From an uncultured Collinsella sp. (GTDB taxonomy: Bacteria > Actinomycetota > Coriobacteriia > Coriobacteriales > Coriobacteriaceae): 64,000 bases of DNA. The notes under the pieces were generated by a model. That model was not told where the DNA came from. It saw nothing but the letters and a program-made list of their open reading frames with translations, and ran no database searches. The stretch is taken from the NCBI GenBank assembly GCA_900543605.1, contig UQSK01000001.1:23720-87719 (forward strand), read 5' to 3'. Both the position numbers and the translations under genes were made by a program. This document shows positions 1 through 64,000 of this stretch, in pieces; positions within the stretch are counted from its first letter, which is position 1, and the number at the start of each line of letters is the position of its first letter.

Positions 1-269
1 CGCAGATTGGGACATCGGATGAACTGACCAGTTTTTCCAAAGTCGATGTGTAGTAGGACAAGGTTCTCTCAGAGCAGCCCTCTAAGCGTTTTGCGTCGAT
101 GAAATTGTCAACGTATGAGTTGTCGCTGGCCTGTTCTCCGCAGCCCGCAAGCGATTTCTCGTCAAACAGGCAATGGGAGAGCACCCGTCGAAGCTTCTTG
201 CTTTGTCCCGCATCTAAGTAAGGAAGCATAAGACGACAGATTTCCTGCGAGGCTTTATCGAGGTCCATA
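1..269 (-). CDS. tyrosine recombinase / phage-type integrase, N-terminal portion (runs off the left edge)
   Basis: Manual translation of the minus strand from the ATG at 269-267 gives MDLDKASQEICRLMLPYLDAGQSKKLRRVLSHCLFDEKSLAGCGEQASDNSYVDNFIDAKRLEGCSERTLSYYTSTLEKL. The FIxxKxxEGxSxxTLxxY pattern is typical of the core-binding N-domain of Xer/phage integrases. The ORF is absent from the ORF track because it is open at the window edge. Confidence 0.55.
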
Positions 270-568
270 CGAGTCTCCTCAGTCTTTGTCGGGCTAAAAC
301 GCCGTTTGCAAAATTGGAAATGACGATAAGCCAACTTGAGGCTGGAGGGGTTGCCCTGCGCCGCACGGCCTCAAGGGCGTCCACGGAACCTCATACAAAT
401 CTCCGCTGCGCTGCGATTGGTGGAGGTTGCCATGGACATCCCTTGACCCCGCTTCGCTCCGGGCGGCATCTGCGGGAGCAGAAGCCAAGGCGCGGCAAGC
501 AGCGCCAAAGCTTCTGCCAGCAAGCAGAGAGGATGGGGCAACGGAGCCCCGGAAGGGAAGTGGAAACT

Positions 569-928
569 ATGACGTTCAGGGATTACATGGAACAGGTAGA
601 GAGGGACGCTCGGGAGGTCATCGAAGAGGAGGCGGGCTGGTATAGCACGTGGGAGGTCATGCACGATGCGCTGTTCGTCGATGATGCGGTTACGGGCAAC
701 GGATCAGGCTCGTACACGTTCAACGCATTCAAGGCAGCGGAGAACGCGCGAGATCTTATATTCGATGATGATTTCATCGCAGAGGCGAGCATGGCGGGCT
801 ACGGTATCGAGCTATTCGCCGAAAGTCCGGAGACGGTCGATGTCGTGGCGCGCTGTCTCGCGCTCGGACTCGTATCGAGCTCGCTCAAGAAGGCATACGG
901 CAGCGCCCGCGCAGAGACCGTCGCGTAG
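569..928 (+). CDS. hypothetical protein (element cargo/accessory)
   Basis: Internal ATG at 569 of ORF 314..928, preceded by GGAAGGGAAGTGG. The protein begins MTFRDYMEQVERDAREVIEEEAGWYSTWEV and looks like a globular acidic protein. The residues upstream of 569 look like non-coding junk. No family was recognised. Confidence 0.45.
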   Translation: MTFRDYMEQVERDAREVIEEEAGWYSTWEVMHDALFVDDAVTGNGSGSYTFNAFKAAENARDLIFDDDFIAEASMAGYGIELFAESPETVDVVARCLALGLVSSSLKKAYGSARAETVA

Positions 929-1129
929 CCTCGCAAAGGGGTGCCGTTTCGGATAGAGGCGCCCCACCGTCGCCGTGGCGGGCATCGAGCCCGTCCCGGC
1001 GACTTATCGTGCCAACTGAATCTCCGCGTCTGCGCTGCGCCCACGGCTGAGGCTTGCACGGAATGCCGCGCCGATGGCGCGGTGCTCCGGGCTCGCAAGC
1101 GAGCCCTCCGCCCGGTTGGGCGCTGCGGA

Positions 1130-1336
1130 GGCTCAACGGTTCGCCTCCTCCGCGCCCTCCCTCTCGCTTCGCGCGTCCGAAAGGCTCAATGGCTCGCCTT
1201 CCGAATGCGTTTCGCTCACGCCACCCGCACCCCGCGAACGGCTGCATTCGATGGCTCAGCGGTTCGCCATCATTCCGCCGTATCGCACGCTGCGGGCTCT
1301 CGCTCCAGCTCCGTTCGATGGCTGCACGTATTCGCC
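1130..1336 (+). repeat. four imperfect direct repeats GGCTCARYGGYTCGCC (iteron/oriT-like) inside the mobile element
   Basis: Copies at 1130-1145, 1183-1198, 1253-1268 and 1320-1336. Copies 3 and 4 share the longer context TTCGATGGCT...TTCGCCATCA. The repeats sit in a roughly 680-nt stretch with no convincing ORF. Confidence 0.4.
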
Positions 1337-1605
1337 ATCACTGTGCATCCGCTCACAAGCCCGATGCAGCGCACCGTGCTTGCAAGATACGGATTCGTCC
1401 GGACAACCGTCGTTCCTCCGGTCCCCCAAACGAATCATCTTGCCCCGCTCCTGCCGTCACGGGGAAGGAGCGTACCGCTCGCTACGGCTCGCTCCCGCCC
1501 ATGACGGCAATCGGCTTGCTGTCGATTGCAGGGCCTCGCTGCTTGAATTACGCCGCCAGTTCCGGGTACCCTCGATTTTGCACACCGGGTGAACGGAGGT
1601 CTCTG

Positions 1606-1872
1606 ATGGGATGGTTCAGTAACTTGTTTCGCAACGAGTTCGACGATCTGATTGAGAACGGGTCGGATGAAGAGCTCTCGGATGAGTACGAGCGCCGCAG
1701 GCAGGAATGGGCTCGCGACGGCTACGGTGGCAATGGGGAGAAGACCCCGGAAATGAAGAAGCTGGATCGGGAGATGAGCAGACGGTTTGCGGAGAAGTGG
1801 GAAAAGGACCCACGCCGCAACCGGGATCCAAGCTACCGATGGACAGACGCCAATCGTTGGGATAGGGATTAA
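1606..1872 (+). CDS. small charged hypothetical protein (88 aa)
   Basis: ATG at 1606 preceded by GGAGGT (1595-1600). The protein begins MGWFSNLFRNEFDDLIENGSDEELSDEYERRRQEW. The part of ORF 1054..1872 upstream of 1606 is Arg/Pro/Ser junk. Confidence 0.4.
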   Translation: MGWFSNLFRNEFDDLIENGSDEELSDEYERRRQEWARDGYGGNGEKTPEMKKLDREMSRRFAEKWEKDPRRNRDPSYRWTDANRWDRD

Positions 1873-1913
1873 GGATGCCCCTACACTGGATTCGGCGAAT
1901 GGACCACCGTCCA

Positions 1914-2891
1914 TCATCCCCCTCGGCCGTCATCCGTCGCATCTTCGGCGATGCGCTCGAATACGCGGGCGAGCGCTATCGCCGTTCGGATGCTGCCGAG
2001 GTCGAACCGCATCGTTCTCCCCGAACGGCTCCTCGCCCCACCGAGCGTCGATCCGTTGATGCGCCGCTCTACGCCCTTATCGCTTCGCTTGAGACTCTGC
2101 GATTTGTATCTGAATTGCGTGTCGCCGCCCTTTGATAGCGTCATCGTTATGCCGTCCTGCGCGAGCCTGCGCGCAAGCTCGCGTGGTCTGTTGTCGCAGG
2201 AAGGAAGCTTCGACACCTCGTCCGCGCGTACGGCGATTCTCTCACGAACCCGGTCATTCTCGGAGCGATGCGACCTGTCGCGTCGCTGCCACTCGCGTTC
2301 CGCACGGGACGGCTGGCGTGCATGCTTCTTGGCATTTGACCCGCGTTCGAGCTGGCGAAGACCGTACCGCTCGTCAAGCTCGCGGACCGTCTTCACGCGA
2401 GCCCTCGCCGCCGCCCTGACCCCTCCCTCGTCCAAGCGCCTGCCCGTTTCAAGGTCGGTTCGGTTGATGGCGACGTGCACCGCGTATCGCTCTACGCCAT
2501 CCGTCTTGCAGCGTTCCTTATGGAGCACCCAGAAACATTCTTGATTGGGATACCGGGCGGCAACGTAGTCGCGAGCATACTCCATACACCGCAATGGCGT
2601 CATTACGCCGCCGTTGACGTCGCAATCGTCCGGATTGAATGCGAGGCACTGGTGTTCGAGGTAACGGCAGGCGCAATTCGCCTTGCCCGGCCGGTTGTGG
2701 CCATATGCTTCACGCGTCGCGTCCATCTCGCGCATGCAGGAGCGGGCGCTTTCCGTCCTCGTGAGGTTCTGCGTGCCGTGATCCAGCACTTTGCCCCTGT
2801 CCCAGTCGAGGTAGGACTCCAACCGCTTGAGATGGCTCCTGCTCTTCACGGTTACCTGTTTAACGACTGTCAACGAAAGCGCTCCATTCAT
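1914..2891 (-). CDS. relaxase/mobilization nuclease (MobA/VirD2 family)
   Basis: 325 aa. The segment ERYAVHVAINRTDLETGRRL matches the histidine-triad region of the relaxase/mobilisation nuclease domain. The gene sits downstream of and overlaps the T4CP gene, in a mobilization gene context. Confidence 0.75.
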   Translation of the reverse strand: MNGALSLTVVKQVTVKSRSHLKRLESYLDWDRGKVLDHGTQNLTRTESARSCMREMDATREAYGHNRPGKANCACRYLEHQCLAFNPDDCDVNGGVMTPLRCMEYARDYVAARYPNQECFWVLHKERCKTDGVERYAVHVAINRTDLETGRRLDEGGVRAAARARVKTVRELDERYGLRQLERGSNAKKHARQPSRAEREWQRRDRSHRSENDRVRERIAVRADEVSKLPSCDNRPRELARRLAQDGITMTLSKGGDTQFRYKSQSLKRSDKGVERRINGSTLGGARSRSGRTMRFDLGSIRTAIALARVFERIAEDATDDGRGG

Positions 2892-4737
2892 CGCTAACCT
2901 GTTGCCCTTCCGGATTTCCGGTTTCAGGCCACTCAGGGCACCACGTCATCACCGTCATGTCGCGTTGCGCAGCGGCCTCGTCAAGGCGTTTCTGGTAGGC
3001 GCGCCGTTTCTCGCGCTCGTGCTCGGGAGTGCCGAGGCCGAAATGCCCCCGCGTCGGGGTCTTCGTGCAGTCGACGAGAGGGGTGCAGAAAACGCCCGCA
3101 CGGCTCTTGTCTAGCCCGTTCTCTGCCTGCTTCACGACGATCGCGCCGTCCTTGTCGGGGCTCCTCGTCACCCATTCGAACTGCCGTATAACATCATCCG
3201 CATGCTCCGAGTAGCTTCGCGAGCTCGATGAAGACGCGCCCTTGCTAGAGCTCGTTCCCATGACATGGCGGGTGGTCTTACCCACAAGCTCCGTGAAGTA
3301 CTGCCTATCCTCAGCTTCCCCGAGCTTCAGCGCGACCTTCACCGAGCAGTTCGCCAGTATCTTCTTGCGGCCATCGCGCTCCCCGTACTTATTAAGCTGC
3401 GCGATGTTCTGAACGCTGCCTATCCACGTGATCCCCAGCGAGCGGGCGAGCGAAAGGAGGGAAGGCAGTGACTGGACGGTGGGAAGGTTACCCCACTCAT
3501 CGCCGAGGATATCGAGGCGACGCGGAAGCGCGCCGCCGTTCTCGTCAGCGACCAAGTAGGATGCCTTGTAGATCTGATCGAATAGGATTGTGAACAGCGC
3601 GTTATAGGGGCTCCCCTCATCCATGACATGGAGGAAGAGCGCCGTCTTCTCGGAGAGGATCCTCTTCGGATCGATATCGCTCGCCGAGGTGAGCCATGCG
3701 ATGCCCCGAGAGGAGAACATTCGGAGGTGAACCTTGAGCGTCGAAAGGATGCTGCGCATTTCGTTGCCGCCACTGCTGAGGAACTGCGATGCGAAGGGGC
3801 GCGCGGGATGGTCATAGGGCAGGGAGCGGAGGAGCGACTTGAGCGCTATGGCGGGATCGTCGCCATCGCCCTCGGTGCCCTCGTTGATGATGCGGCATAC
3901 GGTCGCCATGTGGCGCGCTTCGTGCGGGCATTCGGTTGAAAAGGCTACGAGCAGCAAGACGGAGGCGAGGATTCCGCGTGCGCTGGTGACCCAATGTGAA
4001 CTCTGCCCAGCACGCTCTTCGGGCACTATCGCCGAAGCTACGTCCTCCGCCGCCTGTTGGGCATTTTGCTCGTCGCCTTTGTCGGCGTAATCGCACACGA
4101 GCTTAAGGGGGTTGAAGCGCGAACCCCGCGCGGGATGCTGGGTATCGAGCAGCAGGACTGCGTATCCTCGCGCGGCTATGGCGTCTCCGCATAGCTCGAT
4201 CAGTTCATTTTTAACGTCTGAGACTATAACGTTGTCTCCGCCCTCTCCAAAGGTGAGGAGGTCGAGCGTCGGGATGTTCTGGAACCTTGTCTTTCCTGAT
4301 CCGGTTTGGCCACATGTGAGCACATGGCGCTTCGACTCATAGAGATAGCGGCCTTTGGTGAAGCCGTACACATAGCCCCGCGACTTCGGCTCGCTCTTAC
4401 CATCCCACGTCTCGGAGCCGCGTATGACCTCCGCGCCCGTCTTTACACGCGCCTCGCCGAGAACGCCGCCGTCATCGGCACGCCTGCTCGCGGCGTCCGT
4501 GAGAAAGAACAGGAGGGAGGAGAGCAGGGAGAAGATGAAGATGGCAAAGACCCCCACCGGGCAGTCGGCGAACGAACCAGAAAGCCACCACGTCGGAATC
4601 GCCGCAACGTCGAACCACGGAATAGCTGTTGGCATGCCTACGCCCGAGATAAGGCTGTCCGCAACCTGCGCGTAAGCGGGAGAGATGAAGAGCGTGAGAG
4701 CAAGAGCGGCTATGAGGGAGGGAATGAGAGGCTTCAC
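2860..4737 (-). CDS. type IV secretion coupling protein (VirD4/TraG family)
   Basis: 625 aa with an N-terminal signal/TM region. Walker A is CGQTGSGKT. The TraG/VirD4-like core includes LDILGDEWGNLP. The start overlaps the MobC stop codon. Confidence 0.85.
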   Translation of the reverse strand: MKPLIPSLIAALALTLFISPAYAQVADSLISGVGMPTAIPWFDVAAIPTWWLSGSFADCPVGVFAIFIFSLLSSLLFFLTDAASRRADDGGVLGEARVKTGAEVIRGSETWDGKSEPKSRGYVYGFTKGRYLYESKRHVLTCGQTGSGKTRFQNIPTLDLLTFGEGGDNVIVSDVKNELIELCGDAIAARGYAVLLLDTQHPARGSRFNPLKLVCDYADKGDEQNAQQAAEDVASAIVPEERAGQSSHWVTSARGILASVLLLVAFSTECPHEARHMATVCRIINEGTEGDGDDPAIALKSLLRSLPYDHPARPFASQFLSSGGNEMRSILSTLKVHLRMFSSRGIAWLTSASDIDPKRILSEKTALFLHVMDEGSPYNALFTILFDQIYKASYLVADENGGALPRRLDILGDEWGNLPTVQSLPSLLSLARSLGITWIGSVQNIAQLNKYGERDGRKKILANCSVKVALKLGEAEDRQYFTELVGKTTRHVMGTSSSKGASSSSSRSYSEHADDVIRQFEWVTRSPDKDGAIVVKQAENGLDKSRAGVFCTPLVDCTKTPTRGHFGLGTPEHEREKRRAYQKRLDEAAAQRDMTVMTWCPEWPETGNPEGQQVSDEWSAFVDSR

Positions 4738-5120
4738 GCAACCACCTCCCCGTTTCGAACGACCACGAGGGCTGCGGCAACCGCGTCAGCTGCGGCGGAC
4801 ACGCGCTGTATGGCGGCGGACACGCGCTCTTCTGAGCAGCCCTTCTGGCCGTAGGTGTTCAAGGCGCGTGCGCATTGGTTGATGTTCGAGCCCGCGCGCT
4901 TGAGATTCGCGTAAGCCTTCTTCAGTTCGTCGGCGTCAACGTTGATCGTGCACACGCCCTTAGGGTCGTTAAGCGCGCGGAAGCGCATATAGGCGGACAT
5001 GCCGATGCCTGCCTTGCGAGCGCGGGATTTGATGCGCTGATACTCGCGATGTGTCACGCGGACGTCAATCCTGAGTACTCGTCCGCGCGTCCTGGCTTGC
5101 CGATTGTTTTCATTATGCAT
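4734..5120 (-). CDS. MobC-family relaxosome accessory protein
   Basis: The internal ATG (complement 5120-5118) gives MHNENNRQARTRGRVLRIDVRVTHREYQRIKSRARKAGIGMSAYMRFRAL, a ribbon-helix-helix-like MobC pattern. The gene is first in the mobC-T4CP-relaxase order. Confidence 0.7.
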   Translation of the reverse strand: MHNENNRQARTRGRVLRIDVRVTHREYQRIKSRARKAGIGMSAYMRFRALNDPKGVCTINVDADELKKAYANLKRAGSNINQCARALNTYGQKGCSEERVSAAIQRVSAAADAVAAALVVVRNGEVVA

Positions 5121-5280
5121 GGTCGTAGTCCTTGGTCGTTGTGGCAGAGCCTGTGGCAATTTCTGTGGCAACTCATCGGCTACCGTGAATTACCACAGGC
5201 TCCCTAGAACTACTTCCCGCTACCATTTTCGCAGGTAGATGCTACCTTGACTTTCCTCTGTTACCGTGGGATTCTACGTC

Positions 5281-5333
5281 CGAGGGCTCTCATAACCCGG
5301 AGGTCGTAGGTTCAAATCCTGCCCCCGCGACCA
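5281..5333 (+). other. 3' half of tRNA-fMet(CAT) without a 5' half: putative attR core of the integrated element
   Basis: CTCATAACCCGGAGGTCGTAGGTTCAAATCCTGCCCCCGCGACCA matches the anticodon loop, the GGG/CCC initiator stem, the T-arm and the acceptor-CCA of bacterial initiator tRNA (compare the E. coli fMet 3' half). There is no CGCGGGG 5' acceptor strand upstream, and a 2-nt disruption occurs in the anticodon stem-loop at about 5287. Confidence 0.7.
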
Positions 5334-5342
5334 AGAACTTGC

Positions 5343-5373
5343 AGCTCGTCGGCCTAGCCGGCGAGCTTTTTTG
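5343..5373 (+). terminator. rho-independent terminator (native tRNA terminator)
   Basis: Stem AGCTCGTCGGC / GCCGGCGAGCT followed by a T6 run. Confidence 0.7.
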
Positions 5374-5422
5374 TTATTTCGGGACCGTGTTTTCGGTTCA
5401 ATTCTCGGCCTCTCAATCAAAG

Positions 5423-5721
5423 ATCTCGATCTGTAACATCTAGACCCGATTTGGGCGGCTAGGTGTTACAGATCGAGATATACCGGTGGGTTGGGTCGTG
5501 TTTGTCTAAATCTGTAACACGAGGGACGGATTTTGCCGAGTTGTTGTTATAGATTGAGATTTTCTAGCAGGCGGGTTTGGTTTGTCTCGATCTGTAACAG
5601 ATAGGGGCCAAAAGTGGGCCTAGCTGTTACAGATCTAGATTGTTGAGGATGGGCCGAGAGGAATGTCTCGATCTGTAACAGTAAGACCCAGTTTTGCCGC
5701 GTAACTGTTACAGATTGAGAT
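5423..5721. repeat. tandem array of four ~81-nt hairpin units (eight 16-nt repeats in alternating orientation)
   Basis: GTCTCGATCTGTAACA occurs at 5423, 5504, 5584 and 5665. Its inverse TGTTACAGATCGAGAT occurs at 5464, 5545, 5625 and 5706. All loops are 25 nt and the inter-unit gaps are 23-24 nt. The loops are also related to each other (GACCCGATTTGGGC, GACGGATTTTGCC, GACCCAGTTTTGCC). Confidence 0.85.
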
Positions 5722-5861
5722 AAACCGACGGGCCGCCCCGCCCATCCCCATCCACCTGCCGCTACCTGCTGTCCGCCGATTTCCGTTGCGCTGCTGTATT
5801 CCCATGCCATATCCTCTAGATAACTACGCGGCATCATCGCCGCCGCGCCTACAAGAGAGGA

Positions 5862-7898
5862 ATGTCCATGACCGCACCTGCATCCAAGCTGCTCCAGCCC
5901 ATTACGGTTGGCCCCCTTGAGCTCAAAAACCGCATTATGTTTCCGCCGCTGACCACCGGCTACGAGGAGCGCGACGGTTCCATCGGCGAGCGCAGCCTGG
6001 CCTTTTACGAGCGTCTGGCCCGTGGCGGCGTGAGCTACATCGTCATCGGTGACGTTGCCCCCGTCATGACCGCAAGCCCCACGCCCAAGCTGGCGACCGA
6101 CGCCCAGATCCCCACGTTTAAGGCCCTGGCCGACACCGTCCACAAGCACGGCGCCAAGGTCGCGCTGCAGCTGTTCCACCCCGAGTACGACGTGCCCGGC
6201 GTCGGCCGCATGGTCATGGGATCCATGGCCGCCGCCAAGGCCGCGCAGGAGGCCAAGGCCGCCGGCGACGAGGAGACCTTTGCCGCCAAGATGGCCGAGT
6301 CCAACGAGATCCGCAACCAGGCCTACGCCAAGCTGCACCACGACATGCAGCACTTTGTGAACGAGGCGAGTGTGGAGCAGCTCACCCAGATCAAGGAGGC
6401 CATCGCTGCCTCGGCCGCTCGCGCACAGCAGGCCGGGATCGACGCTATCGAGGTCCACGGCGACCGCCTGGTGGGTTCGCTGTGCTCGGCCATCCTCAAC
6501 CAGCGCACCGACGAGTACGGTGGTTCGTTCGAGAACCGCGTTCGCTACGCGCTGGAGGTCGTCGCCGCCATTAAGGAGGCCGCGCCGCAGCTGATGGTGG
6601 AGTACAAGCTCCCCGTGATCATGGAGAACCCCGACGGCACGCCGCGCGGCAAGGGTGGCCTGCAGCCCGACGAGGCCTGCGAGTTCGCCAAGCTGCTCGA
6701 GGGCGCGGGCATCGATATGATTCAGGTCGCACAGGCCAACCACACCGGCAACATGGGCGACACCATTCCGCCCATGGGCGCCATGCCCTACAACTGGACG
6801 CTGCCCGTGGCCGAGCGCGTCAAGGCCCTGGTCTCCGTGCCGGTGGCAACCGTGGGCCGCGTGGTTTCGGTCGAGGCCGGCGAGAAGATTCTGGAAGACG
6901 GCGCCGCCGACATCATCGCCTATGGCCGCTCGCTCATGTGCGACCCCGACATTGCGCTGAAGGCCGCCACGGGTGAGCCCATCCGCGAGTGCCTCAACTG
7001 CAACAAGGGCTGCGTCGATGCGATTCAAAATCGCAAGTACATCTCGTGCGTGCTCAATGCCGAGAATGGCGATGAGGCAACCATCGCCATTAAGCCGGGC
7101 GAGGGCGACAAGAAGATCGCCGTGGTGGGCGGCGGCATCGCCGGTCTGGAGGCCGCGCGCGTGGCGGCCAAGCGCGGCTACGACGTGACCGTCTACGAGG
7201 CGAGCGATCATCTGGGCGGCCAGATTGTGCTGGCGGCCGCGCCTCCGCGCAAGGACGAGATCATGCGCTCGGTCGAGTACTACGAGAAGATTCTGCCCGG
7301 CCTGGGCGTGAAGGTCGAGCTCAGTCATGCCGCTACCGCTGAGGACCTCAACGCCGCCGACGCTGCGATTGTGGCCGTAGGCGCGCACGACGTGGTCATC
7401 CCCGTTCCGGGTGCCGATTCGGAGAAGGTCGTCTCGAGCTGGGACGTACTGGCCGGCAAGGTGGAGCTCAGCGGTCGCGTCGCCGTCATTGGCGGTGGCC
7501 TGGTGGGCACCGAGACTGCCGAGTACCTGCTGCAGCACGGCTGCGAGGTGGCGATCGTGGAGATGCTCGACAAGATTGCCGCGGGCGAGTCCGAGACCAT
7601 TCTGCCGCTGATCATGAGCGACTTTGCCGAGCACAACGTGGAGCAGCACGTGAAGACCCGCCTGACCGCCATTACCGACGAGGGTGTGGAGGCTGTTCGC
7701 ACCATCGAGGACGGCGCCGAGGAGCCGGTGAAGATCGCCTGCGATTACGTGGTGATGGCCGTGGGCTCCAAGGCCAACGCGTTTGACCTGGACGGCGTGA
7801 CGGTGCCCGTGACCTGCGTGGGCGACTGCTCGGGTGAGCGCACCGCCGACATTGCGAGCGCCATTCGCACGGCGTATCACGCGGCCAACGAGCTGTAG
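5862..7898 (+). CDS. NADH:flavin oxidoreductase (Old Yellow Enzyme domain) fused to an FAD/NAD(P)-binding domain: 2-enoate / 2,4-dienoyl-CoA reductase family
   Basis: 678 aa. The N-terminus ITVGPLELKNRIMFPPLTTGY is OYE-like. The 4Fe-4S motif CLNCNKGC...C is present. A Rossmann motif VVGGGIAGLEAA and a second motif VIGGGLVGTE follow. The start may be the second ATG at 5868, which has better spacing to GAGAGG. Confidence 0.85.
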   Translation: MSMTAPASKLLQPITVGPLELKNRIMFPPLTTGYEERDGSIGERSLAFYERLARGGVSYIVIGDVAPVMTASPTPKLATDAQIPTFKALADTVHKHGAKVALQLFHPEYDVPGVGRMVMGSMAAAKAAQEAKAAGDEETFAAKMAESNEIRNQAYAKLHHDMQHFVNEASVEQLTQIKEAIAASAARAQQAGIDAIEVHGDRLVGSLCSAILNQRTDEYGGSFENRVRYALEVVAAIKEAAPQLMVEYKLPVIMENPDGTPRGKGGLQPDEACEFAKLLEGAGIDMIQVAQANHTGNMGDTIPPMGAMPYNWTLPVAERVKALVSVPVATVGRVVSVEAGEKILEDGAADIIAYGRSLMCDPDIALKAATGEPIRECLNCNKGCVDAIQNRKYISCVLNAENGDEATIAIKPGEGDKKIAVVGGGIAGLEAARVAAKRGYDVTVYEASDHLGGQIVLAAAPPRKDEIMRSVEYYEKILPGLGVKVELSHAATAEDLNAADAAIVAVGAHDVVIPVPGADSEKVVSSWDVLAGKVELSGRVAVIGGGLVGTETAEYLLQHGCEVAIVEMLDKIAAGESETILPLIMSDFAEHNVEQHVKTRLTAITDEGVEAVRTIEDGAEEPVKIACDYVVMAVGSKANAFDLDGVTVPVTCVGDCSGERTADIASAIRTAYHAANEL

Positions 7899-7973
7899 TT
7901 GAACATCGCGGCCAGGCGGGACGGTAGCACGGATCCGTCTCGCCCGGCTGTGTCCCGTCGGGTGCCAACCGGT

Positions 7974-8014
7974 GCGGGGCCTGCAAGCGCAGCAGGTCCC
8001 GCCCTTTTTGTTTT
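7974..8014 (+). terminator. rho-independent terminator
   Basis: GCGGGGCCTGC-N7-GCAGGTCCCGC followed by CTTTTTGTTTT. Confidence 0.7.
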
Positions 8015-8337
8015 GCTCCGGTGGATGGCAATGCGCGGTAATCATGAGGAGTGAGGACGTCTACTGCCTTGCAGATCACTCAAAAATATTGGGGAGGGGT
8101 TAATAACTATATCCTCTATACCAAAGGACATAAAGAGATGCCAATTTTGTTGACAAGCGAATGACGATTAGCTGCGAGTCAGCTACCAGCGTAAATAATC
8201 GATAAAGAAATGTCGTAATTTGGTGCCAAATGCCCAGATAACGCCGCGTCTATTTTAATTAACTGCTTTGAGCAAACAGTAAAATGCTACTATCTAACTT
8301 GCACGTAAGAAAGCAGATTAACGGTTAAGGCTAAGAA

Positions 8338-8742
8338 GTGGCAGGTATGTCGGAAGCAACTAGGACTCGCACGCATGCGCCTGAGGTTAGGCAGCGCGCC
8401 GTCGAGATCCTCCAAGAGGGGGTCGGTCATCGCGCCCTCGCTGCGGAGCTTGGCATTCCCCAGGCCACGGCTCGTCAGTGGGCCCGCGCGTATGCCGTGG
8501 GCGGTGCCGACGCCGTCCTCAATGCCGGTTCGCATCATCACACCTATTCGTACGACGTAAAGCTCGCTGTGGTTAAGGACCGTCTGGAAAACGGCTTGAC
8601 GGTTCGCGAGGCCATGATCAAGCACAAGATTCCCAGCGAGTCTTCGGTCAAGGCTTGGTGCCGTCAGTACCGCGAGAGCGGTGAGTCCGCACTGGTCGAT
8701 AAGCCGCGCGGTCGCAAGCCGCGCGTTAAAAAGGCGGAATAG
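8338..8742 (+). CDS. stand-alone double helix-turn-helix protein resembling IS3/IS150 OrfA (no transposase partner)
   Basis: 134 aa. Two HTH-like segments are present (GHRALAAELGIPQATARQWARAY and LTVREAMIKHKIPSESSVKAWCRQY). The tail KPRGRKPR is typical of IS3-family OrfA proteins. No OrfB or inverted repeats are seen nearby. The start is GTG at 8338 or ATG at 8347. Confidence 0.6.
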   Translation: MAGMSEATRTRTHAPEVRQRAVEILQEGVGHRALAAELGIPQATARQWARAYAVGGADAVLNAGSHHHTYSYDVKLAVVKDRLENGLTVREAMIKHKIPSESSVKAWCRQYRESGESALVDKPRGRKPRVKKAE

Positions 8743-8754
8743 CAAACGGGATGG

Positions 8755-8780
8755 TGCGCCCACAGGGGCGCATTTTCTTG
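8755..8780 (+). terminator. weak intrinsic terminator after the HTH gene
   Basis: TGCGCCC-ACAG-GGGCGCA followed by TTTTCTTG. Confidence 0.45.
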
Positions 8781-8921
8781 CCGCCTCTCTGCTCCAAAGC
8801 GGACGTGCCCTTACTCCGTACGCCTAAAACTCCCCAGTTGACCGAAAACCCGCCGCCGCTACTCCTCGATTGAGCTATAACGTTAAACAATTGCAGCGTT
8901 TTTGCATGGGGGAGTGATGGT

Positions 8922-11804
8922 ATGACGCTACTGTATTTCCTTACCCTGTTTCCGCTGGTACCGGCGCTGGGCATGCTGCTCGCGCGCGGTGACCGCGCCC
9001 GCGATGCGGTGGGGCTCATAGGCTCCGGCATTATTATGGCGGTGACAGTTGTAGTCGCCGTCATGTTTTTTGGCACGGGTCCGCAGAGCTTTGAGGTTGC
9101 CTCCGGCACCTCGCATGTGCTCTCGATCATCAGCTCCGCCATCGATGTCATCCTGTGCGCCGTCATCCTGTACAACGCGTACAAATATAGGAACGCGCTC
9201 ACCATGGTGCTCGGCATGGTCCAGCTGGTGGGCTCGCTCGCCTTTGCAGCCATGACGCTGCCCGCGGCCGAAGCCGTCACGGCGACGCCGCTCTACCTGG
9301 ACTACATGAGCGTGATCATGGTCCTCGCCGTCGGCATTGTTGGCAGCCTCATCTGTGTGTATGCCCTGGGCTACATGAAGGACTTCCAAGCGCACGACGA
9401 GCACGAGGCCGCGCTGCGCGGGCAGACCGCGCCCGACCGTCGCCCGCAGTTCCTGGCGCTCATGTTCCTGTTCCTCTCGGCCATGTTCGTCATCGTGACG
9501 AGCGACAACCTTGAGTGGCTGTTCTGCGGCTGGGAAATCACCACCGTGTGCTCGTTCCTTATGATTGGCTATACGCGCACGCCCGAGGCCATCAAGAACG
9601 CCTTTACCCAGATTATCCTCAACATGCTGGGCGGCATCGCGTTTTTGGTGGGCCTTATGTTCTTGCACCTTAACGGCATGCCGCTGACCATCTCGGGCAT
9701 GATTGAGCTTTCCGGCGCCGGAACCGCGCAATCCGCGCTGCTGGTGATGCCGGTCGTTCTGCTGTCGCTCGCCGCGCTCACCAAGGCCGCACAGATGCCG
9801 TTCCATACCTGGCTGCTCGGTGCTATGGTTGCCCCCACGCCCACGAGCGCCCTGCTGCACTCGTCAACCATGGTCAAGGCCGGCGTGTTCCTGATGGTCA
9901 AGCTGAGCCCGCTCTATGCCATCTATCCCGTGACTGGCTTTATGGTCACGAGTGTGGGTGCCATCACGTTTTTGCTCGCCGCCCTCATGGCCATCTCGCA
10001 GAGCAACGCCAAACGCGTGCTCGCGTACTCCACCATTTCCAACTTGGGCCTCATCAGTGCCTGCTTGGGTGTCGGCGCGCCCGAGGCCGTGTGGGCCGCC
10101 ATCTTCCTGATCCTGTTCCACACGGTGGCCAAGTCGCTGCTGTTCCTGTGCGTGGGCACGGCCGAGCATCATATCGGCAGCCGCAATATCGAGGACATGG
10201 ACGGTATGTTCAGCCGCATGCCGCATCTGACGCGTCTGATGATGCTGGGCATCATGGGCATGTTCGTGGCGCCGTTTGGCATGCTCGTGTCCAAATGGGG
10301 CGCCCTGGTGGCGTTTGCCCAGACCGGCAACGTGCTCATGATCATGGTGCTGGCCTTTGGCTCGGCCGCGACGTTTTACTTCTGGGGCAAGTGGCTTGCC
10401 AAGCTTTCGGGCGTCGACCCCACGGCTCAAAACGTTGAGGTCAATGTCCATAAGACCGAATGGATGGCGCTCAACACCATCGCCGCGCTGCTGATTCTGT
10501 GCTGCGTGGCGTTTCCGGTTATCTCGAGCGGCCTGGTGTCGCCTTACTTGGCCATGGTGTTTGGCCGCGTGCCGTACGTTATTGGCAAGGACGCCATGTA
10601 TCTGATGGTGGTTATCGTGGCGTTTATCGCCGTGGTGCTGCTGACTTCATTCCGCGTGAGCAACAAACCACACGTAAACGTATATCTTTCGGGTGTGGGA
10701 ACCGACAATTACCGCCATTTCCGCGGCTCGATGGGACACGAGGTGAAGGCCGAAAAGCGCAATTGGTACTCGGAGGACGCCCTTGGCGAGAAGCGTATTA
10801 GCCCCGCGGGTAGCGTCGTGTGCTGCAGCATTATCTTGTTTGCGCTGCTGTGTTGCGCGTGGATTGGGCCCGAGAGACTTGCCATGAGCGCGCCCTCGGT
10901 GCTGCGCGGCAAGTATTTTGAAGGTTCGGGCGTCGTGGGCATCTTTATTGGTACCGTGGCGTTTGCCCTGATTGCGCCGCTTGTGGGCGGCCTGATCGAC
11001 GGCGTTGACCGTAAGCTTTCGGCTCGCATGCAGGGCCGCGTGGGCCCGCGCTTGCTGCAGCCCTTCTACGACGTTGCCAAGCTGCTGCGCAAGGCCCCTG
11101 CCAGCGTAAACACCATGGACGATACCTACATGGCGTGCGCGCTCATCTTTACCGTGGTGGGCGGCGGCATCTTTGTGTCGGGCTCCAACACGCTGCTGTG
11201 CGCCTTTATGGTGACGCTCGCCGCGATCTTTGTGGTGCTGGCGTCCGCCTCGACGCAAAGCCCGTTTGCCCAGGTTGGCGCCGATCGCGAGTTGCTGCAG
11301 GTCATGAGTTACGAGCCCGCCGTTCTGCTGATGAGCGTGGGCCTGTATCTTGCCACCGATAGCTTCGATTCCATTGCCGTGACGGGACAGTCGGCCCCCA
11401 TCATCGTGTACAGCGCGCCCATTTTCTTCGCGCTGCTCGCGGTGCTTACCATCAAGCTGCGCAAGTCGCCGTTTGACCTTTCGTACTCGCATCACGCGCA
11501 TCAGGAGATCGTCCAGGGCGTCGCCACCGAGATGAGCGGCGGCACGCTGGCAAAGATGACCCTTATGCACTGGTGCGAGACCGTGCTGTTTTTGATGTGG
11601 GTGGGCATGTTCTTTGTTTGGGACAACCCGGTGAGCTGGGTCGTAGCCCTGGTCGTGATGGCCGCGACGTATTTTGTCGAGGTGCTGATCGACAACACCT
11701 TCGCACGCAGCACCTGGCGCAGCTGCTTTAAGCTCGGATGGGGCGTGGCGCTGGTGTTTGGCCTGCTCAACCTTATGCCCATCCTCGTCGACGTGTTTAT
11801 TTAG
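8922..11804 (+). CDS. echA-echB fusion: fused Ech hydrogenase membrane subunits: NuoL/antiporter-like EchA domain (about aa 1-630) plus NuoH/HycD-like EchB domain (about aa 665-960)
   Basis: A single uninterrupted 960-aa ORF. The N-terminal two thirds is a polytopic proton-conducting transporter-like region (WLLGAMVAPTPTSALLHSSTMVKAGVFL). The C-terminal third carries the NuoH/HycD hallmark RMQGRVGPRLLQPFYDVAKLLRK. Confidence 0.8.
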   Translation: MTLLYFLTLFPLVPALGMLLARGDRARDAVGLIGSGIIMAVTVVVAVMFFGTGPQSFEVASGTSHVLSIISSAIDVILCAVILYNAYKYRNALTMVLGMVQLVGSLAFAAMTLPAAEAVTATPLYLDYMSVIMVLAVGIVGSLICVYALGYMKDFQAHDEHEAALRGQTAPDRRPQFLALMFLFLSAMFVIVTSDNLEWLFCGWEITTVCSFLMIGYTRTPEAIKNAFTQIILNMLGGIAFLVGLMFLHLNGMPLTISGMIELSGAGTAQSALLVMPVVLLSLAALTKAAQMPFHTWLLGAMVAPTPTSALLHSSTMVKAGVFLMVKLSPLYAIYPVTGFMVTSVGAITFLLAALMAISQSNAKRVLAYSTISNLGLISACLGVGAPEAVWAAIFLILFHTVAKSLLFLCVGTAEHHIGSRNIEDMDGMFSRMPHLTRLMMLGIMGMFVAPFGMLVSKWGALVAFAQTGNVLMIMVLAFGSAATFYFWGKWLAKLSGVDPTAQNVEVNVHKTEWMALNTIAALLILCCVAFPVISSGLVSPYLAMVFGRVPYVIGKDAMYLMVVIVAFIAVVLLTSFRVSNKPHVNVYLSGVGTDNYRHFRGSMGHEVKAEKRNWYSEDALGEKRISPAGSVVCCSIILFALLCCAWIGPERLAMSAPSVLRGKYFEGSGVVGIFIGTVAFALIAPLVGGLIDGVDRKLSARMQGRVGPRLLQPFYDVAKLLRKAPASVNTMDDTYMACALIFTVVGGGIFVSGSNTLLCAFMVTLAAIFVVLASASTQSPFAQVGADRELLQVMSYEPAVLLMSVGLYLATDSFDSIAVTGQSAPIIVYSAPIFFALLAVLTIKLRKSPFDLSYSHHAHQEIVQGVATEMSGGTLAKMTLMHWCETVLFLMWVGMFFVWDNPVSWVVALVVMAATYFVEVLIDNTFARSTWRSCFKLGWGVALVFGLLNLMPILVDVFI

Positions 11805-11816
11805 GAGGCGGCATCC

Positions 11817-12419
11817 ATGGATCATAAAATGTCGCGCTCGCCGTGGGTTATTCATTACGACGGCTCGAGCTGCAACGGATGCGATATCGAGGTGCTGGCC
11901 TCGCTCACGCCACTGTTCGACGCGGAGCGCTTTGGCGTGGTCAACACCGGCAATCCCAAGCATGCGGATATCTTTTTGGTGACGGGGTCGGTCAATGCCC
12001 AGAACCTGCCCGTCGTGCGCCAGATCTACAACCAGATGCTCGAGCCCAAGTGCGTGGTGGCGTGCGGTATCTGCGCGTGCTCGGGCGGCGTGTTCCGCGA
12101 TGCGTATAACGTGATCGGCGGCGTGGACCGCGCGATTCCCGTAGACGTGTACGCGCCCGGGTGCGCCATTCGCCCCGAGACCGTGATCGATGCCATCGTG
12201 GAGGCGTGCGGCATCCTGGACCAGAAGGAGGCCGTGATGCGCGCCGGTGGCGATCCGCTCACCGTAGGCGGTGCCGCTACCTGGGATGGTGGCGTTGAGC
12301 TGGGCGAGGACGGGTTTGTGGCTGCGGGGGTCGGCGACGCCCCTGCCGGGACGCCCGCCGCACCCGCCGCTGGCGACGCACCTGCTGGGACGCCCGCCGC
12401 TGCAAAGGAGGCCGAGTAA
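11817..12419 (+). CDS. echC: Ech [NiFe]-hydrogenase small subunit (NuoB/HycG-like)
   Basis: The cysteine pattern GSSCNGCDIE ... CGICACSGG ... PGC is NuoB-like. The C-terminal extension holds a duplicated GDAPAGTPAAPAA unit. Confidence 0.85.
   Translation: MDHKMSRSPWVIHYDGSSCNGCDIEVLASLTPLFDAERFGVVNTGNPKHADIFLVTGSVNAQNLPVVRQIYNQMLEPKCVVACGICACSGGVFRDAYNVIGGVDRAIPVDVYAPGCAIRPETVIDAIVEACGILDQKEAVMRAGGDPLTVGGAATWDGGVELGEDGFVAAGVGDAPAGTPAAPAAGDAPAGTPAAAKEAE
12333..12400 (+). repeat. 39-nt in-frame tandem duplication in the echC tail
   Basis: GGCGACGCCCCTGCCGGGACGCCCGCCGC at 12333 and GGCGACGCACCTGCTGGGACGCCCGCCGC at 12372. Confidence 0.8.
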
Positions 12420-13111
12420 TGCAAAAGGCTATCTATACCACCGTCGGGATCGATGAGCTGTTGCCGCATGTGCAGGCGCTCAAGGGTGCCGGCGCGCGCT
12501 TTGTGCAAATGCACGCCGAGCGCAACGTCGACGACGGCTCGTATCGCTTGGTCTACACGTTTATCAACGTTCGTGCTGCTCAGGAGCATATTGCGCAGGA
12601 CGGCAGCTATGCGATTGAGAACCTGGTAGTCGAGGGTATCGACCAGTACCAGGAGATTCCGTCCATCAGCTCGTACTATCCGGCGGTATTCCCGTTTGAA
12701 AACGAAGCGCACGACCTATTTGGTCTTGCCGTCACCGACATGCAGATCGACTTTAAGGGCTTTTTCTACCAGGTTTCGACTGCCGAGCCCATGAGTGTGA
12801 TCACACCCGAGGTGAAGGCTGCGCGCGAGAAGGCCATGAAGGTCCGCGCGGCTGCCGAGGCCAAGGCGCGCAAGGCCGCGGCCGAAAAGGCCGCTGCCGC
12901 TGCTGCTGCCGGCGATGCTGCGGGCGCTGCCGCTCAGCCCGATGCGGCTGCCGGCTCCGATGCTCAGCACGATGAAGCTGCTGCGAAGGCCGCGCTCAAG
13001 GCTGCCGAGATGGAGGCAAAGCTCGCCGCCATGGATTCCGAGAAAGCGGCCAAGGTCCGCGCGGCGCTTGCCGCCAAGGCCGCCCGCGACAAGCAGAAAA
13101 AGGAGGCGTAA
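12419..13111 (+). CDS. echD: Ech hydrogenase subunit D (NuoC/30-kDa-like) with a ~100-aa Ala/Lys-rich tail
   Basis: The position between echC and echE, and the NuoC-like core (YYPAVFPFENEAHDLFG), support the call. The TAATG overlap suggests translational coupling with echC. The tail is low-complexity (AAAEAKARKAAAEKAAAAAAA...). Confidence 0.7.
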   Translation: MQKAIYTTVGIDELLPHVQALKGAGARFVQMHAERNVDDGSYRLVYTFINVRAAQEHIAQDGSYAIENLVVEGIDQYQEIPSISSYYPAVFPFENEAHDLFGLAVTDMQIDFKGFFYQVSTAEPMSVITPEVKAAREKAMKVRAAAEAKARKAAAEKAAAAAAAGDAAGAAAQPDAAAGSDAQHDEAAAKAALKAAEMEAKLAAMDSEKAAKVRAALAAKAARDKQKKEA

Positions 13112-13116
13112 GGTCC

Positions 13117-14205
13117 ATGGCACATCGCTCCGTTATTCCGTTTGGCCCGCAGCACCCGGTGCTGCCCGAGCCGCTTCATCTGGACCTGGTGATCGAGGAC
13201 GACCGCGTCATCGAGGCAATTCCGCAGATCGGCTTTGTGCACCGCGGACTCGAGAAGCTCACCGAAAAGCGTGATATGCACCAGTTTGGCTACATCGCCG
13301 AGCGCATCTGCGGCATCTGCGCCGTGGGCCATAGCTGTGGCTATGCCAGCGCCTGCGAGCGTATGCTCGACATCGAGGTGCCCGGCCGCGTGCAGTATAT
13401 CCGCACCATTTTGCACGAGCTCTCGCGCATCCACTCGCACCTGCTGTGGCTGGGCCTGCTCGCCGATGCCTTTGGCTTTGAGGCGCTGTTCTATCGTTCG
13501 TGGACCCTGCGCGAGCAGATTCTCAAGATCTTTGAGAGCACGTGCGGTGGCCGCGTGATTCTGTCGATTAACGAGATCGGCGGCCTTAAGCACGACATTG
13601 AGGACTCCGAGCTGGCGGGTATTGTCCAGACGCTCGACGCCATGCGTCCCGACTACGAGGCCCTGGTGCATACGTTTTTGGACGACAATAGCTGCGGCGA
13701 GCGCCTGCACGGCGTGGGCGTGATCAGCAAGAAAGACGCGCTGGAGCTTTCGATGGTCGGCCCGTTCGGCCGCGCCTCGGGCGTGGATTACGACGTGCGC
13801 ATGTTCGGTGACGGTGCCTATGCGGACCTGGCTGCATTTGAGCCCATCATTGCCACCGACGGCGACTGCTATGCCCGCTGTCAGGTGCGTTGTGCCGAGG
13901 TCATGCAGGCCATGGACATCATTAAGGAGCTTGTGGGCAAGATTCCGCACGACGGCATCGGCGGGCGTACCAAGCTTACGCCGGCCGACGGCGCGCGCGG
14001 CGAGGTTGTGATTGAGCAGCCGCGCGGCGAGGCGTATTACTATGTGCGCGGTAACGGCACCAAGAACCTGGACCGTTTCCGCGTGCGCACGCCGACGTCG
14101 CAGAACCTGGCGGGTCTGACGCATGCACTGCAGGGCGTGCTCCTTGCCAACGTGCCCATGATTATCCTGACCATCGACCCCTGCATTAGCTGCACGGAAA
14201 GGTAG
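13117..14205 (+). CDS. echE: Ech [NiFe]-hydrogenase large subunit (NuoD/HycE-like)
   Basis: The N-terminal Ni-binding motif RICGIC and the C-terminal motif DPCISCTER are both present. FGPQHPVLPEPL is typical of group 4 hydrogenases. Confidence 0.9.
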   Translation: MAHRSVIPFGPQHPVLPEPLHLDLVIEDDRVIEAIPQIGFVHRGLEKLTEKRDMHQFGYIAERICGICAVGHSCGYASACERMLDIEVPGRVQYIRTILHELSRIHSHLLWLGLLADAFGFEALFYRSWTLREQILKIFESTCGGRVILSINEIGGLKHDIEDSELAGIVQTLDAMRPDYEALVHTFLDDNSCGERLHGVGVISKKDALELSMVGPFGRASGVDYDVRMFGDGAYADLAAFEPIIATDGDCYARCQVRCAEVMQAMDIIKELVGKIPHDGIGGRTKLTPADGARGEVVIEQPRGEAYYYVRGNGTKNLDRFRVRTPTSQNLAGLTHALQGVLLANVPMIILTIDPCISCTER

Positions 14206-14212
14206 GCGCGGC

Positions 14213-14554
14213 ATGAGTTTGCTGACATTTGCCAAGACGGCCTTGGGCTCTATGGTCAAGCAGCCGGTAACGGTGTGCTATCCGCAGGAGAAGCTGACGG
14301 CGCCCGAGCGCTTGCGCGGGCATATCGTCAATGACATGGACGTGTGCATCTGCTGCGGCATGTGCGCGCGGCGTTGCCCGGCGGGCGCACTCGCGGTCGA
14401 TCGCAAGGGTGGAATGTGGTCGATCGATCCGTATGCCTGCGTGGTGTGCGGCGAGTGCGTCGAAAGCTGCCCCAAACACTGCCTGACTATGGACACCGCT
14501 CGCACTCCAGTTGCGGCGGACAAGACCCCCACGGTAGAAACCAAGCCGGAGTAG
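14213..14554 (+). CDS. echF: Ech hydrogenase 2x[4Fe-4S] ferredoxin subunit (NuoI/HycF-like)
   Basis: Two CxxCxxCxxxCP motifs are present (CICCGMCARRCP and CVVCGECVESCP). Confidence 0.85.
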   Translation: MSLLTFAKTALGSMVKQPVTVCYPQEKLTAPERLRGHIVNDMDVCICCGMCARRCPAGALAVDRKGGMWSIDPYACVVCGECVESCPKHCLTMDTARTPVAADKTPTVETKPE

Positions 14555-14575
14555 CTCTGGAATGGGGCTGGAATA

Positions 14576-14609
14576 GGGGCCGGTGGGGCAAAAATGCCCC
14601 GCCGGCCCC
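14576..14609 (+). terminator. GC-rich hairpin at the end of the ech operon
   Basis: GGGGCCGGTGGGGC-AAAAAT-GCCCCGCCGGCCCC. No T-run follows it. Confidence 0.45.
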
Positions 14610-14640
14610 GCGCGTGAACGCGCGGTTAGGCTGCCGCTAG

Positions 14641-14794
14641 CAAAACTATGCCGGATTACGGGGCTGGATAGCGAACCTCCGACCATGCTGAAAACCGCAA
14701 AAACAAAACCGCAGGTAGATAGCCTGCCGTTTTTCAAAAAATGAAGGTATGGATGAGGGTTCCGACTTTAGCCCCGTAATCCGGCATAGTTTTG
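14641..14794. repeat. MITE-like nested palindrome, copy 1
   Basis: Perfect 25-nt terminal inverted repeats CAAAACTATGCCGGATTACGGGGCT / AGCCCCGTAATCCGGCATAGTTTTG. The interior holds a terminator-like hairpin (GCAGGTAGATAGCCTGC plus TTTTT). Confidence 0.8.
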
Positions 14795-14888
14795 AAATGA
14801 CACCATATCCGTAACAGCCCTTGATCTCCCGTGGACAGAGGGAATCGGGTCATTTTGGCCTTGCGAGGGCTGCCACGTGACCCGTCTG

Positions 14889-15046
14889 CCACGAAATGGG
14901 CCCATCTACTACGTTTAAGCCGCTACCCTCAACCATGGCAAATAATGCGAAATAAAAACCGCAGGTAAAACGCCTGCGGTTTTTCATGAAAAGCGGTTAT
15001 GGTCGGGGGTATCGATTCAAACGTAGTAGATGGGCCGATTTCGTGG
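14889..15046. repeat. MITE-like nested palindrome, copy 2
   Basis: 30-nt near-perfect terminal inverted repeats CCACGAAATGGGCCCATCTACTACGTTTAA / TTCAAACGTAGTAGATGGGCCGATTTCGTGG. The central hairpin AAAAACCGCAGG-N-CCTGCGGTTTTT looks like a bidirectional terminator. Confidence 0.8.
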
Positions 15047-15138
15047 CGGGCGCCGTCAGCCGATCTCCGCGGGCGGAAGAAAACGGATCATTTTGGTCCC
15101 GCGAGGCTTGCGCAGGCACTCGTGCAGGGCCGCCCGAA

Positions 15139-15292
15139 CAAAACTATGTCGGTTTACTACGACGAATTCGATATTCCCGACCATGACTGCATTTTTCTAA
15201 ATATTGCAAGCGTTCTACCTGCGGTTTTGCAAGCGCGCAATTTGCCGTGATCGAAGGTGGACGATTCATCGTAGTAAACCGGCATAGTTTTG
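15139..15292. repeat. MITE-like nested palindrome, copy 3 (hybrid of the copy 1 and copy 2 termini)
   Basis: The terminal repeats CAAAACTATGTCGGTTTACTACGACGAAT / ATTCATCGTAGTAAACCGGCATAGTTTTG differ at 2 positions. As in copy 1, the element is followed by AAATGRCA. Confidence 0.75.
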
Positions 15293-15352
15293 AAATGGCA
15301 TTAAATCGGTGGCTGCCATTTTGCTATGCGGGAGCGGTTGGCCGTTGGGAAA

Positions 15353-15982
15353 TTACCCTCGCAGGTAGGCGATGGCGATCTGCGTGCGGTTGCGCAGGCC
15401 CATTTTGGCAAGGATTGAGCTGATGTGGTTGCGTACGGTGCCTTCGCCCATATAGGCGGTGGCGGCAATCTCCTTGTTGTCGAGACCGCGGGCGATGAGC
15501 TCGGCGACTTCGAACTCGCGGTCGGTCAGGCCGGCAAAGGCCGTGGGCCGGTGGGGCGCGCCCGCCTCGACGCCCGTTCCGTCAAAATCGATGTCCTCGA
15601 TCGCCTTACCCTCGAGCACGCGTTTGCCGTCCATGGCCTGCGCCAACGCCGGTGGAATGGCGGCGACATCGGTTTTAATCAGGTAGCCGCGGGCGCCCAG
15701 CTTGAGCGCCGACACAATGTACTCGTCATCCGAGAATGTCGTCAGAAACACCACGCGTGCCTCAGGGTCGCGCTCAAGGATCTCACGTGCCGCCGAGAGG
15801 CCGTCGCGCTCCGGCATCTGAATGTCGAGCAGCGCGATATCGGGTGCGTGCTCGGCGTAGAGCGCGACCGCGTCGTCGCCGTTGGCACCGGTGCCCACCA
15901 CCTCAATCTGCGGCTGGGCGCCCAGGATAATCTTGAGCGAATCGACCACCAAGCGGTCGTCGTCGACAACAATGAGCCTCAT
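15353..15982 (-). CDS. NarL/LuxR-family response regulator
   Basis: The receiver domain is MRLIVVDDD...DIALLDIQMPERDG...K. The C-terminal GerE HTH is LTDREFEVAELIARGLDNKEIA...TVRNHISSILAKMG. Confidence 0.9.
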   Translation of the reverse strand: MRLIVVDDDRLVVDSLKIILGAQPQIEVVGTGANGDDAVALYAEHAPDIALLDIQMPERDGLSAAREILERDPEARVVFLTTFSDDEYIVSALKLGARGYLIKTDVAAIPPALAQAMDGKRVLEGKAIEDIDFDGTGVEAGAPHRPTAFAGLTDREFEVAELIARGLDNKEIAATAYMGEGTVRNHISSILAKMGLRNRTQIAIAYLRG

Positions 15983-17124
15983 CGGCCCTCATCTCCTTGC
16001 TGTTTGGGAACGGTGGCAAACACGCGCCAGCCGGAGGAGCCGGCGCGCGGGCCGGCGGTGAAGGTGCCGCCAAGCGCCTCGATGCGCTCGCGCATGGAGG
16101 CGAGTCCCATGCCCTCCGCGGCGCCGCAACCGCTTGCTTGGGCCCCGCCCGCGCCATCGTCGGTAACGATGAGCTGGTAAAACGACGGATGCTCCATGCA
16201 CCGTACGGTGACGGTCTGGGCGCAAGCGTGGCGTATGGTGTTGGAGAGTGCCTCGCGCAGGACCGCTGCAAAGCAGTTGGCGACGTTTGCGGGCGCATGT
16301 TCGGTCATAACTTCAAGCTCAATCTGCGGGCCGCCGTCCGAGCGCGCGCCCTCGACAATGCGTTCGAGCTGCACGGAAAGGTCAACTGCGTTGTCGTTGA
16401 GCGCGTGGACGCTGGCGCGCACAAGCTGGAGCGCCTCGTCAACCGTGCGTTTGACGTCGGCGAAATCGGCGGCGACGCCGGGCTCGTCGGCGTGGACCAC
16501 GCGCAGGGCCTCGGTCTGCAGTGAGGCGCGCGTGAGCTGGTGCCCGACGTTATCGTGGATCTCGCGCGCGATGCGGGCGCGTTCGGCGAGCGTCGCGAGC
16601 TCGACTTCGTAGTCCTGGCGGTCGGCAAGATCGCGGTTGCGCGCTTCGAGCACGAGGGCTCGTTCTTGCAGCTCATCGCGGATACGGCGCATGCGCTGCT
16701 GCTCGCGCTCCAACTGAGCGGTACGTAGCGATAGCAAGGTGGCAGCAACCGAAAGGATGGCGGTCAGCAGGAGCGTTCGGGCGGTGAGCGCGTCGGTGCG
16801 AAGGTTCGCGACAAGCGCAAAGGCAAAAGCGGAGCCAATGCCCAGCGCGACCCAGGCGCGCTCGCGGCGCACGCGTCGTGCGATGTCATAGAGGGCGAGA
16901 GGCGCAAACGGCACAAACGGCGGCACGAAGACGGCCGCGATGATGTAGGAGTAACTCGCGGCCTCGCTTGTGCGGCGCGTGCGTTCTCCCTGTGCCACCT
17001 CGGCCAGCGAGGTGGCAATAACGCCAAGGCAAAACGCCGCGACCAGGCGAGCGTCCACGGCAAGGCCCATTGCGGCCGCAATGCAGCACGCCAGCACGAT
17101 CGATTTGTCGAAAAGCCTGTTCAT
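15979..17124 (-). CDS. sensor histidine kinase (HisKA_3 / LiaS-DesK type)
   Basis: The start was moved to the ATG at 17124 (MNRLFDKS), followed by TM helices. The H-box is RIAREIHDNVGHQL. The HATPase part contains NTIRHA ... DDGAG ... GMGLASMRER. The gene overlaps the response regulator start. Confidence 0.85.
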   Translation of the reverse strand: MNRLFDKSIVLACCIAAAMGLAVDARLVAAFCLGVIATSLAEVAQGERTRRTSEAASYSYIIAAVFVPPFVPFAPLALYDIARRVRRERAWVALGIGSAFAFALVANLRTDALTARTLLLTAILSVAATLLSLRTAQLEREQQRMRRIRDELQERALVLEARNRDLADRQDYEVELATLAERARIAREIHDNVGHQLTRASLQTEALRVVHADEPGVAADFADVKRTVDEALQLVRASVHALNDNAVDLSVQLERIVEGARSDGGPQIELEVMTEHAPANVANCFAAVLREALSNTIRHACAQTVTVRCMEHPSFYQLIVTDDGAGGAQASGCGAAEGMGLASMRERIEALGGTFTAGPRAGSSGWRVFATVPKQQGDEGR

Positions 17125-17335
17125 ACGGGTATTGTACGCGATGCTGCGCGCGGGGGAGGCGCCGCCCGGGGCAACCGTGACATTCCTCCCGCGCGGCAAA
17201 GCAGAGTCAATTGCTCGCGCGAGCGGGGGTTTCGCCTCCGCCCCCTCGCACTCGTGACAAAGCTCACTGGTGCGCGCCGGCGGCTCCTGCGATGATGCAA
17301 TCGTACCGGGCCGCAATCAACGGAAGGGCCGCCTC

Positions 17336-18274
17336 ATGACAGACATCGTCCACGTCGAAAACCTCGTCAAGCGCTACGACGATCTTATCGCGCTCGACCA
17401 CTTTAACCTGAGCATCGCCCCTGGCGAGATCTTTGGCCTGCTCGGCCCCAACGGCTCGGGCAAAACCACGTCCATCAACTGTATTCTGCAGCTGCTTGCC
17501 TACGACAAAGGCACCATCGAGCTGTTCGGCGAGCCCATGACGCCCACCCGCTACGACCTCAAGCGCCGCATTGGCGTGGTCCCGCAGCAAGTTGCGGTGT
17601 TCGACGAGCTCACGGTGCGCGAGAACATCGACTATTTCTGCAGCCTTTACGTTAGCGACCGCAAGCGCCGCCGCGCGCTGGTGGACGAGGCGATCGACTT
17701 TGTCGGGCTGGGCGACTTTACCAAGTTCCGCCCCGGCAAGCTCTCGGGCGGCCTGGCGCGTCGCCTCAACATCGCCTGCGGCACTGCGCACAAGCCCGAG
17801 CTCATCTTCTTTGACGAGCCCACGGTGGCGGTCGACCCGCAGAGCCGCAACGCCATCCTGGAGGGCATCTGCCGCCTGCGCGACGAGGGCGCCACGGTGG
17901 TGTATACCAGCCATTACATGGAGGAAGTCGAGCAGATCTGCAGCCGCATCATGATCATGGACGGCGGCCGCGTGCTGGCGCAGGGCACCAACGACGAGCT
18001 CAAGCGCATGATTCAGATGGGCGAGCGCGTGACTGTCGAGGTCGGCGCCGTCGAGGCCGCCACAGTCGAGCGCCTGCGCGCCCTCGAGCACGTGCTCAGC
18101 GTCGAGCTGTCCGGCGGCGAGCTCGTCTGCACCTGCGAGGCGAGCCCGCACAACTTGGTCGATATCCTCGACACGCTGCGCGCTGCCGACGTTGCGCTCG
18201 GCCGCGTGTGGAGCGAGCCGCCGACCCTCAACGACGTGTTCCTCGAGATCACCGGCCGTGAGCTGCGCGACTAG
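17336..18274 (+). CDS. ABC transporter ATP-binding protein (ABC-2 exporter type)
   Basis: The start was moved to the ATG at 17336. Walker A is GPNGSGKTT, the signature is LSGGLARRL and Walker B is LIFFDEP. Confidence 0.9.
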   Translation: MTDIVHVENLVKRYDDLIALDHFNLSIAPGEIFGLLGPNGSGKTTSINCILQLLAYDKGTIELFGEPMTPTRYDLKRRIGVVPQQVAVFDELTVRENIDYFCSLYVSDRKRRRALVDEAIDFVGLGDFTKFRPGKLSGGLARRLNIACGTAHKPELIFFDEPTVAVDPQSRNAILEGICRLRDEGATVVYTSHYMEEVEQICSRIMIMDGGRVLAQGTNDELKRMIQMGERVTVEVGAVEAATVERLRALEHVLSVELSGGELVCTCEASPHNLVDILDTLRAADVALGRVWSEPPTLNDVFLEITGRELRD

Positions 18275-18283
18275 GGGGCAGCC

Positions 18284-19471
18284 ATGTTCAACACCATCAT
18301 CACCACGGTCAAGACACTGCTGCGCCGGCCGAGCACGTGGGTTTGGGGCGCGGTCTTTCCCGTCGCGCTTTCCACGATGTTCATGTTTATGTTTGCGAAC
18401 CTCAGTTCCGACGGCACGGTCGACCCGGTGCCGGTGGCCGTCGTGGCGGATGAGGCTTGGGACGCCTCGACCTTTAAGGATGTGGCGACGTCGCTTGCCA
18501 AGGAGGGCGACGACCAGCTGCTCGAGATCCACGAGTGCGACGACGCAGCCGATGCGAACCGTGCGCTCAAGGCCGGCGAAGTCGCGGGCATCTACACGGT
18601 CGATGCCGCGGGCACGCCCAAACTCACACTGCTATCGAGTTACGACAGCTCACGTGCGAGTACGGTGCTCACCGACCGCAGCATTCTGGAGACGGTAGCG
18701 AGCTCGTATACACAAAATGCCGAGCTCATGCGCCAGATTGCCCAGGACAACCCGGCGGCGCTCGCCGACCCGGAGGCGGTTGCGCGCGCCCTGTCGCTCG
18801 AGGGCGGAACCCGCCGCGTGAGCCTGACACGCACCACGCCCGACGGCACGGTCATCTACTATTACGCGCTCTTTGGCCTGGTCGCGATGATGTCTGCCGA
18901 GTTTGCCGCCTTGAGCGTCGTTGACCTGCAGCCCAATCTGTCGGGCCTTGGCGCGCGCCGCTGCGTGGGCGGTCTTTCCAAGACGGCGTCGCTAGCCGGT
19001 ATCTTTGTGGGCTCGTGGCTGGTCTCCTTTGCCTCAATGGCGGTTGCGATTGGCTACGTGCGCCTGGTCGTGGGCGTCGACTTTGGCGGGCGCGAGGGAC
19101 TGTGTCTGGTGGGCGGTGCCGCTTCCGCGCTTGCCGCCACGGGCTTGGGGCTCTTTGTGGGCACGCTTCCCGTTAAGGGCGGCAAGGCGTCCAAGTCGGG
19201 CATCCTCACGGGCTTCGCCACCACATGCGCCCTGTTTGCCGGCCTCTACGGCGAGCCGGCGATGGCGCTTGCCGACGACGTCGCCCGCGCCTGCCCGGCC
19301 GAGTGCTGGTTCAACCCCGTCAAGCTTATCTGCGACATGTTCAATCGCCTGTATTTCTTTGAGGACCTGGGCCCCTTTGCCGTTCGCGCCGGCGCGCTCG
19401 TCCTGATGGCCCTGGTGTTCGTTGCCGCCGCCACGCTGATCTTTGGAAGGAGCCGCTATGAGCACCTTTAA
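18284..19471 (+). CDS. ABC-2 type transporter permease
   Basis: 395 aa. One N-terminal TM helix, a large extracytoplasmic loop, then five or six C-terminal TM helices. The gene immediately follows the ATPase gene. Confidence 0.7.
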   Translation: MFNTIITTVKTLLRRPSTWVWGAVFPVALSTMFMFMFANLSSDGTVDPVPVAVVADEAWDASTFKDVATSLAKEGDDQLLEIHECDDAADANRALKAGEVAGIYTVDAAGTPKLTLLSSYDSSRASTVLTDRSILETVASSYTQNAELMRQIAQDNPAALADPEAVARALSLEGGTRRVSLTRTTPDGTVIYYYALFGLVAMMSAEFAALSVVDLQPNLSGLGARRCVGGLSKTASLAGIFVGSWLVSFASMAVAIGYVRLVVGVDFGGREGLCLVGGAASALAATGLGLFVGTLPVKGGKASKSGILTGFATTCALFAGLYGEPAMALADDVARACPAECWFNPVKLICDMFNRLYFFEDLGPFAVRAGALVLMALVFVAAATLIFGRSRYEHL

Positions 19472-20663
19472 GACCGCGCTTCGCATGGCACTGGCGCACC
19501 CATTCTACCTGCTTATCTATACGGTGTTCATCTCGCTCATGGGCGTATTCATCGCGGCCTCGGTGAGCTGGAACTCGTCGCAGCTTACCGAGTACAAGCC
19601 CTACGACACCAACGTGATCGTGGTCGACCGCGACGACAGCGACCTTTCGCGTGCGCTTACCAAGCATCTGGGTTCGCGTTTTGAGCTGGTCACGGGCATC
19701 GGCGACGATACGTACGACCTTGCGGACGCGCTCTCCAAGAGCAATAGCGCCAAGGGTAGCGCCGACTGTGTGTTCTTTATCCCGGAGGGATTTGAGGGTG
19801 ACCTCGTTGCGGCCGCCCGTGCGGGGAAGGCCCTGCCCAAACTCGACGTGACGTACGGCTCCGGCACCATGGCGGCTGCGCTTTCGTCTGCCGAGGCCTC
19901 GCGCTGGATCTCGCTCGCGGGTGCTGCGGCCGCGCTTGAGCCCGCTGCCCCCAACGGCGATGTTGCCAAGGCGGCCGAGCATGCCGCCGCGAAGCGCGCC
20001 AAGGTCGAGATCGAGCAGGTAAAGGTCGACTCGACTGCCGCCGCCACGCTCGAGTCGTATTTCAACTTTGGTGCGTACGCGATTATCTCGTCGGTCATCG
20101 TGTCGGTGGGGCTGGTGTTCTCGGGCATGAACGAGCCCGAGCGCATGCGCCGCATGGATGCCGGCCCGGTCTCCGAGCGCCAGCGTTCGCTTGCCGTGTT
20201 CGCGGCTGCCGCCGTGCTTACCGTCTGCATTTGGTTTGTGTCGAGCATGATGGGCGTCGTGGGCTTTGCCGGCGCGGTCGCCGAGGTCGGCGTGGGGCGC
20301 GTGTGCCTGGCGCTGGCAGCAACGTTTGCCCTGGCGTGCACGCCGCTTGCCGTTGGCTTTGCGCTGTCGAGCCTGGGCGCGCGCGAAGAGCTGCTCAACG
20401 GCGTGGGCAACCTGCTTGGCATGCTCATGACGTTTTTGGGCGGTGCCTGGATGCCGCTGTCGCTCATGGGCTCGGCCGTGCAGACCGCGGCGCATTTTGT
20501 GCCGACGTTTTGGGTGAACGACGCGATCAGCAAGGCGCTTGCCTCGGACCTGACGTCCGCCGTGCTGGGCGACATCGCCTGCGACCTAGGCGTCACGGCG
20601 CTCTTTGCCATGGCCATCGCCGCCGTAGGCCTCGCCCTCGCACGCGCCAAATCCCGCGCCTAG
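19458..20663 (+). CDS. second ABC-2 type transporter permease
   Basis: ATG at 19458 preceded by GGAAGGAG. The gene has the same architecture as the previous permease and overlaps its end. Confidence 0.7.
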   Translation: MSTFKTALRMALAHPFYLLIYTVFISLMGVFIAASVSWNSSQLTEYKPYDTNVIVVDRDDSDLSRALTKHLGSRFELVTGIGDDTYDLADALSKSNSAKGSADCVFFIPEGFEGDLVAAARAGKALPKLDVTYGSGTMAAALSSAEASRWISLAGAAAALEPAAPNGDVAKAAEHAAAKRAKVEIEQVKVDSTAAATLESYFNFGAYAIISSVIVSVGLVFSGMNEPERMRRMDAGPVSERQRSLAVFAAAAVLTVCIWFVSSMMGVVGFAGAVAEVGVGRVCLALAATFALACTPLAVGFALSSLGAREELLNGVGNLLGMLMTFLGGAWMPLSLMGSAVQTAAHFVPTFWVNDAISKALASDLTSAVLGDIACDLGVTALFAMAIAAVGLALARAKSRA

Positions 20664-20667
20664 CCAC

Positions 20668-20700
20668 CTAGTCATTTAAGAACGTCCCCAATGACTAGTC
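20668..20700 (-). repeat. REP-like hairpin unit (TCATTGGGGAC...CTTAAATGA family)
   Basis: CTAGTCATTTAAGAACGTCCCCAATGACTAGTC is the reverse complement of the unit seen at 24899, 33580 and 56668. Confidence 0.8.
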
Positions 20701-20779
20701 TGAAATAAATCCCAGGCCTCGCTCCAAAATAGTTCGCCAAGGTTTACTATTACCTTATTAAAGTAGCGACAGGCTAACA

Positions 20780-21505
20780 ATGGGGGATACTATGGCAACG
20801 CAGGAAGCCTACGTCCAGGTTAAGGATCTCAAAAAGCATTACGGCGATGGAGATGCACGCCTGACGGTGCTCGACGGCATCGACACGTCCATCAACCGCG
20901 GCGAGATCTGCGTCATGTTGGGCCCCTCGGGTTCGGGCAAGTCGACCTTCCTTAACCTGATCGGTGGCCTGGAGGATGCCGACGCCGGCTCTATTCTGGT
21001 GGACGGCTGCGACCTCACGGTGCTCAAGCCTACCGACCTGGGTGAGTATCGCCGCCGCGAGCTGGGCTTTGTCTTTCAGTTCTACAACCTGGTGCCCGAT
21101 CTGACCATCAAGGAGAACATCGAGGTCACGGCGCACCTGTCCAAAAACCCGCTCAATGTCGACGACCTGCTACGCTCGCTGGGCCTCTACGAGCACCGCA
21201 ACAAGTTCCCGCGCCAGGTCTCGGGCGGCCAGCAGCAGCGTTGCGCCATCGGCCGCGCGCTCGTCAAAAACCCGGGCCTGCTGCTGTGCGACGAGCCCAC
21301 GGGTGCGCTCGATTACAAGACATCCAAGGAAATCCTGCAGCTCATGGAGGACGTCAATCGCGAGTACGGCTGCACCATCATCATCGTCACCCACAATGCC
21401 GCCATCGCCCGCATGGCCAATCGCGTGCTGCGCCTGCGCGACGGACGTATCGTCGAGGACGAACTCAACGAGTCGCCCGTTGCGGCCGCCGAGCTCGATT
21501 GGTAG
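20780..21505 (+). CDS. ABC transporter ATP-binding protein (MacB/LolD/FtsE-like)
   Basis: Walker A is GPSGSGKST, the signature is [15 protein letters not shown] and Walker B is [15 protein letters not shown] 20792 is an alternative start. Confidence 0.9.
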
Positions 21506-21513
21506 GCAGCGCC

Positions 21514-24180
21514 ATGTCACCTCTTGCAAAACGACTCCCGCGCGAGCTGCGCCGCAATATCGGCAAGTACCTGGGCATCTTTTTGCTTATGTGCGGAAGC
21601 ATTGCCCTTACATCGGGCTTTTTGCTCGCGGCGCATTCCATCGGTTGCCTTATCGACGACATGCGCGATGCGTACACGATTGAGGACGGCCGCGTGACCA
21701 CCTCCTTCGAGGCTACCGACGATCAACTCAAGGCTGCCGAGGATGCCGCCAGTGACGTCGGCGGCGTCACGCTCTACAAGAATTTCTCCATCGACGCCAT
21801 CATCAAAAAGGCGTCCGGCGACGACGGCACCAAGCGCACGCTGCGCACCTATGCGCACCGCACCAAGGTCGATATCGCGTCCTACTGTGAGGGCAAGGAG
21901 CCCAAGACGGACGGTGAGGTGGCAATCGACCGTGTCTTCGCCACCAACAACGACCTCGCCGTGGGCGATAAAGTCGAGCTCGAGGGTCGCACCTACACCA
22001 TCTGCGGCATCATGACCCAGCCCGATAGCCAGGCGCTGTTCCTCAACAATTCGGACTTTACGGTGAACACCATCACGTACGGCGTGGCCGAGGTCACCGA
22101 CGCCGGCTTTGCCGCGCTCGAGGACGCCGGCGGCGCACCCGCCTACACATACTCCTTCACCTTTGCCGATCGCGATCTCTCCACCGCGGACCGCACCGAT
22201 GCCGAGCAGGATATGGTAGAGGCGCTCACCGACGCCGATGCGCGCGTGGATGACCTCATCGACGCCGATTCCAACCAGGGCATTGGCTACGCGCGCGACG
22301 ACGTAGACGGCGACTCCATGATGTGGATGACGCTGCTCGACATCATCATCGTAATCATGGCGTTTGTCTTTGTGGTTCTTACCGATGCCACCATCGAGGA
22401 GGAGAGCGCCATCATCGGCACGCTGCTCGCCAGCGGCTATCGTCGACGCGAGATCGTGCTGCACTACCTTGCGCTTCCCGCTATCGTGGGCGTGGTCGCG
22501 GCGCTTTTGGGCACTGCGCTCGGCATAGCGTTCTTTACCGAGCCCATGCGCGGCCTCTATTACGGTTCGTACAGCCTGCCGCCCTTCCAGGTGTACTGGA
22601 GCTGGGAGATCTTTGTGAAGTGCGCCGTGGTTCCCGCCGTCGCGCTCATCCTCATCACGCTGGTGGGCCTGCTTCGCAAAATGGGCAAGACGCCGTTGCA
22701 ATTCCTTCGTCACGAGGCGAGCGGCAAGTCTGGCACCAAGCGTGGCGTGCAACTGCCGGAGCGCATGGGCTTTGTTTCCCGCTTCCGCCTGCGTATCTTC
22801 CTGCGCAATCTGGGCAACTTCGCCACGCTCTTCGTGGGCATTGCGTTTGCGTCGCTGCTGCTGCTCTTTGGCCTGGCGATTCTGCCCACGATGACGCACT
22901 ATGCGGACAATCTCGAGACGAGTCTGGTCGCCGAGCACCAGTACACGCTCAAGGCGCCGCTGGAGCTCGAGGGTACCGCCGAGGAGCGCGAGCAGTGGTC
23001 GGCACTCGAGCGCTTGCAGTCGGTTGACGGCGCGCTGCTTTCTGCCGCCCAGGATGCCGATGACGAGCTTGACGACGCGGCCGATGCGGCGCAGACGGCA
23101 GCCGATGCCGCGACCGCATCTCCGTCTGCCGAGAGCCTGGCCGCGGCGCAGGACGCGCTTGCCAAGGTCCAGGACAAGAAGGATGCGCTCTACGCGCGCC
23201 TCGATGACCTTGCCGATGCCCTCGGCTGCGACCGCGATGAGGCCATCGACCTGATCGACAAGGCCTCTAAGATCGACACTGACAACGACGATATCCACCC
23301 GGTCAATACGACCGACAACGGCGTGGGCGCAATCGCACAGGCCGAGAAATACGCTGTCTACCAGCTGCAATACGATCGCGGCGACGGAAATGGGCAGGAG
23401 ACGATTTCCGTCTACGGCATCTCGCCCAACTCGCGCTATTGGAAAGATCTCAACGTCGGCGATGGGCGCGTTGTCTTTGGCGGTGGCTTGCTCGACAAGT
23501 TTGGCTGGAGCGAGGGACAGAAGGTCACGCTCCACGACAAGTACGAGGGCAAGGACTATTCACTGGAGTACACGGGCAAGGACGCCACCTGGGGCTCCAA
23601 ATCGGACATGAATATCTACATGAGCATCGGCGACTTTAACGAGCTGTTCGACAACGACGCCGCCTACTTTAACGGCTATGTGAGCGACGAGAAGCTCGAC
23701 CTCGATGCTCGTTACTTTGCCGGCGACACCACGCCCGACGACATGCGCGCCGTGGGCGACCAGTTCATCGGCATGATGAGCAAAATGATCGGCATGATGG
23801 TTGGGCTTGCGGTGTTCATCTTCCTACTGTTTATGTACCTGCTGACCAAGGCTGTGATCGACCACAGCGCCCGTTCGATCAGCTACATGAAGGTCTTTGG
23901 CTATCGCGATAGCGAGATCTCGCATCTGTACATCCGCTCGATCACGCTGTGCGTGGCGGCGTCGCTCGTGCTGAGCCTGCCGGTCATTATTGGCTCGCTC
24001 ACGGCCATCTTCCGCTCGATGCTGCTCGCCTACAACGGCAATATCGAGATCTACGTGCCCGCTTGGTCCATGGCCGCATGCGTCGGCATCGGCTTTGCGA
24101 CCTACCTGGTCGTGGCGCTGCTGCACACGCGCTCCATCAAGCGCGTCAGCCTGGCCGAGGCGCTCAAGGTCCAGGAATAG
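21514..24180 (+). CDS. large FtsX-family ABC permease (two FtsX modules, MacB-like)
   Basis: The start was moved to the ATG at 21514 (MSPLAKRLPRELRRNIGKYLGIFLLM). 889 aa. There are two blocks of 3-4 TM helices separated by large Asp/Ala-rich extracytoplasmic regions. The gene follows the ATPase by 8 nt. Confidence 0.8.
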   Translation: MSPLAKRLPRELRRNIGKYLGIFLLMCGSIALTSGFLLAAHSIGCLIDDMRDAYTIEDGRVTTSFEATDDQLKAAEDAASDVGGVTLYKNFSIDAIIKKASGDDGTKRTLRTYAHRTKVDIASYCEGKEPKTDGEVAIDRVFATNNDLAVGDKVELEGRTYTICGIMTQPDSQALFLNNSDFTVNTITYGVAEVTDAGFAALEDAGGAPAYTYSFTFADRDLSTADRTDAEQDMVEALTDADARVDDLIDADSNQGIGYARDDVDGDSMMWMTLLDIIIVIMAFVFVVLTDATIEEESAIIGTLLASGYRRREIVLHYLALPAIVGVVAALLGTALGIAFFTEPMRGLYYGSYSLPPFQVYWSWEIFVKCAVVPAVALILITLVGLLRKMGKTPLQFLRHEASGKSGTKRGVQLPERMGFVSRFRLRIFLRNLGNFATLFVGIAFASLLLLFGLAILPTMTHYADNLETSLVAEHQYTLKAPLELEGTAEEREQWSALERLQSVDGALLSAAQDADDELDDAADAAQTAADAATASPSAESLAAAQDALAKVQDKKDALYARLDDLADALGCDRDEAIDLIDKASKIDTDNDDIHPVNTTDNGVGAIAQAEKYAVYQLQYDRGDGNGQETISVYGISPNSRYWKDLNVGDGRVVFGGGLLDKFGWSEGQKVTLHDKYEGKDYSLEYTGKDATWGSKSDMNIYMSIGDFNELFDNDAAYFNGYVSDEKLDLDARYFAGDTTPDDMRAVGDQFIGMMSKMIGMMVGLAVFIFLLFMYLLTKAVIDHSARSISYMKVFGYRDSEISHLYIRSITLCVAASLVLSLPVIIGSLTAIFRSMLLAYNGNIEIYVPAWSMAACVGIGFATYLVVALLHTRSIKRVSLAEALKVQE

Positions 24181-24188
24181 GAGGGCTC

Positions 24189-24836
24189 ATGGCCAGATCG
24201 GCAGAAGAGCTCAAGCAGCTTTCCGTCAAAGAGTTCACCGAGGCGGCGAAGATCTACGAGTCCGGCCATGCCGGGATCTACGAGATGTGCAAGGACGACT
24301 ATCCGCAGATGCTTGAGGAGCTCGCGCTCGAGCCGTTCGAGGATGTGCTCGACGTGGGCTGCGGAACCGGAGCAGTCCTGGAGCTGCTGCACGGGGAATA
24401 CCCGGGCAAGCACCTGACGGGGCTCGACCTCACGCCCAAAATGATCGAGGCGGCATGCGCCAAGCAGCTCGGGAACGTCCGCTTCGTCGTCGGGGACGCC
24501 GAAGCCCTGCCCTTCGAGCCGCAAAGCTTCGACGCCGTGCTCTGCTCCAACAGTTTCCATCACTATCCGCACCCCGAGAGGTTCTTCGCCGAGGCGGCCC
24601 GAGTCCTGCGCCCCGGCGGGCGCCTGATTCTCCGCGACTACACGTCGAGCGACTTCGTGGTATGGCTCATGAACACCTTTGAGCTGCCGTTGGCGCGCCT
24701 CGCAGGTCACGGCGATGTCCGAATCTGCAAGGTGTCCGAGCTTCGCGCGCTCGCCGAGAGGGCTGGATTCCTCCTGCTCAAGCTCGAGGCGCAGAAAGGC
24801 TTCCGCGCCCACCTGGTTGCGCGCAAGCCCTCCTAG
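24189..24836 (+). CDS. class I SAM-dependent methyltransferase
   Basis: The start was moved to the ATG at 24189. Motif I is VLDVGCGTG, and RPGGRLIL is also present. Confidence 0.85.
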   Translation: MARSAEELKQLSVKEFTEAAKIYESGHAGIYEMCKDDYPQMLEELALEPFEDVLDVGCGTGAVLELLHGEYPGKHLTGLDLTPKMIEAACAKQLGNVRFVVGDAEALPFEPQSFDAVLCSNSFHHYPHPERFFAEAARVLRPGGRLILRDYTSSDFVVWLMNTFELPLARLAGHGDVRICKVSELRALAERAGFLLLKLEAQKGFRAHLVARKPS

Positions 24837-24898
24837 GCCGACCACGCATCACACACATTTTGGGACGAAATCCCCCGCGACGCCTTTCCTACCAAGAG

Positions 24899-25108
24899 TG
24901 GTCATTGGGGACAGTCTTAAATGACTAGTCATCGGGGACAGTCTTTGCCGATTCGCCGGTTCGCCGGCCGGGCTGGCAAGGACTGTCCCCAACTGCCGGC
25001 AGGAACGGGGCGTCCCCAACTGCCGGCAGGAAAGGAACGTCCCCAAGTGCCGGGTGGCGAAAGAGTGCCCCTGGCGACTGGTCATTTAAGACTGTCCCCA
25101 ACGACTAG
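24899..25108. repeat. composite ~210-nt element bounded by inverted copies of the TCATTGGGGAC unit, with internal GTCCCCAACTGCCGGCAGG repeats
   Basis: The left end is TGGTCATTGGGGACAGTCTTAAATGACTAG (24899-). The right end is CTGGTCATTTAAGACTGTCCCCAACGACTAG (25078-25108), which is inverted. Three internal copies of GTCCCCAA(C/G)TGCCGG lie at about 24985, 25012 and 25040. Confidence 0.75.
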
Positions 25109-25190
25109 GTTTCGCGCTTGACTTCGACCCTACTTCAATGGGTACCATCCCAAATGTCTGTAACGCCATATAGACCGAGGGGATAGATCT

Positions 25191-26396
25191 ATGACCGCAA
25201 TCGCGCCCGCCGCACCCGCCAAGGTGTACTTCACCAACCTGCGCACGCATGCTCGCGAGAGCCAGCTCGACAAGCTCAAGCGCCTCATCCGTCGCGCCGG
25301 TATTGAGCAGATCGACTTTGAGAACAAGTTCGTCGCCATCAAGATTCACTTTGGCGAGTTGGGCAACCTGAGCTTTTTGCGCCCCAACTACGCCCGTGCC
25401 GTCGCGGATGTCGTGAAGGAGCTGGGCGGCAAGCCCTTCCTCACCGACTGCAACACGCTCTACGTCGGTAGCCGCAAAAACGCGCTCGAGCACATCGATA
25501 CCGCCTATCAGAACGGCTTTACCCCGTATGCCACGGGTTGCCAGATCATCATCGCCGACGGTCTTAAGGGTACCGATGAGGCGCTCGTCCCGGTCGAGGG
25601 CGGCGAGTACGTGCACGAGGCCAAGATCGGCCAGGCGCTCATGGACGCCGACATTGTGATCAGTCTCACCCACTTTAAGGGTCATGAGCAGGCCGGATTT
25701 GGCGGAGCCATGAAGAACCTGGGCATGGGAGGCGGTAGCCGTGCTGGCAAGATGGAGCAGCACGCCGCCGGCAAGCCGAATGTCGATACCACCAACTGCG
25801 TGGGCTGCCACGCCTGCGAAAAGATCTGCGCGCACAACGCCGTCTCGTTTGACGACACCCGCGAGCGCGAGCTTGCCAACGGTAGTACTCGCACGGTACA
25901 CGTGGCCGCCATCGACCACAATCGCTGCGTGGGGTGTGGGCGCTGCATTGCGGCGTGCAACCAGGACTGCATCAAGCCCGGCTATGACGCTGCGGCCGAT
26001 GTGCTCAACTACAAGATCGCCGAGTACACGAAGGCTGTCGTCGACGGCCGCCCGAGCTTCCACATCTCGCTTGCCATGGACATCAGCCCCAACTGCGATT
26101 GCCATCCCGAAAACGACACGCCTATCGTCAACGATATCGGCATGTTCGCGAGCTTCGACCCGGTCGCCATCGACCAGGCCTGTGCCGATGCCGTCATGGC
26201 GTCCGAGCCGCTGCCCAACACCGAGCTCACCGATAGCGCGGCCAAGATGGAGCACAACCACGAGCATCTGGAGGGCGAGCAGGCGCACGACCCCTTCTGC
26301 ATCACGCATCCCGATACCGACTGGCGCGCGTGCATCGCGCATGCCGAGAAGATCGGCCTGGGCACGAGCGAGTACGAGCTCATCGAGGTCAAGTAG
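25191..26396 (+). CDS. DUF362-like protein with an inserted 2x[4Fe-4S] ferredoxin domain
   Basis: The segments KVYFTNLR...VAIKIHFGE...FLTDCNT...THFKGH fit DUF362. Two CxxCxxCxxxC motifs are present (CVGCHACEKIC and CVGCGRCIAAC). Confidence 0.7.
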   Translation: MTAIAPAAPAKVYFTNLRTHARESQLDKLKRLIRRAGIEQIDFENKFVAIKIHFGELGNLSFLRPNYARAVADVVKELGGKPFLTDCNTLYVGSRKNALEHIDTAYQNGFTPYATGCQIIIADGLKGTDEALVPVEGGEYVHEAKIGQALMDADIVISLTHFKGHEQAGFGGAMKNLGMGGGSRAGKMEQHAAGKPNVDTTNCVGCHACEKICAHNAVSFDDTRERELANGSTRTVHVAAIDHNRCVGCGRCIAACNQDCIKPGYDAAADVLNYKIAEYTKAVVDGRPSFHISLAMDISPNCDCHPENDTPIVNDIGMFASFDPVAIDQACADAVMASEPLPNTELTDSAAKMEHNHEHLEGEQAHDPFCITHPDTDWRACIAHAEKIGLGTSEYELIEVK

Positions 26397-26443
26397 CACC
26401 TGTCTATTGGACATATCAAGCGCTTTTGTGGCGCAACGTTAGC

Positions 26444-26483
26444 AAAAGCCGCCCGTGAGCACAGTGTCCACGGGCGGCTTTTC
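26444..26483 (+). terminator. intrinsic terminator
   Basis: AAAAGCCGCCCGTG-N-CACGGGCGGCTTTTC. Confidence 0.7.
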
Positions 26484-26605
26484 GGAAGTATGCGGCAAAT
26501 TTCGAGATCGCCGAGCACACGACATTTTTTGGCAACAAAACACCTGATAAATTGTTGGTAAAACTGCGGTCTGGTCGGCAGTCCCAGATTTTGCCGCATA
26601 CTTCC
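26483..26605. repeat. 17-nt perfect inverted repeat with an 89-nt spacer
   Basis: CGGAAGTATGCGGCAAA (26483-26499) and TTTGCCGCATACTTCCG (26589-26605). Confidence 0.7.
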
Positions 26606-26647
26606 GAAAATAGGGGGTCAGATAAAGCCCCAGACGTTGCTTTTTGC

Positions 26648-27613
26648 CTAAAAATACTCGTCGAGGAAGTTGTTGACCGTATTCCAGTAGAGCTCGGGGT
26701 CAACTTGCGCACTCTTGGCGTGGGTGGCGCCATGGATGGTGAGCTTTTGCTTGACCTTGCTGGCGCACGCCTCGTAGTTTTGGTCGAGCATGTCGTACGG
26801 CACAAAGGTGTCCTGGTCGCCGTGGATAAACAGCATGGGAACCGTCGCGTGTTTGAGTTGCTCCACACTGCTCGCCTTATGGAAGTCGTAGCCTGCGCGC
26901 ACGTTGCACACCAAGTTTGCTACATCGAGCAAGGGAAAGCTGGGCAGGCCGAACACGTTCTTGAGCTGCAGAGAAAACTCGTCCCAAACACTCGTATAAC
27001 CGCAGTCCTCGATAATGCATTTCACGTTTGCGGGCAGAGATTCCCCCGCGACGTCCATGGCGGTTGCCGCGCCCATCGACTCGCCAAAGACCAGGATGCG
27101 CGCCTCGGGGTCAGCCTGAACGATTCGCTCGATCCATGCGACGATGTCGAGGCGCTCGGGCCAGCCCATGCCGATATAGTCGCCGCCGGAGCGCTCGTGG
27201 GCACGGGCGGCGGGTGCGAGTACGTTCATGCCGCGGTCGTGGAATCGCTTGACGTATCGGGCCATACCGATGGGCTCGTTGGTATATCCATGCAGGCAGA
27301 CGGCGTAGTCGTGCGTGCTCTCCGACGCAGCAAAATACCAAGCGGCAAGCTCGGTTCCGTCATCTGCGGTGAGGCTGCTGCTCTCGCGATTCTCTTTAAA
27401 CCACGCCCGCGCCTCGGTGTCCTCGGCATCCGGCTGCTCACCTTCTTTGTCGTTCTTGCTATCCTGCATCATCTTCATGGTGTACGGCGCTTGGGGGTTC
27501 AGGGCAAAGTCAAACAAAAAGTTGCCGGCAAACCCCAGCAGCGCGACAACGACTACCAACGTAACAATGCCGGCTATCTTGAGCTTTCGATGAGGGTGTG
27601 CGCTTTGAGGCAT
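26648..27613 (-). CDS. membrane-anchored alpha/beta hydrolase
   Basis: An N-terminal TM helix is present. The nucleophile elbow is GESMG. The C-terminal region is HGDQDTFVP ... GATHA. Confidence 0.8.
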   Translation of the reverse strand: MPQSAHPHRKLKIAGIVTLVVVVALLGFAGNFLFDFALNPQAPYTMKMMQDSKNDKEGEQPDAEDTEARAWFKENRESSSLTADDGTELAAWYFAASESTHDYAVCLHGYTNEPIGMARYVKRFHDRGMNVLAPAARAHERSGGDYIGMGWPERLDIVAWIERIVQADPEARILVFGESMGAATAMDVAGESLPANVKCIIEDCGYTSVWDEFSLQLKNVFGLPSFPLLDVANLVCNVRAGYDFHKASSVEQLKHATVPMLFIHGDQDTFVPYDMLDQNYEACASKVKQKLTIHGATHAKSAQVDPELYWNTVNNFLDEYF

Positions 27614-27799
27614 TTACTGTTCTCCTTAAAGATGTTAATACATCAACATTTAATGCAAGCGCATTATGGACGTTCGCCGTTGATGCGTCAACAGGCAAAG
27701 AATGGGTAAACAAAGGGTCACGTATGGTGCAAATTTCGCACGTACCCAGACGCTTTGATATAGTGTTGAGAACTCTTTACGTTGGAGGATGTAACCGGC

Positions 27800-28483
27800 A
27801 TGTCCGATTCGAGCGACAGTTCTAAGCCGCGACCCAAGACCGCGGCCGTTCCACACTACACGGTGGGCGAGGAGATCATGAACTCCGTCACCCATGGTGT
27901 CGGCTGCCTGCTGGGTATCGCGGGCTTGGTGCTCCTGATCGTATTCGCTGCCCTGCGCGGCGGAGGCCCGGCCCACATGGCCGCGGCAATTGTCTATGGC
28001 GTCAGCATTATTCTCGAATATCTGGCCTCCACGCTCTACCACGCGATTCAGCCCGCTCGCGCCAAGCGCGTGTTTCGCATCATCGATCACAGCTGCATCT
28101 ACCTGCTCATAGCCGGCAGCTATACCCCGTTTTGCCTCATCACGCTTGCAAACGACGGCGGTCCTGCGCTGTTCTTTGCCGTATGGGCCATCGCCATTAT
28201 CGGCATCGCCCTCGAGTGCTTTATGCGCGAGCGTCAACCGCACTGGGTAAGCGGCCTGGTCTACCTGCTGATGGGCTGGCTCGTCGTCTTTAAGCTGCCC
28301 GAACTTGTGGCGCTGCTGAACCCTGTCGCGCTTGCCCTGCTCGCCGTCGGCGGCGTGTGCTACACCGTGGGCGTGCCGTTCTATATCGCCAAAAACGTGC
28401 GTTATCTGCACAGTGTTTTCCACTTGTGGGTGCTCGCCGGCAGCATCTTCCAGTTCATGGCGGTGATCCTCTTCGTAATCTAG
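27800..28483 (+). CDS. hemolysin III / PAQR family channel protein
   Basis: Motifs EEIMNSVTHGVG, STLYH and IDHSCIYLLIAGSYTPF, plus 7 TM helices. ATG 27800 (RBS GGAGGA) is preferred over TTG 27782 from the ORF track. Confidence 0.85.
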   Translation: MSDSSDSSKPRPKTAAVPHYTVGEEIMNSVTHGVGCLLGIAGLVLLIVFAALRGGGPAHMAAAIVYGVSIILEYLASTLYHAIQPARAKRVFRIIDHSCIYLLIAGSYTPFCLITLANDGGPALFFAVWAIAIIGIALECFMRERQPHWVSGLVYLLMGWLVVFKLPELVALLNPVALALLAVGGVCYTVGVPFYIAKNVRYLHSVFHLWVLAGSIFQFMAVILFVI

Positions 28484-28590
28484 CGACCGCGCCCACGGCC
28501 CCGCTCGCGCGGGCGACCGGCGCAATTGCCGTATCCGCCATCAACGTTTTACCTTAACGTCCCGAATCTTGGAGGTTCGAGAAACTCCCG

Positions 28591-29964
28591 ATGGACATAA
28601 CCATCTCCCTTATTACCACGCTCGTCCTTACGCTTATCAACGGCTACTTCTCCATGTCCGAGATGGCCCTTACCACGGCTAAGCGCGCCGTGCTGGAGCA
28701 CGATGCCGAGGAGGGCGATAAGCGCGCCGAGCGCGCCGTCCAGCTCGCCGCCGACTCCGACCAGCTGTTGGCCACCATCCAGGTCGCCATCACGCTCGTG
28801 GGCTTCGCCTCGTCCGCCGTCGCGTCGACGAGCCTGTCCGACCCGCTTGCCACGTGGCTCATGGGCTTTGGCATCGCGCCACTTTCCGCCATCGCACGCG
28901 GCCTGGCGCCGGTCATCATCACCGTCGCCGTCGCCTTTGTGTCCATCGTGATCGGCGAGCTCGTGCCCAAGCGCATCGGCCTCGCTAACGCCGAGGGCGT
29001 ATCCAAGCAGGTCGTGGGACCGCTCTCCGTGTTCCAAAAAATCGCCCGCCCGCTCGTGTGGCTGACCGGCGCCTGCTCCGATGGTCTGGCCCGCATCCTG
29101 CGCATCAAGAGCGCCGACGACCGCCAGAACGTCTCGGAGGAAGAGATCAAGTACATGGTCTCGGAGCAGGACGACCTGCTCGACGAGGAAAAGCGCATGA
29201 TCCACGAGATCTTCGACCTGGGCGACACCGTGGCTCGCGAGGTCATGGTGCCGCGCGTGGACACCACCATGTGCGAGGACGACGAGACGGTCGCCGACGT
29301 GCTGTCCACCATGCGCCAGACCGGCTTCAGCCGCATCCCCGTCTATCACGAGGATCCCGACAACGTCGCGGGTATCGCGCACATCAAGGACCTGATCCAG
29401 CCTGCGCTCGACGGCAAGGGCGACCAGCCCATCGCCGGCTATTTGCGCGACGCCGCCTTTGTGCCCGACACCAAGGACATCCTGCCGCTGCTGTCCGAGA
29501 TGCAGACCTCGCACGACCAGATCGTGGTCGTCGTGGACGAGTACGGCGGCACGGCCGGCATCATCACCATCGAAGATATCGTCGAGGAGATTGTCGGCGA
29601 GATCGAGGACGAGTTCGATCCCGACAACAAGTACCTCACGCGCCTTTCGCGCCGTGAGTGGCTCGTCGATGGGCGTTTTTCGTGCGATGACGCGATTGAG
29701 CTTGGTTGGCCGCTCGAGGAAAGCGATGATTATGAGACCATCGCCGGCTGGATTTTGGAGCTTTGCGACTCGGTGCCCGACATCGGAGAGGTGTTTGAGG
29801 TCGCAGGGTACAAGTTCAAGGTACAGTCGATGCGTGGCCAGCGCATCTCGCTCATTCGCGTGATCGCTCCGGCCGAAACCGATAAGAAGGATTCCGAGCT
29901 TTCGGCAGACAAGCCGGCGGCGTCGGGTGCGGGCTCTGTGGATCCGCACGATGGCGACGAGTAG
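28591..29964 (+). CDS. CNNM/CorB-type (DUF21-CBS-CorC_HlyC) hemolysin-family divalent-cation transport protein
   Basis: The N-terminal DUF21 TM region is followed by a CBS pair (REVMVPRVD ... RIPVY) and a CorC_HlyC C-terminal domain (FEVAGYKFKVQSMRGQRI). Confidence 0.9.
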   Translation: MDITISLITTLVLTLINGYFSMSEMALTTAKRAVLEHDAEEGDKRAERAVQLAADSDQLLATIQVAITLVGFASSAVASTSLSDPLATWLMGFGIAPLSAIARGLAPVIITVAVAFVSIVIGELVPKRIGLANAEGVSKQVVGPLSVFQKIARPLVWLTGACSDGLARILRIKSADDRQNVSEEEIKYMVSEQDDLLDEEKRMIHEIFDLGDTVAREVMVPRVDTTMCEDDETVADVLSTMRQTGFSRIPVYHEDPDNVAGIAHIKDLIQPALDGKGDQPIAGYLRDAAFVPDTKDILPLLSEMQTSHDQIVVVVDEYGGTAGIITIEDIVEEIVGEIEDEFDPDNKYLTRLSRREWLVDGRFSCDDAIELGWPLEESDDYETIAGWILELCDSVPDIGEVFEVAGYKFKVQSMRGQRISLIRVIAPAETDKKDSELSADKPAASGAGSVDPHDGDE

Positions 29965-29988
29965 GGCAAGGAAGAGTAGGGGAGAGTT

Positions 29989-30822
29989 ATGGCAGGCCTG
30001 TTCAACATCCTTAAGGTCACCGTCAGCGAGGACAAGATTTGCGCGCACGTGCTGGTGAACCCCGGCATGCCGCTCATGACCTCGGAGGATATCGAGGCCA
30101 CGGCGCGCGTGTACTACCTGGTGCCGGCGATTGCCAAGCACCTGTGCCTGGGTGATTCCGGTCGCGAATTCCAGGACTGCATGGGCCAGACCGAGCTTTG
30201 CCACCTGCTGGAGCACGTGACGGTCGAGCTCATGAACGAGACCGGTCTTGCCGGCAGCATCTCGTGCGGTCGCACCCGCGTGAGCGAGCATGACGAGCGT
30301 GTCTTTGAGGTCGAGCTTTCGTGTCCCGATGACGCGTTGGCCATTGGCGCGCTGTCGTCGGCGACCTTTATGATGGACTGGGCGTACCTGCATGCCGACC
30401 AGCCGGCCCCCGACGTGGAAGGCACGGTCGCGGGCCTGCGCAACCTGGTGCTGGGCATGCGTGCCGAGGCCGAGGGCAAGGACCCGCACGAGGCCGTTGC
30501 CGCTGCGAACGGCGAAGATGCTGCCGAGGCCGAGGGCGCTGACGAGGGCGATGTGCCGGTCGACGCCGAGCCCGTTGCCGATGCGACCGCCGAGCCCGTT
30601 CCCACCGAGCCCCAGGGCGTCCCCAACTTTGACGACGAGCCCCAGGTGGCGATTGATACCGAGGGCGCGGTTGCCGAGAACCACGAGGCCTCCGCTGCCG
30701 TCTTTGGCGGTGCGGCGACGGTTCCGGCAGGACCTGCGCATGAGGGCGGCCTGCCGCTCGTGGACGGCGCCGGCGAGGACCCGGGTGCCACGGTGGCCAT
30801 GCCGGCTATGCCTCAGGAGTAG
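29989..30822 (+). CDS. hypothetical protein with a cyanophycin-synthetase-N-terminal-like domain and a long acidic disordered tail
   Basis: PAIAKHLC...FQDCMGQTELCHLLEHVTVELMNETGL...CGRTR parallels the CphA N-domain pattern P.L.EH.C...F......GH..EH.ALELQ...G...GRTR. The C-terminal ~130 aa are rich in Ala, Glu, Asp and Pro. Confidence 0.5.
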   Translation: MAGLFNILKVTVSEDKICAHVLVNPGMPLMTSEDIEATARVYYLVPAIAKHLCLGDSGREFQDCMGQTELCHLLEHVTVELMNETGLAGSISCGRTRVSEHDERVFEVELSCPDDALAIGALSSATFMMDWAYLHADQPAPDVEGTVAGLRNLVLGMRAEAEGKDPHEAVAAANGEDAAEAEGADEGDVPVDAEPVADATAEPVPTEPQGVPNFDDEPQVAIDTEGAVAENHEASAAVFGGAATVPAGPAHEGGLPLVDGAGEDPGATVAMPAMPQE

Positions 30823-30952
30823 GCCTACGCGTTTATCACCATCACGTACCTGCGCCTTTGCCGTACGCAGATGAGCAGAGCGGCAAGTGATGCGCTGCGG
30901 GTATAATGGACAGCATTCAAACGGTGGGCACCGACGTGCCCGCAGGAGAGGA

Positions 30953-31348
30953 ATGATCATGGGTAAGACTTTCAGCTTTGTCTCCGGCGCACTTTTTGGT
31001 GCCGCTGCCGGCGCTATTGTCGGCGTTGCTCTGGCCCCGCGCTCGGGCGCCGAGACCCGCGCCATGGCTGCCGATATCGCCAACGACGCCTGGGACAATA
31101 TGCGCGACACCTACGAGCACAGCGCCGAGGAGGCCCGTGCTGCGGTGAATGACTTTGGCCCGATGGTCGACGCCAAGACCGATGACCTGCGCGCCAAGGT
31201 CGATCTGGCCCGCGAGCGCATGGACCAGCTGCGCGAGCAGCTCAACGATGCCATCTCGGGTGGCAACGTGACGCCCGCCGCCGACGTCGTGGTCGAGAAC
31301 GCCGTCGAGGCTGATACCGAGGCTGCGGAGCCCTCGACCGAGGCATAA
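30953..31348 (+). CDS. YtxH-domain protein
   Basis: GKTFSFVSGALFGAAAGAIVGVALAPRSGAETR is the YtxH N-terminal pattern, followed by a coiled coil. The start is ATG 30953 or 30959, after GGAGAGG. Confidence 0.7.
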   Translation: MIMGKTFSFVSGALFGAAAGAIVGVALAPRSGAETRAMAADIANDAWDNMRDTYEHSAEEARAAVNDFGPMVDAKTDDLRAKVDLARERMDQLREQLNDAISGGNVTPAADVVVENAVEADTEAAEPSTEA

Positions 31349-32103
31349 TGCGCGCCGGGGATTTTGTCGGCGCCAAGATCTATCGCAAGCCTACCGAGGA
31401 CAAGCGCATCAAAAAGGACGGCACGCCGCGCAGCCCTAAAAAGCTCGGAAAGATTCACTTTCCGGTCTTTACCCCGGGCGGTACGCGCGTGGTCGGCTTT
31501 ATGGTCCGCCAGTCCGATATCGCGGGCATGATCGAGCGCCCCGACCGATTCGTAGCGCTCGACGCCATTGGTGTCTACGAGGGCGCCATCGCGGTCGATG
31601 ACGTCAAGGGCACCTACGATGCCGCCGCCGCCAAGCGCCTCGACATCAACCTGGACGATTGCATCATCTGGGTCGGTATGGACGTGCGCACGGAATCGGG
31701 CGACGTCGTGGGCTATTGCTCGGACGTTGAGTTCAAGCCACGCTCGGGCATCGTGCAGGCATTCTATGTGACCGCCGGTGCTGCTTCGAGTGTTTTGGTT
31801 GGTGACACGCAGGTGCCGCCGACGATGCTGCGCGGCTACGAGAACGGCGCGATGATTGTCTCGGACGAGGTCAAGACGCTTGGGTATTCGGGCGGCGCGG
31901 CCGCTAAGGCTGCCGAGGCCAGTGTCGTGGTGGGCGATAAGGTCAAGAAGGGCGCCAAGGTGCTCGATGACAAGGGGTCGGTCGCCGTGGACAAGGGCAG
32001 CCGCGCACTGGGCAAGCAGCTCGGCAAGACGCGCGGTATGTTCAAGGCCTTTAAGGACGAATATCAAAAGGCGAGCGGGGGTTCGTCAAAAGCTAGCAAA
32101 TAG
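31348..32103 (+). CDS. PRC-barrel-like protein (two barrels) with a basic tail
   Basis: The gene overlaps the ytxH stop (TAATG). The segments KIHFPVFTPGGTRVVGFMV and VRTESGDVVGYCSDVEF resemble PRC-barrel strands. The family call is tentative. Confidence 0.5.
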   Translation: MRAGDFVGAKIYRKPTEDKRIKKDGTPRSPKKLGKIHFPVFTPGGTRVVGFMVRQSDIAGMIERPDRFVALDAIGVYEGAIAVDDVKGTYDAAAAKRLDINLDDCIIWVGMDVRTESGDVVGYCSDVEFKPRSGIVQAFYVTAGAASSVLVGDTQVPPTMLRGYENGAMIVSDEVKTLGYSGGAAAKAAEASVVVGDKVKKGAKVLDDKGSVAVDKGSRALGKQLGKTRGMFKAFKDEYQKASGGSSKASK

Positions 32104-32175
32104 CGACGTACCAAATGATGGGAGGCGAGCCGGAGACATGTTGCTCCGGCTCGCTGTGTTTATGGGGGAGGGCAC

Positions 32176-33582
32176 ATGCGCCAAAACGGATCTAACTTAA
32201 ACGGGCGCTCGGGTACGCGTCCGACGGCGCGCCGCGATCTGGGGCAGCTGCCCAGCGGTCAGCGTCGACGTCGCCGTAAGCCCGGCGCGATGTACCTCAA
32301 CCATAGCCGTGGGTTTAGCGATCGCAGCGCGCGCATCGGCAACGGGCGCTCGCCGCGCCGACCGTCCCGCCTGCCCTATGCGCTCATCGCCGTGGGTTGC
32401 GCGCTCGTGCTGTTTATCGCTGCTGTCGTGGGCTACGTCAACCGCAGCGTGGACGTGGAACTCAACGGGCAAACGACCGCGGTGCGCGTGGGCTCTACGT
32501 TGCAGAATCTTATCGACGATCAGAGCCTGACCGAAACGTACGACGCCGGCGATCTGCTGGCCGTCGACGACAGCGTGCTCAAACGCCATGGAGGCGAAAA
32601 GCTGTCGGTGAAGGTCGACGGCAAGCGCGTGAAGCAAGGCAAATGGGATAGTCGCGAGCTTACGGGTGGTGAGAAGGTGACGGTCAAGGACGGCCGCAAC
32701 GTGTACGAAAAGCACGAGGTCCAGGCCACGACCATCGAGCCAAAGCTTAAGGTCGAGGGCACGGGTGCCATTGAGTATGTCAAAACCTGGGGCGTTCAGG
32801 GCCGCTCCGAGGTATGGGTCGGCGAGCAGTCGGGCAAGACCCAGGACCGCGGCGAGGTCGTGCCCGCCACCGACTGCGTAGTCGAGTGCGCAAGCGTAGC
32901 GCCCAAGGGCAACGAAAAGTACGTGGCCCTGACATTTGACGAGGGTCCGAGCGGCGCGACCAAGCAGATCTTGCAGGTGCTCAAGGAAAAGGGCGTCACG
33001 GCGACGTTCTTCCTTTCGGGCGATGCCGCGGAAGCCTCGCCCGCTACTGCCAAAGCGATTGCCGATGCCGGGTGCGAGGTCGGCTCCAACAGCTACAGCG
33101 ATGATTCGCTCAAGGGCGAGGATCGCGAGACGGTGCGCAAGCAGATCACGAAGGGCACCGAGGCGATTAAGTCGGCGACCGGCGTCGAGACGATGTTGCT
33201 GCGTGCCCCCTACGCCGCGTTTGACGAGCAAAACTGGATTGACTCGATGGACCTGGTGTCCGCCGTGGTTTCGTGGAATATCGATTCGGGCGACTGGCTG
33301 CTCAACGGCGCTGACGAGCAAGTATCGACCGTGCTCGACTCGATGACGCCGGGCAATATCGTGCTGCTTACCGATAGCGATGAGTGCGCCGAGCAGACGC
33401 TCGAGGCGCTGCCGCAGATTATCGATGGTCTTGTCGCCGACGGCTACAAGATCGTGACGCTCAGCGAGCTGGTCAAGACGGACACGGCATTGAGCAAAAA
33501 GCTCACCTCGCTCACTAAGGTTTCCATGCCCAAAAACGCCGTGTTCCCCCAACTCCCCGAGGACGACGACACCACAGAGTAG
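32176..33582 (+). CDS. membrane-anchored polysaccharide deacetylase (NodB homology domain)
   Basis: YVALTFDEGPSGAT (NodB motif 1) and SNSYSD are present. An N-terminal TM helix is followed by beta-rich repeats. The start is uncertain (32176 or ATG 32290). Confidence 0.8.
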   Translation: MRQNGSNLNGRSGTRPTARRDLGQLPSGQRRRRRKPGAMYLNHSRGFSDRSARIGNGRSPRRPSRLPYALIAVGCALVLFIAAVVGYVNRSVDVELNGQTTAVRVGSTLQNLIDDQSLTETYDAGDLLAVDDSVLKRHGGEKLSVKVDGKRVKQGKWDSRELTGGEKVTVKDGRNVYEKHEVQATTIEPKLKVEGTGAIEYVKTWGVQGRSEVWVGEQSGKTQDRGEVVPATDCVVECASVAPKGNEKYVALTFDEGPSGATKQILQVLKEKGVTATFFLSGDAAEASPATAKAIADAGCEVGSNSYSDDSLKGEDRETVRKQITKGTEAIKSATGVETMLLRAPYAAFDEQNWIDSMDLVSAVVSWNIDSGDWLLNGADEQVSTVLDSMTPGNIVLLTDSDECAEQTLEALPQIIDGLVADGYKIVTLSELVKTDTALSKKLTSLTKVSMPKNAVFPQLPEDDDTTE

Positions 33583-33631
33583 TCATTGGGGACGTGCTTA
33601 AACGATTGGTCGTTTAGGGCGGTCTTAATCG
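33580..33631 (+). repeat. REP-like unit plus a degenerate second unit (TCATTGGGGAC family)
   Basis: TAGTCATTGGGGACGTGCTTAAACGATTGGTCGTTTAGGGCGGTCTTAATCG. Confidence 0.7.
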
Positions 33632-33764
33632 CTTTGTTCCACCGTGCTCATCCGGCTCCATGTCACGGATACGTCAGCGTTTGGTATGCCCGCAGTGTGC
33701 AGCGCATAAATTCGGTGCCGCAGCGCGATGCTGATGCTATAGTTACTGCGGTTAATGAGGGTCA

Positions 33765-33915
33765 AGAGAAAGGTTACAGGTGAAATCCAAACCTCGACCA
33801 TACAGTCGCTGACCCCATGCAGGTGCTTTCTGCGCGTGCACGGGGTGTGAGTGCCGAGCGGCGTGCCGCCCGCGCATGCGTATACATATCTAAAAGTCCA
33901 CGGATTGCGTGCCGG
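33765..33915 (+). promoter_or_regulatory. candidate M-box (ykoK-type Mg2+ riboswitch) leader
   Basis: Three segments resemble conserved M-box blocks in the correct order over about 150 nt. GGTTACAGGTGAAATCC compares with GUUAGGUGAGGCUCC. CCATACAGTCGCTGACCCCATGC compares with GAUACGCUGCUGCCCAAAAAUG. GCGTATACATATCTAAAAGTCCACGGATT compares with GCCAUACAGUGCUAAAGCUCUACGAUU. The segment is directly upstream of Mg2+ transport genes. I could not convincingly draw the P1 pairing. Confidence 0.35.
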
Positions 33916-33956
33916 CATGGTCGCGCGGTCCGCAGGAATAATGATGGGGAGCACCA

Positions 33957-35801
33957 TTGAATTATCTGAGTGAGATGCTCAAATTGCCGGTCTTGGACGT
34001 CGACGGCGAAAAGCTCGGCGTGGTTAACGATTTTGGCATTGCAACCGGCGAAGTTTTTCCGCACGTGACGTCGCTCGCGTTCCGCGGACCCGGCAAGACG
34101 CCGTTTATGATCAGCTGGCGCAAATGGGTCGACCGTATCGACGAGACGGGTGTACACCTTAAGACGTCGGCCACCGAAATCCGTTTTTCGTACCTGCAGC
34201 CGACCGAACTCTTGCTTGCCCGCGACGTGCTCAACAAGCAGATTGTCGACACGCAGGGCATGAAGGTCGTGCGCGTAAACGACATCAAGTTTTCCATGTC
34301 GGGCGAAAATCAGCTGCGCCTGCTGGGTGCCGAAGTTGGCGCCCGCGGTCTGCTGCGCGCGATCAGCCCCACACTTGAGCATGTCGTCGAGGGCTTTATG
34401 AAGCATCTGGGCAAGCCGCTCAGCGAGGACATTATCGCCTGGTCTTACATGGACCTGCTCGATCGCTCGACTAAGAACATCCAGCTCTCGGTGTCGCACA
34501 AGACGCTTGGCGAGCTGCATCCTGCCGACATCGCCGACATCATCGAGCAGCTCGATCCGCGCCTACGCGCGCAGGTGTTTGCGCAGCTCGATACTGCCCA
34601 GGCCGCCGAGGCCATCTCGGAGTTCGATGACGACGAGCTTATGACCGAGATGCTCGAGGGCCTGTCCGACACGGACGCATCGTCGATGCTGGCCATGATG
34701 GACCCGGACGATGCAGCCGACCTGATCGACGAGCTTGATTACGAGAAGGCCGAGAAGCTCCTGCGCCTGATGGGCGTCAAGGAGGAGAAGGCGATTCGTA
34801 ACCTGCTGGGGTATGAGGACAACACCGCCGGCCGCATCATGACCTCGGAGTTTGTCTCCCTGCCCGCCACGGCGACGGTCGGTGACGCCATCGAGGCGAT
34901 TCGCAAGCTCGACGAGGACTTCGAGAGCGTCTACTACGTCTATACCGAGGACCCGAGCGGCATGCTGACGGGCGTGCTTTCGCTGCGCACGCTGATCGTA
35001 GCCGACCGCGACGCCACGCTGGGTCAGCTGGCCTATCGCGACCTGGTCTATGTGTCGCCCGACGAGGACCAGGAAGACGTGACGGACGAGATGACCAAGT
35101 ATGACCTGGTCGCCATCCCTGTCTGCGACGAGAACCGTCATATTCTGGGTATCGTAACCTTCGACGACGCCATGGACGTTATTGCCGAGGAGCATCAGGA
35201 GGACCTGCAGATCGCCGGTGTCGGCTCGGGCGATAGCGCGTCGGACGACTCGACGAACGTGCTCAGCTGGTTCGTGCATCGCCAGTACTGGGTTGTTGTA
35301 TGGGGCATCGCGTCGTGCATTATGGCGACCGTGCTGGGAACGGCGCTCGGCTCCGCGCATCTGGTGGTGTTCCCCATGTGCGCCATGCCGCTCGTACTGC
35401 TGGCTGCCTCGCGCATGGTGTCGTTCGTCAAGAACTACTTCCTCGAGTACGACGGTCACGACGACGAGCCCAAGCCGTATCTGGGGTTTTTCTTCCAGAG
35501 CACGGGCATGGGCCTGATTCTGTCACTCGTGACCTACCTGTGCGCCCAGCTGGTGCGCACCGCTGCATTCCCCGATGCGCCCATGTTTGAGGAACAGCTC
35601 TTTACCGGGTGCTTTAATATCGCTGCCATCATTTGCCTGGTTGGCAACATGAGCGCCGTGATTTACCTGATGGTACTGTTCTGGCGTGACGAGCATGACC
35701 TCAACACGTCGGGCACCGCCATGAACGTTATTGCCGTCATGATCTCGTGCATAGCGTACTGCGCCGCTGCGGTGCTTCTCACCATGTCGGTCATGGGTTA
35801 G
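33957..35801 (+). CDS. PRC-barrel + MgtE_N + CBS-pair protein with a non-MgtE C-terminal membrane domain
   Basis: 614 aa, starting at TTG 33957 or ATG 33975. The N-terminal PRC-like barrels include LPVLDVDGEKLGVVNDF and VVDTQGMKVVRVNDIKF. The MgtE_N region is LHPADIADIIEQLDPRLRAQVF...AAEAISEFDDDEL...PDDAADLIDEL. The CBS pair begins TAGRIMTSEFVSL. The last ~190 aa form about 5 TM helices that lack the MgtE TM signatures (no GTGGNxGxQ-type motif). Confidence 0.75.
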   Translation: MNYLSEMLKLPVLDVDGEKLGVVNDFGIATGEVFPHVTSLAFRGPGKTPFMISWRKWVDRIDETGVHLKTSATEIRFSYLQPTELLLARDVLNKQIVDTQGMKVVRVNDIKFSMSGENQLRLLGAEVGARGLLRAISPTLEHVVEGFMKHLGKPLSEDIIAWSYMDLLDRSTKNIQLSVSHKTLGELHPADIADIIEQLDPRLRAQVFAQLDTAQAAEAISEFDDDELMTEMLEGLSDTDASSMLAMMDPDDAADLIDELDYEKAEKLLRLMGVKEEKAIRNLLGYEDNTAGRIMTSEFVSLPATATVGDAIEAIRKLDEDFESVYYVYTEDPSGMLTGVLSLRTLIVADRDATLGQLAYRDLVYVSPDEDQEDVTDEMTKYDLVAIPVCDENRHILGIVTFDDAMDVIAEEHQEDLQIAGVGSGDSASDDSTNVLSWFVHRQYWVVVWGIASCIMATVLGTALGSAHLVVFPMCAMPLVLLAASRMVSFVKNYFLEYDGHDDEPKPYLGFFFQSTGMGLILSLVTYLCAQLVRTAAFPDAPMFEEQLFTGCFNIAAIICLVGNMSAVIYLMVLFWRDEHDLNTSGTAMNVIAVMISCIAYCAAAVLLTMSVMG

Positions 35802-35809
35802 GTGGTCGC

Positions 35810-37072
35810 GTGCAAAATACCAAGCAAAAGTCGGGCACCAAGCAAAAGTTGACCATCGCGGCCATCTTTGGCGCAATGGGTCCCGGTCTGTTGGCGGCGC
35901 TTTCGGGCAATGACGCCGGCGGCATTGCAACGTATTCAAGCGCAGGCGCCAGCTATGGCTACAAGATGCTCTGGATGCTTCCCGTCATGACTGTGCTGCT
36001 CATCGTGACGCAGGAGACCGCGGCGCGCTGCGGTTGCGTTACGGGCAAGGGCCTGGCATCGCTCATTCGCGAGCGCTTTGGCGTGCGCAAGAGTGTACTT
36101 GCTATGGCGGCGCTGTTGATCGCCAACACGGCTGTGACCATTTCGGAGTTTGCGGGCATCGCCAGCGGCCTTGCTCTTTTTGGCGTGCCGGCGAGCATCT
36201 CGGTGCCGTTGGTGGCGCTGCTGGTGTGGATGCTTACCATGTCGGGTAGTTTCCAGCGCATCGAGAAGATCCTGCTGCTGGTGAGCTGCGTGTTCGTGAC
36301 CTATATTGTCGCTGCGTTTATGGCTGGCCCCAACTGGGGTGAGGTCGCGGTCGACCTGGTCGTGCCCAACATTCAAAATGACCCCAGCTACGTGTCGCTC
36401 GTGGTCGCAACGATCGGTACCACCATCGCGCCGTGGATGATTTTCTTAGCGCAGAACAACGTGGTCGATAAGAACGCGGGCGAGGACGATATCGTGCTGC
36501 AGCGTATCGATACCGTGAGCGGCTCGCTTGCCGCCGATGTCATTGCCGGCTTTATTATCATCACGACCGGTACGGTGTTGTTCCCGGCGGGCATTCAGAT
36601 TAGCGATGCTGCCGATGCTGCCCGCGCGCTGGAGCCTATTGCGGGTCAGTGGTCCACGGTACTGTTTGCCTCGGGCCTGGTCGCGGCGAGCTTCTTGGCT
36701 GCCTGCGTGCTGCCGGGCGTTACGTCGAGCGCTATCTGCGAGGCATTTGGCTGGGAGCGCGGTGCCGACCGCAGCTGGGACGAGGCCCCGGTCTATCGCG
36801 GCATCATTACGGCCATCATCGGTATCTCTGCCGTGCTGGTGCTTATGCCCGGCGTCGATCTGTTCCAGATTATGATGACCTCGCAGGTCATCAATGGCGT
36901 GCTACTGCCCGTGGTTCTGGTGTTCCAGGTGGTTATCGCCGCCGACCGTCACATTATGGGCGCCAACCGCAACGGCCGCGTGTGGAACGTGCTCACTTGG
37001 GCGACTATCGGCGTGATTACGGTGCTCACGGTTGTCATGTTTGTCCTGCAGGCGATGGGCTACAGCGCTTAG
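35810..37072 (+). CDS. Nramp-related magnesium transporter (NRMT clade of SLC11)
   Basis: The GTG start at 35810 lies 9 nt after the upstream stop. The protein has the Nramp fold, but TM1 reads GNDAGGIATY instead of DPGN, and TM6 reads GTTIAPWMIF instead of GAxxMPH. These Asn-to-Gly and Met-to-Ala changes are, as I recall, the ones reported for NRMTs of Clostridium acetobutylicum and Eggerthella lenta. Confidence 0.75.
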   Translation: MQNTKQKSGTKQKLTIAAIFGAMGPGLLAALSGNDAGGIATYSSAGASYGYKMLWMLPVMTVLLIVTQETAARCGCVTGKGLASLIRERFGVRKSVLAMAALLIANTAVTISEFAGIASGLALFGVPASISVPLVALLVWMLTMSGSFQRIEKILLLVSCVFVTYIVAAFMAGPNWGEVAVDLVVPNIQNDPSYVSLVVATIGTTIAPWMIFLAQNNVVDKNAGEDDIVLQRIDTVSGSLAADVIAGFIIITTGTVLFPAGIQISDAADAARALEPIAGQWSTVLFASGLVAASFLAACVLPGVTSSAICEAFGWERGADRSWDEAPVYRGIITAIIGISAVLVLMPGVDLFQIMMTSQVINGVLLPVVLVFQVVIAADRHIMGANRNGRVWNVLTWATIGVITVLTVVMFVLQAMGYSA

Positions 37073-37091
37073 CGCCCACTTTTGCTTCCGA

Positions 37092-37126
37092 ACAGGCCGC
37101 AGCGATGGGCTGCGGCCTGTTTTTTG
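37092..37126 (+). terminator. rho-independent terminator
   Basis: ACAGGCCGCAGC-N5-GCTGCGGCCTGT followed by TTTTTT. Confidence 0.8.
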
Positions 37127-37159
37127 TCTGCTATAGGGTGTTAGTTATATAGCAATGGA

Positions 37160-37379
37160 CAAAAAATGCCAAATATGAGTACTGTTGCTAAGTGAATAGC
37201 ATTTACATCTGAATAGATAATGAACATAACCATTAGTATGTTCATTAAAATTGGCTTCAATACGCCTTAAACCAGTCAGGTTGGCTGCTTTAGGGGGTTG
37301 TAGGGGTCGCTCGGACGTCATTTTGGGTGGTTTTGCCTGCTACTAAAATGGTAACATTACTCATATTTGCCCTTTTTTG
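37160..37379. repeat. AT-rich ~220-nt MITE-like element
   Basis: The terminal inverted repeats are CAAAAAATGCCAAATATGAGTA (37160-37181) and TACTCATATTTGCCCTTTTTTG (37358-37379). The interior GC is much lower than its surroundings and contains the palindrome AATGAACATA-N-TATGTTCATT. Confidence 0.5.
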
Positions 37380-37559
37380 CCCACAGCCTCTTGGAGCCGG
37401 CTCGAAAAGAGTGATTTTGGGTTGTTTGCTGCGGGCGTGGGGCTTGGAAACAACGCTCGGGGTGGCGAGGCGCCCAGAATTCGGTCGCAACGAGGGCGTT
37501 CCTCGGCTGTGTCAGGAGTGTCCCTAGGTGCCGGCACATAAGGAACGTCCCTAACTACC

Positions 37560-37601
37560 GGAAGGGGGGCGTCTGCCGTGGCAGGCGCCCCCCTTCCGGA
37601 T
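37560..37601. terminator. GC-rich bidirectional hairpin downstream of the acyltransferase gene
   Basis: CCGGAAGGGGGGCG-TCTGCCGTGGCAG-GCGCCCCCCTTCCGG. Confidence 0.55.
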
Positions 37602-37622
37602 GTGGGAAGTTTGTGCTGTGGG

Positions 37623-39839
37623 TTACTTGTCGGTGCCCAGCTTGTGTGGCTTGAGAGCGAGCGCATTGACGAGCGCGTCGGTGGCAGACTTGACGGCTGC
37701 CGGCTGCGGATCATTAACGTGATCCTCGGGATGCACGGGCAGGTCCTTCTTGACGGCATCGTGGATGAGCTTAAGGTACTCGGTCACACCCGTGTTCGAA
37801 AGGTGCGTGCCGTCGCCATCGAACAGATCGTTGCGGTTGGCACTGTATCCGTACCAGTCGATAACGCGCACGTTTTTGTAGCGCGTAGCGGCGTTGGCGA
37901 TGGCCTGGTTGGTAGAGCCAACCCACGGCTGCGGGCTGCGCGTGTTCACAAACACCACAATACGCTTATCTCCTGCATCGGCCATGATGGCGTCTATCTG
38001 GTCGTCGGTTACCAAGCCGTTGGTGCCCAGGGCAAAGACCACGATCTTGCCGGCAAGGTTCTGCTGGATATAGCCTTCAAATGTCGCACGGCCCGCATCA
38101 AACTGGCGGCCCTTTTCGGCATCGATATGGCTGTGCGGGAACACGCCGTCAAAGGTGTCCACGGCACGCAGCGACACGGAGTCGCCGATCATAAGCAGAT
38201 CGTAGGAGCCATCGGGGAAGCCGTCGTTGTCCTTGTCGGTGTCGTCGGCCGCCTGCTGGTCGGTGGGCGCGGTGTTCTTGGCTTCCTTGTTCAGAACTTC
38301 GGCGCCCTCACCGCTCAGTGCGGAGGTCTCCGGCACAAAGATCAGGCCGCCCAGCGCAACGACCAACACGACAGCGCAGGCTGCGCAGGCAGGGACGTGC
38401 GCGCGTGCCCAGTTGGCGGGCGTGGTGGCGCCATCGCGGAATTCGGCGACGGTGCGCCCAAAGGCGCCCTTCCTAAACGGAGTCTCGATAAAGCGATATG
38501 AGCATTCGGCCACGGCGACCACCAGCAGCACCTGCAAAATGTACTGCCACCAGGGTGTATCGTTGATGTTGGCGACCGGGTTCATGAGCAACAGCAGCGG
38601 ATAGTGCCACAGGTAGATGCTGTACGAGCGCTTGCCAACCCACACGAGCGGCTCGGCGGACAGCGCGCGGGCAACCATTCCCTGGGGCTGCACGCAGGCG
38701 GCAATGACCATGAGCGTGAGGATCGAGCACAGCAGCGTGCCGCCGCGATACTGGAACGCGGTGTAGCCGTTGGTGAGCGCGACCATGGCAGCAAGACCAA
38801 CCAGACCCACGACGCCCAGCACATCGATGGATGCGGGCGAGGACCAAAAGCGCACGAGGGCGCTCGGCTGTGCCGGGGCGGTCTCGGCTGCTTCGTCGGC
38901 CTTCTCGCCAGGCTTGCCCTCGGCGTTCTTGCCGTGCTTGGCGGCGCCAGCCAGGCGATTGAACCCCAAACGATGAGCGAGACGCACCGGCGCCAGGTCG
39001 CGATCGGGGATAAAGGCCATCCAGGCGCCCAGCAGCAGCGAGAACACGCGGGTGTCGGTGCCGTAGTACACGCGGCTGGGGTCGGCGGCGGGGTTGTAAA
39101 GCACCATCATGGCAAGGGCGGATACCGCGGCGAGGCCCAGAACCACGCGGCGCGTGTTGGGCTTGCTCACATGCATGGATACCATGGCAAACAGCAGTGG
39201 CGGCCAAATCAGGTAGAACTGTTCCTCGATGGCAAGCGACCAAAAGTGCGTGAGCGGCGAGGGGTCGCCCAGAGCATTGAAGTACGAGACGTTTTGGGCA
39301 ATCTGCCACCAGTTGTTGAAGAACAGCAGCGACGGCAGGATGTCGGGGCGCATCTTGGTGAGCATCACGTGGTTAAAGATAGTGCACAGCGCGCAGGTTA
39401 CAAACACTACCGTTACCACGGCGGGGACCAGGCGACGGATGCGGCGAATCCAGAAGCTCTTGAGGTCGATGCGTCCGGTCTTAGCGACTTCGTTGAGTAG
39501 CAGGCGCGTGATCAGATAGCCCGAAAGCACAAAGAAGATCGTGACGCCGAGCAGGCCGCCCTGAGCCCACGTGAGGTTAAGGTGATAGAGCACCACCGCG
39601 ACGACGGCAAGCGTACGCAGACCGTCGAGTGCAGGGATGTAGCGGGACTTGGGGCGAGCAGACGTTTGCTCCGCGGCGGGAGTGTTGGCGCGGCCCGCGT
39701 TGTTGGCAGAAGCGCGATGGGGGCTCGCGGTGCGTCGCGGTTCGTTGGCACGGCGTTCGCCCTTCACGCGTTCGTGCGGCGCCGGCTCGTTGCCCGTGCG
39801 GCGTCGACCGCGCGAGCCCGATTGCGAGAGTTGTTCCAT
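37623..39839 (-). CDS. acyltransferase-3 family membrane protein fused to an SGNH hydrolase domain (OatA-like O-acetyltransferase)
   Basis: IPALDGLRTLAVVAVVLYHL and FFVLSGYLIT are AT3 motifs, with about 10 TM helices. The C-terminal SGNH domain contains LLMIGDSVSL ... GTNG ... DGTHL. Confidence 0.85.
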   Translation of the reverse strand: MEQLSQSGSRGRRRTGNEPAPHERVKGERRANEPRRTASPHRASANNAGRANTPAAEQTSARPKSRYIPALDGLRTLAVVAVVLYHLNLTWAQGGLLGVTIFFVLSGYLITRLLLNEVAKTGRIDLKSFWIRRIRRLVPAVVTVVFVTCALCTIFNHVMLTKMRPDILPSLLFFNNWWQIAQNVSYFNALGDPSPLTHFWSLAIEEQFYLIWPPLLFAMVSMHVSKPNTRRVVLGLAAVSALAMMVLYNPAADPSRVYYGTDTRVFSLLLGAWMAFIPDRDLAPVRLAHRLGFNRLAGAAKHGKNAEGKPGEKADEAAETAPAQPSALVRFWSSPASIDVLGVVGLVGLAAMVALTNGYTAFQYRGGTLLCSILTLMVIAACVQPQGMVARALSAEPLVWVGKRSYSIYLWHYPLLLLMNPVANINDTPWWQYILQVLLVVAVAECSYRFIETPFRKGAFGRTVAEFRDGATTPANWARAHVPACAACAVVLVVALGGLIFVPETSALSGEGAEVLNKEAKNTAPTDQQAADDTDKDNDGFPDGSYDLLMIGDSVSLRAVDTFDGVFPHSHIDAEKGRQFDAGRATFEGYIQQNLAGKIVVFALGTNGLVTDDQIDAIMADAGDKRIVVFVNTRSPQPWVGSTNQAIANAATRYKNVRVIDWYGYSANRNDLFDGDGTHLSNTGVTEYLKLIHDAVKKDLPVHPEDHVNDPQPAAVKSATDALVNALALKPHKLGTDK

Positions 39840-40026
39840 AAAACATCATCCAATGACGAGAATAATCAGCACGCCTTCATTGTAGCTGCCTGCTCCTGTG
39901 AATGCTTGCTGCTGGCGCAAGCTCAAGCGCGCGTCCACATCAAAGTGAACTAAAGTTATAGGGGGTGCGAGAGTGCACGATCGACGGTTGGCGGTGGGCA
40001 TAAGGCCCGCAGATGAGGAGGTTTCC

Positions 40027-40989
40027 ATGGCAGATCGCGGCATCGTTGCGGTGTTCGGCAGCATGAACATGGACCTTTCGGTGGCGTGCGAGCGCATACC
40101 GCGTGCGGGCGAGACCGTCGGCGGCAGCGGGTTTATCACCAACGCCGGCGGCAAGGGCGCCAATCAGGCTGTAGCTGCCGCGCGTATGGGCACGTGCACG
40201 CACATGATCGGCGCGGTCGGTCGCGACGCGTTCGGCGCGTCGCTCGTGGTGGGGCTCCAAGACGCCGGCGTGGACTGTGACTTTGTAGTGCATCGCGATG
40301 ACGTGGAGACGGGAACGGCGACCATCATTCGCTGCGAGGGCGACAACCGCATCATACTGTCACCGGGCGCCAACCATGCGCTTGCGGGCGCGGACGTTGC
40401 CTGCGCGTTGAGGCGTCTGGTGGCCCATGAGCTCGACGGCAACGCCAGCGAGATTGCCCCGGCTGCCGGAAGCGTCTTTATCGCCCAGGGTGAATGTGAC
40501 CTTGCAGCGACGGCCGATGCGCTTGTTTGCGCTCACGAGCTGGGGTTCTATACGGTCTTTAATCCAGCGCCTGCTTGTGAGTTGCCTGCGGAGGTCTGGT
40601 CTGCGGTCGACTTGGTCTGCCCCAACGAGACCGAGTGCCAGGTGCTGACGGGTATCCTGCCCAAGGACGATGAGAGCTGCGTCGCCGCGCTCAAAGCCCT
40701 GCTTGCCAAGGGCGCCGGCGCCGCGGTCATCACGCTGGGCGGTGCCGGCTCGGTTACGCTCGGCGATGGCGGTGAGCTGCTGCGCATGCCGGCACTTTCG
40801 AGTACGGTAGTCGATACCACGGCCGCCGGCGATACGTTTATCGGCGCGTTGGCGGCGGCTCGACTAGAGGGCTTGTCACTCTTGGAGTGCATGGCCGCGG
40901 GTGCTCGCGCCTCTGCAGTGACGGTGTCGCGCCTGGGCGCTCAGCAATCGATTCCCACGCGCGCCGAAGTTGAACATTGGTTTGGTTAA
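40027..40989 (+). CDS. rbsK: ribokinase
   Basis: The start was moved to the ATG at 40027 (RBS GAGGAGG). The motifs GSMNMDL, GGKGANQAVAAARMG and DTTAAGDTFIGAL (PfkB signature) are present. Confidence 0.85.
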   Translation: MADRGIVAVFGSMNMDLSVACERIPRAGETVGGSGFITNAGGKGANQAVAAARMGTCTHMIGAVGRDAFGASLVVGLQDAGVDCDFVVHRDDVETGTATIIRCEGDNRIILSPGANHALAGADVACALRRLVAHELDGNASEIAPAAGSVFIAQGECDLAATADALVCAHELGFYTVFNPAPACELPAEVWSAVDLVCPNETECQVLTGILPKDDESCVAALKALLAKGAGAAVITLGGAGSVTLGDGGELLRMPALSSTVVDTTAAGDTFIGALAAARLEGLSLLECMAAGARASAVTVSRLGAQQSIPTRAEVEHWFG

Positions 40990-41019
40990 ACGATAAAGAC
41001 GGAGAAGCGGAGTAGAACA

Positions 41020-41994
41020 ATGGCAATCAAGAAGCTGATCCTTGATCTGGATATGGGTGTGGACGATGCGATGGCGCTGGCCTATGCCATCGCGAGCCCC
41101 GAGGTGGAGCTCGTGGGCATCACCACGTGCTTTGGCAACGTGCGCGTCGAGCAATCGGCGCACAACTGCCTGGCGGTGCTCGATCTGCTGGGTCGCCCCG
41201 AGGTTCCGGTGTACCTGGGTGCCGACCGTCCTCTGCAGGCGACTGAGCCCTATACGCCGCCGGCGTCCACCGCGCTCATTCACGGCAAGAACGGCATCGG
41301 CGGCGCGAGCGTGCCCGCGTCGCCCTACGAGCCGGTGGGGGCGACCTCGGCCGACGGCAACGCTGCGGTCGATTATCTGATCGATGCCGCGCGCACCTAT
41401 GGTCCCGATCTGGTCTACGTAGCGACTGGCCCGCTCTCCAACCTGGCGCTCGCCCTGGAGCGCGATGCGGCGGCGATGATGTCCATCGGCCGCGTGGTCG
41501 TGATGGGCGGCGCCCTTACCGTGCCCGGTAACGTGAGCGCGGGCGCCGAGGCCAATATGGCGAGCGACCCCGAGGCGGCCGACGCGGTGCTGCGCTCGGG
41601 CCGTAAGCTCACCATGGTGGGTCTGGACGTGACGCATCGCGTGGTGCTCACGCGTCGCGACATTGCCGGCTGGACGGGTTCGGGCACCATGGCCGGTTGC
41701 GCGTTTGCGAGCATGGTGGAGCACTACATTGGCTCGTACGAGATGAACGCACCCTACCTGGGTGGTTGTGCGCTGCACGATCCGCTGGCCGTTGCCGTGG
41801 CGATCGACCCCACGCTCGTAGGTGCGCTCGGCTGCAACCTGCGTGTTGATCTGCTGGGCGAGTACCGCGGTCGCACCATCTGCGATGAGCGCCGCCTGTC
41901 CGATCCGGACAAGAGCGCGCTTGTGGCACTGACCGTGGATGCTCCGCGCTTCCTTTTTGAGTTCAAGGCACGCATGGCCCGCGTCCTGGGCTAA
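41020..41994 (+). CDS. inosine-uridine-preferring nucleoside hydrolase family protein
   Basis: The N-terminal motif is LILDLDMGVDDAMAL (DxDxxxDD). HDPLAVA is present near the C-terminus. Confidence 0.9.
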   Translation: MAIKKLILDLDMGVDDAMALAYAIASPEVELVGITTCFGNVRVEQSAHNCLAVLDLLGRPEVPVYLGADRPLQATEPYTPPASTALIHGKNGIGGASVPASPYEPVGATSADGNAAVDYLIDAARTYGPDLVYVATGPLSNLALALERDAAAMMSIGRVVVMGGALTVPGNVSAGAEANMASDPEAADAVLRSGRKLTMVGLDVTHRVVLTRRDIAGWTGSGTMAGCAFASMVEHYIGSYEMNAPYLGGCALHDPLAVAVAIDPTLVGALGCNLRVDLLGEYRGRTICDERRLSDPDKSALVALTVDAPRFLFEFKARMARVLG

Positions 41995-42003
41995 GTTGTC
42001 TTT

Positions 42004-42073
42004 TTGGGACGGGGCTTTTTGACTGGTATGATTGGTGTGACCATTCGAACCAGCTAAAAGAGCCCCGTCCCAA
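42004..42073. repeat. long hairpin between the nucleoside hydrolase gene and luxS
   Basis: TTGGGACGGGGCTTTTTGACTGG pairs with CCAGCTAAAAGAGCCCCGTCCCAA. The loop is about 23 nt. Confidence 0.7.
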
Positions 42074-42096
42074 TTTGACTATCGAGAGGATCTGCC

Positions 42097-42585
42097 ATGG
42101 AGCGCATCGCGAGCTTTTCCGTTGATCATCTGCTGCTTGAGCCCGGCGTGTATGTGAGCCGCATCGACCGCGATCCGGCGACCGGTGCCGCCGTCACCAC
42201 GTTTGACCTGCGCCTGACCACGCCCAACAAGGAGCCGGTCATGAACACGGCCGAGTGCCACACCATCGAGCACCTGGGTGCGACGTTCCTTCGCAATCAT
42301 GCCGAGTGGTCGAGCCGCATTGTCTACTTTGGCCCCATGGGCTGCCGCACGGGCTTTTACCTCGTCGTTTTTGGCGAGGTGACGAGTGAGGAAATCCTGC
42401 CGCTCGTGCGCGAACTGTTCGAGTTTGTCGCCGACTTTGAGGGCGATGTCCCCGGTGCCGCTCCCGAGGAGTGCGGTAACTACCTGGACCAGAACCTTCC
42501 CATGGCTAACTGGCTCGCGCGCCGTTACCTCGACCGCGACCTGGCCGATATCGACGAGAAGCACCTGCGCTATCAGCAGGCGTAA
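42097..42585 (+). CDS. luxS: S-ribosylhomocysteine lyase
   Basis: The metal-binding HTIEH motif, GPMGCRTGFY and ECGN are all present. The length is 162 aa. Confidence 0.9.
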   Translation: MERIASFSVDHLLLEPGVYVSRIDRDPATGAAVTTFDLRLTTPNKEPVMNTAECHTIEHLGATFLRNHAEWSSRIVYFGPMGCRTGFYLVVFGEVTSEEILPLVRELFEFVADFEGDVPGAAPEECGNYLDQNLPMANWLARRYLDRDLADIDEKHLRYQQA

Positions 42586-42729
42586 GGGCTTTATCGCCCA
42601 AAACGCGCGCATTGGGCGCCCTCGCTTATGCGGGGGCGCCTTTTTGTTGATTGGTCGGGACGAGCGTTCAAAATCGCTCATGTTTGTTCTAGAATGTTCG
42701 TATAGTCACATTTGCGAACAGGAGTGAAC

Positions 42730-43374
42730 ATGCATATCTACTCTGTCAACGATCCCGAGTTCAAATCCTATGGCAACGTTTGGGATGACGTTCCGTCCGA
42801 GCTCACGTCGCCCGTGCTCGAGGCGCTCTCTGCCACGCCCATTCCCGAGGGCAGCAAGTACGTAGCAAGTGCGCCCGAGCTCGAGGGCGTCATGGATGCC
42901 GATAAGCTGGGCTTTCTCATGTTTGGCGGTCGTCCCTTCCAGCTCGGCTGGTGCAACGGCCACAACACGCGTCTCAACTGCCTGGAGTATCACCGCGCCA
43001 GCGAATTCAACCTGGGCGCTCGCGACTTTATCCTGCTTGTGGCGCATCGCTGGGAGATCGAGGACGGCAAGCTCGATACCGCGTACGTCAAGGCGTTTCG
43101 CGTGCCGGCGGGTACGGTTGTCGAGGTTTTCAACACCACGCTCCACTACACGCCATGCATGGTCGACGACGGCGGCTTCCAGGTGATGGTGGCGCTGCCC
43201 GCTGGCACCAATGGTCCGCGCCCCGAGGCCGCAGCCGACATGCCTACCACCGGTGACAGCTACTGCTACTGGAAGGCCGACAAGTGGGTTCTCTGCCATG
43301 CTGACAGCCCCAAGGCTGCCGAAGGCGGCTACGTAGGCCTCATCGGCAAAAACCTCGACATCACCGTGGACTAG
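42730..43374 (+). CDS. DUF4867-like protein (cupin-like)
   Basis: ATG 42730 follows AGGAGTG. The N-terminus MHIYSVNDPEFKSYGNVWDD matches my recollection of the DUF4867 family N-terminus. The assignment comes from memory only. Confidence 0.55.
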   Translation: MHIYSVNDPEFKSYGNVWDDVPSELTSPVLEALSATPIPEGSKYVASAPELEGVMDADKLGFLMFGGRPFQLGWCNGHNTRLNCLEYHRASEFNLGARDFILLVAHRWEIEDGKLDTAYVKAFRVPAGTVVEVFNTTLHYTPCMVDDGGFQVMVALPAGTNGPRPEAAADMPTTGDSYCYWKADKWVLCHADSPKAAEGGYVGLIGKNLDITVD

Positions 43375-43380
43375 CGCATC

Positions 43381-43429
43381 GCCCCAAACCACCACAAAGG
43401 TGCCTGTCCCCTTTGCGGTGGTTTGGGGC
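43381..43429 (+). terminator. 20-bp-stem hairpin after the DUF4867-like gene (CCACCACAAAGG hairpin family)
   Basis: GCCCCAAACCACCACAAAGG-N8-CCTTTGCGGTGGTTTGGGGC. A related hairpin occurs in the mgtA leader (55423-55450). Confidence 0.6.
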
Positions 43430-43543
43430 GGGCGGATATCGGGAAGTGCCAGACGGGGGAGGCTGCCGGGCGCCTTGCCGTCTGCGGATTTTGGGACATG
43501 CGGCCCGCTTTTTCGACCCATCTGTCGGTACACTAAAAGCACT

Positions 43544-45427
43544 ATGGGTACCCGCGAGCGACATACTGGCCATGCGGCCGCCCGATCCGCACCCGTGGCG
43601 GATCCCAGGGGTGGCAGGCTTTTCGCCATGCCGCGATTCCTTGTTGGCATAACACATCAGGTGTACCGTCACCGCGTCTTCGCTATCGCCGGCGCCATCA
43701 CCGCGCTGTTCCTCATGCTTTTGGCAGTCTTGCCGGCGCTGTTCGCCTTCGAACCCAAACTTTCTAACGCCGTGCCTGCCTATAGCGAGGTGTCCAAAGA
43801 GGTCGTGGATGCGCTCGTCCATTCGAGCTCTCTCCCGTTGCTTGTCGCCGCAATTGTATTTTCGATTTGGGGCGTATCGGTCTATCTGCGCTGTTTGGAC
43901 TACGTGTTGCGCCGCCGCCTTGTTGCCATCGCCACCATCTGCGCCCTGTGGATGATCGAAGTCATTCTCAAGTACAAGTCGTTCACGCCGTTCTATGCCA
44001 CCGTGCTGTGGTACCTGTACTACGTGCCCATGACGCTCATTCCGCTGCTCTACCAGTTGTGTGGTCTGCGCCTTGCAGGCCTGGAACAACACCGCCTGGG
44101 TCGCCGCTACTGCGCTGCGCTGTGGATTGTGGCCATCCTGCTTATCGGATTTGTGCTCACCAACGATTTTCACCAGCAGGTCTTTCGCTTTGACCGCACA
44201 AGCGACACCTGGAGCAACGATTACACGTACGGCTGGGGTTATTTCGCCGTCCTCGTGTGGACGGCCTTTGACTTCGTGGCCTTTTTTATCCTGGTTGGTC
44301 GGTCCTCATCCTTTCGCATCCAGCGTTTCTCGGGCACGGCGGCGCTCGTACTGCTGGGTGGCGCATTCTTTGCCATTTCGTATGCGTTGCGCGTGCCCTG
44401 GGCATGGAGGCTCAACTTTTCGCTCGTCTATTGCGTCCTGTGCGTGGTGGCGATGGAAATCTGTCTCGATTGCGGTGTCATTCCGTCGTATCACGACATC
44501 GCCGGCATCTTCGACACCTTGCCGCTCGACCTTAAAGTTCTAACGCGCGATCTGCAGGAAGTCTATGCCACGCCGGTGTCAAAGCCAATGCCGGTAGGCG
44601 TGCGCGAGGAGTTGCGGACCCAGGAGCACGGCCGTGCCCATGCCTTTGCCGTGGCGTCCGATCCCGATGTCATGTATCGCACCTTTCCGCTGCTGGGTGG
44701 ATCGGCGCTGCTTGCCCAAGACGTGTCGGAGCTCAACGAGCTTAACCGTGAACTGGCACATCGTCGCATGGAGCTGCAGCGTCAAAACGAGCTGCTCGCC
44801 GCCGACTACGACCTTAAGACGCATTTGGCAGATCAAGAGGCCGAGACCTTGCTGGTCCAAGACGTGGACCAAGCGCTTGCCCGCGCGCTCGAAGGGATGT
44901 ACGACTTGCTGAGCTCGCTGCCGCCGTTGACCGACGAAGCGTCTTCGCACGAGCGTTACCGCATGCTGCAGCGCGCCAAGATGCTCGTCGCCTATTGCAA
45001 GCGCAAGGGGTCGCTCACGTTGGCACAGCACGGGGAGAGCGGTTTTGATCGCGACCGCATTCAGCTCATTGCCAACGAACTCGCAAGCGACCTGCGCACC
45101 ATCGATATCGATTGCGCCTCGATTATCGCCATACGGCGCCCGTTGCACGCCAGTACGGTAAGCGCCCTGTACGACTGCGTGTACGACTTTGCGTTTTTTG
45201 CCTACACCACCGACCATCCGGCGCTTATGTATCACTTGGGCGACCATGACCGATGCAGTGTCGAGCTGCGTGCCACGCTTTTTTCCAACGATGATGAAGA
45301 TCTTTCGCAGACGCCCGCTGCGCAAGAGCTCGAAAGCGCTCTGCAAGGGCGCAACGTGGCATACCGCTTTGAGGGCGAGCCCGGCCAGCTGCGCATGATC
45401 GTCTTGATGCCGAGGGCGGGTGAGTGA
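43544..45427 (+). CDS. polytopic membrane protein with a 7TM sensor-like N-domain, a coiled coil and a degenerate kinase-like C-domain (probable pseudo-histidine kinase)
   Basis: About 8 TM helices are followed by the coiled coil SELNELNRELAHRRMELQRQNELL. The C-terminal ~200 aa have the size of a DHp plus catalytic domain, but I could not find an H-box of the HDxxGQ type or the N/G1/G2 boxes. The start is uncertain (43544 or 43628). The stop overlaps the next kinase gene. Confidence 0.55.
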   Translation: MGTRERHTGHAAARSAPVADPRGGRLFAMPRFLVGITHQVYRHRVFAIAGAITALFLMLLAVLPALFAFEPKLSNAVPAYSEVSKEVVDALVHSSSLPLLVAAIVFSIWGVSVYLRCLDYVLRRRLVAIATICALWMIEVILKYKSFTPFYATVLWYLYYVPMTLIPLLYQLCGLRLAGLEQHRLGRRYCAALWIVAILLIGFVLTNDFHQQVFRFDRTSDTWSNDYTYGWGYFAVLVWTAFDFVAFFILVGRSSSFRIQRFSGTAALVLLGGAFFAISYALRVPWAWRLNFSLVYCVLCVVAMEICLDCGVIPSYHDIAGIFDTLPLDLKVLTRDLQEVYATPVSKPMPVGVREELRTQEHGRAHAFAVASDPDVMYRTFPLLGGSALLAQDVSELNELNRELAHRRMELQRQNELLAADYDLKTHLADQEAETLLVQDVDQALARALEGMYDLLSSLPPLTDEASSHERYRMLQRAKMLVAYCKRKGSLTLAQHGESGFDRDRIQLIANELASDLRTIDIDCASIIAIRRPLHASTVSALYDCVYDFAFFAYTTDHPALMYHLGDHDRCSVELRATLFSNDDEDLSQTPAAQELESALQGRNVAYRFEGEPGQLRMIVLMPRAGE

Positions 45428-46923
45428 CGATGCAGATTTCGCTCATCCTTCCCCAAATTGTTGCGCTCGATGTTGTCTTTGCCCTGGCTGCGTGTCTGCA
45501 GACGATCCACGTCCCGCTCATCGCATCGCGCCGCTCGTCCTATAACCGTAAGGTGATTTGCGCCTACGAGGCGAGCCTTGTGCTTCACCTAGTTATTTCG
45601 GCGCTCATCTTATTCGCGTCGTCTGGCTCGTATCTGGTGGCGTCGCTTGACGTTTGTGCCAGGGCAATGGGCGGAGCGCTTTGGATCAATGCCGCAATCT
45701 TTGCCTACGGCGTGGTGCTTATGGTGCACTATCGTCGCCCCGTCATGCTGGCCGAACTGTTGCTCGTTGTTGCCGTTACACCGCCGGTGGTTTTTGCCAT
45801 GGGCTCGGCGTGGACCGTTGTCCTTATCGCAGAGGGAGCGTTCTTCCTGTTCCGCTCCATTGCGGCGCTCTTGATGGATGTCCGCAACCGCCAGGAGGAT
45901 ATCACCGCGTTCTCGACGATCGAAACCATCAACGTGATTCCCGTGGGCATCCTGTATCTGGACCCGAGGGGCCGTCCGCTGCTCATGAACCGCTGCATGC
46001 GAAAAAACCTGGTGGAGCTTCATATGCCCACCGACCTAGGCGATATGAGCGGAACATGGAACGACCTGCGCAAACTCAGCATGCAAATGCCCGAAAGCAG
46101 CCAGAACCGCGTGCGTATTAGCCTGGACCGCTTTGGTGAGGCGCGCGTTGTGGTCGAGGTTTCTCCCGCCGAGATTCGCTTGTTTGTGCACGATGACGTT
46201 ATGGTTTCGGGCCGCCTCTTTGAACGCATTATCGGCCTGGATGTAACAGAGTATGCGCATGCTCATGATCGCCTGGCGCAAGCCAACCACCTGCTTGAGC
46301 TTGCGGGCCAAGAGCTCCAAGCCCAGATCGAAGAAGTCAAAAAAGTTGCTGACAATGCGGCCTATCTGCGTATGCGCGTTCGCGTGCACGACGTGATCGG
46401 GCAGCGTCTGTCCATCCTCCATCGTTATCTGGAGGAGGGGCGCCTGGATGACGAGTCACTCGAGCAGATCGACCCGCTGCTGCGCTCAATCGCTGCCGAT
46501 CTGCGCAGCGGGGGCGACACCGAACCGGCAGAGCAACTGGGCGATATCGTCCATGCCTTTGGCCTGGTGAGCGTGCAGATCGATGTGGAGGGCGAGCTGC
46601 CAAGCGACGCACGTGTCGCCGCAGCCTTTCTGCAGATTATCCGCGAAGCCTCGACCAATGCCACCAAGCATGCACAGGCCCATCAGGTCCATGTGCGCCT
46701 GCGGCAGGAGACGTCGGAAGACGGTGCTGTTGCGCGGATGACCGTTTCTAACGACGGCGCGCCTGCGCCCGTATCGTATCGCGAGGGAACGGGTATCCCA
46801 GGTATGAGGCATGTCGCACAGGATCTGGGCGGCAGCCTGGAAGTCCACACCGCCCCGCCCTTCACGCTTGCGGTGTCCATCCCGCTCGCCTCCAGCGCCA
46901 CGGTCCAAAGGAGAAGTTCATGA
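45424..46923 (+). CDS. sensor histidine kinase (HisKA_3 type) with a multi-TM N-terminal domain
   Basis: About 5 TM helices are present. The H-box is RVRVHDVIGQRLS. The HATPase part contains REASTNATKHAQA ... SNDGAP ... GTGIPGMRHV. The start is GTG 45424 or ATG 45430. Confidence 0.85.
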   Translation: MTMQISLILPQIVALDVVFALAACLQTIHVPLIASRRSSYNRKVICAYEASLVLHLVISALILFASSGSYLVASLDVCARAMGGALWINAAIFAYGVVLMVHYRRPVMLAELLLVVAVTPPVVFAMGSAWTVVLIAEGAFFLFRSIAALLMDVRNRQEDITAFSTIETINVIPVGILYLDPRGRPLLMNRCMRKNLVELHMPTDLGDMSGTWNDLRKLSMQMPESSQNRVRISLDRFGEARVVVEVSPAEIRLFVHDDVMVSGRLFERIIGLDVTEYAHAHDRLAQANHLLELAGQELQAQIEEVKKVADNAAYLRMRVRVHDVIGQRLSILHRYLEEGRLDDESLEQIDPLLRSIAADLRSGGDTEPAEQLGDIVHAFGLVSVQIDVEGELPSDARVAAAFLQIIREASTNATKHAQAHQVHVRLRQETSEDGAVARMTVSNDGAPAPVSYREGTGIPGMRHVAQDLGGSLEVHTAPPFTLAVSIPLASSATVQRRSS

Positions 46924-47540
46924 TCCGCGTCCTTATAGTCGAAGACCAGGCCATCCTGCGTGAGAGCCTGGCGCGCTCCGTTGGCGACCAGCCCGACATG
47001 ACGGTTGTTGCCGCGATCGCCGACGCCTCGGATGCCTTGGACGTTGTGCTTAAGGAGCGTCCGGACATGATACTGATGGATGTGTGCACCGAGCACGATT
47101 CCAACGGTATCGTGGCGGCGGCGCGTATTAAAGAGGAGCTGCCCGAGTGCCGCGTCATTATCATGACGGGTATGCCCGAAATCACCTTTGTGGACCAGGC
47201 GCGCGAGGCGGGCGTCGACAGCTTTGTGTACAAGAACGTCGGTATCGACGAGCTGTTCGCCGTGATGCGCTCCACGCTGGCGGGTTACTGCACGTTTCCC
47301 AAGCCGCCCGAGAGCATCTTCTCGGGCACGGCGGCCCTCGACGATGTCGAGTTGTCGATCTTGCGCCTTGCCTGCGAGGGTAAAAGCCGCCGCGAGATCG
47401 CGGCCGAGCTGTTTATGAGCGAGGGCACCATCAAACGCCGCATCTCGGAGATTCTCAATAAGACCGGCTACGACAACATCATGCGCTTGGCCGTGCGCGC
47501 GGTAACGGAGGGCAGCATCGTTCCCAACATGGAGCGCTAG
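46920..47540 (+). CDS. NarL/LuxR-family response regulator
   Basis: The receiver is MIRVLIVEDQ...DMILMDV...K. The GerE HTH is LSILRLACEGKSRREIAAELFMSEGTIKRRISEILNKTG. The gene overlaps the kinase stop. Confidence 0.9.
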   Translation: MIRVLIVEDQAILRESLARSVGDQPDMTVVAAIADASDALDVVLKERPDMILMDVCTEHDSNGIVAAARIKEELPECRVIIMTGMPEITFVDQAREAGVDSFVYKNVGIDELFAVMRSTLAGYCTFPKPPESIFSGTAALDDVELSILRLACEGKSRREIAAELFMSEGTIKRRISEILNKTGYDNIMRLAVRAVTEGSIVPNMER

Positions 47541-47567
47541 CGCTCGTTACGCATCGGCATAAAGCGG

Positions 47568-47598
47568 CGGGGCCGCAGGATCAACTCCTGCGGCCCCG
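47568..47598. terminator. bidirectional hairpin between convergent genes
   Basis: CGGGGCCGCAGGA-TCAA-CTCCTGCGGCCCCG. Confidence 0.55.
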
Positions 47599-47650
47599 TC
47601 TGGCATGTGCGCGGATATGTCCGCCAATCCGCGGCTATCGGTGTCTGCCG

Positions 47651-48493
47651 TTACGCGATGGTTGCGCTGTAGGAGGCGACGTCCTCGTAGGAATCGGTCA
47701 GGTAGGCATCGATGCCGATGGTCGTGTTGACCAGGCTGTCGAAGCTGTCAAGCGTGCCCTTCGAGAAGGTGAACTCTTCGGTGGCGTTGGTGCCGGGCAT
47801 CAGGTGAGCTGAGAACCAGGCTTCCTTCATGGTGCCGTTGACGTTGGTCTTGCCGGTGGGGGCGTAGAAGGTCAGGTCCTTGTCGCTCTTGTTGGTGATG
47901 TTGACGACAAAGCCGATGTCGCCCCAGTCGTCCTGGAACTTCTCGGTGATGGTGATGGTGCAGAGGTCGTCATCGGCGACGGTGACGGCGGGGGAGATTT
48001 CGACGCTCTGGACATCGCCGTCTTCGACGGCCTCATCGATCTCATCTTCCTTCTCGGCCGCCTCGCGATCCTTCTTCACCGTACCGGACAGGTCCTTGTC
48101 GGACTTGGTAAAGACAAGATTGCCGTCATCTTCTTCGAGGATGAGTTTTCCGTCTTTGAGCTTCATATCATGCGACTCGTCTTCGGCGGTGATGGTTACG
48201 GTGGCGGCGTCCTTTGCCTCCCATTTAAGGTCGACGACTTCAAGGAACAGGTCGAGGGCGCCTGTACCGTCCTCATCGAGAATCAGGACGCAGTGGACAC
48301 CCCAATCCTCGAGCATCTTCATGTACTCATCGGTCAGCTCTTCGCCCTCCAGGGTTCCACCCGAGAGTTCCCAGCTGCCGACGAAGTTGGCCTTGGGGTC
48401 CTTGCCGCCGCCGCTGCAGCCCGTCAGGGCAAAGGCGAGCGCCAAGATACATGTCAGAAATGCGAGTACGGACTTTTTGAACGTTGTCTTCAT
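47651..48493 (-). CDS. lipoprotein of unknown function
   Basis: The signal peptide carries the lipobox LALAFALTGCSGG. The mature protein is acidic. RBS AAGGAGG is present. Confidence 0.7.
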   Translation of the reverse strand: MKTTFKKSVLAFLTCILALAFALTGCSGGGKDPKANFVGSWELSGGTLEGEELTDEYMKMLEDWGVHCVLILDEDGTGALDLFLEVVDLKWEAKDAATVTITAEDESHDMKLKDGKLILEEDDGNLVFTKSDKDLSGTVKKDREAAEKEDEIDEAVEDGDVQSVEISPAVTVADDDLCTITITEKFQDDWGDIGFVVNITNKSDKDLTFYAPTGKTNVNGTMKEAWFSAHLMPGTNATEEFTFSKGTLDSFDSLVNTTIGIDAYLTDSYEDVASYSATIA

Positions 48494-48573
48494 GGTGTCC
48501 TCCTTTATCGAACGAAACCCATAGAAGCAAATGCGGGGGTGGCGGACCTCCCCGCCAATTACCAGATAGGGGG

Positions 48574-49815
48574 CTAGGGCCTGGGCGTTCCGCAGTTGCT
48601 GCAGAACTTGCCGCCGTTTTCGTTACCGCAGTTGGGGCAGAACCACTTGGCCGGTGCCGGGGCGGGTGCGGGACTACCGCACTCGGAGCAGAACTTGCCG
48701 GTGTTGGTGGCGCCGCAGCTGCAAGTCCACGTGCCGGCCGCGGGTGCGGCGGCGGGGGCCGGTGCGGGAGCGGGCGCCGGAGCCGGCTGCGGGGCGGCCT
48801 GCTGCTGTGCCTGGCCGGCGGCGAACAGCTGGCTGGCATTCATGCCGCCCATGCCACCTGCCATGCCCATGCCCATAAAGCCAGCCATTGCGCCGTTGGG
48901 GTTAGCGGCCGCCGCGCGCATCGCGTCGCTCTGGGCGCTGGCAATGTTGGCTGCCGCCATGGTGGGATCGCGCATGACCGCGGCCTTCTGCAGGTCCTTG
49001 ATCATCTGCTCGTCTTCTTGCGAGGCGGCGATGGAGTTGACGCCAAAGCTTACGATCTCGACGCCGCGCAGGTCACGCCAGTCGGCAGAGAGGACCTCGT
49101 TGAGCGCGCGGGCGAGCTCGGTGGTGTGGCCGGGGATGGCGCTGTAGCGGATGCCCATCTCCGAGATCTTGGCAAAGGCGGGCTGCAGGGCGGTGAGCAG
49201 CTCGGACTTAAGCTGGCTGTCGATCTTGTCGCGCGTGTAGCTATCGGTCACGTTGCCGCATACGTTGGTGTAGAACAGCAGCGGGTTGGTGATGCGGTAC
49301 GAATACTCGCCGTTGCAGCGCACGGAGATGTCGACGTCCAGGCCAATGTTGTTATCGACCACGCGGAAGGGCACGGGCGAGGCAGTGCCGTACTTGTTGC
49401 CGATGATCTCCTTGGTGTTGATGAAGTAGACGCGCTGGTCCTTGCCCGCGTCGCCGCCAAAGGTAAAGCGGCTGCCGATATTGGCGAAGGTCTCCTTGAT
49501 GGAATCGCCCAGGTTGCCGCTAAAGACGCTCGGCTCGCTGCCGGTGTCAAAGACGAACTCACCGGGCTCCAGCGCGACTTCGATGATCTTGCCGTTTTGC
49601 ACCACGAGCATGCCCTGGCCGTCGTTGACGGCGATGACGGAGCCGTTGGAGATGACGTTGTCCTCGCCGCGCGTGTTGGAGCTGCGGCCACCGGTACGTT
49701 TGCTGCCCTTGCAGGCCAAGACGTCGGCAGGCATCGATTCGCAGTAGATAAATTCCTTCCACTGGTCGGCCATGACGCCGCCGGCAGCTCCCAATCCAGC
49801 TTTCAAGAGTCCCAT
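48574..49815 (-). CDS. SPFH/Band-7-like protein of the YdjI type with a C-terminal double zinc ribbon
   Basis: The N-terminus MGLLKAGLGAAGGVMADQWKEFIYCESM and the ~300-aa core resemble the YdjI (virion-core-like SPFH) family. A Gly/Met and Pro/Ala linker follows. Two zinc ribbons are present (CSCGATNTGKFCSECG and CPNCGNENGGKFCSNCG). Confidence 0.75.
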   Translation of the reverse strand: MGLLKAGLGAAGGVMADQWKEFIYCESMPADVLACKGSKRTGGRSSNTRGEDNVISNGSVIAVNDGQGMLVVQNGKIIEVALEPGEFVFDTGSEPSVFSGNLGDSIKETFANIGSRFTFGGDAGKDQRVYFINTKEIIGNKYGTASPVPFRVVDNNIGLDVDISVRCNGEYSYRITNPLLFYTNVCGNVTDSYTRDKIDSQLKSELLTALQPAFAKISEMGIRYSAIPGHTTELARALNEVLSADWRDLRGVEIVSFGVNSIAASQEDEQMIKDLQKAAVMRDPTMAAANIASAQSDAMRAAAANPNGAMAGFMGMGMAGGMGGMNASQLFAAGQAQQQAAPQPAPAPAPAPAPAAAPAAGTWTCSCGATNTGKFCSECGSPAPAPAPAKWFCPNCGNENGGKFCSNCGTPRP

Positions 49816-49863
49816 GGTGATCTTCCTTTCTCGTCAAAGGCCGGGTGGTATTGGTTGGATTGC

Positions 49864-51186
49864 TTAGTCGTCCTTGTCGTCTTTCATGACAACGGTGGTC
49901 TCGGTGTGGCTGAAGGTGTCGTGCTTCTCGGTCAGGTTGAGCTCGCCACAATACTCATCGGCATGGGTTGCTTCGTTGGCCGTCTTGAGCTGGCCTACCA
50001 GCAGCACGTCTCCGATGATTACGATGATCAGCGGCGCAATGATGTTGATGAGGATGCCCTCGATATCAAAGGTGAGGTAATCCGGATCGAAGGCGTATTC
50101 CCCCATAAAGAGAATCTGGGAGAGGATAAATCCGATCACAAAGAACAGCACCGAGGCGATGGCGAGCTTGGGCTTGGAGCAGGGGAGCTCGCCGACCAAG
50201 CGGCCGGTCTGGCCGTTCATGGCAAACAGGTAGCTCTTGCCGTTCCACGAGGTGGAGAGCATCCAGACGGGGAACAGGGCGTAGTCGCTGTCTTCCCAGG
50301 TGTAGTCGAGCTGCTTGCTTTCGACCGTGGCATCGTCGTATTCGTCGACGACGGTCTCGCGCAGGGCCGAGATCGTGCTTTCTTCCATACGGCGCTCGGC
50401 GCGCGCCTTGCAGGTCTCGCAGTCCTCGTCGTAACGGTTGGCGATGTAGCCGGGCATATATGCGACCGAGAACGGGCGCAGCGCGTCGTAGTCAAACGGC
50501 TCGATGGCATCCATGTGGCCGTCGGGCATCTTGGACGATCCGTCGACGGGCACGCGCTTAAACGAGATATTGCCCTTGCGATAGGCATCGTAGTGGTCGG
50601 TGGTCGTGACGGTGCGGTCGGATTCCTCGGTCACGGTCTCGTTGGTCGCGTCAAAGTACACTTCGCCGTCAACGCGGGCGCCGTAGAGCCAAAACGGCAC
50701 GTAGACACCTTGGACCTCGTCGATGTGGTTGCCGGTGACAAAGCTCTTGGGCAGCAAGATCTTGCCCTTGTAGTGTTCCTTGAGTGCGGCCGTGACGTCA
50801 TCGCGCCCGAGCTTAAACGGAATTACTAGGTCGGGCGAGAAGTCGCCCGAGAGCTGGCCGGGCGCCACGGCGGAGTTGCCGCAGTACGGGCAGGTGGTGA
50901 CGGCGACGGTGCCGTCGGACACGAGCTCGGCGCCGCACGACGAGCAGATGTAGCCGGCGTTTTGGGCGAGCTCCTGCACCGCGTCGTCGGCGACGGGCTT
51001 GGGCGTTGCGGCTGCCGCATCGGCTTTGGCGTCGGCCTTGTCCTGGCGCTCGCGATAGAGGGCCTCGACTTCTTCGACTTCAAAGCGCGAGTCACAGTAG
51101 TCGCAGACGAGCTTTTGCTCGGCACTGGCAAAGTGAAGGGGGCCGCCACACGCGGGGCATTGATAGTTGACGCTCTCGAAGGCCAT
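49864..51186 (-). CDS. double zinc-ribbon membrane protein (YdjG-like)
   Basis: The N-terminal CPACGG...CDYC and CSSCGA...CPYCGN ribbons are followed by a ~250-aa soluble domain and two C-terminal TM helices. Confidence 0.65.
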   Translation of the reverse strand: MAFESVNYQCPACGGPLHFASAEQKLVCDYCDSRFEVEEVEALYRERQDKADAKADAAAATPKPVADDAVQELAQNAGYICSSCGAELVSDGTVAVTTCPYCGNSAVAPGQLSGDFSPDLVIPFKLGRDDVTAALKEHYKGKILLPKSFVTGNHIDEVQGVYVPFWLYGARVDGEVYFDATNETVTEESDRTVTTTDHYDAYRKGNISFKRVPVDGSSKMPDGHMDAIEPFDYDALRPFSVAYMPGYIANRYDEDCETCKARAERRMEESTISALRETVVDEYDDATVESKQLDYTWEDSDYALFPVWMLSTSWNGKSYLFAMNGQTGRLVGELPCSKPKLAIASVLFFVIGFILSQILFMGEYAFDPDYLTFDIEGILINIIAPLIIVIIGDVLLVGQLKTANEATHADEYCGELNLTEKHDTFSHTETTVVMKDDKDD

Positions 51187-51210
51187 GATCGGTCCTTTCG
51201 CTGCCGGAGG

Positions 51211-51948
51211 CTATGCGCCGATGGCGCCGCCGCAGTATTCGCAGCGCCCGCTGGCATCGGGAATGGTGGTGGCTCCGCAGAAGGGGCAGGTGACCGCGGT
51301 CTTGGGGGCCTTGGCGGCCACGACGCTGTCGCGCGTCTCCTGGCGCAGCTGCACCAGCGCGTCGCGGACCTCGGTTGCCTGGCGCTTGGCCTCGCGGTAT
51401 TCGATGGAGCCGCGCTGATCGATGGTGGAGTCGTTCACGCGCAGGTTGATCTCGGTAAAGTACGGCGTGTTGACGTGAATGGTCAGGTTAAAGTCGTAAT
51501 CCAGGTCATAGCGCGGCGGATTGTAGCTCTCGCGCTCGCCGTCCTTGGTCTCGCGATAGATCTCGGTGCGATGCTCGTCGATATCCATATCGCAGCCGAG
51601 TACCTGCGAGAACTCGATGATGTCGGGATTGGCGTCGCGCCAGCGGCTCTGCGAAGTGATGATCAACAGGCCCGCGTCCTCATCGAGCATAATATTGGTG
51701 CGCCCGGCAGAAAGCGTGCGCGTGGGGTTGAACGAGGCCAGGCGCTCGGCGTTGGCCTCGCGGTAGGCGAGTTGCTCGCGGATGTCGTCCGCGGTGCTGG
51801 AGCGATAGCCGTGAAAGTAGGGGGAGAGCTTGCCGGCGCACTCTTTGCACAGGTAGCCTTCATTGATTTTTGTCTTACCTAGAAGTCCCAGCTCGGTACC
51901 GCAAATCGCACACTCTTTCTTCTCGAACATCTTGTCAAAGAAGCCCAT
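51211..51948 (-). CDS. DUF4428-like zinc-ribbon protein
   Basis: The N-terminus reads MGFFDKMFEKKECAICGTELGLLGKTKINEGYLCKECAGKL. The C-terminal ribbon is CPFCGATTIPDASGRCEYCGG. The family name is recalled from memory. Confidence 0.6.
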   Translation of the reverse strand: MGFFDKMFEKKECAICGTELGLLGKTKINEGYLCKECAGKLSPYFHGYRSSTADDIREQLAYREANAERLASFNPTRTLSAGRTNIMLDEDAGLLIITSQSRWRDANPDIIEFSQVLGCDMDIDEHRTEIYRETKDGERESYNPPRYDLDYDFNLTIHVNTPYFTEINLRVNDSTIDQRGSIEYREAKRQATEVRDALVQLRQETRDSVVAAKAPKTAVTCPFCGATTIPDASGRCEYCGGAIGA

Positions 51949-52092
51949 GGTTGCCTCCCATCAACTGGTAGCGTGTGTCACTTTTGATGATGGGGGAGTG
52001 CGCGATCCTTCGCGATACCCAGACGGCTCAAGGAGTCTCCACAACTGGGACACATGGCCCATTTTTGATTGGATGCCGGGGACACTCTTCGG

Positions 52093-52138
52093 CCACTCAT
52101 TGGGTGTACTTAAATGAGTGGTGCTTAAATGAGTGGTG
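52093..52138 (+). repeat. variant REP-like unit plus a 15-nt tandem duplication (CTTAAATGAGTGGTG x2)
   Basis: CCACTCATTGGGTGTACTTAAATGAGTGG has the same TCATTGGG...CTTAAATGA architecture as the main family. It is followed by a second CTTAAATGAGTGGTG that overlaps the GTG start of the next ORF. Confidence 0.65.
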
Positions 52139-52387
52139 GAGGCAGCGGAGCTCACGTCCGATGAACGCCTCGATGCTTTCGTCGCCACCTTTGGGCTTAC
52201 AGAGCGCGAGCGCGATATTCTTGAGGTCTTGGTCGTTTCGGACCAGAGCGTTCAGGACATCGCCACAACGCTCTTCCTTTCGCGCTCCACGCTCTATCGC
52301 CACATTTCCTCGATCAACAAAAAAGCCGGTACCGCCTCGCGCGTGGCCCTTATCAACTTCTTCTGGTCCTGGACACCCAAGGACTAG
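52133..52387 (+). CDS. small stand-alone LuxR/GerE-type HTH protein
   Basis: LTERERDILEVLVVSDQSVQDIATTLFLSRSTLYRHISSINKKAG is a GerE-type HTH. The start is GTG and uncertain. Confidence 0.6.
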   Translation: MVEAAELTSDERLDAFVATFGLTERERDILEVLVVSDQSVQDIATTLFLSRSTLYRHISSINKKAGTASRVALINFFWSWTPKD

Positions 52388-52404
52388 CTAATCCTCCAAT
52401 AAGT

Positions 52405-52470
52405 TGCGGTGGAATAGTCCCTAAATTAAAGTCACGGGGCTTTAAACAGGAACTATTCCACCGCAACTGC
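52405..52470. terminator. long bidirectional hairpin between the luxR-like gene and mgtA
   Basis: AGTTGCGGTGGAATAGTCC-N27-GGAACTATTCCACCGCAACT. Confidence 0.6.
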
Positions 52471-52568
52471 TGGGGGGATAGACTGCGGCGGCGGCAGAGG
52501 CAACGGCAGCGGCGTCGGCAGCTGTGGTAGCGGTAACGGCAGCTGGCAGGGTGTTTTCCGTCTACTTG

Positions 52569-55337
52569 CTACAGCAGCTCGCCGTGGCGTGCAATGTAGC
52601 GGCGCTTTGCCAGCTGAGTGAGCGCGATGTAGGCGGTGACGATGCCGACGAGCAGCGCGAAAAAGCTCGCGGGCAGCGCCATGAGGCCGAGCGCATCGGC
52701 GATGGGGCTTGCCGGCAGCCAGGTGACGAGCGCCAGGCCCAGCACGGTGAGAACGCACAGTGCGGGCGCGGCGTGGTCGCGCGGGCTCGGCAGATGCGGG
52801 GAGCGCAGCATGTGGACCACGAGTGTCTGCGACCACATGGACTCGACAAACCAGCCGCTCTGGAAGAGCGCAGCAAAGGTCGCCATACCCGCGACGTCGC
52901 CTGCGGCGGCAAGCTCGGACCAGCTTGAGTCCACGGCGGCGGGGCACACGACAAAGAAGAGCGCGGCGAAGGTCACGATGTCAAACAGCGAGCTCACGGG
53001 GCCCAGCTCGAGCATAAAGCCCTTGATGGACGCGGCATCCCAAGCACGCGGACGGGCAGTCCAGGCGTCATCGACGGTGTCCCACGGCAGCGCGATGCAC
53101 ACGATCTCGTAGACGAGCGATAGCAGCACCAGCTGCAGAGCGCTCATAGGCAAAAACGGCAAGAACAAGCTCGCGACGGTCACGGACAGCACGTTGCCAA
53201 AGTTGGAGCTCACCGTGGTCTTGAGGTACTTGAGCAGGTTGCCGTAGGTGCGGCGGCCTTCGATGATGCCGCGCTCGAGCACGCCCAGGTCCTTCTGAAG
53301 CAAGATGATATCGGCGGATTCCTTGGCGATGTCGACGGCCGAATCGACTGAGATGCCGCAATCGCTCGCACGCATGGCGGCGGCGTCGTTGATGCCGTCG
53401 CCCATAAAGCCCACGGTGTGGCCGAGTAGCTCGCGCATGACGCGCACCAGGCGCGCCTTCTGCAACGGCGAGAGCTTGGCGAAGAGGTTGGTTTTCTCGG
53501 CGCGCTCGGCAAGCTCGGCGTCGTCGAGCGCATCGATCTCGGAGCCGAGCAAGACGTTGCTCGCATCGATGCCGATCTGCGCGCAGACGGTGGCGGCGAC
53601 GCGGTCGTTGTCGCCGGTCAGGACCTTGACCGCCACGCCCTTGGCCTCGAGGGTGGCGACGGCGCCCGCGGCACTTGCTTTGGGCGGATCGAGGAAGGCC
53701 AAAAAGCCCATCAGCACCATGTCGCACTCGTCGGCGATGCCAAACTCGCCCACGCAGCGTGGATTGGTCTTCTGCGCCACGGCAATTACGCGTAGGCCCT
53801 CGGCGTTAAGTCCGGCGATCTGCTTGCGAATCTGGGCGAGCTTCTCGTCGGTGAGCGGCTGAGCGATGCCATCGATCTCGACAAAGGAGCAGATCTCGAG
53901 CATTTCCTCGGCGGCGCCCTTGGTAACCATCTGGGTTTTGCCTTGGGCGTCGGCGACAACTACGCTCAGGCGACGGCGCGAGAAATCGAAGGGAACCTCG
54001 TCGACCTTGGTGTAGCGGTCGCGCAGGCTCTGGCCCAGCATGGAATCGGGTGCGACGGTCGAGGGTGTCACATCGGCACGGTCGATTACGGCCAGGTCGA
54101 TAAGATTTTTGAGGCCGGTCTGGAAGAAGCTGTTCAAAAACGCATGGCGCAGCACGCGCGCGTCCTCGTTGCCATCGGTGTTGAGGTAGCGCTCGAGCAC
54201 GATGCGGTCTTCGGTGAGGGTGCCGGTCTTGTCGCAGCACAGGACGTCCATCGCTCCGAGGTTTTGAATCGCCGGCAGCTCCTTGACGATAACCTGGCGA
54301 CGGGCGAGGTCCTTGGCGCCCTGCGACAGGCTCGTGGTCACGATGACGGGAAGCATCTGCGGCGTGATGCCCACGGCCACGCTCGTGGCGAACAGCAGCG
54401 CGTCGATGACGTTGCCCTTGGTGGCGGCGTTGATGGCAAAGACGGCCGGCGCCATAACGAGCATCAGGCGCACCAGCAGCATGGAGACGCTCGAGACGCC
54501 GCGGTCAAACGCGCTTTTTTCGCCGCGCCCGTTGAGCATCTTGGCGATGCCGCCCAGGTAGGTGTCCGAGCCGGTGGCAACGACAAGCGCCATGGCGGCG
54601 CCGTTTTGCACGGAGGTGCCGGTAAAGACGATGTTCTTGCAGGCAGAGAGTGGCAGTGCGGAGCCGTCGGCGCCCTCGACGACGGTGACGGCGGTGGTCT
54701 TCTCGACGGCCTCGCTCTCGCCGGTGAGTGCGGACTCGATCACAAACAGGTCGCGCGCGGTGATGATGCGGGCGTCTGCTGGCACCATATCGCCGGCAGA
54801 GAGGCGGATTACATCGCCGGGGACGAGCTCGTCGAAGGGGATCTCGATGCGCCCGCCGTCGCGCAGGGCGGTGCAAGTGTTGGAGACCAGGTCCTTAAGG
54901 GCCTCGGCCGCATTGCCGCTGCGGGCTTCCTGGATAAACTTCATACCGCCCGATACCAGCAGCATGATGCCGATGACGATGACCGTGGAGGGGTCGCGCT
55001 GCGGCTCGGGTACGGCGAGCACGTCGATGTAGAGCGAGACCAGCGCGAGCGCGGCGAGGATGCCGGCGAAGGGATCGATGAACGCGTCGGCGATGCGGCG
55101 GTCGAGCGTTTTGGTCGTTGCCTCGATGGTGTTGGGGCCGACGGCGTTCAGGCGCTCAGTTGCCTGCTCGACGGTGAGGCCGTTTGCCGTGGCGTCAAGC
55201 AGTACGAGGGCGTCCTCGGCACTATGGGTGGCGGCGAATATGGTGTTCTTGGATAGGCCGGTATGAGCGGCAGGGCGCGCCGTGCGGCGGCGCTTGGAGA
55301 TGGCTTCGAGTACCGTGACGGTTTTGAGCATCAGCAT
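52569..55337 (-). CDS. mgtA: Mg2+-importing P-type ATPase
   Basis: 922 aa. The phosphorylation site is CCDKTGTLTED. TGES, MGDGINDAAAMRASD and an MgtA-like C-terminal TM region are present. Confidence 0.9.
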   Translation of the reverse strand: MLMLKTVTVLEAISKRRRTARPAAHTGLSKNTIFAATHSAEDALVLLDATANGLTVEQATERLNAVGPNTIEATTKTLDRRIADAFIDPFAGILAALALVSLYIDVLAVPEPQRDPSTVIVIGIMLLVSGGMKFIQEARSGNAAEALKDLVSNTCTALRDGGRIEIPFDELVPGDVIRLSAGDMVPADARIITARDLFVIESALTGESEAVEKTTAVTVVEGADGSALPLSACKNIVFTGTSVQNGAAMALVVATGSDTYLGGIAKMLNGRGEKSAFDRGVSSVSMLLVRLMLVMAPAVFAINAATKGNVIDALLFATSVAVGITPQMLPVIVTTSLSQGAKDLARRQVIVKELPAIQNLGAMDVLCCDKTGTLTEDRIVLERYLNTDGNEDARVLRHAFLNSFFQTGLKNLIDLAVIDRADVTPSTVAPDSMLGQSLRDRYTKVDEVPFDFSRRRLSVVVADAQGKTQMVTKGAAEEMLEICSFVEIDGIAQPLTDEKLAQIRKQIAGLNAEGLRVIAVAQKTNPRCVGEFGIADECDMVLMGFLAFLDPPKASAAGAVATLEAKGVAVKVLTGDNDRVAATVCAQIGIDASNVLLGSEIDALDDAELAERAEKTNLFAKLSPLQKARLVRVMRELLGHTVGFMGDGINDAAAMRASDCGISVDSAVDIAKESADIILLQKDLGVLERGIIEGRRTYGNLLKYLKTTVSSNFGNVLSVTVASLFLPFLPMSALQLVLLSLVYEIVCIALPWDTVDDAWTARPRAWDAASIKGFMLELGPVSSLFDIVTFAALFFVVCPAAVDSSWSELAAAGDVAGMATFAALFQSGWFVESMWSQTLVVHMLRSPHLPSPRDHAAPALCVLTVLGLALVTWLPASPIADALGLMALPASFFALLVGIVTAYIALTQLAKRRYIARHGELL

Positions 55338-55380
55338 AGGGTCCTCCTTGTTGAGGGGAGTTAGCGTACGTGTCGTATTT

Positions 55381-55566
55381 GCTTCAAAAAACCTAGATGT
55401 CGCTCACGTCAAGCTCTTGAGCCCACAAAGGGTGCAGCGCGCCTTTGTGGTGGTTTTGGCGATCTGCCGGTGGCGTTTATGCGTGTGCGGAGTCCTCGCG
55501 GCGTGCCGAGGGCGACATGCAGGTTTTTCGACTAGGACTGCCTTCCATGGCACACCTCCTAAAGGC
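55381..55566 (-). promoter_or_regulatory. structured mgtA leader (hairpin plus T-run; possible Mg2+-responsive element)
   Basis: About 270 nt separate the putative promoter from the ATG. The leader contains CTTTAGGAGGTGTGCC (weakly M-box-like), the hairpin CCACAAAGG-N10-CCTTTGTGG, GGGCTCAAGAGCTTGACG (compare GUGCUAAAGCUCUACG) and CTAGGTTTTTT. Confidence 0.3.
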
Positions 55567-55615
55567 TGAGCGCAGCGCGCTTTGGGTATCTCGTACCCCT
55601 TTTTAATCCGCCCGT

Positions 55616-55644
55616 ATTCTTGATGAGGGGGTTTGACATGTCAA
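55616..55644 (-). promoter_or_regulatory. putative sigma-70-type promoter of mgtA inside a palindrome
   Basis: On the minus strand: TTGACA, a 17-nt spacer, then AAGAAT. The -35 box lies in the near-palindrome GGGGTTTGACATGTCAACCCC. Confidence 0.35.
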
Positions 55645-55774
55645 CCCCATTGTTCGGAAAACCATTTCCCCTGACAAAGCCTTTACAGAATGCCGTGGCC
55701 CCAAAGCGCGCCCGCATCGACGCTTCGCCTGCGCTAAACTGGAAGGCACGTACGCGATTACGAGAGGAGCCCGC

Positions 55775-56458
55775 ATGGAGGCTTACAAGCAAGAGTTCAT
55801 CAAGTTTATGGTCGAGTCCGACGTTCTTAAGTTCGGCAGCTTTACGCTCAAGAGCGGCCGTCAGTCCCCGTTCTTTATGAACGCCGGCGCTTACGTGACG
55901 GGCTATCAGCTCAAGAAGCTGGGCGAGTATTACGCCCAGGCCATCCACGATAACTTTGGCGACGACTTTGATGTGCTGTTTGGACCGGCCTACAAGGGTA
56001 TTCCGCTGGCCGTCGTGACCGCAATTGCCTACCACGAGCTGTACGGCAAGGAGGTCAAGTACTGCTGCGACCGCAAGGAGGCCAAGGACCACGGTGCCGA
56101 TAAGGGCAACCTGCTGGGTTATGAGCCCAAGGACGGTGACCGTGTGGTCATGGTCGAGGACGTTACCACCAGCGGCAAGTCCATCGACGAGACCTATCCC
56201 AAGGTCAAGGCTGCTGCCGATGTCGAGATCAAGGGCCTGATCGTGTCCCTCAACCGCATGGAGGTCGGCAAGGGCGGTGTGACCACCGCGCAGAAGGAGA
56301 TCGAGGCCAAGTACGGTTTCCCCGTCGCGAGCATCGTCTCCATGGCTGAGGTCGTCGAGACCCTCTACAACCACGAGATCGACGGCAAGGTTGTCATCGA
56401 CGACGAGCTCAAGACCGCCATCGACGCCTACTACGAGCAGTACGGAGCTCAGGAGTAG
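55775..56458 (+). CDS. pyrE: orotate phosphoribosyltransferase
   Basis: FGSFTLKSGRQSPFFMN, the PRPP loop VVMVEDVTTSGKS and GPAYKGIPLA are present. Confidence 0.9.
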   Translation: MEAYKQEFIKFMVESDVLKFGSFTLKSGRQSPFFMNAGAYVTGYQLKKLGEYYAQAIHDNFGDDFDVLFGPAYKGIPLAVVTAIAYHELYGKEVKYCCDRKEAKDHGADKGNLLGYEPKDGDRVVMVEDVTTSGKSIDETYPKVKAAADVEIKGLIVSLNRMEVGKGGVTTAQKEIEAKYGFPVASIVSMAEVVETLYNHEIDGKVVIDDELKTAIDAYYEQYGAQE

Positions 56459-56615
56459 TTACGGCGTTTTACCAAACGCCGTAACCGGTCGACGCTGCGC
56501 GCCGCCCAGAGCGACAATTTGTCATTCAAAAGGCGAGGCATGACCAGAAGGTCAATGCCTCGCCTTTTTCATGCCAACTTGTTCGCTCTGGACGTCGCTC
56601 GCTGTCCGTCCTCTA
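56457..56615 (+). repeat. ~160-nt structured repeat, copy A (directly after the pyrE stop)
   Basis: The element comprises the hairpin TTACGGCGTTTTACCAAACGCCGTAA, an outer inverted repeat CCAGAGCGACAA / TTGTTCGCTCTGG, and an inner hairpin GGCGAGGCATGACCAGAAGGTCAATGCCTCGCC. It is collinear with copy B at 59877-60035. Confidence 0.8.
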
Positions 56616-56644
56616 CTTGCGGCGTTGTTTTGCTCCGAATTGGT

Positions 56645-56699
56645 GGGCATTGGGGACGTTCTTAGAGTAGTCATTGGGGACGTTCTTAAATGACTAGTC
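56645..56699 (+). repeat. two tandem REP-like units (TCATTGGGGAC family)
   Basis: GGGCATTGGGGACGTTCTTAGAGTAGTCATTGGGGACGTTCTTAAATGACTAGTC. Confidence 0.8.
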
Positions 56700-56701
56700 A
56701 G

Positions 56702-56772
56702 AAATGAGCGTGGATAATCTCCCGGTTTTGGCCTGTGTGCGGGCTCAAAGTGGGAGATTATCCGCGCTCGCT
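56702..56772 (+). repeat. 71-nt hairpin-containing direct repeat, left copy (flanks the Fic cassette)
   Basis: AAATGAGCGTGGATAATCTCCCGGTTTTGGCCTGTGTGCGGGCTCAAAGTGGGAGATTATCCGCGCTCGCT. It is about 85% identical to 58142-58212. The internal stem is GGATAATCTCCC / GGGAGATTATCC. Confidence 0.85.
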
Positions 56773-56795
56773 TTAATTTGCTTGGGCTGCGATGC

Positions 56796-57980
56796 CTATC
56801 TAATCGGCTCGGCGTCTTCCCTGAGAATCGAAAGATACTCTTCATACCCGTACTGCCGGTATCTCTGTCTTGACTCGTCGAGCGGACGGAGGATACCCAA
56901 TTCTTCAAATGATTTGACGAGCGAGCTCGCGGTACTCCTGCCGATATCAAGTTGGGCAGCGATGAATGCGGTGTCGACGATGGGGTGCTCTTCAAGAATG
57001 CCCAACAGCCTTTGCCCGTTTGCAGCGGTCCTTCCGAGATTTTCGGTAATGGTTGCTGTGGAACGGTTATGGAGGTCAACAAGGTTTTTTAAAGACCCTA
57101 CCGAGTCCTTCGCACCCTCGAGAAGACTGTTGCAGAAAAACTCTATCCATTCCTCGTAAGTGCCTCTCTCCCTTACGGATGTGAGTTGCCGGTAGTACTC
57201 GCTTCGATTTTTCTTGAACTGGAACGATGGATAGAACAAGCAAGAATGAAGAACGCCATCATTGATGAGCATAAATGTAATGAGAAGCCTGCCCAGGCGA
57301 CCGTTTCCGTCTAGGAATGGATGGGCAGTTTCAAATTGGTAATGGACGAGCGCCGCCCGCACAATCGGATCCATTTCGACTTGAGGCTCATTGATAAAGC
57401 GTTCGAGGTCCTGGAGCGTGTTGCTCAAATCTTCAATGTTTGGAGGGACAAACGATGCGGTTGCAATGGTGCAGCCTGAGGGGCCAATCCAGTTTTGTGA
57501 GGAGCGCAGCTCGCCTGGATTCTTCTCCGTTCCGCGCACTCCGTCCAGCAGGACTGCATGAACTTGCCTAAGAAGTCTCGTGCACAAGGGCATTTTTTTG
57601 AGCAGTTCTACGCCGCGGTCGACAGCACGGACGTAATTCACGACGTCTGCGACATCTTTATGATGGAGTTGTGTTTGCGATGGACTAAGTAGGTCGTCAA
57701 ACGTGCACTGGGTTCCCTCAATTTGCGAAGAAAGGAGCGCTTCTTTGCGCACGTACATTGCCAGATACATGTCGGCGTTGGGAACAAAGTAGAGCATGCC
57801 TTCAAGCTCTCCAAGCTTTCGTGAGCATGCGGAAAGCGTGCGATAGGTTTCCTCGGTGAGGTTTAGCTGCCTCAATGATTGCAAGGGCGTTGGAAAAAAC
57901 GAATAGTAAGCCAATTTCCCCGATAGATTATTGCGGAGCGTTCCCTGGCCGTTCTCCTCGATTTGCATCGCGCCTTCCAT
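56796..57980 (-). CDS. Fic-family protein (AMPylase-type) with an N-terminal inhibitory motif and a C-terminal winged-helix domain
   Basis: The active-site motif is HPFLDGNGRLGRLL. The N-terminal SSQIEGT fits the (S/T)xxxE(G/N) inhibitory helix. The GC content is visibly lower than that of the neighbours. ATG 57968 (MQIEENG) is an alternative start. Confidence 0.9.
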   Translation of the reverse strand: MEGAMQIEENGQGTLRNNLSGKLAYYSFFPTPLQSLRQLNLTEETYRTLSACSRKLGELEGMLYFVPNADMYLAMYVRKEALLSSQIEGTQCTFDDLLSPSQTQLHHKDVADVVNYVRAVDRGVELLKKMPLCTRLLRQVHAVLLDGVRGTEKNPGELRSSQNWIGPSGCTIATASFVPPNIEDLSNTLQDLERFINEPQVEMDPIVRAALVHYQFETAHPFLDGNGRLGRLLITFMLINDGVLHSCLFYPSFQFKKNRSEYYRQLTSVRERGTYEEWIEFFCNSLLEGAKDSVGSLKNLVDLHNRSTATITENLGRTAANGQRLLGILEEHPIVDTAFIAAQLDIGRSTASSLVKSFEELGILRPLDESRQRYRQYGYEEYLSILREDAEPIR

Positions 57981-57989
57981 ATCTTTAGT

Positions 57990-58120
57990 GCCGGAAACTC
58001 GTTATTAGGCTAATCATATCAATTCTAATAACGAGTTTAAGGATTAAATAGTTATTAGAATTGATGTAAACAATCTAATGATGAGAAGTCGTTATTACTT
58101 GACCATGGAGCTCGGCTTGG
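57990..58120. promoter_or_regulatory. AT-rich Fic upstream region with four GTTATTA/TAATAAC half-sites in two overlapping palindromes
   Basis: The palindromes are AAACTCGTTATTAG-N16-CTAATAACGAGTTT and CAATTCTAATAAC-N-GTTATTAGAATTG, with an additional GTCGTTATTACTT. Confidence 0.5.
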
Positions 58121-58124
58121 TACA

Positions 58125-58134
58125 GGGGGGGGGG
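58125..58134. repeat. G10 homopolymer tract
   Basis: TACAGGGGGGGGGGTTATCC. The tract lies about 145 nt upstream of the Fic start, at the inner edge of the right 71-nt repeat. Confidence 0.9.
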
Positions 58135-58141
58135 TTATCCA

Positions 58142-58212
58142 AAATGAGAGCGGATAATCTCCCGTTTTTGGCTCGGTGACGGCCTCAAAGTGGGAGATTA
58201 TCCACGTTCGCT
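58142..58212 (+). repeat. 71-nt hairpin-containing direct repeat, right copy
   Basis: AAATGAGAGCGGATAATCTCCCGTTTTTGGCTCGGTGACGGCCTCAAAGTGGGAGATTATCCACGTTCGCT. Confidence 0.85.
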
Positions 58213-58470
58213 AGTTAAGCGTCCAAAAATCCACACTCGCCAAACCTGCCAAAAAGGGACGGGTTTATTTTGGCACGTTTCGGTCGGTGTCAGGAAGTGT
58301 TAGGGACAAGGCGGCGGCAGGACTCGAGAGCGAAAAGAAGTATCGGGTTTGGTGCGCCCGCTTCTGCCCGTCCCGTGCGCAGGCGATACTCGGCTTATCG
58401 ACCTGCGATGCAAAGGAGATGCTCGTCCCACGAGCACTGCCGGGAAGGGCTCGCGATTCGAGTCCCCACC

Positions 58471-58499
58471 TTAGCATTTGAACCATTTGGCACTATAAT
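58471..58499 (+). promoter_or_regulatory. putative sigma-70-type promoter of the EIIA gene
   Basis: TTAGCA, a 17-nt spacer, then TATAAT. The promoter lies about 50 nt upstream of ATG 58549. The 5' UTR has the small hairpin GCGCACAACGTTGCGC and the RBS AGGAG. Confidence 0.55.
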
Positions 58500-58548
58500 T
58501 ACCGTAGGCATGCGCACAACGTTGCGCTTAATCAAGAGGAGAAAACGT

Positions 58549-59085
58549 ATGGGTCTGTTTGACATGTTCAAGAAGAAGGCTGAGCCCGCGGCTGCCGCTG
58601 CTCCGGCCTCCATCTCTGCTTCTGCTGGCGCCGACGTGCTGTGCTCGCCCGTCAAGGGCAAGGTCATCAAGATGGCCGACGTGCCCGATCCCGTCTTTGG
58701 TGGCGAGGTTCTGGGCAAGGGCTGTGCCGTGTGGCCCGAGGACGATCTGGTCTACGCCCCCTGCGACGGTAAGGTGACCGTCACCATGGGTCACGCCGTG
58801 GGTCTGCAGTCCGATAGCGGCATCGAGGTTCTGGTGCACGTTGGCGTCGATACCGTCAACATGAACGGTGACGGCTTCGAGGGCTTCGTCAAGGCCGACG
58901 ACGTTGTGAAGGCCGGTCAGCCCATCCTCAAGATCGACCGCGCCAAGATTGCCGCCGCCGGTTACAAGGACTGCGTCGTCGTGGCCGTGTCCAACACCGC
59001 CGAGTTTGCCGATGTCGAACTCGCCGTCGAGGCCGACTCCGCTGTCGCCGCCGGTGACGCCATCGTTAAGGTCGTCCGCAAGTAA
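58549..59085 (+). CDS. PTS glucose-family EIIA component (stand-alone)
   Basis: The PTS_EIIA_1 pattern includes DPVFGGEVLGKG and the two histidines in GHAVGL and VLVHVGVDTV. No EIIB or EIIC gene is in the window. Confidence 0.85.
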   Translation: MGLFDMFKKKAEPAAAAAPASISASAGADVLCSPVKGKVIKMADVPDPVFGGEVLGKGCAVWPEDDLVYAPCDGKVTVTMGHAVGLQSDSGIEVLVHVGVDTVNMNGDGFEGFVKADDVVKAGQPILKIDRAKIAAAGYKDCVVVAVSNTAEFADVELAVEADSAVAAGDAIVKVVRK

Positions 59086-59321
59086 ATTGCGGCATCCAAA
59101 GGATGTGCAAGGGTGGTCGGGTTTTCCGGCCACCTTTTTTATTGCACCGCGGGGAAGCGTTATATTGCACGTTGGGCGGGCTTGCAAACCGTTCGGATGC
59201 TAAAACGAACCGACCGCGCCTTCGCGCTGCCGAGAGTGTTCATAAGTGGATAGTATGGGCTTACTTATTACAACGTGCGCCGTGTCTGGGAAGCACGGTG
59301 CCGCTTATTGGGAGGAACAAC

Positions 59322-59879
59322 ATGAAAAAGAAGCTGCTGCTTGCGCCCCTCATGGCCGTCTTGGTTGCATGCGTGGTCTTGCTTTCCGGTTGCGGAGGCC
59401 CTTCGATCGAGGAACTCATTACCGAGGATCTTACGACGCAGTTTGACGAGGTCAAGAACGGTGGCGAGGACTTCCTCTCTGGCCTAGAGGAGGCTTCGGG
59501 CGACGAGTTCGAGCAGCTGGGTATCGATCCCAAGGAGTATGCCAAGACCTATCTCAAGGGCTTTGACTACAAGATCGGCGACGTGACGGTCGACGAGGAC
59601 AAGGGCGTCGCGACCGCCGAGGTCTCTATCACCTGCAAGTCCATGAACAAGATCGTCGAGGACTTCTCCACCCAGTATCAGGAGAAGGTCGCTGCGCTTG
59701 ACACGGTTCCTTCCGATGACGAGCTGTACAAGATGGCCGGTCAGGTTATGGTCGATGTGACCAAGGCCACCGAGCCCAGGAAGACCACGGTTATCTTCAA
59801 GTACACCTGCAACGACGACGGTGAGTGGTCTGCCGACGACTCCGTCAACTCCGAGATGATGGATGCAATGCTGAGCTAG
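59322..59879 (+). CDS. lipoprotein of unknown function
   Basis: The start was moved to ATG 59322. The sequence MKKKLLLAPLMAVLVACVVLLSGCGG carries a lipobox. Confidence 0.7.
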   Translation: MKKKLLLAPLMAVLVACVVLLSGCGGPSIEELITEDLTTQFDEVKNGGEDFLSGLEEASGDEFEQLGIDPKEYAKTYLKGFDYKIGDVTVDEDKGVATAEVSITCKSMNKIVEDFSTQYQEKVAALDTVPSDDELYKMAGQVMVDVTKATEPRKTTVIFKYTCNDDGEWSADDSVNSEMMDAMLS

Positions 59880-60035
59880 TTCGTTGCGGTGTTTTACCAA
59901 ACGCCGCAACTGCTCGACGCTGCAAGCCCGCCAGAGCGGCAATCTGCCTTTCAACTTCGGCGGCATGACCAAAAGGTCAATGCCGCCTCGTTTCAAGGCA
60001 CCTTGCTCGCTCTGGCGGGCTTTCGCTGTCGTTGC
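59877..60035 (+). repeat. ~160-nt structured repeat, copy B (directly after the lipoprotein stop)
   Basis: The element is collinear with 56457-56615. It has TTGCGGTGTTTTACCAAACGCCGCAA, CCAGAGCGGCAA / TTGCTCGCTCTGG, and the inner GGCGGCATGACCAAAAGGTCAATGCCGCC. Confidence 0.8.
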
Positions 60036-60102
60036 CAAAACAACGTCGTTCCCTTGGTTGGCTTAAAGTGGCACTTTTACCTGCGACGTTGCCATCGCTG
60101 AA

Positions 60103-60165
60103 GTAGTCATTGGGAAGGCGGCAGCTGGGGACGTTCCTTTTCTGCCGGTAGTTGGGGACACTCCT
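60103..60165 (+). repeat. degenerate TTGGGGAC-family repeats
   Basis: GTAGTCATTGGGAAGG..GCTGGGGACGTTCC..CTGCCGGTAGTTGGGGACACTCC. Confidence 0.6.
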
Positions 60166-60191
60166 TGTGCCAGCGTTGCATCGAGTGCTTG

Positions 60192-60362
60192 GGAAGATGC
60201 GACCCGGTTTTTGGCCGAATAGTGGGTCGCATTTTCCGGATGGGGTGGGTTGCGGAAAGTGCGACCCGGAATATTGCTCTGAAACGGGATGCGGTTTCCC
60301 TGATGCGCCTCAAACGGAAAGCGCATCCCATTCCGGAGCTCCAAAACGGGATGCGCTTTCCG
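60192..60362. repeat. tandem array of three ~63-nt hairpin units
   Basis: The arms are GGAAGATGCGACCC / GGGTCGCATTTTCC (60192-60237), GGAAAGTGCGACCC / GGGATGCGGTTTCC (60254-60298) and GGAAAGCGCATCCC / GGGATGCGCTTTCC (60317-60362). The loops are 17-18 nt. Confidence 0.8.
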
Positions 60363-60403
60363 CGCGGAAGAATTGTCGCAGCTGCGTTAAGCAGTGTCGC
60401 TCG

Positions 60404-61072
60404 TTACTCGCCCAGAATCAGCGCTGCTAGCTCGTTCTGGGTGTCCACCACGTAGTCGGCGCCGGCGGACTCCAGCTCTGCGCGGCCGCGGAAGCCCCAG
60501 CTGACGCCCGCACTCTTAAGGCCGGCGTTGTGACCGGTCAGGATATCGACATTGGAATCGCCCACATAGAGCGTGGTCGACGGATCGGCGCCTAGCTCTT
60601 CCATCACATGCAGCGTAACAGGCGCCTCGGGCTTGGGCGGAAACGCATCGACGCGGCCCTGCACCAGCGCAAAGCGCTCGGAACCAAAATACTTCTCGAT
60701 AAGCGGAGCCGCCGAGACGTGGTCCTTGTTGGTGAGCACGGCAAGCTGAACGCCCGCGGCGCGTAGGCGGTCGAGCATCTCGATCGTGCCGGCATAGGGG
60801 GCGGTGTGGTCCTCCTTGTGCTCGCCGTAGTAAGCCCTAAACTCGGCAAGCGCCTGCTCAAACATGCGGCCGTCGCCCGCATACTCGGCGGGCATAAAGC
60901 GCTCAACCAGCTTGAGCATGCCGTTTCCCACCTTGTAGCGGTACTCGTCTACGGCAAACGAGGGCCAGCCGTGCATCTCGCAGGTATGGTTGCCGGCGGC
61001 CGCCAGGTCCTCGAGTGTGTTGAGGATGGTGCCGTCCAGGTCAAAGATCACATGGGAAAAAGCTGCTGCCAT
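60404..61072 (-). CDS. HAD-superfamily hydrolase (phosphoglycolate phosphatase-like)
   Basis: The start was moved to ATG 61072 (RBS GGGAG). Motif I is VIFDLDGTILNT. TNK and YVGDSNVD are also present. Confidence 0.85.
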   Translation of the reverse strand: MAAAFSHVIFDLDGTILNTLEDLAAAGNHTCEMHGWPSFAVDEYRYKVGNGMLKLVERFMPAEYAGDGRMFEQALAEFRAYYGEHKEDHTAPYAGTIEMLDRLRAAGVQLAVLTNKDHVSAAPLIEKYFGSERFALVQGRVDAFPPKPEAPVTLHVMEELGADPSTTLYVGDSNVDILTGHNAGLKSAGVSWGFRGRAELESAGADYVVDTQNELAALILGE

Positions 61073-61195
61073 AAAAACTCCCGTCATTGGGTTTAAAACG
61101 CACCCCATAATACTGGGCTTCCGCGTTGGGCGTGCTTGGAATCTGAACATCTCCAGGGGTATCAGGCCGCATCGCGCCGACCGTGTGGTTTCGCC

Positions 61196-62230
61196 CTAGC
61201 AAATCCTCGGCAGCTGTTCTCCCACGAGCATGTCGAGGATGCGGGTCGAACCCCAGCCGGTGCGCACGCGCACGGCGGGACGGGCGTCCTCGGCAAGCGG
61301 CAGCACGCGACCGATGACGGCGGCATTCTCGCCGTAGCGGGCGGCGCGCATGGCGCTCAGCGCGGCATCGGCTTGCTCGGCCGGCACGACGGCAACCATC
61401 TTGCCCTCGTTTGCCACCTGTAACACATCGTAGCCGAGCATCTCGCAGGCGGCCTGCACGTCGGGACGCACGGGCACGGCATCCTCGTCGACCTCCATGG
61501 CAACATTGCTGGCCTGGGCAAACTCGTTGAGTGTGGACGCCAGGCCACCGCGCGTGGGGTCGCGAAAGCAACGCGTGCCGGGCGCTGCGGCCAGAACGTC
61601 GGCAATCAGGTGGTTGAGCGGCGCGGCATCGCTTTCGATCGTGCTCGAAAACGCCAAACCCTCGCGTTGGCTCATGATGGCGATGCCGTGGTCGCCCAGC
61701 GTACCCGAGACCAGGATGACATCGCCGGGCTGGCAGTTTGCGCCGCTGAGCGCCACGCCCGCAGGCACCTCGCCCACGCCGGCGGTATTGATGTAGACGC
61801 CGTCGGCACCGCCGCGCTCGACCACCTTGGTGTCGCCCGTGATTATGGACACGCCCGCCTCGCGTGCCGTCTCGGCCATCGTCTGCACAATCTGGCGGAG
61901 CTTATCCATGGGATAGCCCTCTTCGAGGATAAAGCCGCACGACAGGTAGCGCACGTTGGCGCCCGAGGTCGCGACGTCGTTGACGGTTCCGCACACGGCG
62001 AGGCGGCCGATGTTGCCACCGGGGAAGAACTGCGGCGAGACTACAAAGCTGTCGGTCGACATGGCGATGCGCCCGCTCGCGGGCAGCGCGGCGACGCCGG
62101 CATCGTTGCCTTCGAGCAGCTCGGGCGACCCAAAGGCATCCAAAAAGACCTCATCGATGATGCGTTTCATCATCTGGCCGCCGGAGCCGTGGCCCAGCAG
62201 GACGGTGCTATCGGTAACGCTATGGGACAT
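61196..62230 (-). CDS. hypE: hydrogenase maturation carbamoyl dehydratase HypE
   Basis: The start was moved to ATG 62230. The protein has an AIR-synthase-like fold (LGHGSGG) and ends in the characteristic C-terminal PRIC. Confidence 0.9.
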   Translation of the reverse strand: MSHSVTDSTVLLGHGSGGQMMKRIIDEVFLDAFGSPELLEGNDAGVAALPASGRIAMSTDSFVVSPQFFPGGNIGRLAVCGTVNDVATSGANVRYLSCGFILEEGYPMDKLRQIVQTMAETAREAGVSIITGDTKVVERGGADGVYINTAGVGEVPAGVALSGANCQPGDVILVSGTLGDHGIAIMSQREGLAFSSTIESDAAPLNHLIADVLAAAPGTRCFRDPTRGGLASTLNEFAQASNVAMEVDEDAVPVRPDVQAACEMLGYDVLQVANEGKMVAVVPAEQADAALSAMRAARYGENAAVIGRVLPLAEDARPAVRVRTGWGSTRILDMLVGEQLPRIC

Positions 62231-62314
62231 ATCGAAAACTCCAATCGTGGATGGAATTATATGGGTGAGGCGCACCGTCGACTGGTCCGCCGTTCGTTAG
62301 AACGGCGGAACCTA

Positions 62315-63427
62315 TTAGCCTCGGTAGCGGAAATATGCTGCGCAGCTGCCCTCGGAGCTCACCATGCAGGGGCCGACGGGATGCTCGGGCGTACAAGCGT
62401 GGCCGAACAGGGGGCAGTCGCTCGGCGTAATGGCCCCGCGCAGCACGTCGCCGCAGCGGCACCCGCGTGGCTCGACCGTCGGCTCGATGGGCACGTCAAA
62501 GCGCATGCTGGCATCAAAGTGCGAAAACTCGGGACGAATGGCGAGTCCCGAAGCCGCAATCGATCCCAGCCCGCGCCACGTGGTATCGCACGGCTCAAAT
62601 ACCTGCTCGACCAGCTGGCGCGCCACAGGATTGCCGTCGGCATTGACGCCGCGACGGTAGGCGTTGTCGATCGCGGGTTGCCCCTCAACAACCATCTGGA
62701 CCAGCATGCAGATACCCTGCAAGATGTCGACCGGCTCAAATCCCGTTACCACGCCTGGAGTCTTAAACTCGTCGACCAAAAAGCCAAAGGGGGCTAAGCC
62801 CGTGATGGTGGCGACGTGGCCCGGCAGGATAAAGCCGTCGATAGTGGTCTCGGGGTCGTTGGCGATGGCGCGCAACGCCGGCGGCGTGGTCTTGTGGGCG
62901 CAATAGACCGAGAAGTTCAAAAGCCCGCGCGCCTCGGCCTCCAAGATGGCGGCGGCGATGGTGGGCGTCGTAGTCTCGAAGCCCACGCCCATAAAAATGA
63001 CCGGGCGATCAGGGTTTTGCTCGGCAATGTCGAGCGCGTCGAGCGGGGAGTACACAATGCGGATATCGCGCCCTGCCGCCTTTTGCGCAGCGAGCGAGGT
63101 GGATGACCCGGGCACGCGCATCATGTCGCCAAAGGTGGTGATGATGGCGCCGTCTATGTTGGCGAGCGCGATCGCGTGGTCGATGTCGCGGTTGGCGGTA
63201 ACGCAGACGGGGCAGCCCGGTCCGCTCAGCAGCTTGAGCCCGGTCGGCATAATGGAGCGAAAGCCATAGCGGCCGATGCTCACGGTGTGCGTGCCGCAGA
63301 CTTCCATAAGGTTGATGGTGCGGTCGCCGACGAGTTCATGGATGCGTTCGATGAGCTCACGGGCTAGCATGGGATCTCGGAATGCCGAAACGCCGATACC
63401 GGAGCGCGCCGGCTGTCCGGCCGCCAC
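62315..63427 (-). CDS. hypD: hydrogenase maturation factor HypD
   Basis: The motifs CGTHT, GPGCPVCVT and a C-terminal Cys-rich region are present. The GTG start overlaps the hypC stop (TAGTG). Confidence 0.9.
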   Translation of the reverse strand: MAAGQPARSGIGVSAFRDPMLARELIERIHELVGDRTINLMEVCGTHTVSIGRYGFRSIMPTGLKLLSGPGCPVCVTANRDIDHAIALANIDGAIITTFGDMMRVPGSSTSLAAQKAAGRDIRIVYSPLDALDIAEQNPDRPVIFMGVGFETTTPTIAAAILEAEARGLLNFSVYCAHKTTPPALRAIANDPETTIDGFILPGHVATITGLAPFGFLVDEFKTPGVVTGFEPVDILQGICMLVQMVVEGQPAIDNAYRRGVNADGNPVARQLVEQVFEPCDTTWRGLGSIAASGLAIRPEFSHFDASMRFDVPIEPTVEPRGCRCGDVLRGAITPSDCPLFGHACTPEHPVGPCMVSSEGSCAAYFRYRG

Positions 63428-63687
63428 TAGTATGCCTCGGCCGGGTTGCTGGCCAGTTGGTCTTCTTCGGCCAGTTCGGTCATGGCATTAACGAGCTCGA
63501 GCGTTTCTTGCGCTTCCTGCTCGTCGACAATCTGGATGCCAAAGCCGGCGTGTACGAGAATATAGTCGCCAACCTGCGCCGTCGGCACGAGTCGCAGCGA
63601 CACGGGGCGCTCGATGCCCATCATGTCGACGGTGGCCTTGAGGTCGTCGTCGCGTTTGACTACTTTGCCGGGAACGGCAAGGCACAT
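63427..63687 (-). CDS. hypC: hydrogenase maturation chaperone HypC
   Basis: The N-terminal MCLAVPGKV motif is present. The length is 86 aa. Confidence 0.9.
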   Translation of the reverse strand: MCLAVPGKVVKRDDDLKATVDMMGIERPVSLRLVPTAQVGDYILVHAGFGIQIVDEQEAQETLELVNAMTELAEEDQLASNPAEAY

Positions 63688-63821
63688 ATTGTTCCCCTTT
63701 TATACGCTTTGCGCTGGATGGGCGCTTAATAATCCATCAGTTGATGGTAGCGCTCGCGGGGTTCGCGGGCAAACGCGTTACGCCTGTGAGACGGTTGGAC
63801 ACAGCGGCGTGCGAGGGCGAG

Positions 63822-64000
63822 TTACTGCGATGCGATCTGCGCAAGACGAGCGCTTGCGACCGCCGCCTGACCGTAGGCGATGCAGCCGTCATTGACGGGT
63901 ACGGTGTGGGGGACCAAGACAGCAAGGCCCGTGCTTTTGAGCTCGCGGGTGAGGAGCTGGAGCAGAAGTCGGTTCATGAACACGCCGCCCGAGAGTGCGA
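63822..64000 (-). CDS. hypF: carbamoyltransferase HypF, C-terminal end (continues beyond the right edge)
   Basis: Manual minus-strand translation gives ...ALSGGVFMNRLLLQLLTRELKSTGLAVLVPHTVPVNDGCIAYGQAAVASARLAQIASQ*. LSGGVF.N ... NDG.I.GQ is the HypF C-terminal pattern. The gene sits upstream of hypCDE. Confidence 0.7.
   Translation of the reverse strand, partial: ALSGGVFMNRLLLQLLTRELKSTGLAVLVPHTVPVNDGCIAYGQAAVASARLAQIASQ

What the first reader, a model, noticed from the sequence alone, without database searches (positions are those of the whole stretch)
5423..5721. Highly regular array of eight 16-nt repeats in alternating orientation (4 x 81-nt hairpin units) between attR and the enoate-reductase gene
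GTCTCGATCTGTAACA and its reverse complement alternate every 40-41 nt. The loops are exactly 25 nt and the gaps are 23-24 nt. This gives four potential 16-bp-stem hairpins with a period of 80-81 nt. The loop sequences are related to one another as well.

The regularity is CRISPR-like, but the alternating orientation and the similar spacers argue against CRISPR. The array sits immediately after the integration site of a mobile element and about 140 nt upstream of a reductase gene. Possible explanations are:
- an array of operator pairs, with a centre-to-centre distance of about 4 helical turns;
- a tandemly amplified small RNA or terminator;
- hairpin substrates for a ssDNA recombinase or transposase.
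Basis: seen in the sequence. Interest (0 to 1): 0.6.

Follow-up and report, generated by a model that had tools for sequence, protein, structure and literature searches.

The report
Dispersed hairpin repeat family in Collinsella
The regular array is real, but it is one of about 22 copies of a non-coding hairpin repeat scattered between ordinary genes of Collinsella gut bacteria, resembling the REP/REPIN/BIME repeats of other bacteria rather than a switch for the neighbouring gene.

Summary
Window 5424-5720 holds four hairpin units. Each is the arm TCTC[G/A]ATCTGTAACA, a 25-nt loop and the inverted arm, with a period of 80-81 nt.

The array is not a local device:
- The same genome has 53 such units in 22 intergenic arrays of 1-5 units.
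- 32 of 36 sampled species of the genus (Collinsella, by record titles) carry 33-122 arms each; other genera of the order carry 0-1.
- Neighbouring genes are unrelated housekeeping genes in every orientation.
- The array upstream of the reductase is present in all 30 orthologous loci examined, with 1-6 units. Whole units are lost, gained, swapped and once inverted.
- It lies downstream of a tRNA-Met whether or not the mobile element is inserted.

Arms are near-invariant, while loops keep only their length and a few positions. The two arms do not covary.

Best reading: a clade-specific REPIN/BIME-like palindromic repeat family whose arms are kept by sequence-specific recognition. RAYT-like Y1 genes exist, but none examined is flanked by the repeats. 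Membership of the REP-RAYT system is therefore not shown. I found no description in print.

The parts
5420..5725 (.). Whole array: four hairpin units with weakly conserved outer flanks ((T/A)(T/A)TG before each left arm, CA(A/T)(A/T) after each right arm)
5424..5478 (.). Unit 1 (type A in my labelling): arm 5424-5438, 25-nt loop 5439-5463, inverted arm 5464-5478. Both arms match the consensus exactly
   Evidence: DNA fold -21 kcal/mol, z -8.9
5479..5504 (.). Linker 1, 26 nt, variable
5505..5559 (.). Unit 2 (type B): arms 5505-5519 and 5545-5559 (2 mismatches each), loop 5520-5544
5560..5584 (.). Linker 2, 25 nt
5585..5639 (.). Unit 3 (type C): arms 5585-5599 and 5625-5639, loop 5600-5624 with an AAAA centre, inverted relative to the other three loops. 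14 of the 30 orthologous loci have a type-C loop (<=6 of 25 differences from this loop)
5640..5665 (.). Linker 3, 26 nt. Contains GAGAGGAATGTC, which recurs at the reductase ribosome-binding site or start (5855-5866)
5666..5720 (.). Unit 4 (type D): arms 5666-5680 and 5706-5720, loop 5681-5705
5289..5336 (+). 3' fragment of tRNA-Met(CAT), the likely att core at the end of the integrated mobilisable element. A context feature, not part of the repeat
   Evidence: No tRNA found by ARAGORN in the window. Contigs of relatives diverge before 5289 and after 5336 (table 7). Intact tRNA-Met in 6 of the 11 orthologous loci scanned
5343..5367 (+). Terminator-like hairpin followed by a T run, downstream of the tRNA fragment
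5727..5746 (-). Terminator-like hairpin on the minus strand, abutting the right end of the array
   Evidence: consensus scan only
5862..7898 (+). Neighbouring gene: Oxidored_FMN + Pyr_redox_2 flavoprotein (enoate/2,4-dienoyl-CoA reductase type). The true start may be the second ATG at 5868
   Evidence: the start is inferred from the sequence

Best explanation
The array is one locus of a dispersed, non-coding, palindromic repeat family confined to one clade of the genus Collinsella.

Anatomy. The building block is a 55-nt (about 63 nt with weak flanks) hairpin module. It has two inverted copies of TCTC[G/A]ATCTGTAACA around a loop of fixed length (25 nt), with TAG...TTT...CTA at fixed loop positions. 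Modules are strung head to tail with 25-26-nt linkers, so arms alternate in orientation every 40-41 nt, as REPs do in E. coli BIMEs and as REPIN clusters do in Pseudomonas.

Shown:
- The family is genome-wide, intergenic and indifferent to the neighbouring genes.
- This particular array is an old resident of the tRNA-Met/reductase spacer. It is independent of the mobile element inserted in the tRNA.
- Arrays change between close species by loss, gain, exchange and occasional inversion of whole modules.
- Arms stay near-invariant while loops have drifted to about half identity. The two arms of a module vary independently.

Inferred:
- Module turnover comes from recombination or replication slippage/template switching between the 15-20-nt arms (direct pairs give deletion or duplication, inverted pairs give loop inversion).
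- The arms persist because each arm is recognised sequence-specifically by a trans-acting factor, and not merely because the stem must pair. The most likely factor is a DNA-acting protein, and the only candidates identified are the RAYT-like Y1 (HUH) proteins with a C-terminal extension encoded in these genomes.
- Any effect on the reductase (mRNA structure or stability, read-through from the tRNA) would be a side effect of position.
For: Copy number and layout:
- 105 arms at <=2 mismatches in the 1.97-Mb genome, against 0 for the reversed control.
- 53 complete modules in 22 arrays (sizes 1:4, 2:9, 3:6, 4:2, 5:1). Every array starts with a + arm and ends with a - arm.
- Loop = 25 nt in 413 of 417 modules. 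Linkers are 25 nt (159), 26 nt (95), 24 nt (7) and 37 nt (2) of 263.
- The arm 16-mer has 26 copies. After I set aside adapter-like words, only one other repeat family's 16-mer is more abundant (30 copies).

Distribution:
- 32 of 36 same-genus genomes hold 33-122 arms; 21 of 24 genomes of other genera hold none and 3 hold one each.
- The shorter core pattern gives 0 hits in the four arm-less congeners and 40 modules in G021.
- 67 of the 80 listed public records are titled Collinsella.

Context:
- No array overlaps a convincing ORF. By crude ORF calls, about 9 arrays are convergent, 6 divergent, 6 tandem and 1 unclear.
- 32 of 39 flanking ORFs have Pfam hits, and these are unrelated functions (ClpB, GH1, DeoR, LacI, EF-Tu, Nramp, glycogen phosphorylase and others).

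Orthology and turnover:
- All 30 orthologous loci have the array, with 2 arms (2 loci), 4 (3), 6 (14), 8 (9), 10 (1) or 12 (1).
- Module patterns include A-B-D, A-B-C, D only, A only, D-B-D and an inverted D loop in L190.
- Two other arrays also differ in unit number between species.
- One array present in G021 is absent from the window's genome, and another is reduced there to one arm plus loop.

Constraint on arms:
- In a logo of 385 unique modules, 13 of 15 arm positions are >=95% invariant.
- Orthologous diversity is 0.035 in arms against 0.071 in loops, measured at one locus.
- No two of 52 loops are identical (maximum 23 of 25), although 35 arms are exact consensus.

No pairing selection in arms:
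- At position 5 the pair counts are GC 104, AT 87, AC 87, GT 84.
- At position 4 there are 0 double changes among 364 modules.

Candidate enzyme:
- One Y1_Tnp gene in the genome (39.4 bits; 41.7 bits in the six-frame genome search). Its best NCBIfam hit is 'REP-associated tyrosine transposase' (65 bits).
- All 33 arm-bearing genomes sampled have at least one such gene.

Likeness to REPINs. The published description reads: two invariant 16-mers in inverted orientation, a less conserved spacer of fixed length, and ordered tandem clusters (PMC3116915, passages read). BIMEs are described as regularly spaced REPs in alternating orientation (PMC2817692, abstract in the listing).
Against: Defining REP-RAYT features fail:
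- No arm, and no copy of three other repeat families, lies within 1.5 kb of any of 12 Y1 loci examined.
- The commonest 16-mer within 400 nt of the genome's own Y1 gene has 3 copies.
- In the near-complete G021 the two Y1 genes (0.78 and 0.89 Mb) are more than 170 kb from any array.
- A single arm has no self-complementarity (0 kcal/mol), unlike a classical REP.
- The NCBIfam score is below the curated cut-off (65 against 80), and there is no sequence match in the PDB.
- Y1 genes also occur in 2 of the 4 arm-less congeners and in 7 of 24 genomes of other genera.

Mobility is not shown:
- There are no identical modules at different loci.
- There is no target-site duplication.
- Most arrays sit at conserved sites.
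- The one clean presence/absence difference is bounded by two copies of another hairpin repeat, so it may be a deletion.

The lack of covariation fits a double-stranded protein site as well as it fits single-strand recognition. All sampled arm-bearing species are close kin (95-97% identity in the listed matches to the query that spans the spacer and the first ~1 kb of the reductase gene), so counts across them are not independent.
Confidence: 0.6

Rival explanations
1. Arrays of double-stranded binding sites for a clade-specific host protein (nucleoid-associated, chromosome-organising or a global regulator). Each arm is a half-site, sites lie 40-41 bp apart on roughly one face of the helix, and A/T tracts sit at the loop centre and at the arm flanks.
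For: - Arms are conserved as sequence and show no compensatory change.
- Spacing is strict: 25-nt loops in 413 of 417 modules and linkers of 24-26 nt in 261 of 263.
- A TTT sits at the exact centre of the loop and A/T-rich flanks lie beside the arms.
- Arrays sit at conserved loci, with no sign of recent transposition.
- Arms evolve about half as fast as loops at this locus.
Against: - No candidate protein was identified.
- Arrays occur in all kinds of spacers, including between convergent genes, and vary freely in unit number between close species. This is odd for a needed site.
- Arms almost never occur singly: 3 singletons at <=2 mismatches against 22 arrays. A monomer site would not require this.
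- Four congeners do without the arms.
Confidence: 0.2
2. RNA-level elements. Arrays are co-transcribed with neighbours, and their 20-25-bp stems act as processing sites (for example for RNase III), as stabilisers against exonucleases, or as terminator aids.
For: - Predicted structure is very stable (RNA z -12.4).
- Contigs from RNA libraries join the array to the reductase gene (X10: one contig spans 5423-7000; X1 and X3: contigs span 5307-5695 and 5691/5667-7000).
- Arrays often lie next to terminator-like hairpins.
- There is weak covariation inside the loops.
Against: - The arms show sequence conservation without covariation, which a purely structural RNA does not need.
- Modules sit in either orientation within one array, and loop orientation flips.
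- The RNA-library contigs total about one genome's length (2.4 Mb read for X1), so cover here does not prove transcription. Contigs give no ends or strand.
- There is no Rfam match.
Confidence: 0.12
3. [quoted passage not shown] The arms are its terminal inverted repeats, and arrays arise from repeated insertion next to an earlier copy.
For: - The terminal inverted repeats are 15-20 nt with a variable interior.
- The outer flank tends to TG...CA.
- The family is dispersed and intergenic.
Against: - There is no target-site duplication at any offset (0-7) or length (2-8) tested on 146 arrays.
- No arm pair brackets a transposase. In G021 all 100 arm places listed, of 108 at <=1 mismatch, lie in arrays at 39-41-nt steps, longer only where an intervening arm is not among those listed.
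- The strict 25-26-nt linkers are not expected from independent insertions.
Confidence: 0.05
4. A local regulatory device of the reductase gene, or a part of the integrated mobile element.
For: It lies 141 nt upstream of the gene and 88 nt downstream of the att-like tRNA fragment. A 12-nt word of linker 3 recurs at the gene's ribosome-binding site.
Against: - There are 21 other arrays beside unrelated genes.
- The array is present in relatives that have an intact tRNA-Met and no element at that place.
- Unit number varies from 1 to 6.
Confidence: 0.03

Closest known systems
[quoted passage not shown]
   Same: - Two near-invariant ~16-mers in inverted orientation around a less conserved spacer of fixed length.
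- A long predicted hairpin.
- Extragenic and strongly over-represented.
- Ordered tandem clusters.
- Largely vertical persistence at conserved sites.
- A RAYT-like Y1 gene is present in the genome.
(PMC3116915, passages; PMC5581495, passages.)
   Different: - A single arm is not itself a palindrome.
- No Y1 gene is flanked by the repeats.
- There are no compensatory changes between arms.
- Most modules sit in arrays (18 of 22 arrays have 2 or more units), whereas in SBW25 most REPINs are single.
- There is no population of identical 'master' copies: loops are all different.
- The module is shorter (40 nt between arm starts, against 71 in the Pseudomonas GI type).
BIMEs (bacterial interspersed mosaic elements) of enterobacteria
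   Same: - Regularly spaced repeats in alternating orientation separated by two kinds of linker (here 25-nt loops and 25-26-nt linkers).
- Variable unit number between strains.
- A mosaic with another motif: a second hairpin family adjoins 6 of 22 arrays.
(BIME description from the abstract of PMC2817692, seen in the listing.)
   Different: - The repeated word is a plain 15-20-mer and not a GC-rich stem-loop.
- Binding by IHF, gyrase or Pol I, known for BIMEs (recalled), is untested here.
- The host is an actinobacterial gut anaerobe and not a proteobacterium.
Neisseria intergenic mosaic elements (short dRS3 inverted repeats separating variable RS segments); recalled, not checked in a paper here
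   Same: A short conserved word recurs at regular intervals between variable segments in intergenic DNA, with recombination between the words.
   Different: The words, sizes and host all differ. dRS3 is a target for phage or IS integration, whereas only 7 viral contigs hold this module, and in 5 of them it lies at or near a contig end.
CRISPR arrays
   Same: Regular spacing of a conserved short repeat with variable intervening segments of fixed length.
   Different: - Repeats alternate in orientation.
- The 'spacers' are related to one another and conserved between species.
- There are 22 short arrays beside housekeeping genes.
- I made no dedicated search for cas genes.
MITEs (Correia, RUP, Nezha and similar)
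   Same: A small non-coding element with terminal inverted repeats, dispersed in intergenic DNA.
   Different: No target-site duplication, no autonomous partner seen, and a strictly periodic tandem arrangement.

Membership tests
REPIN / REP-RAYT system | Short sequence strongly over-represented and confined to extragenic space | tested here: met
   105 arms against 0 for the control. The arm 16-mer has 26 copies, second only to one other repeat family's 16-mer (30) once adapter-like words are set aside. All 22 arrays lie between ORFs.
REPIN / REP-RAYT system | Two copies in inverted orientation around a spacer, able to form a hairpin; doublets far commoner than singlets | tested here: met
   53 complete modules against 3 lone arms at <=2 mismatches. 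DNA fold of unit 1 is -21 kcal/mol, z -8.9.
REPIN / REP-RAYT system | Each REP is itself an imperfect palindrome (classical REP, often with a GTAG/CGTC tag) | tested here: not met
   The 21-nt arm folds at 0 kcal/mol, no better than shuffles. No GTAG or CGTC tag appears in the consensus.
REPIN / REP-RAYT system | A single-copy RAYT gene flanked by the cognate repeats (abundant flanking 16-mers) | tested here: not met
   No arm or other repeat family lies within 1.5 kb of 12 Y1 loci. The top flanking 16-mer of the genome's own Y1 gene has 3 copies. In G021 the Y1 genes are more than 170 kb from any array.
REPIN / REP-RAYT system | A RAYT-type Y1 (HUH) protein encoded in the genome | tested here: inconclusive
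   PF01797 scores 39.4 bits (41.7 bits in the six-frame search), above its cut-off of 23. NF047646 'REP-associated tyrosine transposase' scores 65.3 bits, below its cut-off of 80. An HxH motif and a Y..NP motif are visible in the translation (that they are RAYT-like is recalled).
REPIN / REP-RAYT system | Compensatory changes keep the hairpin | tested here: not met
   Arm positions 4 and 5 vary independently of their partners. Only weak, register-shifted covariation appears inside the loops.
REPIN / REP-RAYT system | Evidence of within-genome replication or excision | tested here: inconclusive
   No identical modules exist. Loops are nevertheless related across loci: 22 pairs share 19 or more of 25 positions, against about 1.4 expected. 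One presence/absence difference was found. No raw-read population data were available.
BIME | Regularly spaced repeats in alternating orientation with defined linker classes, and variable unit number | tested here: met
BIME | Units are REP stem-loops bound by IHF, gyrase or Pol I | not testable with these tools
   Protein binding cannot be tested here. The stem-loop part is not met.
MITE (DDE-type) | Terminal inverted repeats plus a target-site duplication, and a related autonomous IS | tested here: not met
   The inverted repeats are present, but there is no duplication and no arm pair around a transposase.
CRISPR | Direct repeats, unique spacers, and an associated leader and cas genes | tested here: not met
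   The orientation alternates. The spacers are related and conserved. I ran no cas search.
Rfam RNA families | A match to a curated covariance model | tested here: not met
   Four microRNA-model hits, all far below their gathering scores.

The most novel reading that the evidence does not exclude
The arms are the sites of an unrecognised, clade-specific DNA-transaction system that is not RAYT-linked. A protein would recognise the 15-17-nt word and catalyse or provoke deletion, duplication and inversion between arms. That would make it a shufflon-like recombination system acting on non-coding modules. Alternatively, it would organise phased nucleoprotein arrays at about 20 chromosomal sites. 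This would explain why the arms stay invariant while loops drift, why arms do not covary, why the unit and spacing are so exact, and why no transposase gene sits beside the repeats.
Probability: 0.15. Interest if true: 0.65.

Novelty: new variant of a known kind. Interest (0 to 1): 0.4.

Why it matters
Collinsella aerofaciens and its relatives are abundant human gut bacteria, and their many near-identical 'species' are hard to tell apart. A family of about 20 variable-number arrays per genome gives ready strain markers. It is also a likely cause of the contig breaks seen in the RNA-library assemblies.

REP/REPIN biology has been worked out almost wholly in Proteobacteria. Here is a look-alike in an actinobacterial anaerobe that has conserved arms, drifting loops and no transposase next door. 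It is a clean case for asking what keeps such repeats alive: a distant Y1 enzyme, a host binding protein, or recombination alone.

For the gene next to it the practical message is negative. The array should not be read as a dedicated regulator of the reductase or as part of the mobile element.

Tried and rejected
- Tandem Repeats Finder found nothing because the units are too diverged.
- Rfam at E<=1 gave only sub-threshold microRNA hits.
- ARAGORN found no tRNA in the window; the tRNA piece is a fragment.
- The test for target-site duplications was negative.
- Searches for the repeats beside Y1 genes were negative. The PDB sequence search with the Y1 protein gave no hit.
- The reductase protein gave no match at E<=1e-50 in the four arm-less congeners, so I could not compare their orthologous spacer.
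- Seven viral contigs hold a module, and in 5 of them it lies at or within a few hundred bases of a contig end. I read these as host flanks of prophage calls and did not examine them further.
- RNA libraries are kept only as contigs. Cover of the array is compatible with transcription but proves nothing, since the contigs amount to about a whole genome. Run X14 shows no cover over 5393-5777, which shows nothing either.
- In G021, arrays split 10 and 10 between the two halves defined by dnaA at 1.77 Mb, with none between 0.52 and 1.06 Mb. I draw no conclusion from this.
- I looked at loop T-tract orientation against gene direction by eye only. It is mixed within arrays, and I made no formal test.
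- One script timed out; I redid the work with blastn.
- Earlier-findings look-ups returned nothing for this sequence or genome. The word search listed repeats of other architectures in other genomes (7-8-nt word arrays linked to a small nuclease gene). I did not test that lead here.
- Literature searches for Collinsella with terms for palindromic, REP, REPIN, MITE or hairpin repeats found no description. The one paper opened for this (PMC8040213, passages) mentions Collinsella only for a ribosomal-protein leader. PMC3733652 has no mention of Actinobacteria or Collinsella. Subscription journals and supplements were not searched.
Full report
**1. The observation**

Window 5424-5720 contains eight copies of TCTCGATCTGTAACA (0-2 mismatches) in strictly alternating orientation, with starts every 40-41 nt. 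There are no other copies in the 64-kb window. Chance expectation is 0.70, and 0 of 100 shuffles reach eight. The repeat finder gives four 67-nt direct copies at 81/80/81 nt and inverted pairs with stems up to 21 nt.

With 15-nt arms, the loops are exactly 25 nt and the linkers 25-26 nt. The strand folds far better than shuffles (RNA -151.5 kcal/mol, z -12.4; DNA z -11.1), as it must by construction. The description is correct.

**2. It is not unique to this place**

- The window's genome (1.97 Mb, 95 contigs, 60% G+C) has 105 arms at <=2 mismatches, against 0 for the reversed control.
- These form 53 complete modules (arm, loop, inverted arm) in 22 arrays of 1-5 modules. Every array begins with a + arm and ends with a - arm.
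- The loop is 25 nt in 52 of 53 modules here, and in 361 of 364 modules in 132 loci from public genomes.
- Linkers are 25 or 26 nt in 254 of 263 cases.
- After I set aside adapter-like words, the arm 16-mer (26 copies) is second only to one other repeat family's 16-mer (30 copies) and ties with a third family's.

**3. Taxonomic range**

Of the 80 rows listed, 67 are titled Collinsella (uncultured Collinsella sp., C. aerofaciens). The rest are 'uncultured bacterium' or similar bins, plus one bin titled Acutalibacteraceae.

In a draw of relatives, 32 of 36 same-genus genomes have 33-122 arms at <=1 mismatch. Four have none. Of the 24 genomes from 23 other genera of the order, 21 have none and 3 have one each. 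A shorter core pattern finds 0 modules in those four congeners and 40 in the positive control G021.

The arm-bearing species are close kin: the listed matches to a query spanning the spacer and the first ~1 kb of the reductase gene are 94-97% identical. Counts across them are therefore not independent.

**4. Anatomy of the module**

I built a logo from 385 unique modules, each oriented by the T-rich centre of its loop.

- The arms read TCT(C>A,T)(G/A)ATCTGTAACA. The other 13 positions are 95% or more invariant.
- The flanks are weakly (T/A)(T/A)TG on the left and CA(A/T)(A/T) on the right.
- The loop has TAG at positions 3-5, TTT at positions 12-14 (its exact centre) and CTA at positions 21-23. 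Variable, G+C-rich stretches lie between.
- A single arm has no self-complementarity.
- The module is almost perfectly symmetric. Only the T/A centre of the loop gives it a direction, and that direction is mixed within arrays. In the window the loop of unit 3 is inverted relative to units 1, 2 and 4.

**5. Context**

No array overlaps a convincing ORF. By my crude ORF calls, about 9 arrays lie between convergent genes, 6 between divergent genes, 6 between tandem genes, and 1 is unclear.

Of 39 flanking ORFs, 32 have Pfam hits. They are unrelated: ClpB, two GH1 glycosidases, three DeoR, LacI, GntR, LuxR, a MalK-like ATPase, glycogen phosphorylase, MurT/CobQ, type III glutamine synthetase, Nramp, a P-type ATPase, a DEAD helicase, EF-Tu, ThiD, a pseudouridine synthase and others. 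I find no gene association.

A second dispersed hairpin is terminator-like, with 32-34 copies. It adjoins 6 of 22 arrays here and 23 of 132 arrays in other genomes. The family is therefore partly mosaic.

**6. This locus in relatives**

All 30 orthologous loci (the window's genome plus 29 other species) have an array in the same spacer, 151-156 nt upstream of the reductase start. The arm counts are 2 (2 loci), 4 (3), 6 (14), 8 (9), 10 (1) and 12 (1).

Reading the modules by their loops shows whole-module changes: A-B-C-D (as in the window), A-B-D, A-B-C, A only, D only, D-B-D, extra modules in L181 and L188, and in L190 a D loop in inverted orientation.

ARAGORN finds an intact tRNA-Met(CAT) in 6 of the 11 orthologous loci scanned; where it is found, it stands where the window has only the 3' fragment. 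In the window, relaxase, coupling-protein and NikA/MobC-like genes run up to that fragment. Contigs of relatives diverge exactly at 5289 and 5336. The 'attR' reading therefore holds, but the array belongs to the chromosome and not to the element.

Other arrays behave alike:
- Two single-module arrays of this genome have 2-3 modules in relatives.
- Of 19 G021 arrays, 11 map to an array between matching flanks in this genome.
- One is absent here. That difference is bounded by two copies of the second hairpin family.
- One is reduced here to an arm plus loop.
- The remaining six could not be placed on both flanks.

**7. What is conserved and what is not**

- Among 52 loops of this genome no two are identical. 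The best pair shares 23 of 25 positions and lies in a segmental duplication. Even so, 22 pairs share 19 or more of 25, against about 1.4 expected from column shuffles.
- Loops are thus old copies of one ancestor that have drifted to about half identity. By contrast, 35 of 105 arms are still the exact consensus.
- At this locus the pairwise diversity among orthologous modules is 0.035 in arms (0.012-0.034 without positions 4-5) and 0.071 in loops (one locus, related sequences).
- The two arms of a module do not covary. At position 5 the pairs are GC 104, AT 87, AC 87 and GT 84. At position 4 there are 35 and 32+17+17 one-sided changes and no double change among 364 modules.
- Inside the loop there is only weak covariation in shifted registers.

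The arm is therefore kept as a word and not merely as half of a stem.

**8. How it most likely works**

Shown: a dispersed, intergenic, clade-specific module family. Its arrays are old and change by whole modules, including inversion.

Inferred: recombination or replication slippage/template switching between the 15-20-nt arms produces these changes. The arms persist because something recognises them sequence-specifically.

The nearest described systems are REPINs with their clusters and BIMEs. REPINs are described as two invariant 16-mers in inverted orientation around a less conserved spacer whose length and hairpin capacity matter; they occur singly or as ordered tandem clusters and sit beside RAYT genes (PMC3116915, passages). 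BIMEs are described as regularly spaced REPs in alternating orientation (PMC2817692, abstract in the listing).

The genome has one Y1_Tnp gene (281 aa, G000:C8:14574-15419). Its best NCBIfam hit is 'REP-associated tyrosine transposase', but below the cut-off (65 against 80 bits). Paralogues at 38-56% identity occur 1-4 times in 34 of 36 congeners and in 7 of 24 genomes of other genera. All 33 arm-bearing genomes sampled have at least one, but so do two of the four arm-less congeners.

The hallmark is missing. No arm or other repeat lies within 1.5 kb of 12 Y1 loci. The flanking 16-mers of the genome's own Y1 gene are rare. In G021 the Y1 genes lie more than 170 kb from any array. According to PMC5581495 (passages), only RAYT groups 2 and 3 are tied to abundant flanking 16-mers, so a RAYT-like gene without REPs next door is not unusual, and that cuts both ways. 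I therefore say that the family works like, and looks like, a REPIN/BIME family. I do not file it as a member of the REP-RAYT system.

**9. Rivals**

- A host double-strand binding protein would fit the word-like conservation, the exact spacing and the central A/T tract. It fits poorly with free variation in unit number and with the near absence of single arms.
- An RNA role is possible. RNA-library contigs join the array to the reductase gene. However, those contigs total about one genome's length and give no ends. Sequence conservation without covariation is also not what a structural RNA needs.
- A DDE-type MITE is unlikely, with no target duplication and no autonomous partner.
- A local operator or a part of the mobile element is contradicted by sections 2, 5 and 6.
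- CRISPR is excluded by the alternating orientation and the related spacers.

**10. Novelty and verdict**

Four literature searches found no description of this family in Collinsella or Coriobacteriia. Rfam has no model for it. Only open-access full texts were searched.

It is a new variant of a known kind of bacterial repeat. It is ordinary in being a generic dispersed palindromic element. It is unusual in four ways: its strict periodic arrays, plain (non-palindromic) arms, drifting loops, and the lack of a neighbouring transposase. Interest is moderate (0.4). The boldest reading that the data leave open is a non-RAYT recognition or recombination system acting on the arms (probability about 0.15).

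Noticed in passing
window 43389-43421 (G000:C1:67108-67140) and 31 other places in the genome: A second dispersed hairpin family: stem CCACCACAAAGG / CCTTTGTGGTGG around a conserved 9-nt loop that occurs in both orientations, often with A and T runs on both sides (terminator-like). It has 32 copies, and 7 lie within 100 nt of 6 of the arrays. Two copies bound the one array presence/absence difference seen between G021 and this genome.
   Followed up: partly
L226:318-393 and L226:18553-18657 (G000:C7:32317-32392 and 50552-50656): A third family: a ~70-nt palindromic element with ~21-nt inverted ends beginning GTTGCGGTG. It gives about 30 BLAST matches of 50 nt or more in this genome and many in five relatives, and its 16-mer is the most abundant native one (30 copies). 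It looks more like a classical REPIN than the array does. None lies near the 12 Y1 loci checked.
   Followed up: partly
L226:13249-13351 (G000:C7:45248-45350): A fourth dispersed repeat of about 100 nt, with 14 copies at 72-100% identity in this genome and many in relatives. It contains a short palindrome. Its nature is unknown.
   Followed up: no
G000, all contigs: 124 sites, every one within 200 nt of a contig end; none in the window: The commonest 16-mers of the assembly are library-adapter-like words (I identify them as a transposase-type sequencing adapter from recall). This is untrimmed adapter at contig ends, an assembly artefact that would distort any k-mer repeat survey.
   Followed up: yes
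window 1914-5171 (-) and 5289-5336: The end of an integrated mobilisable or conjugative element: a relaxase-like ORF (weak, below the Pfam cut-off), a type IV coupling protein (625 aa) and a NikA/MobC-like protein. It abuts a 48-nt 3' fragment of tRNA-Met(CAT). ARAGORN finds an intact tRNA-Met in 6 of the 11 relatives' loci scanned, so the element is variably present.
   Followed up: partly
window 5656-5667 and 5855-5866: An exact 12-nt word, GAGAGGAATGTC, occurs both in linker 3 of the array and at the ribosome-binding site or start of the reductase gene. The gene's real start may be the second ATG at 5868, which is better spaced from the GAGAGGA.
   Followed up: no
window 8922-11804 (+): A single 960-aa frame combines Proton_antipo_M (NuoL/Mrp-type antiporter) and NADHdh (NuoH-type) domains. 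It appears to be a fused membrane subunit of a complex-I-like or hydrogenase-type module.
   Followed up: no
G000:C8:14574-15419 (L031:1360-2205) and loci L195-L205: The Y1 (HUH) proteins with a C-terminal extension form a variable paralogue family in the genus, with 1-4 matches per genome and several interrupted by stop codons. This genome's only copy lies just downstream of the rsfS-like gene and has a 99% identical counterpart in only one sampled species (G025). The commoner paralogues are 38-43% identical to it.
   Followed up: partly
G021:C1 (2.26 Mb): The roughly 20 arrays are unevenly placed: none lies between 0.52 and 1.06 Mb, and there are clusters at 1.06-1.08 and 1.83-1.95 Mb. dnaA is at 1.77 Mb. 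There is no obvious replichore bias (10 and 10).
   Followed up: partly
G000:C7:33363-34842: The Nramp transporter gene is bracketed by the repeat family on both sides. This genome has a truncated module on one side and one module on the other. G021 has three modules on each side.
   Followed up: partly

Follow-up and report, generated by a model that had tools for sequence, protein, structure and literature searches.

A predicted MgtE-derived, membrane-anchored partner encoded directly upstream of an NRMT-type Mg2+ transporter in Collinsella

The window analysed here, a stretch of 64,000 nucleotides from the genome of an uncultured Collinsella sp., contains a two-gene Mg2+-homeostasis operon in which ORF A is followed by ORF B; all features described below lie on the forward (+) strand. 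ORF A (33957..35801) encodes 614 aa between a TTG start and a TAG stop, and ORF B (35810..37072) encodes 420 aa from a GTG start. The two genes are separated by a spacer of 8 nt, and the start of ORF B is preceded by AGGTGG. A Shine-Dalgarno-like GGGGAG (33946..33951), read from the sequence 5 nt before the TTG of ORF A, is conserved in Collinsella loci. No terminator-like site was found between ORF A and ORF B, and the operon ends in an intrinsic terminator (37090..37122) with a 14-bp stem (9 G-C pairs) that runs into a stretch of T. The same two gene calls are made on an independent contig. The features of both genes are confirmed at these coordinates and lie far beyond chance.

A conserved leader lies 5' of the operon. 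An extended -10-like promoter element, TGCTATAGT (33735..33743), matches once in the window and falls within a conserved block upstream of the Collinsella partner gene, as ORF A and its counterparts are called here; ATAGTTAC is also present upstream in Atopobium. A consensus scan found no two-hexamer promoter, so that the extended -10 element is a putative promoter, from which transcription would start a few nt downstream of TGCTATAGT. The leader core, GAGAAAGG..UGAAA..CGACCAUACAGUCGCUGACC (33762..33818), is described by covariance model R1, which scores 62.7 bits (E 6e-12) on the window. This core is nearly invariant in eight Collinsella sequences (dS of the adjacent genes about 0.3) and also occurs 5' of the partner gene in Atopobium, Lancefieldella and Coriobacteriia MAGs. 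Of the metagenome loci that extend far enough, 94/94 have a partner gene within 49-152 nt after the core. A hairpin, P3 (ACCCC...GGGGU; 33812..33846), belongs to the minimum free energy (MFE) fold of 8/10 folded variants, though the stem sequences differ, and to that of the window leader (z = -3.06). No Rfam family matched the leader when positions 33300-34200 were searched at E<=10, and the window holds no M-box (RF00380) at the gathering score; as a positive control, the M-box search returned 125 bits at another locus, L088. The leader core is thus put forward as a candidate cis-regulatory RNA, and a leader of this non-M-box type may add control of expression.

ORF B was assigned to the Mg2+-transporting NRMT (Nramp-related Mg2+ transporter) clade in an earlier note on this DNA, and the homology searches bear this out. 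The protein matches Pfam Nramp (PF01566) with an E-value of 4.7e-88 over profile positions 1-356 of 357, and phmmer aligns it to EleNRMT (PDB 7QIA) with an E-value of 4.5e-149 and 57.5% identity over 407 aa. Its motifs DAGG (aa 35-38) and TTIAPW (aa 204-209) carry the metal-site features of an NRMT: the TM1 Asp is kept and Asn is replaced by Gly (DxGG), TM6 has Thr for Ala and Ala for Met, and TM10 provides Gln. In a gapless alignment, D35, G38, T204, A207 and Q359 correspond to D55, G58, T224, A227 and Q379 of EleNRMT, so that five of five binding-site residues, whose roles were established for EleNRMT (PMC8806188), are kept. By these matches ORF B is a member of the Mg2+-transporting NRMT clade. 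Mg2+ transport by EleNRMT is uncoupled from H+ (PMC8806188), and ORF B, as a close homologue, is probably an H+-uncoupled uptake carrier for Mg2+ (and Mn2+). It has no cytosolic regulatory domain of its own.

In ORF A, the architecture proposed in the earlier note, PRC-barrel modules joined to the cytosolic sensing domains of MgtE, was recovered by Pfam searches for the PRC, MgtE_N and CBS families (PF05239, PF03448 and PF00571), while PF01769, the fourth family proposed for that check, gave no match. The first PRC-barrel module (aa 2-61; 33960..34139) scores 32.6 bits against PF05239 (cut-off 21.2). The second of the two modules claimed (aa 87-128; 34215..34340) is weak: a scan of aa 1-175 lists it as a second stretch (E 0.034 on this fragment), and its 14.6 bits are sub-threshold. 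Conservation across the family is strong at aa 87-128 (DKQIVD..VVRVND), and the PRC domains are poorly modelled (pLDDT below 50). An MgtE_N domain (aa 187-289; 34515..34823; PF03448, E 2.5e-24) is followed by a CBS pair and the start of the plug helix (aa 293-416; 34833..35204; PF00571 in two stretches, E 7.9e-18), and the protein aligns to the MgtE cytosolic structures 2OUX and 2YVX with E-values of about 1e-39. Alignment maps E218, D251 and D255 in MgtE_N to E59, D91 and D95 of Thermus MgtE (TtMgtE), and D383, D404, D407, E412, E415 and D416 to D226, D247, D250, E255, E258 and D259. In TtMgtE, residues E59, D91, D95, D226, D247, D250, E258 and D259 define the sites Mg2-Mg7 that gate the channel (PMC5882242), and the acidic ligands of these sites are all retained in ORF A. 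Judged by its domains, ORF A is a paralogue of MgtE with an N-terminal PRC-barrel extension of one or possibly two modules. It retains in full the Mg2+-sensing apparatus of MgtE, comprising N domain, CBS pair and plug helix.

The C-terminal part of ORF A (aa 437-614; 35265..35798) forms a five-helix TM domain, for which evidence comes from hhalign, an AF2 model, Foldseek, motif columns and dN/dS; a hydropathy scan places about five TM segments between aa 443 and 612. In the earlier note these helices could not be aligned to the MgtE pore, and the sensor was thought to be detached from its own pore. The comparisons made here identify them instead as a strongly diverged MgtE TM domain. An hhalign comparison of the ORF A TM domain with the TM domains of its relatives, most of which match PF01769, gave a probability of 95.8% (E 6.6e-9, 161 columns), and PF01769 is still matched by 16/28 proteins in an alignment of ORF A and relatives of about 600 aa. 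The four best Foldseek PDB matches of the TM model (pLDDT 78.9) are the MgtE TM structures 4u9l_A, 4u9l_B, 4u9n_A and 5x9h_B, with a probability of 1.0, TM-scores of 0.51-0.59 and modest E-values (3e-3 to 7e-2). A bona fide, PF01769-scoring MgtE pore was also considered and rejected: neither the whole of ORF A nor its C-terminal 181 aa matched PF01769, the latter giving no Pfam match even at E<=10, TIGR00400 reached 219 bits, under its cut-off of 232.75, and the pore residues are lost.

At the level of single residues, the kink proline P321 of TtMgtE is kept as P478, and the TM2 motif GGNxGNQ is replaced by LAASRMVSF, with G325, G328, N329 and N332 mapping to L482, S485, R486 and S489. The pore Asp D432 in TM5 (site Mg1), mapped through D587 of the relative P0295, has become V594; mutation of this site abolishes the conductance of TtMgtE (PMC5882242). 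The TM part is under purifying selection about as strong as that on the PRC part (dN/dS 0.030 vs 0.036 in eight Collinsella genes with dS about 0.3). Within the Collinsella/Enorma clade the mean pairwise identity of the TM part is 47-57%, against 80-88% for the cytosolic domains, and the cytoplasmic loop motifs FLEYD..KPY and WRDEHDLNTSG are invariant. By alignment and model, the five helices are a strongly diverged, degenerate MgtE pore domain from which the MgtE-channel residues are gone, that is, a predicted pseudo-channel, and ORF A is probably non-conducting.

As a separate point, the loss of D432 and of the GN motif argues against conduction of the MgtE type and is no proof against transport.

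The tight pairing of the two genes, for which the earlier note had suggested a test of neighbourhood conservation, extends well beyond this genome. A partner gene lies directly upstream of the NRMT gene in 78/78 Coriobacteriia NRMT loci with enough upstream DNA, and such pairs are found as well in Armatimonadota, Chloroflexota, Dehalococcoidia and other contigs. The partner takes two forms. It is TM-anchored in Collinsella, Atopobium and Lancefieldella, the 5-TM layout being retained from Collinsella through these genera to termite-gut MAGs, and it is soluble, without a TM domain, in all sampled Eggerthellaceae, a sister family to which close relatives of the organism that yielded EleNRMT belong. 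Most representatives (85/150) are soluble versions, and soluble partners of about 414-424 aa stand beside NRMT-type genes in Chloroflexota and other contigs. Further, the PRC-MgtE_N-CBS module is fused to MgtA-type Mg2+ ATPases in 7-8 protein clusters (TIGR01524, 1119.8 bits, cut-off 610.75), and at L088 one such fusion has an M-box before it and a partner-NRMT pair after it. PRC-MgtE_N-CBS can be regarded as a portable regulatory module. Among 27 PRC-bearing relatives of about 600 aa, only P0295 keeps both the pore motif and the pore Asp, and its neighbourhood contains no Nramp gene. There is likewise no adjoining Nramp gene at P0305, P0278 and the 781-aa P0449, which have degenerate pores; a degenerate TM domain thus does not always go with an NRMT.

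What the sequences show is homology at domain level, pore residues lost and sensor residues retained, purifying selection and a strict linkage of the genes. The favoured interpretation, to which we would give a probability of roughly 0.55, is that ORF A is a pseudo-channel which senses Mg2+ and acts as the regulator of an uncoupled Mg2+ transporter. The two-component, Mg2+-gated NRMT complex suggested in the earlier note is a hypothesis along these lines, and both the contact of ORF A with the NRMT and the direction of regulation are putative. ORF A would bind Mg2+ at millimolar cytosolic levels, its Mg2+-bound form would undergo an MgtE-type closure of the N and CBS domains, and the closed form would restrain the neighbouring NRMT. 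Such restraint would supply the feedback needed by an uncoupled, potential-driven Mg2+ carrier. Since the Eggerthellaceae partner has no TM domain, any regulatory contact would be made mainly through the cytosolic PRC/N/CBS part, and the TM domain would only tether ORF A to the membrane. Most likely, this domain has been kept as an anchor in the membrane or as a scaffold for dimerisation or docking; its constraint (dN/dS 0.03) seems to exceed the needs of a passive anchor, and it may therefore have a specific role.

Among the alternatives, ORF A could sense Mg2+, or adenine nucleotides via its CBS pair, and act elsewhere than in NRMT gating, as a metallochaperone, as a regulator of NRMT stability or insertion, or in a signal to another target. 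'Metal chaperone activity' was named as an alternative by Shin et al. (2014; PMC4072509) in their remarks on the partner, and the A. capsulatum pair described there seems to handle Mn2+. Nucleotide binding is common in CBS pairs, TtMgtE binds ATP (PDB 5X9H is among the structural matches), and some family members have no Nramp neighbour. However, a direct effect on a transporter is indicated by the strict, translationally coupled arrangement with the NRMT and by the fusion in cis to MgtA, and the acids of the MgtE gating sites are all retained, which makes this alternative rather unlikely.

A lower probability attaches to ORF A being a very divergent but working MgtE-type Mg2+ channel, which would offer a second, independent uptake route and be co-transcribed with ORF B only through a common role in Mg2+ supply. 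The substitution of Val for the pore Asp, at a site needed for conductance in TtMgtE, together with the missing GGNxGNQ motif and the lack of any PF01769 score on ORF A, weighs against a channel that is otherwise suggested by the full MgtE architecture with five TM helices of the MgtE fold, by the kept kink proline, by strong purifying selection on the TM part and by the annotation of homologues as 'magnesium transporter' in their sources. In addition, the Eggerthellaceae partner has no TM domain and still adjoins the NRMT gene, and channel function therefore cannot be the conserved function.

It is just as improbable that ORF A is an activator or an obligatory in-vivo subunit, which, instead of serving as a negative-feedback brake, might open the carrier or stabilise it when Mg2+ is low. 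The linkage evidence serves this alternative as well as it serves regulation by a Mg2+-sensing pseudo-channel, and EleNRMT, chosen as the best behaved in a screen of 82 NRMT homologues, nevertheless had to be stabilised by mutations (PMC8806188), which could reflect a missing partner. Yet Mg2+ is transported without a partner by EleNRMT (PMC8806188) and, as reported by Shin et al. (2014; PMC4072509), by C. acetobutylicum NrmT, and the homologous MgtE domains close their channel on Mg2+ binding (PMC5882242). Finally, a decaying, functionless TM tail, heading for the loss that Eggerthellaceae have already undergone, would agree with the lower conservation of the TM part in the Collinsella/Enorma clade and with the prevalence of soluble versions, but is hardly credible for a domain whose dN/dS is in the range of the PRC part, whose 5-TM layout is kept across genera and whose cytoplasmic loop motifs are invariant.

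Compared with MgtE of T. thermophilus (2YVX/2ZY9/4U9L; PF03448, PF00571 and PF01769), ORF A has in common the N domain, CBS pair, plug helix and five-TM fold. It differs in an added N-terminal PRC-barrel region of about 170 aa and in lacking a PF01769 score, the GGNxGNQ motif and the pore Asp D432, with TIGR00400 below its cut-off. P0295 (RMG04398.1, Nitrospirota) has the same PRC-PRC-MgtE_N-CBS-5TM layout at 30% identity; unlike ORF A, it keeps GNAGLQ and the pore Asp, matches TtMgtE over the whole length (E 4e-76) and has no Nramp neighbour. P0295 looks like the working-channel ancestor type. The leader likewise recalls control by the M-box (ykoK) riboswitch, in that a Mg2+ transporter operon stands behind a leader that is conserved and looks structured, whereas its conserved core differs in sequence from the M-box, which is found at the L088 cluster of MgtA fusion, partner and NRMT.

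The closest characterised transporter is EleNRMT of Eggerthella lenta (PDB 7QIA; Ramanadane et al., 2022, eLife, PMC8806188), which has its binding residues in common with ORF B at 57.5% identity. EleNRMT was characterised alone, whereas ORF B is encoded with a partner, and the text of PMC8806188 makes no mention of an operon, CBS domains, an accessory protein or genomic context. The E. sinensis NRMT, 96% identical to EleNRMT, is encoded behind a gene for a soluble PRC-MgtE_N-CBS partner, as in other Eggerthellaceae.

The earlier note knew of no accessory subunit for NRMTs, but an accessory gene had been reported by Shin et al. [quoted passage not shown] As in the window, this gene lies directly upstream of that for the Nramp-related Mg2+ transporter. 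Shin and colleagues speculated on cytoplasmic feedback regulation by the MgtE-like fragment and reported that the partner is dispensable for NrmT transport, which agrees better with a modulator than with a core subunit. Co-expression of the A. capsulatum partner with its Nramp-related transporter left the rescue of a Mg2+-transport-deficient strain unchanged, in an assay that scored only gain of rescue and with a transporter that behaved as a Mn2+ transporter. The published partner is a small cytoplasmic-domain protein, often behind an M-box, whereas ORF A has 614 aa, PRC modules and five TM helices and stands behind no M-box. PRC-barrel modules and a membrane domain go unmentioned where PMC4072509 describes the partner; the soluble relatives suggest that PRC modules may be present in those fragments too. 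Thus, the accessory gene itself was already known, and what is new here is its membrane-anchored form, together with the strict linkage in Coriobacteriia, the MgtA fusions and the leader element.

Among bacterial Mg2+ importers, NRMTs are the fourth class. The clade was named NrmT by Shin et al. (PLoS Genet, 2014; PMC4072509), who reported an ancillary gene, encoding an MgtE-like cytoplasmic domain, beside most NrmT genes. They describe it as not required for transport, report that rescue at low Mg2+, the only property scored, was not further improved when the A. capsulatum pair was co-expressed, and speculate on feedback regulation of transport from the cytoplasm or on chaperone activity. An earlier note on this DNA had taken an accessory gene for NRMTs to be possibly undescribed; given the ancillary gene and the feedback idea in that paper, its central idea is therefore a rediscovery. 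The paper on EleNRMT, the Eggerthella lenta NRMT of PDB entry 7QIA, does not mention the neighbouring partner gene (Ramanadane et al., 2022; PMC8806188), and full-text literature searches turned up neither a paper that connects PRC-barrels to MgtE nor one that takes the ancillary gene further. The gene pair has thus been known since 2014 and the ancillary gene is an obvious candidate regulator of NRMT. The TM-anchored pseudo-channel with PRC modules and without an M-box is a new form of the pair; no description of the 614-aa form, which combines PRC modules with an apparently dead pore domain, was found in the literature searched.

The partner protein, ORF A (33957-35801, plus strand, 614 aa, TTG start), and the Nramp-type NRMT, ORF B (35810-37072, plus strand, 420 aa, with the GTG at 35810 as best start), lie in a region of 58-65% G+C. 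Both reading frames are as first described, and an independent metagenome contig carries the identical two gene calls in a matching neighbourhood. The stop of ORF A is separated by 8 nt from the start of ORF B, which is preceded by a ribosome-binding site (AGGTGG). No terminator-like hairpin was found at this junction, and a 14-bp hairpin with a T-run follows ORF B (37090-37122); therefore, the two genes constitute a bicistronic operon. The nearest homologues are from Collinsella, with ORF B 99% identical to a Collinsella sp. Nramp and ORF A matched at 98% identity by a cluster of 20,892 sequences. On the same strand, the operon is preceded by a YtxH-like ORF (30887-31348), a 251-aa ORF with a sub-threshold PRC-barrel match (31348-32103, E 0.012) and a polysaccharide deacetylase (32176-33582), an order repeated in the syntenic contig L001. 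A 738-aa acyltransferase-3 family ORF (37623-39839, minus strand; PF01757 in L001) converges on the operon terminator and is ordinary context, unrelated to the operon finding.

ORF B gives an end-to-end Pfam Nramp match (E 4.7e-88) and contains both the DAGG and the TTIAPW motifs from which it had been placed in the NRMT clade. That placement is borne out by comparison with solved structures, among which EleNRMT is the best match (E 4.5e-149, with Mn2+ Nramps at 1e-29 or worse; 57.5% identity over 407 ungapped residues). In particular, D35, G38, T204, A207 and Q359 of ORF B correspond to D55, G58, T224, A227 and Q379 of EleNRMT, the five residues tied to its enlarged Mg2+ site (Ramanadane et al., 2022; PMC8806188). 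EleNRMT transports Mg2+ and Mn2+ without H+ coupling (Ramanadane et al., 2022; PMC8806188), so that the membrane potential alone would drive Mg2+ inward without limit. By homology, the same H+-uncoupled Mg2+/Mn2+ transport would be expected of ORF B.

The cytosolic part of ORF A begins with a PRC-barrel that is significant in Pfam (aa 2-61). Two such modules had been proposed; the first stands, and the second corresponds only to a sub-threshold PRC-like stretch (aa 87-128). MgtE_N (aa 187-289) and the CBS pair are confirmed by Pfam, the latter as two stretches, and ORF A aligns at E about 1e-39 with two structures of the MgtE cytosolic domain, 2OUX and 2YVX. The cytosolic sites Mg2-Mg7 of TtMgtE, the T. 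thermophilus MgtE, are defined by E258, D259, D91/D247, D226/D250, D95 and E59 (Maruyama et al., 2018; PMC5882242). Mapped onto TtMgtE, ORF A keeps all of these acids, as E415, D416, D251/D404, D383/D407, D255 and E218, which makes its Mg2+-sensing apparatus look intact at the level of sequence.

The membrane part of ORF A, comprising five hydrophobic helices within the last 180 residues, was more difficult to assign. It has no Pfam match, comparing its C-terminal 181 aa directly with Pfam (PF01769 included), NCBIfam and PDB sequences did not connect it to the MgtE TM domain, and the whole protein scores just below the TIGR00400 mgtE cut-off, in line with what the earlier note had seen. A phmmer alignment of ORF A with 2YVX extends weakly into the TM part, and homology to MgtE could be established only through intermediate sequences, the comparison of profiles and a search by fold. 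Screening 1.8 billion representative proteins yielded about 30 relatives that share the layout of ORF A and are about 600 aa long. PF01769 was matched by 16 of the 28 proteins in an alignment of ORF A with 27 relatives (best E 1.3e-28), and by none of the eight closest relatives tested (35-62% identical to ORF A). C-terminal profiles of the PF01769-negative and the remaining, mostly PF01769-positive, proteins matched each other with a probability of 95.8% (E 6.6e-9), colinear over 161 columns. The AF2 model of full-length ORF A (mean pLDDT 62.7) is poor in the PRC region and so was used for the whole-chain MgtE match only, in which 433-448 columns align with full-length TtMgtE. The TM domain, modelled on its own (pLDDT 78.9, pTM 0.75), had MgtE TM-domain crystal structures as its four best PDB matches (4U9L, 4U9N, then 5X9H; probability 1.0, TM-score 0.51-0.59), and all other matches had E > 1. 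The five helices are a diverged MgtE pore domain, and the proposal that the sensor had become detached from its own pore has to be abandoned.

The residues of this domain suggest a pore that no longer conducts. The kink proline of TtMgtE, P321, is kept as P478 and is the sole TM residue invariant across the family. The GGNxGNQ motif of MgtE reads LAASRMVSF in ORF A, and the pore aspartate D432 (site Mg1) is replaced by V594, as aligned via the canonical relative P0295. Mutation at Mg1 abolishes Mg2+ conductance of TtMgtE (Maruyama et al., 2018; PMC5882242), and to judge from these substitutions the channel chemistry of ORF A is lost. Only P0295 keeps both the motif and the aspartate among 27 PRC-bearing relatives of about 600 aa. 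A decaying remnant is rejected by the purifying selection acting on the domain: among eight Collinsella genes (dS about 0.3), dN/dS is 0.030 in the TM part, compared with 0.036 in the PRC part and 0.015 for N plus CBS. The cytoplasmic loops FLEYD..KPY and WRDEHDLNTSG of the TM part are nearly invariant, and in the wider Collinsella/Enorma clade mean pairwise identity is 47-57% in the TM part versus 80-88% in the cytosolic part. A further set of PRC-MgtE_N-CBS proteins (P0449, of 781 aa, at L096/L097 5001-7346; P0261, P0272, P0306, P0447 and P0448) is longer at the C-terminus, with a tail of about 320-360 aa that contains 5-8 hydrophobic segments, matches nothing in Pfam and may be another, unrecognised membrane domain; no Nramp neighbour was present at the single locus examined (L096/L097).

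To assess conservation of the pair, the EleNRMT sequence was scanned against GTDB species, each represented by a single genome; this gave 80 loci, all in Coriobacteriia. The partner lies directly upstream on the same strand in 78 of these and the remaining two lack upstream DNA, so that linkage is strict (78/78) wherever it can be read. In Eggerthellaceae (including Eggerthella sinensis, Gordonibacter, Slackia and Adlercreutzia) the partner ends soon after the CBS pair and is soluble; the E. sinensis NRMT is 96% identical to EleNRMT. A TM-anchored partner with a degenerate TM domain is found in Collinsella, Atopobium, Lancefieldella and several Coriobacteriales MAGs. Beyond Coriobacteriia, NRMT-type genes follow a TM-bearing partner in an Armatimonadota genome, a Dehalococcoidia-like contig and others, and a soluble one in Chloroflexota and other contigs. 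P0295, from Nitrospirota, is the sole relative with an intact pore and has no Nramp neighbour. A strict rule equating a degenerate pore with an Nramp neighbour is rejected, since P0305 and P0278 are degenerate without a downstream Nramp gene (the upstream side of P0278 is off its contig); the correlation, from a small sample, is therefore suggestive and not strict. A 967-aa protein resembling a natural ORF A-NRMT fusion (P0013) is a single-member sequence with TM4-5 deleted that reads through an out-of-frame upstream extension of ORF B. Three other single-member chimeras join an ORF A part of 97-99% identity to an RND pump, a MATE pump or SufBD (P0026, P0028, P0243). All four look like assembly artefacts or deletions, and the Rosetta-stone argument from an ORF A-NRMT fusion is accordingly dropped. 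An Nramp-family gene adjoining the 602-aa partner P0285 (L085 6833-8071; also L086 3179-4417) has GVGASG in TM1, without the otherwise universal metal-binding Asp, and TTLAPW in TM6.

The module also occurs on a third type of transporter. P0258 (1314 aa) consists of a PRC-MgtE_N-CBS module fused to a P-type ATPase that scores 1119.8 bits with the NCBIfam equivalog for Mg2+-translocating MgtA, above the cut-off of 610.75; the fused module shares 48% identity with ORF A over residues 1-422 of the latter and 60% with the partner encoded beside it. This architecture of about 1315 aa is full-length in 7-8 distinct clusters at 57-60% identity (P0258 and P0421-P0426; NCBI, JGI, ENA and Logan data). 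At L088/L089 the order is M-box riboswitch (in L088 at 1423-1666, 125 bits), MgtA fusion (1940-5884), a 621-aa ORF-A-like partner (6018-7883) and NRMT (7885-8382); at L094/L095 the fusion (5001-8948) comes after ZIP and MgtC genes. The module has thus been joined to three Mg2+ uptake systems unrelated to one another: its own MgtE pore, MgtA by fusion and NRMT by pairing. A transferable Mg2+-dependent regulator would fit these sequence patterns better than the chaperone also speculated on in 2014, or than an independent channel.

A spacer of 374 nt precedes ORF A and contains an extended -10-like element (TGCTATAGT, 33735-33743) and a leader element (33735-33956) with a core (33762-33818) and a hairpin (33812-33846). 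The core is almost invariant among Collinsella species, although dS of the adjacent genes is about 0.3, and in Atopobium and Lancefieldella, too, it lies upstream of the partner gene. A covariance model found it in three Coriobacteriia MAG loci and did not find it in Eggerthellaceae. Other copies are at L066 3747-3796, L076 3900-3949, L062 4005-4055, L065 3666-3717 and L100-L199. A metagenome scan with a degenerate core pattern gave 100 loci, and the partner gene starts 49-152 nt past the core at 94/94 of those with enough downstream DNA. A known riboswitch is rejected, as neither an M-box nor any other family of Rfam 15 matched upstream of ORF A at gathering score or E<=10. The leader makes a good candidate cis-regulatory RNA for the operon, and as such may be a new one standing in for the M-box; it could alternatively be a protein-binding site. 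The hairpin 3' of the core was predicted in 8/10 folded variants with quite different stem sequences. For the 5' domain, apparent compensations in the L062 and L065 leaders were seen by hand, only one compensatory pair was obtained, with pair types not in excess of shuffles, and a second proposed helix (CGAC/GUCG) is missing from L065 and shows no variation where it occurs; therefore, the structure of this domain is not established. At the position of the Coriobacteriales leader, Eggerthella, Gordonibacter and Slackia have a tRNA gene within about 100-200 nt upstream of the soluble partner (L002 4325-4398, L003 4106-4179, L036 4262-4335).

Overall, ORF A is proposed to be a Mg2+-sensing pseudo-channel that regulates NRMT, a reading to which we give a probability of about 0.55, with the contact and the direction of regulation as its proposed elements. 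Much greater confidence attaches to a joint role of ORF A and ORF B in Mg2+ homeostasis. ORF A would dimerise like MgtE; at millimolar cytosolic Mg2+ its N and CBS domains would close, and the closed form would restrain the NRMT, which, as an uncoupled and electrogenic carrier, would need such a brake. Since the partner lacks a TM domain in Eggerthellaceae, functional contact is expected in the cytosolic part, where the PRC modules are candidates because they set this family apart from ordinary MgtE; the TM domain may serve as a tether or second docking surface. Clearly more tentative is the joint reading, in which PRC-MgtE_N-CBS would be a portable Mg2+-sensing gate acting on MgtE, on MgtA in cis and on NRMT in trans, the dead pore domain would tether or dock the Collinsella pseudo-channel to NRMT as the off-switch of this otherwise uncoupled carrier, and a new leader RNA class would replace the M-box in Coriobacteriales.

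The long-standing question of NRMT regulation becomes directly testable at this locus, and the analysis points to specific residues for mutation. Collinsella and Eggerthella are abundant gut bacteria, so their Mg2+ handling is of some physiological interest. The series of loci, from an intact PRC-MgtE channel through the NRMT-side pseudo-channel and the soluble Eggerthellaceae partner to the in-cis MgtA fusion, is an unexpected evolutionary series from channel to sensor and offers a testable model of a channel turned into a dedicated sensor subunit for a different transporter. Compared with the MgtE channel, ORF A keeps the sensor acids and P321 but lacks GGNxGNQ and D432, and the PRC modules distinguish its family from ordinary MgtE. 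P0295 has the same layout with an intact pore and no Nramp neighbour, whereas the pore of ORF A is degenerate and lies beside an NRMT. With respect to the EleNRMT system, ORF B keeps the binding-site residues, and the Eggerthellaceae partner is soluble whereas ORF A is TM-anchored.
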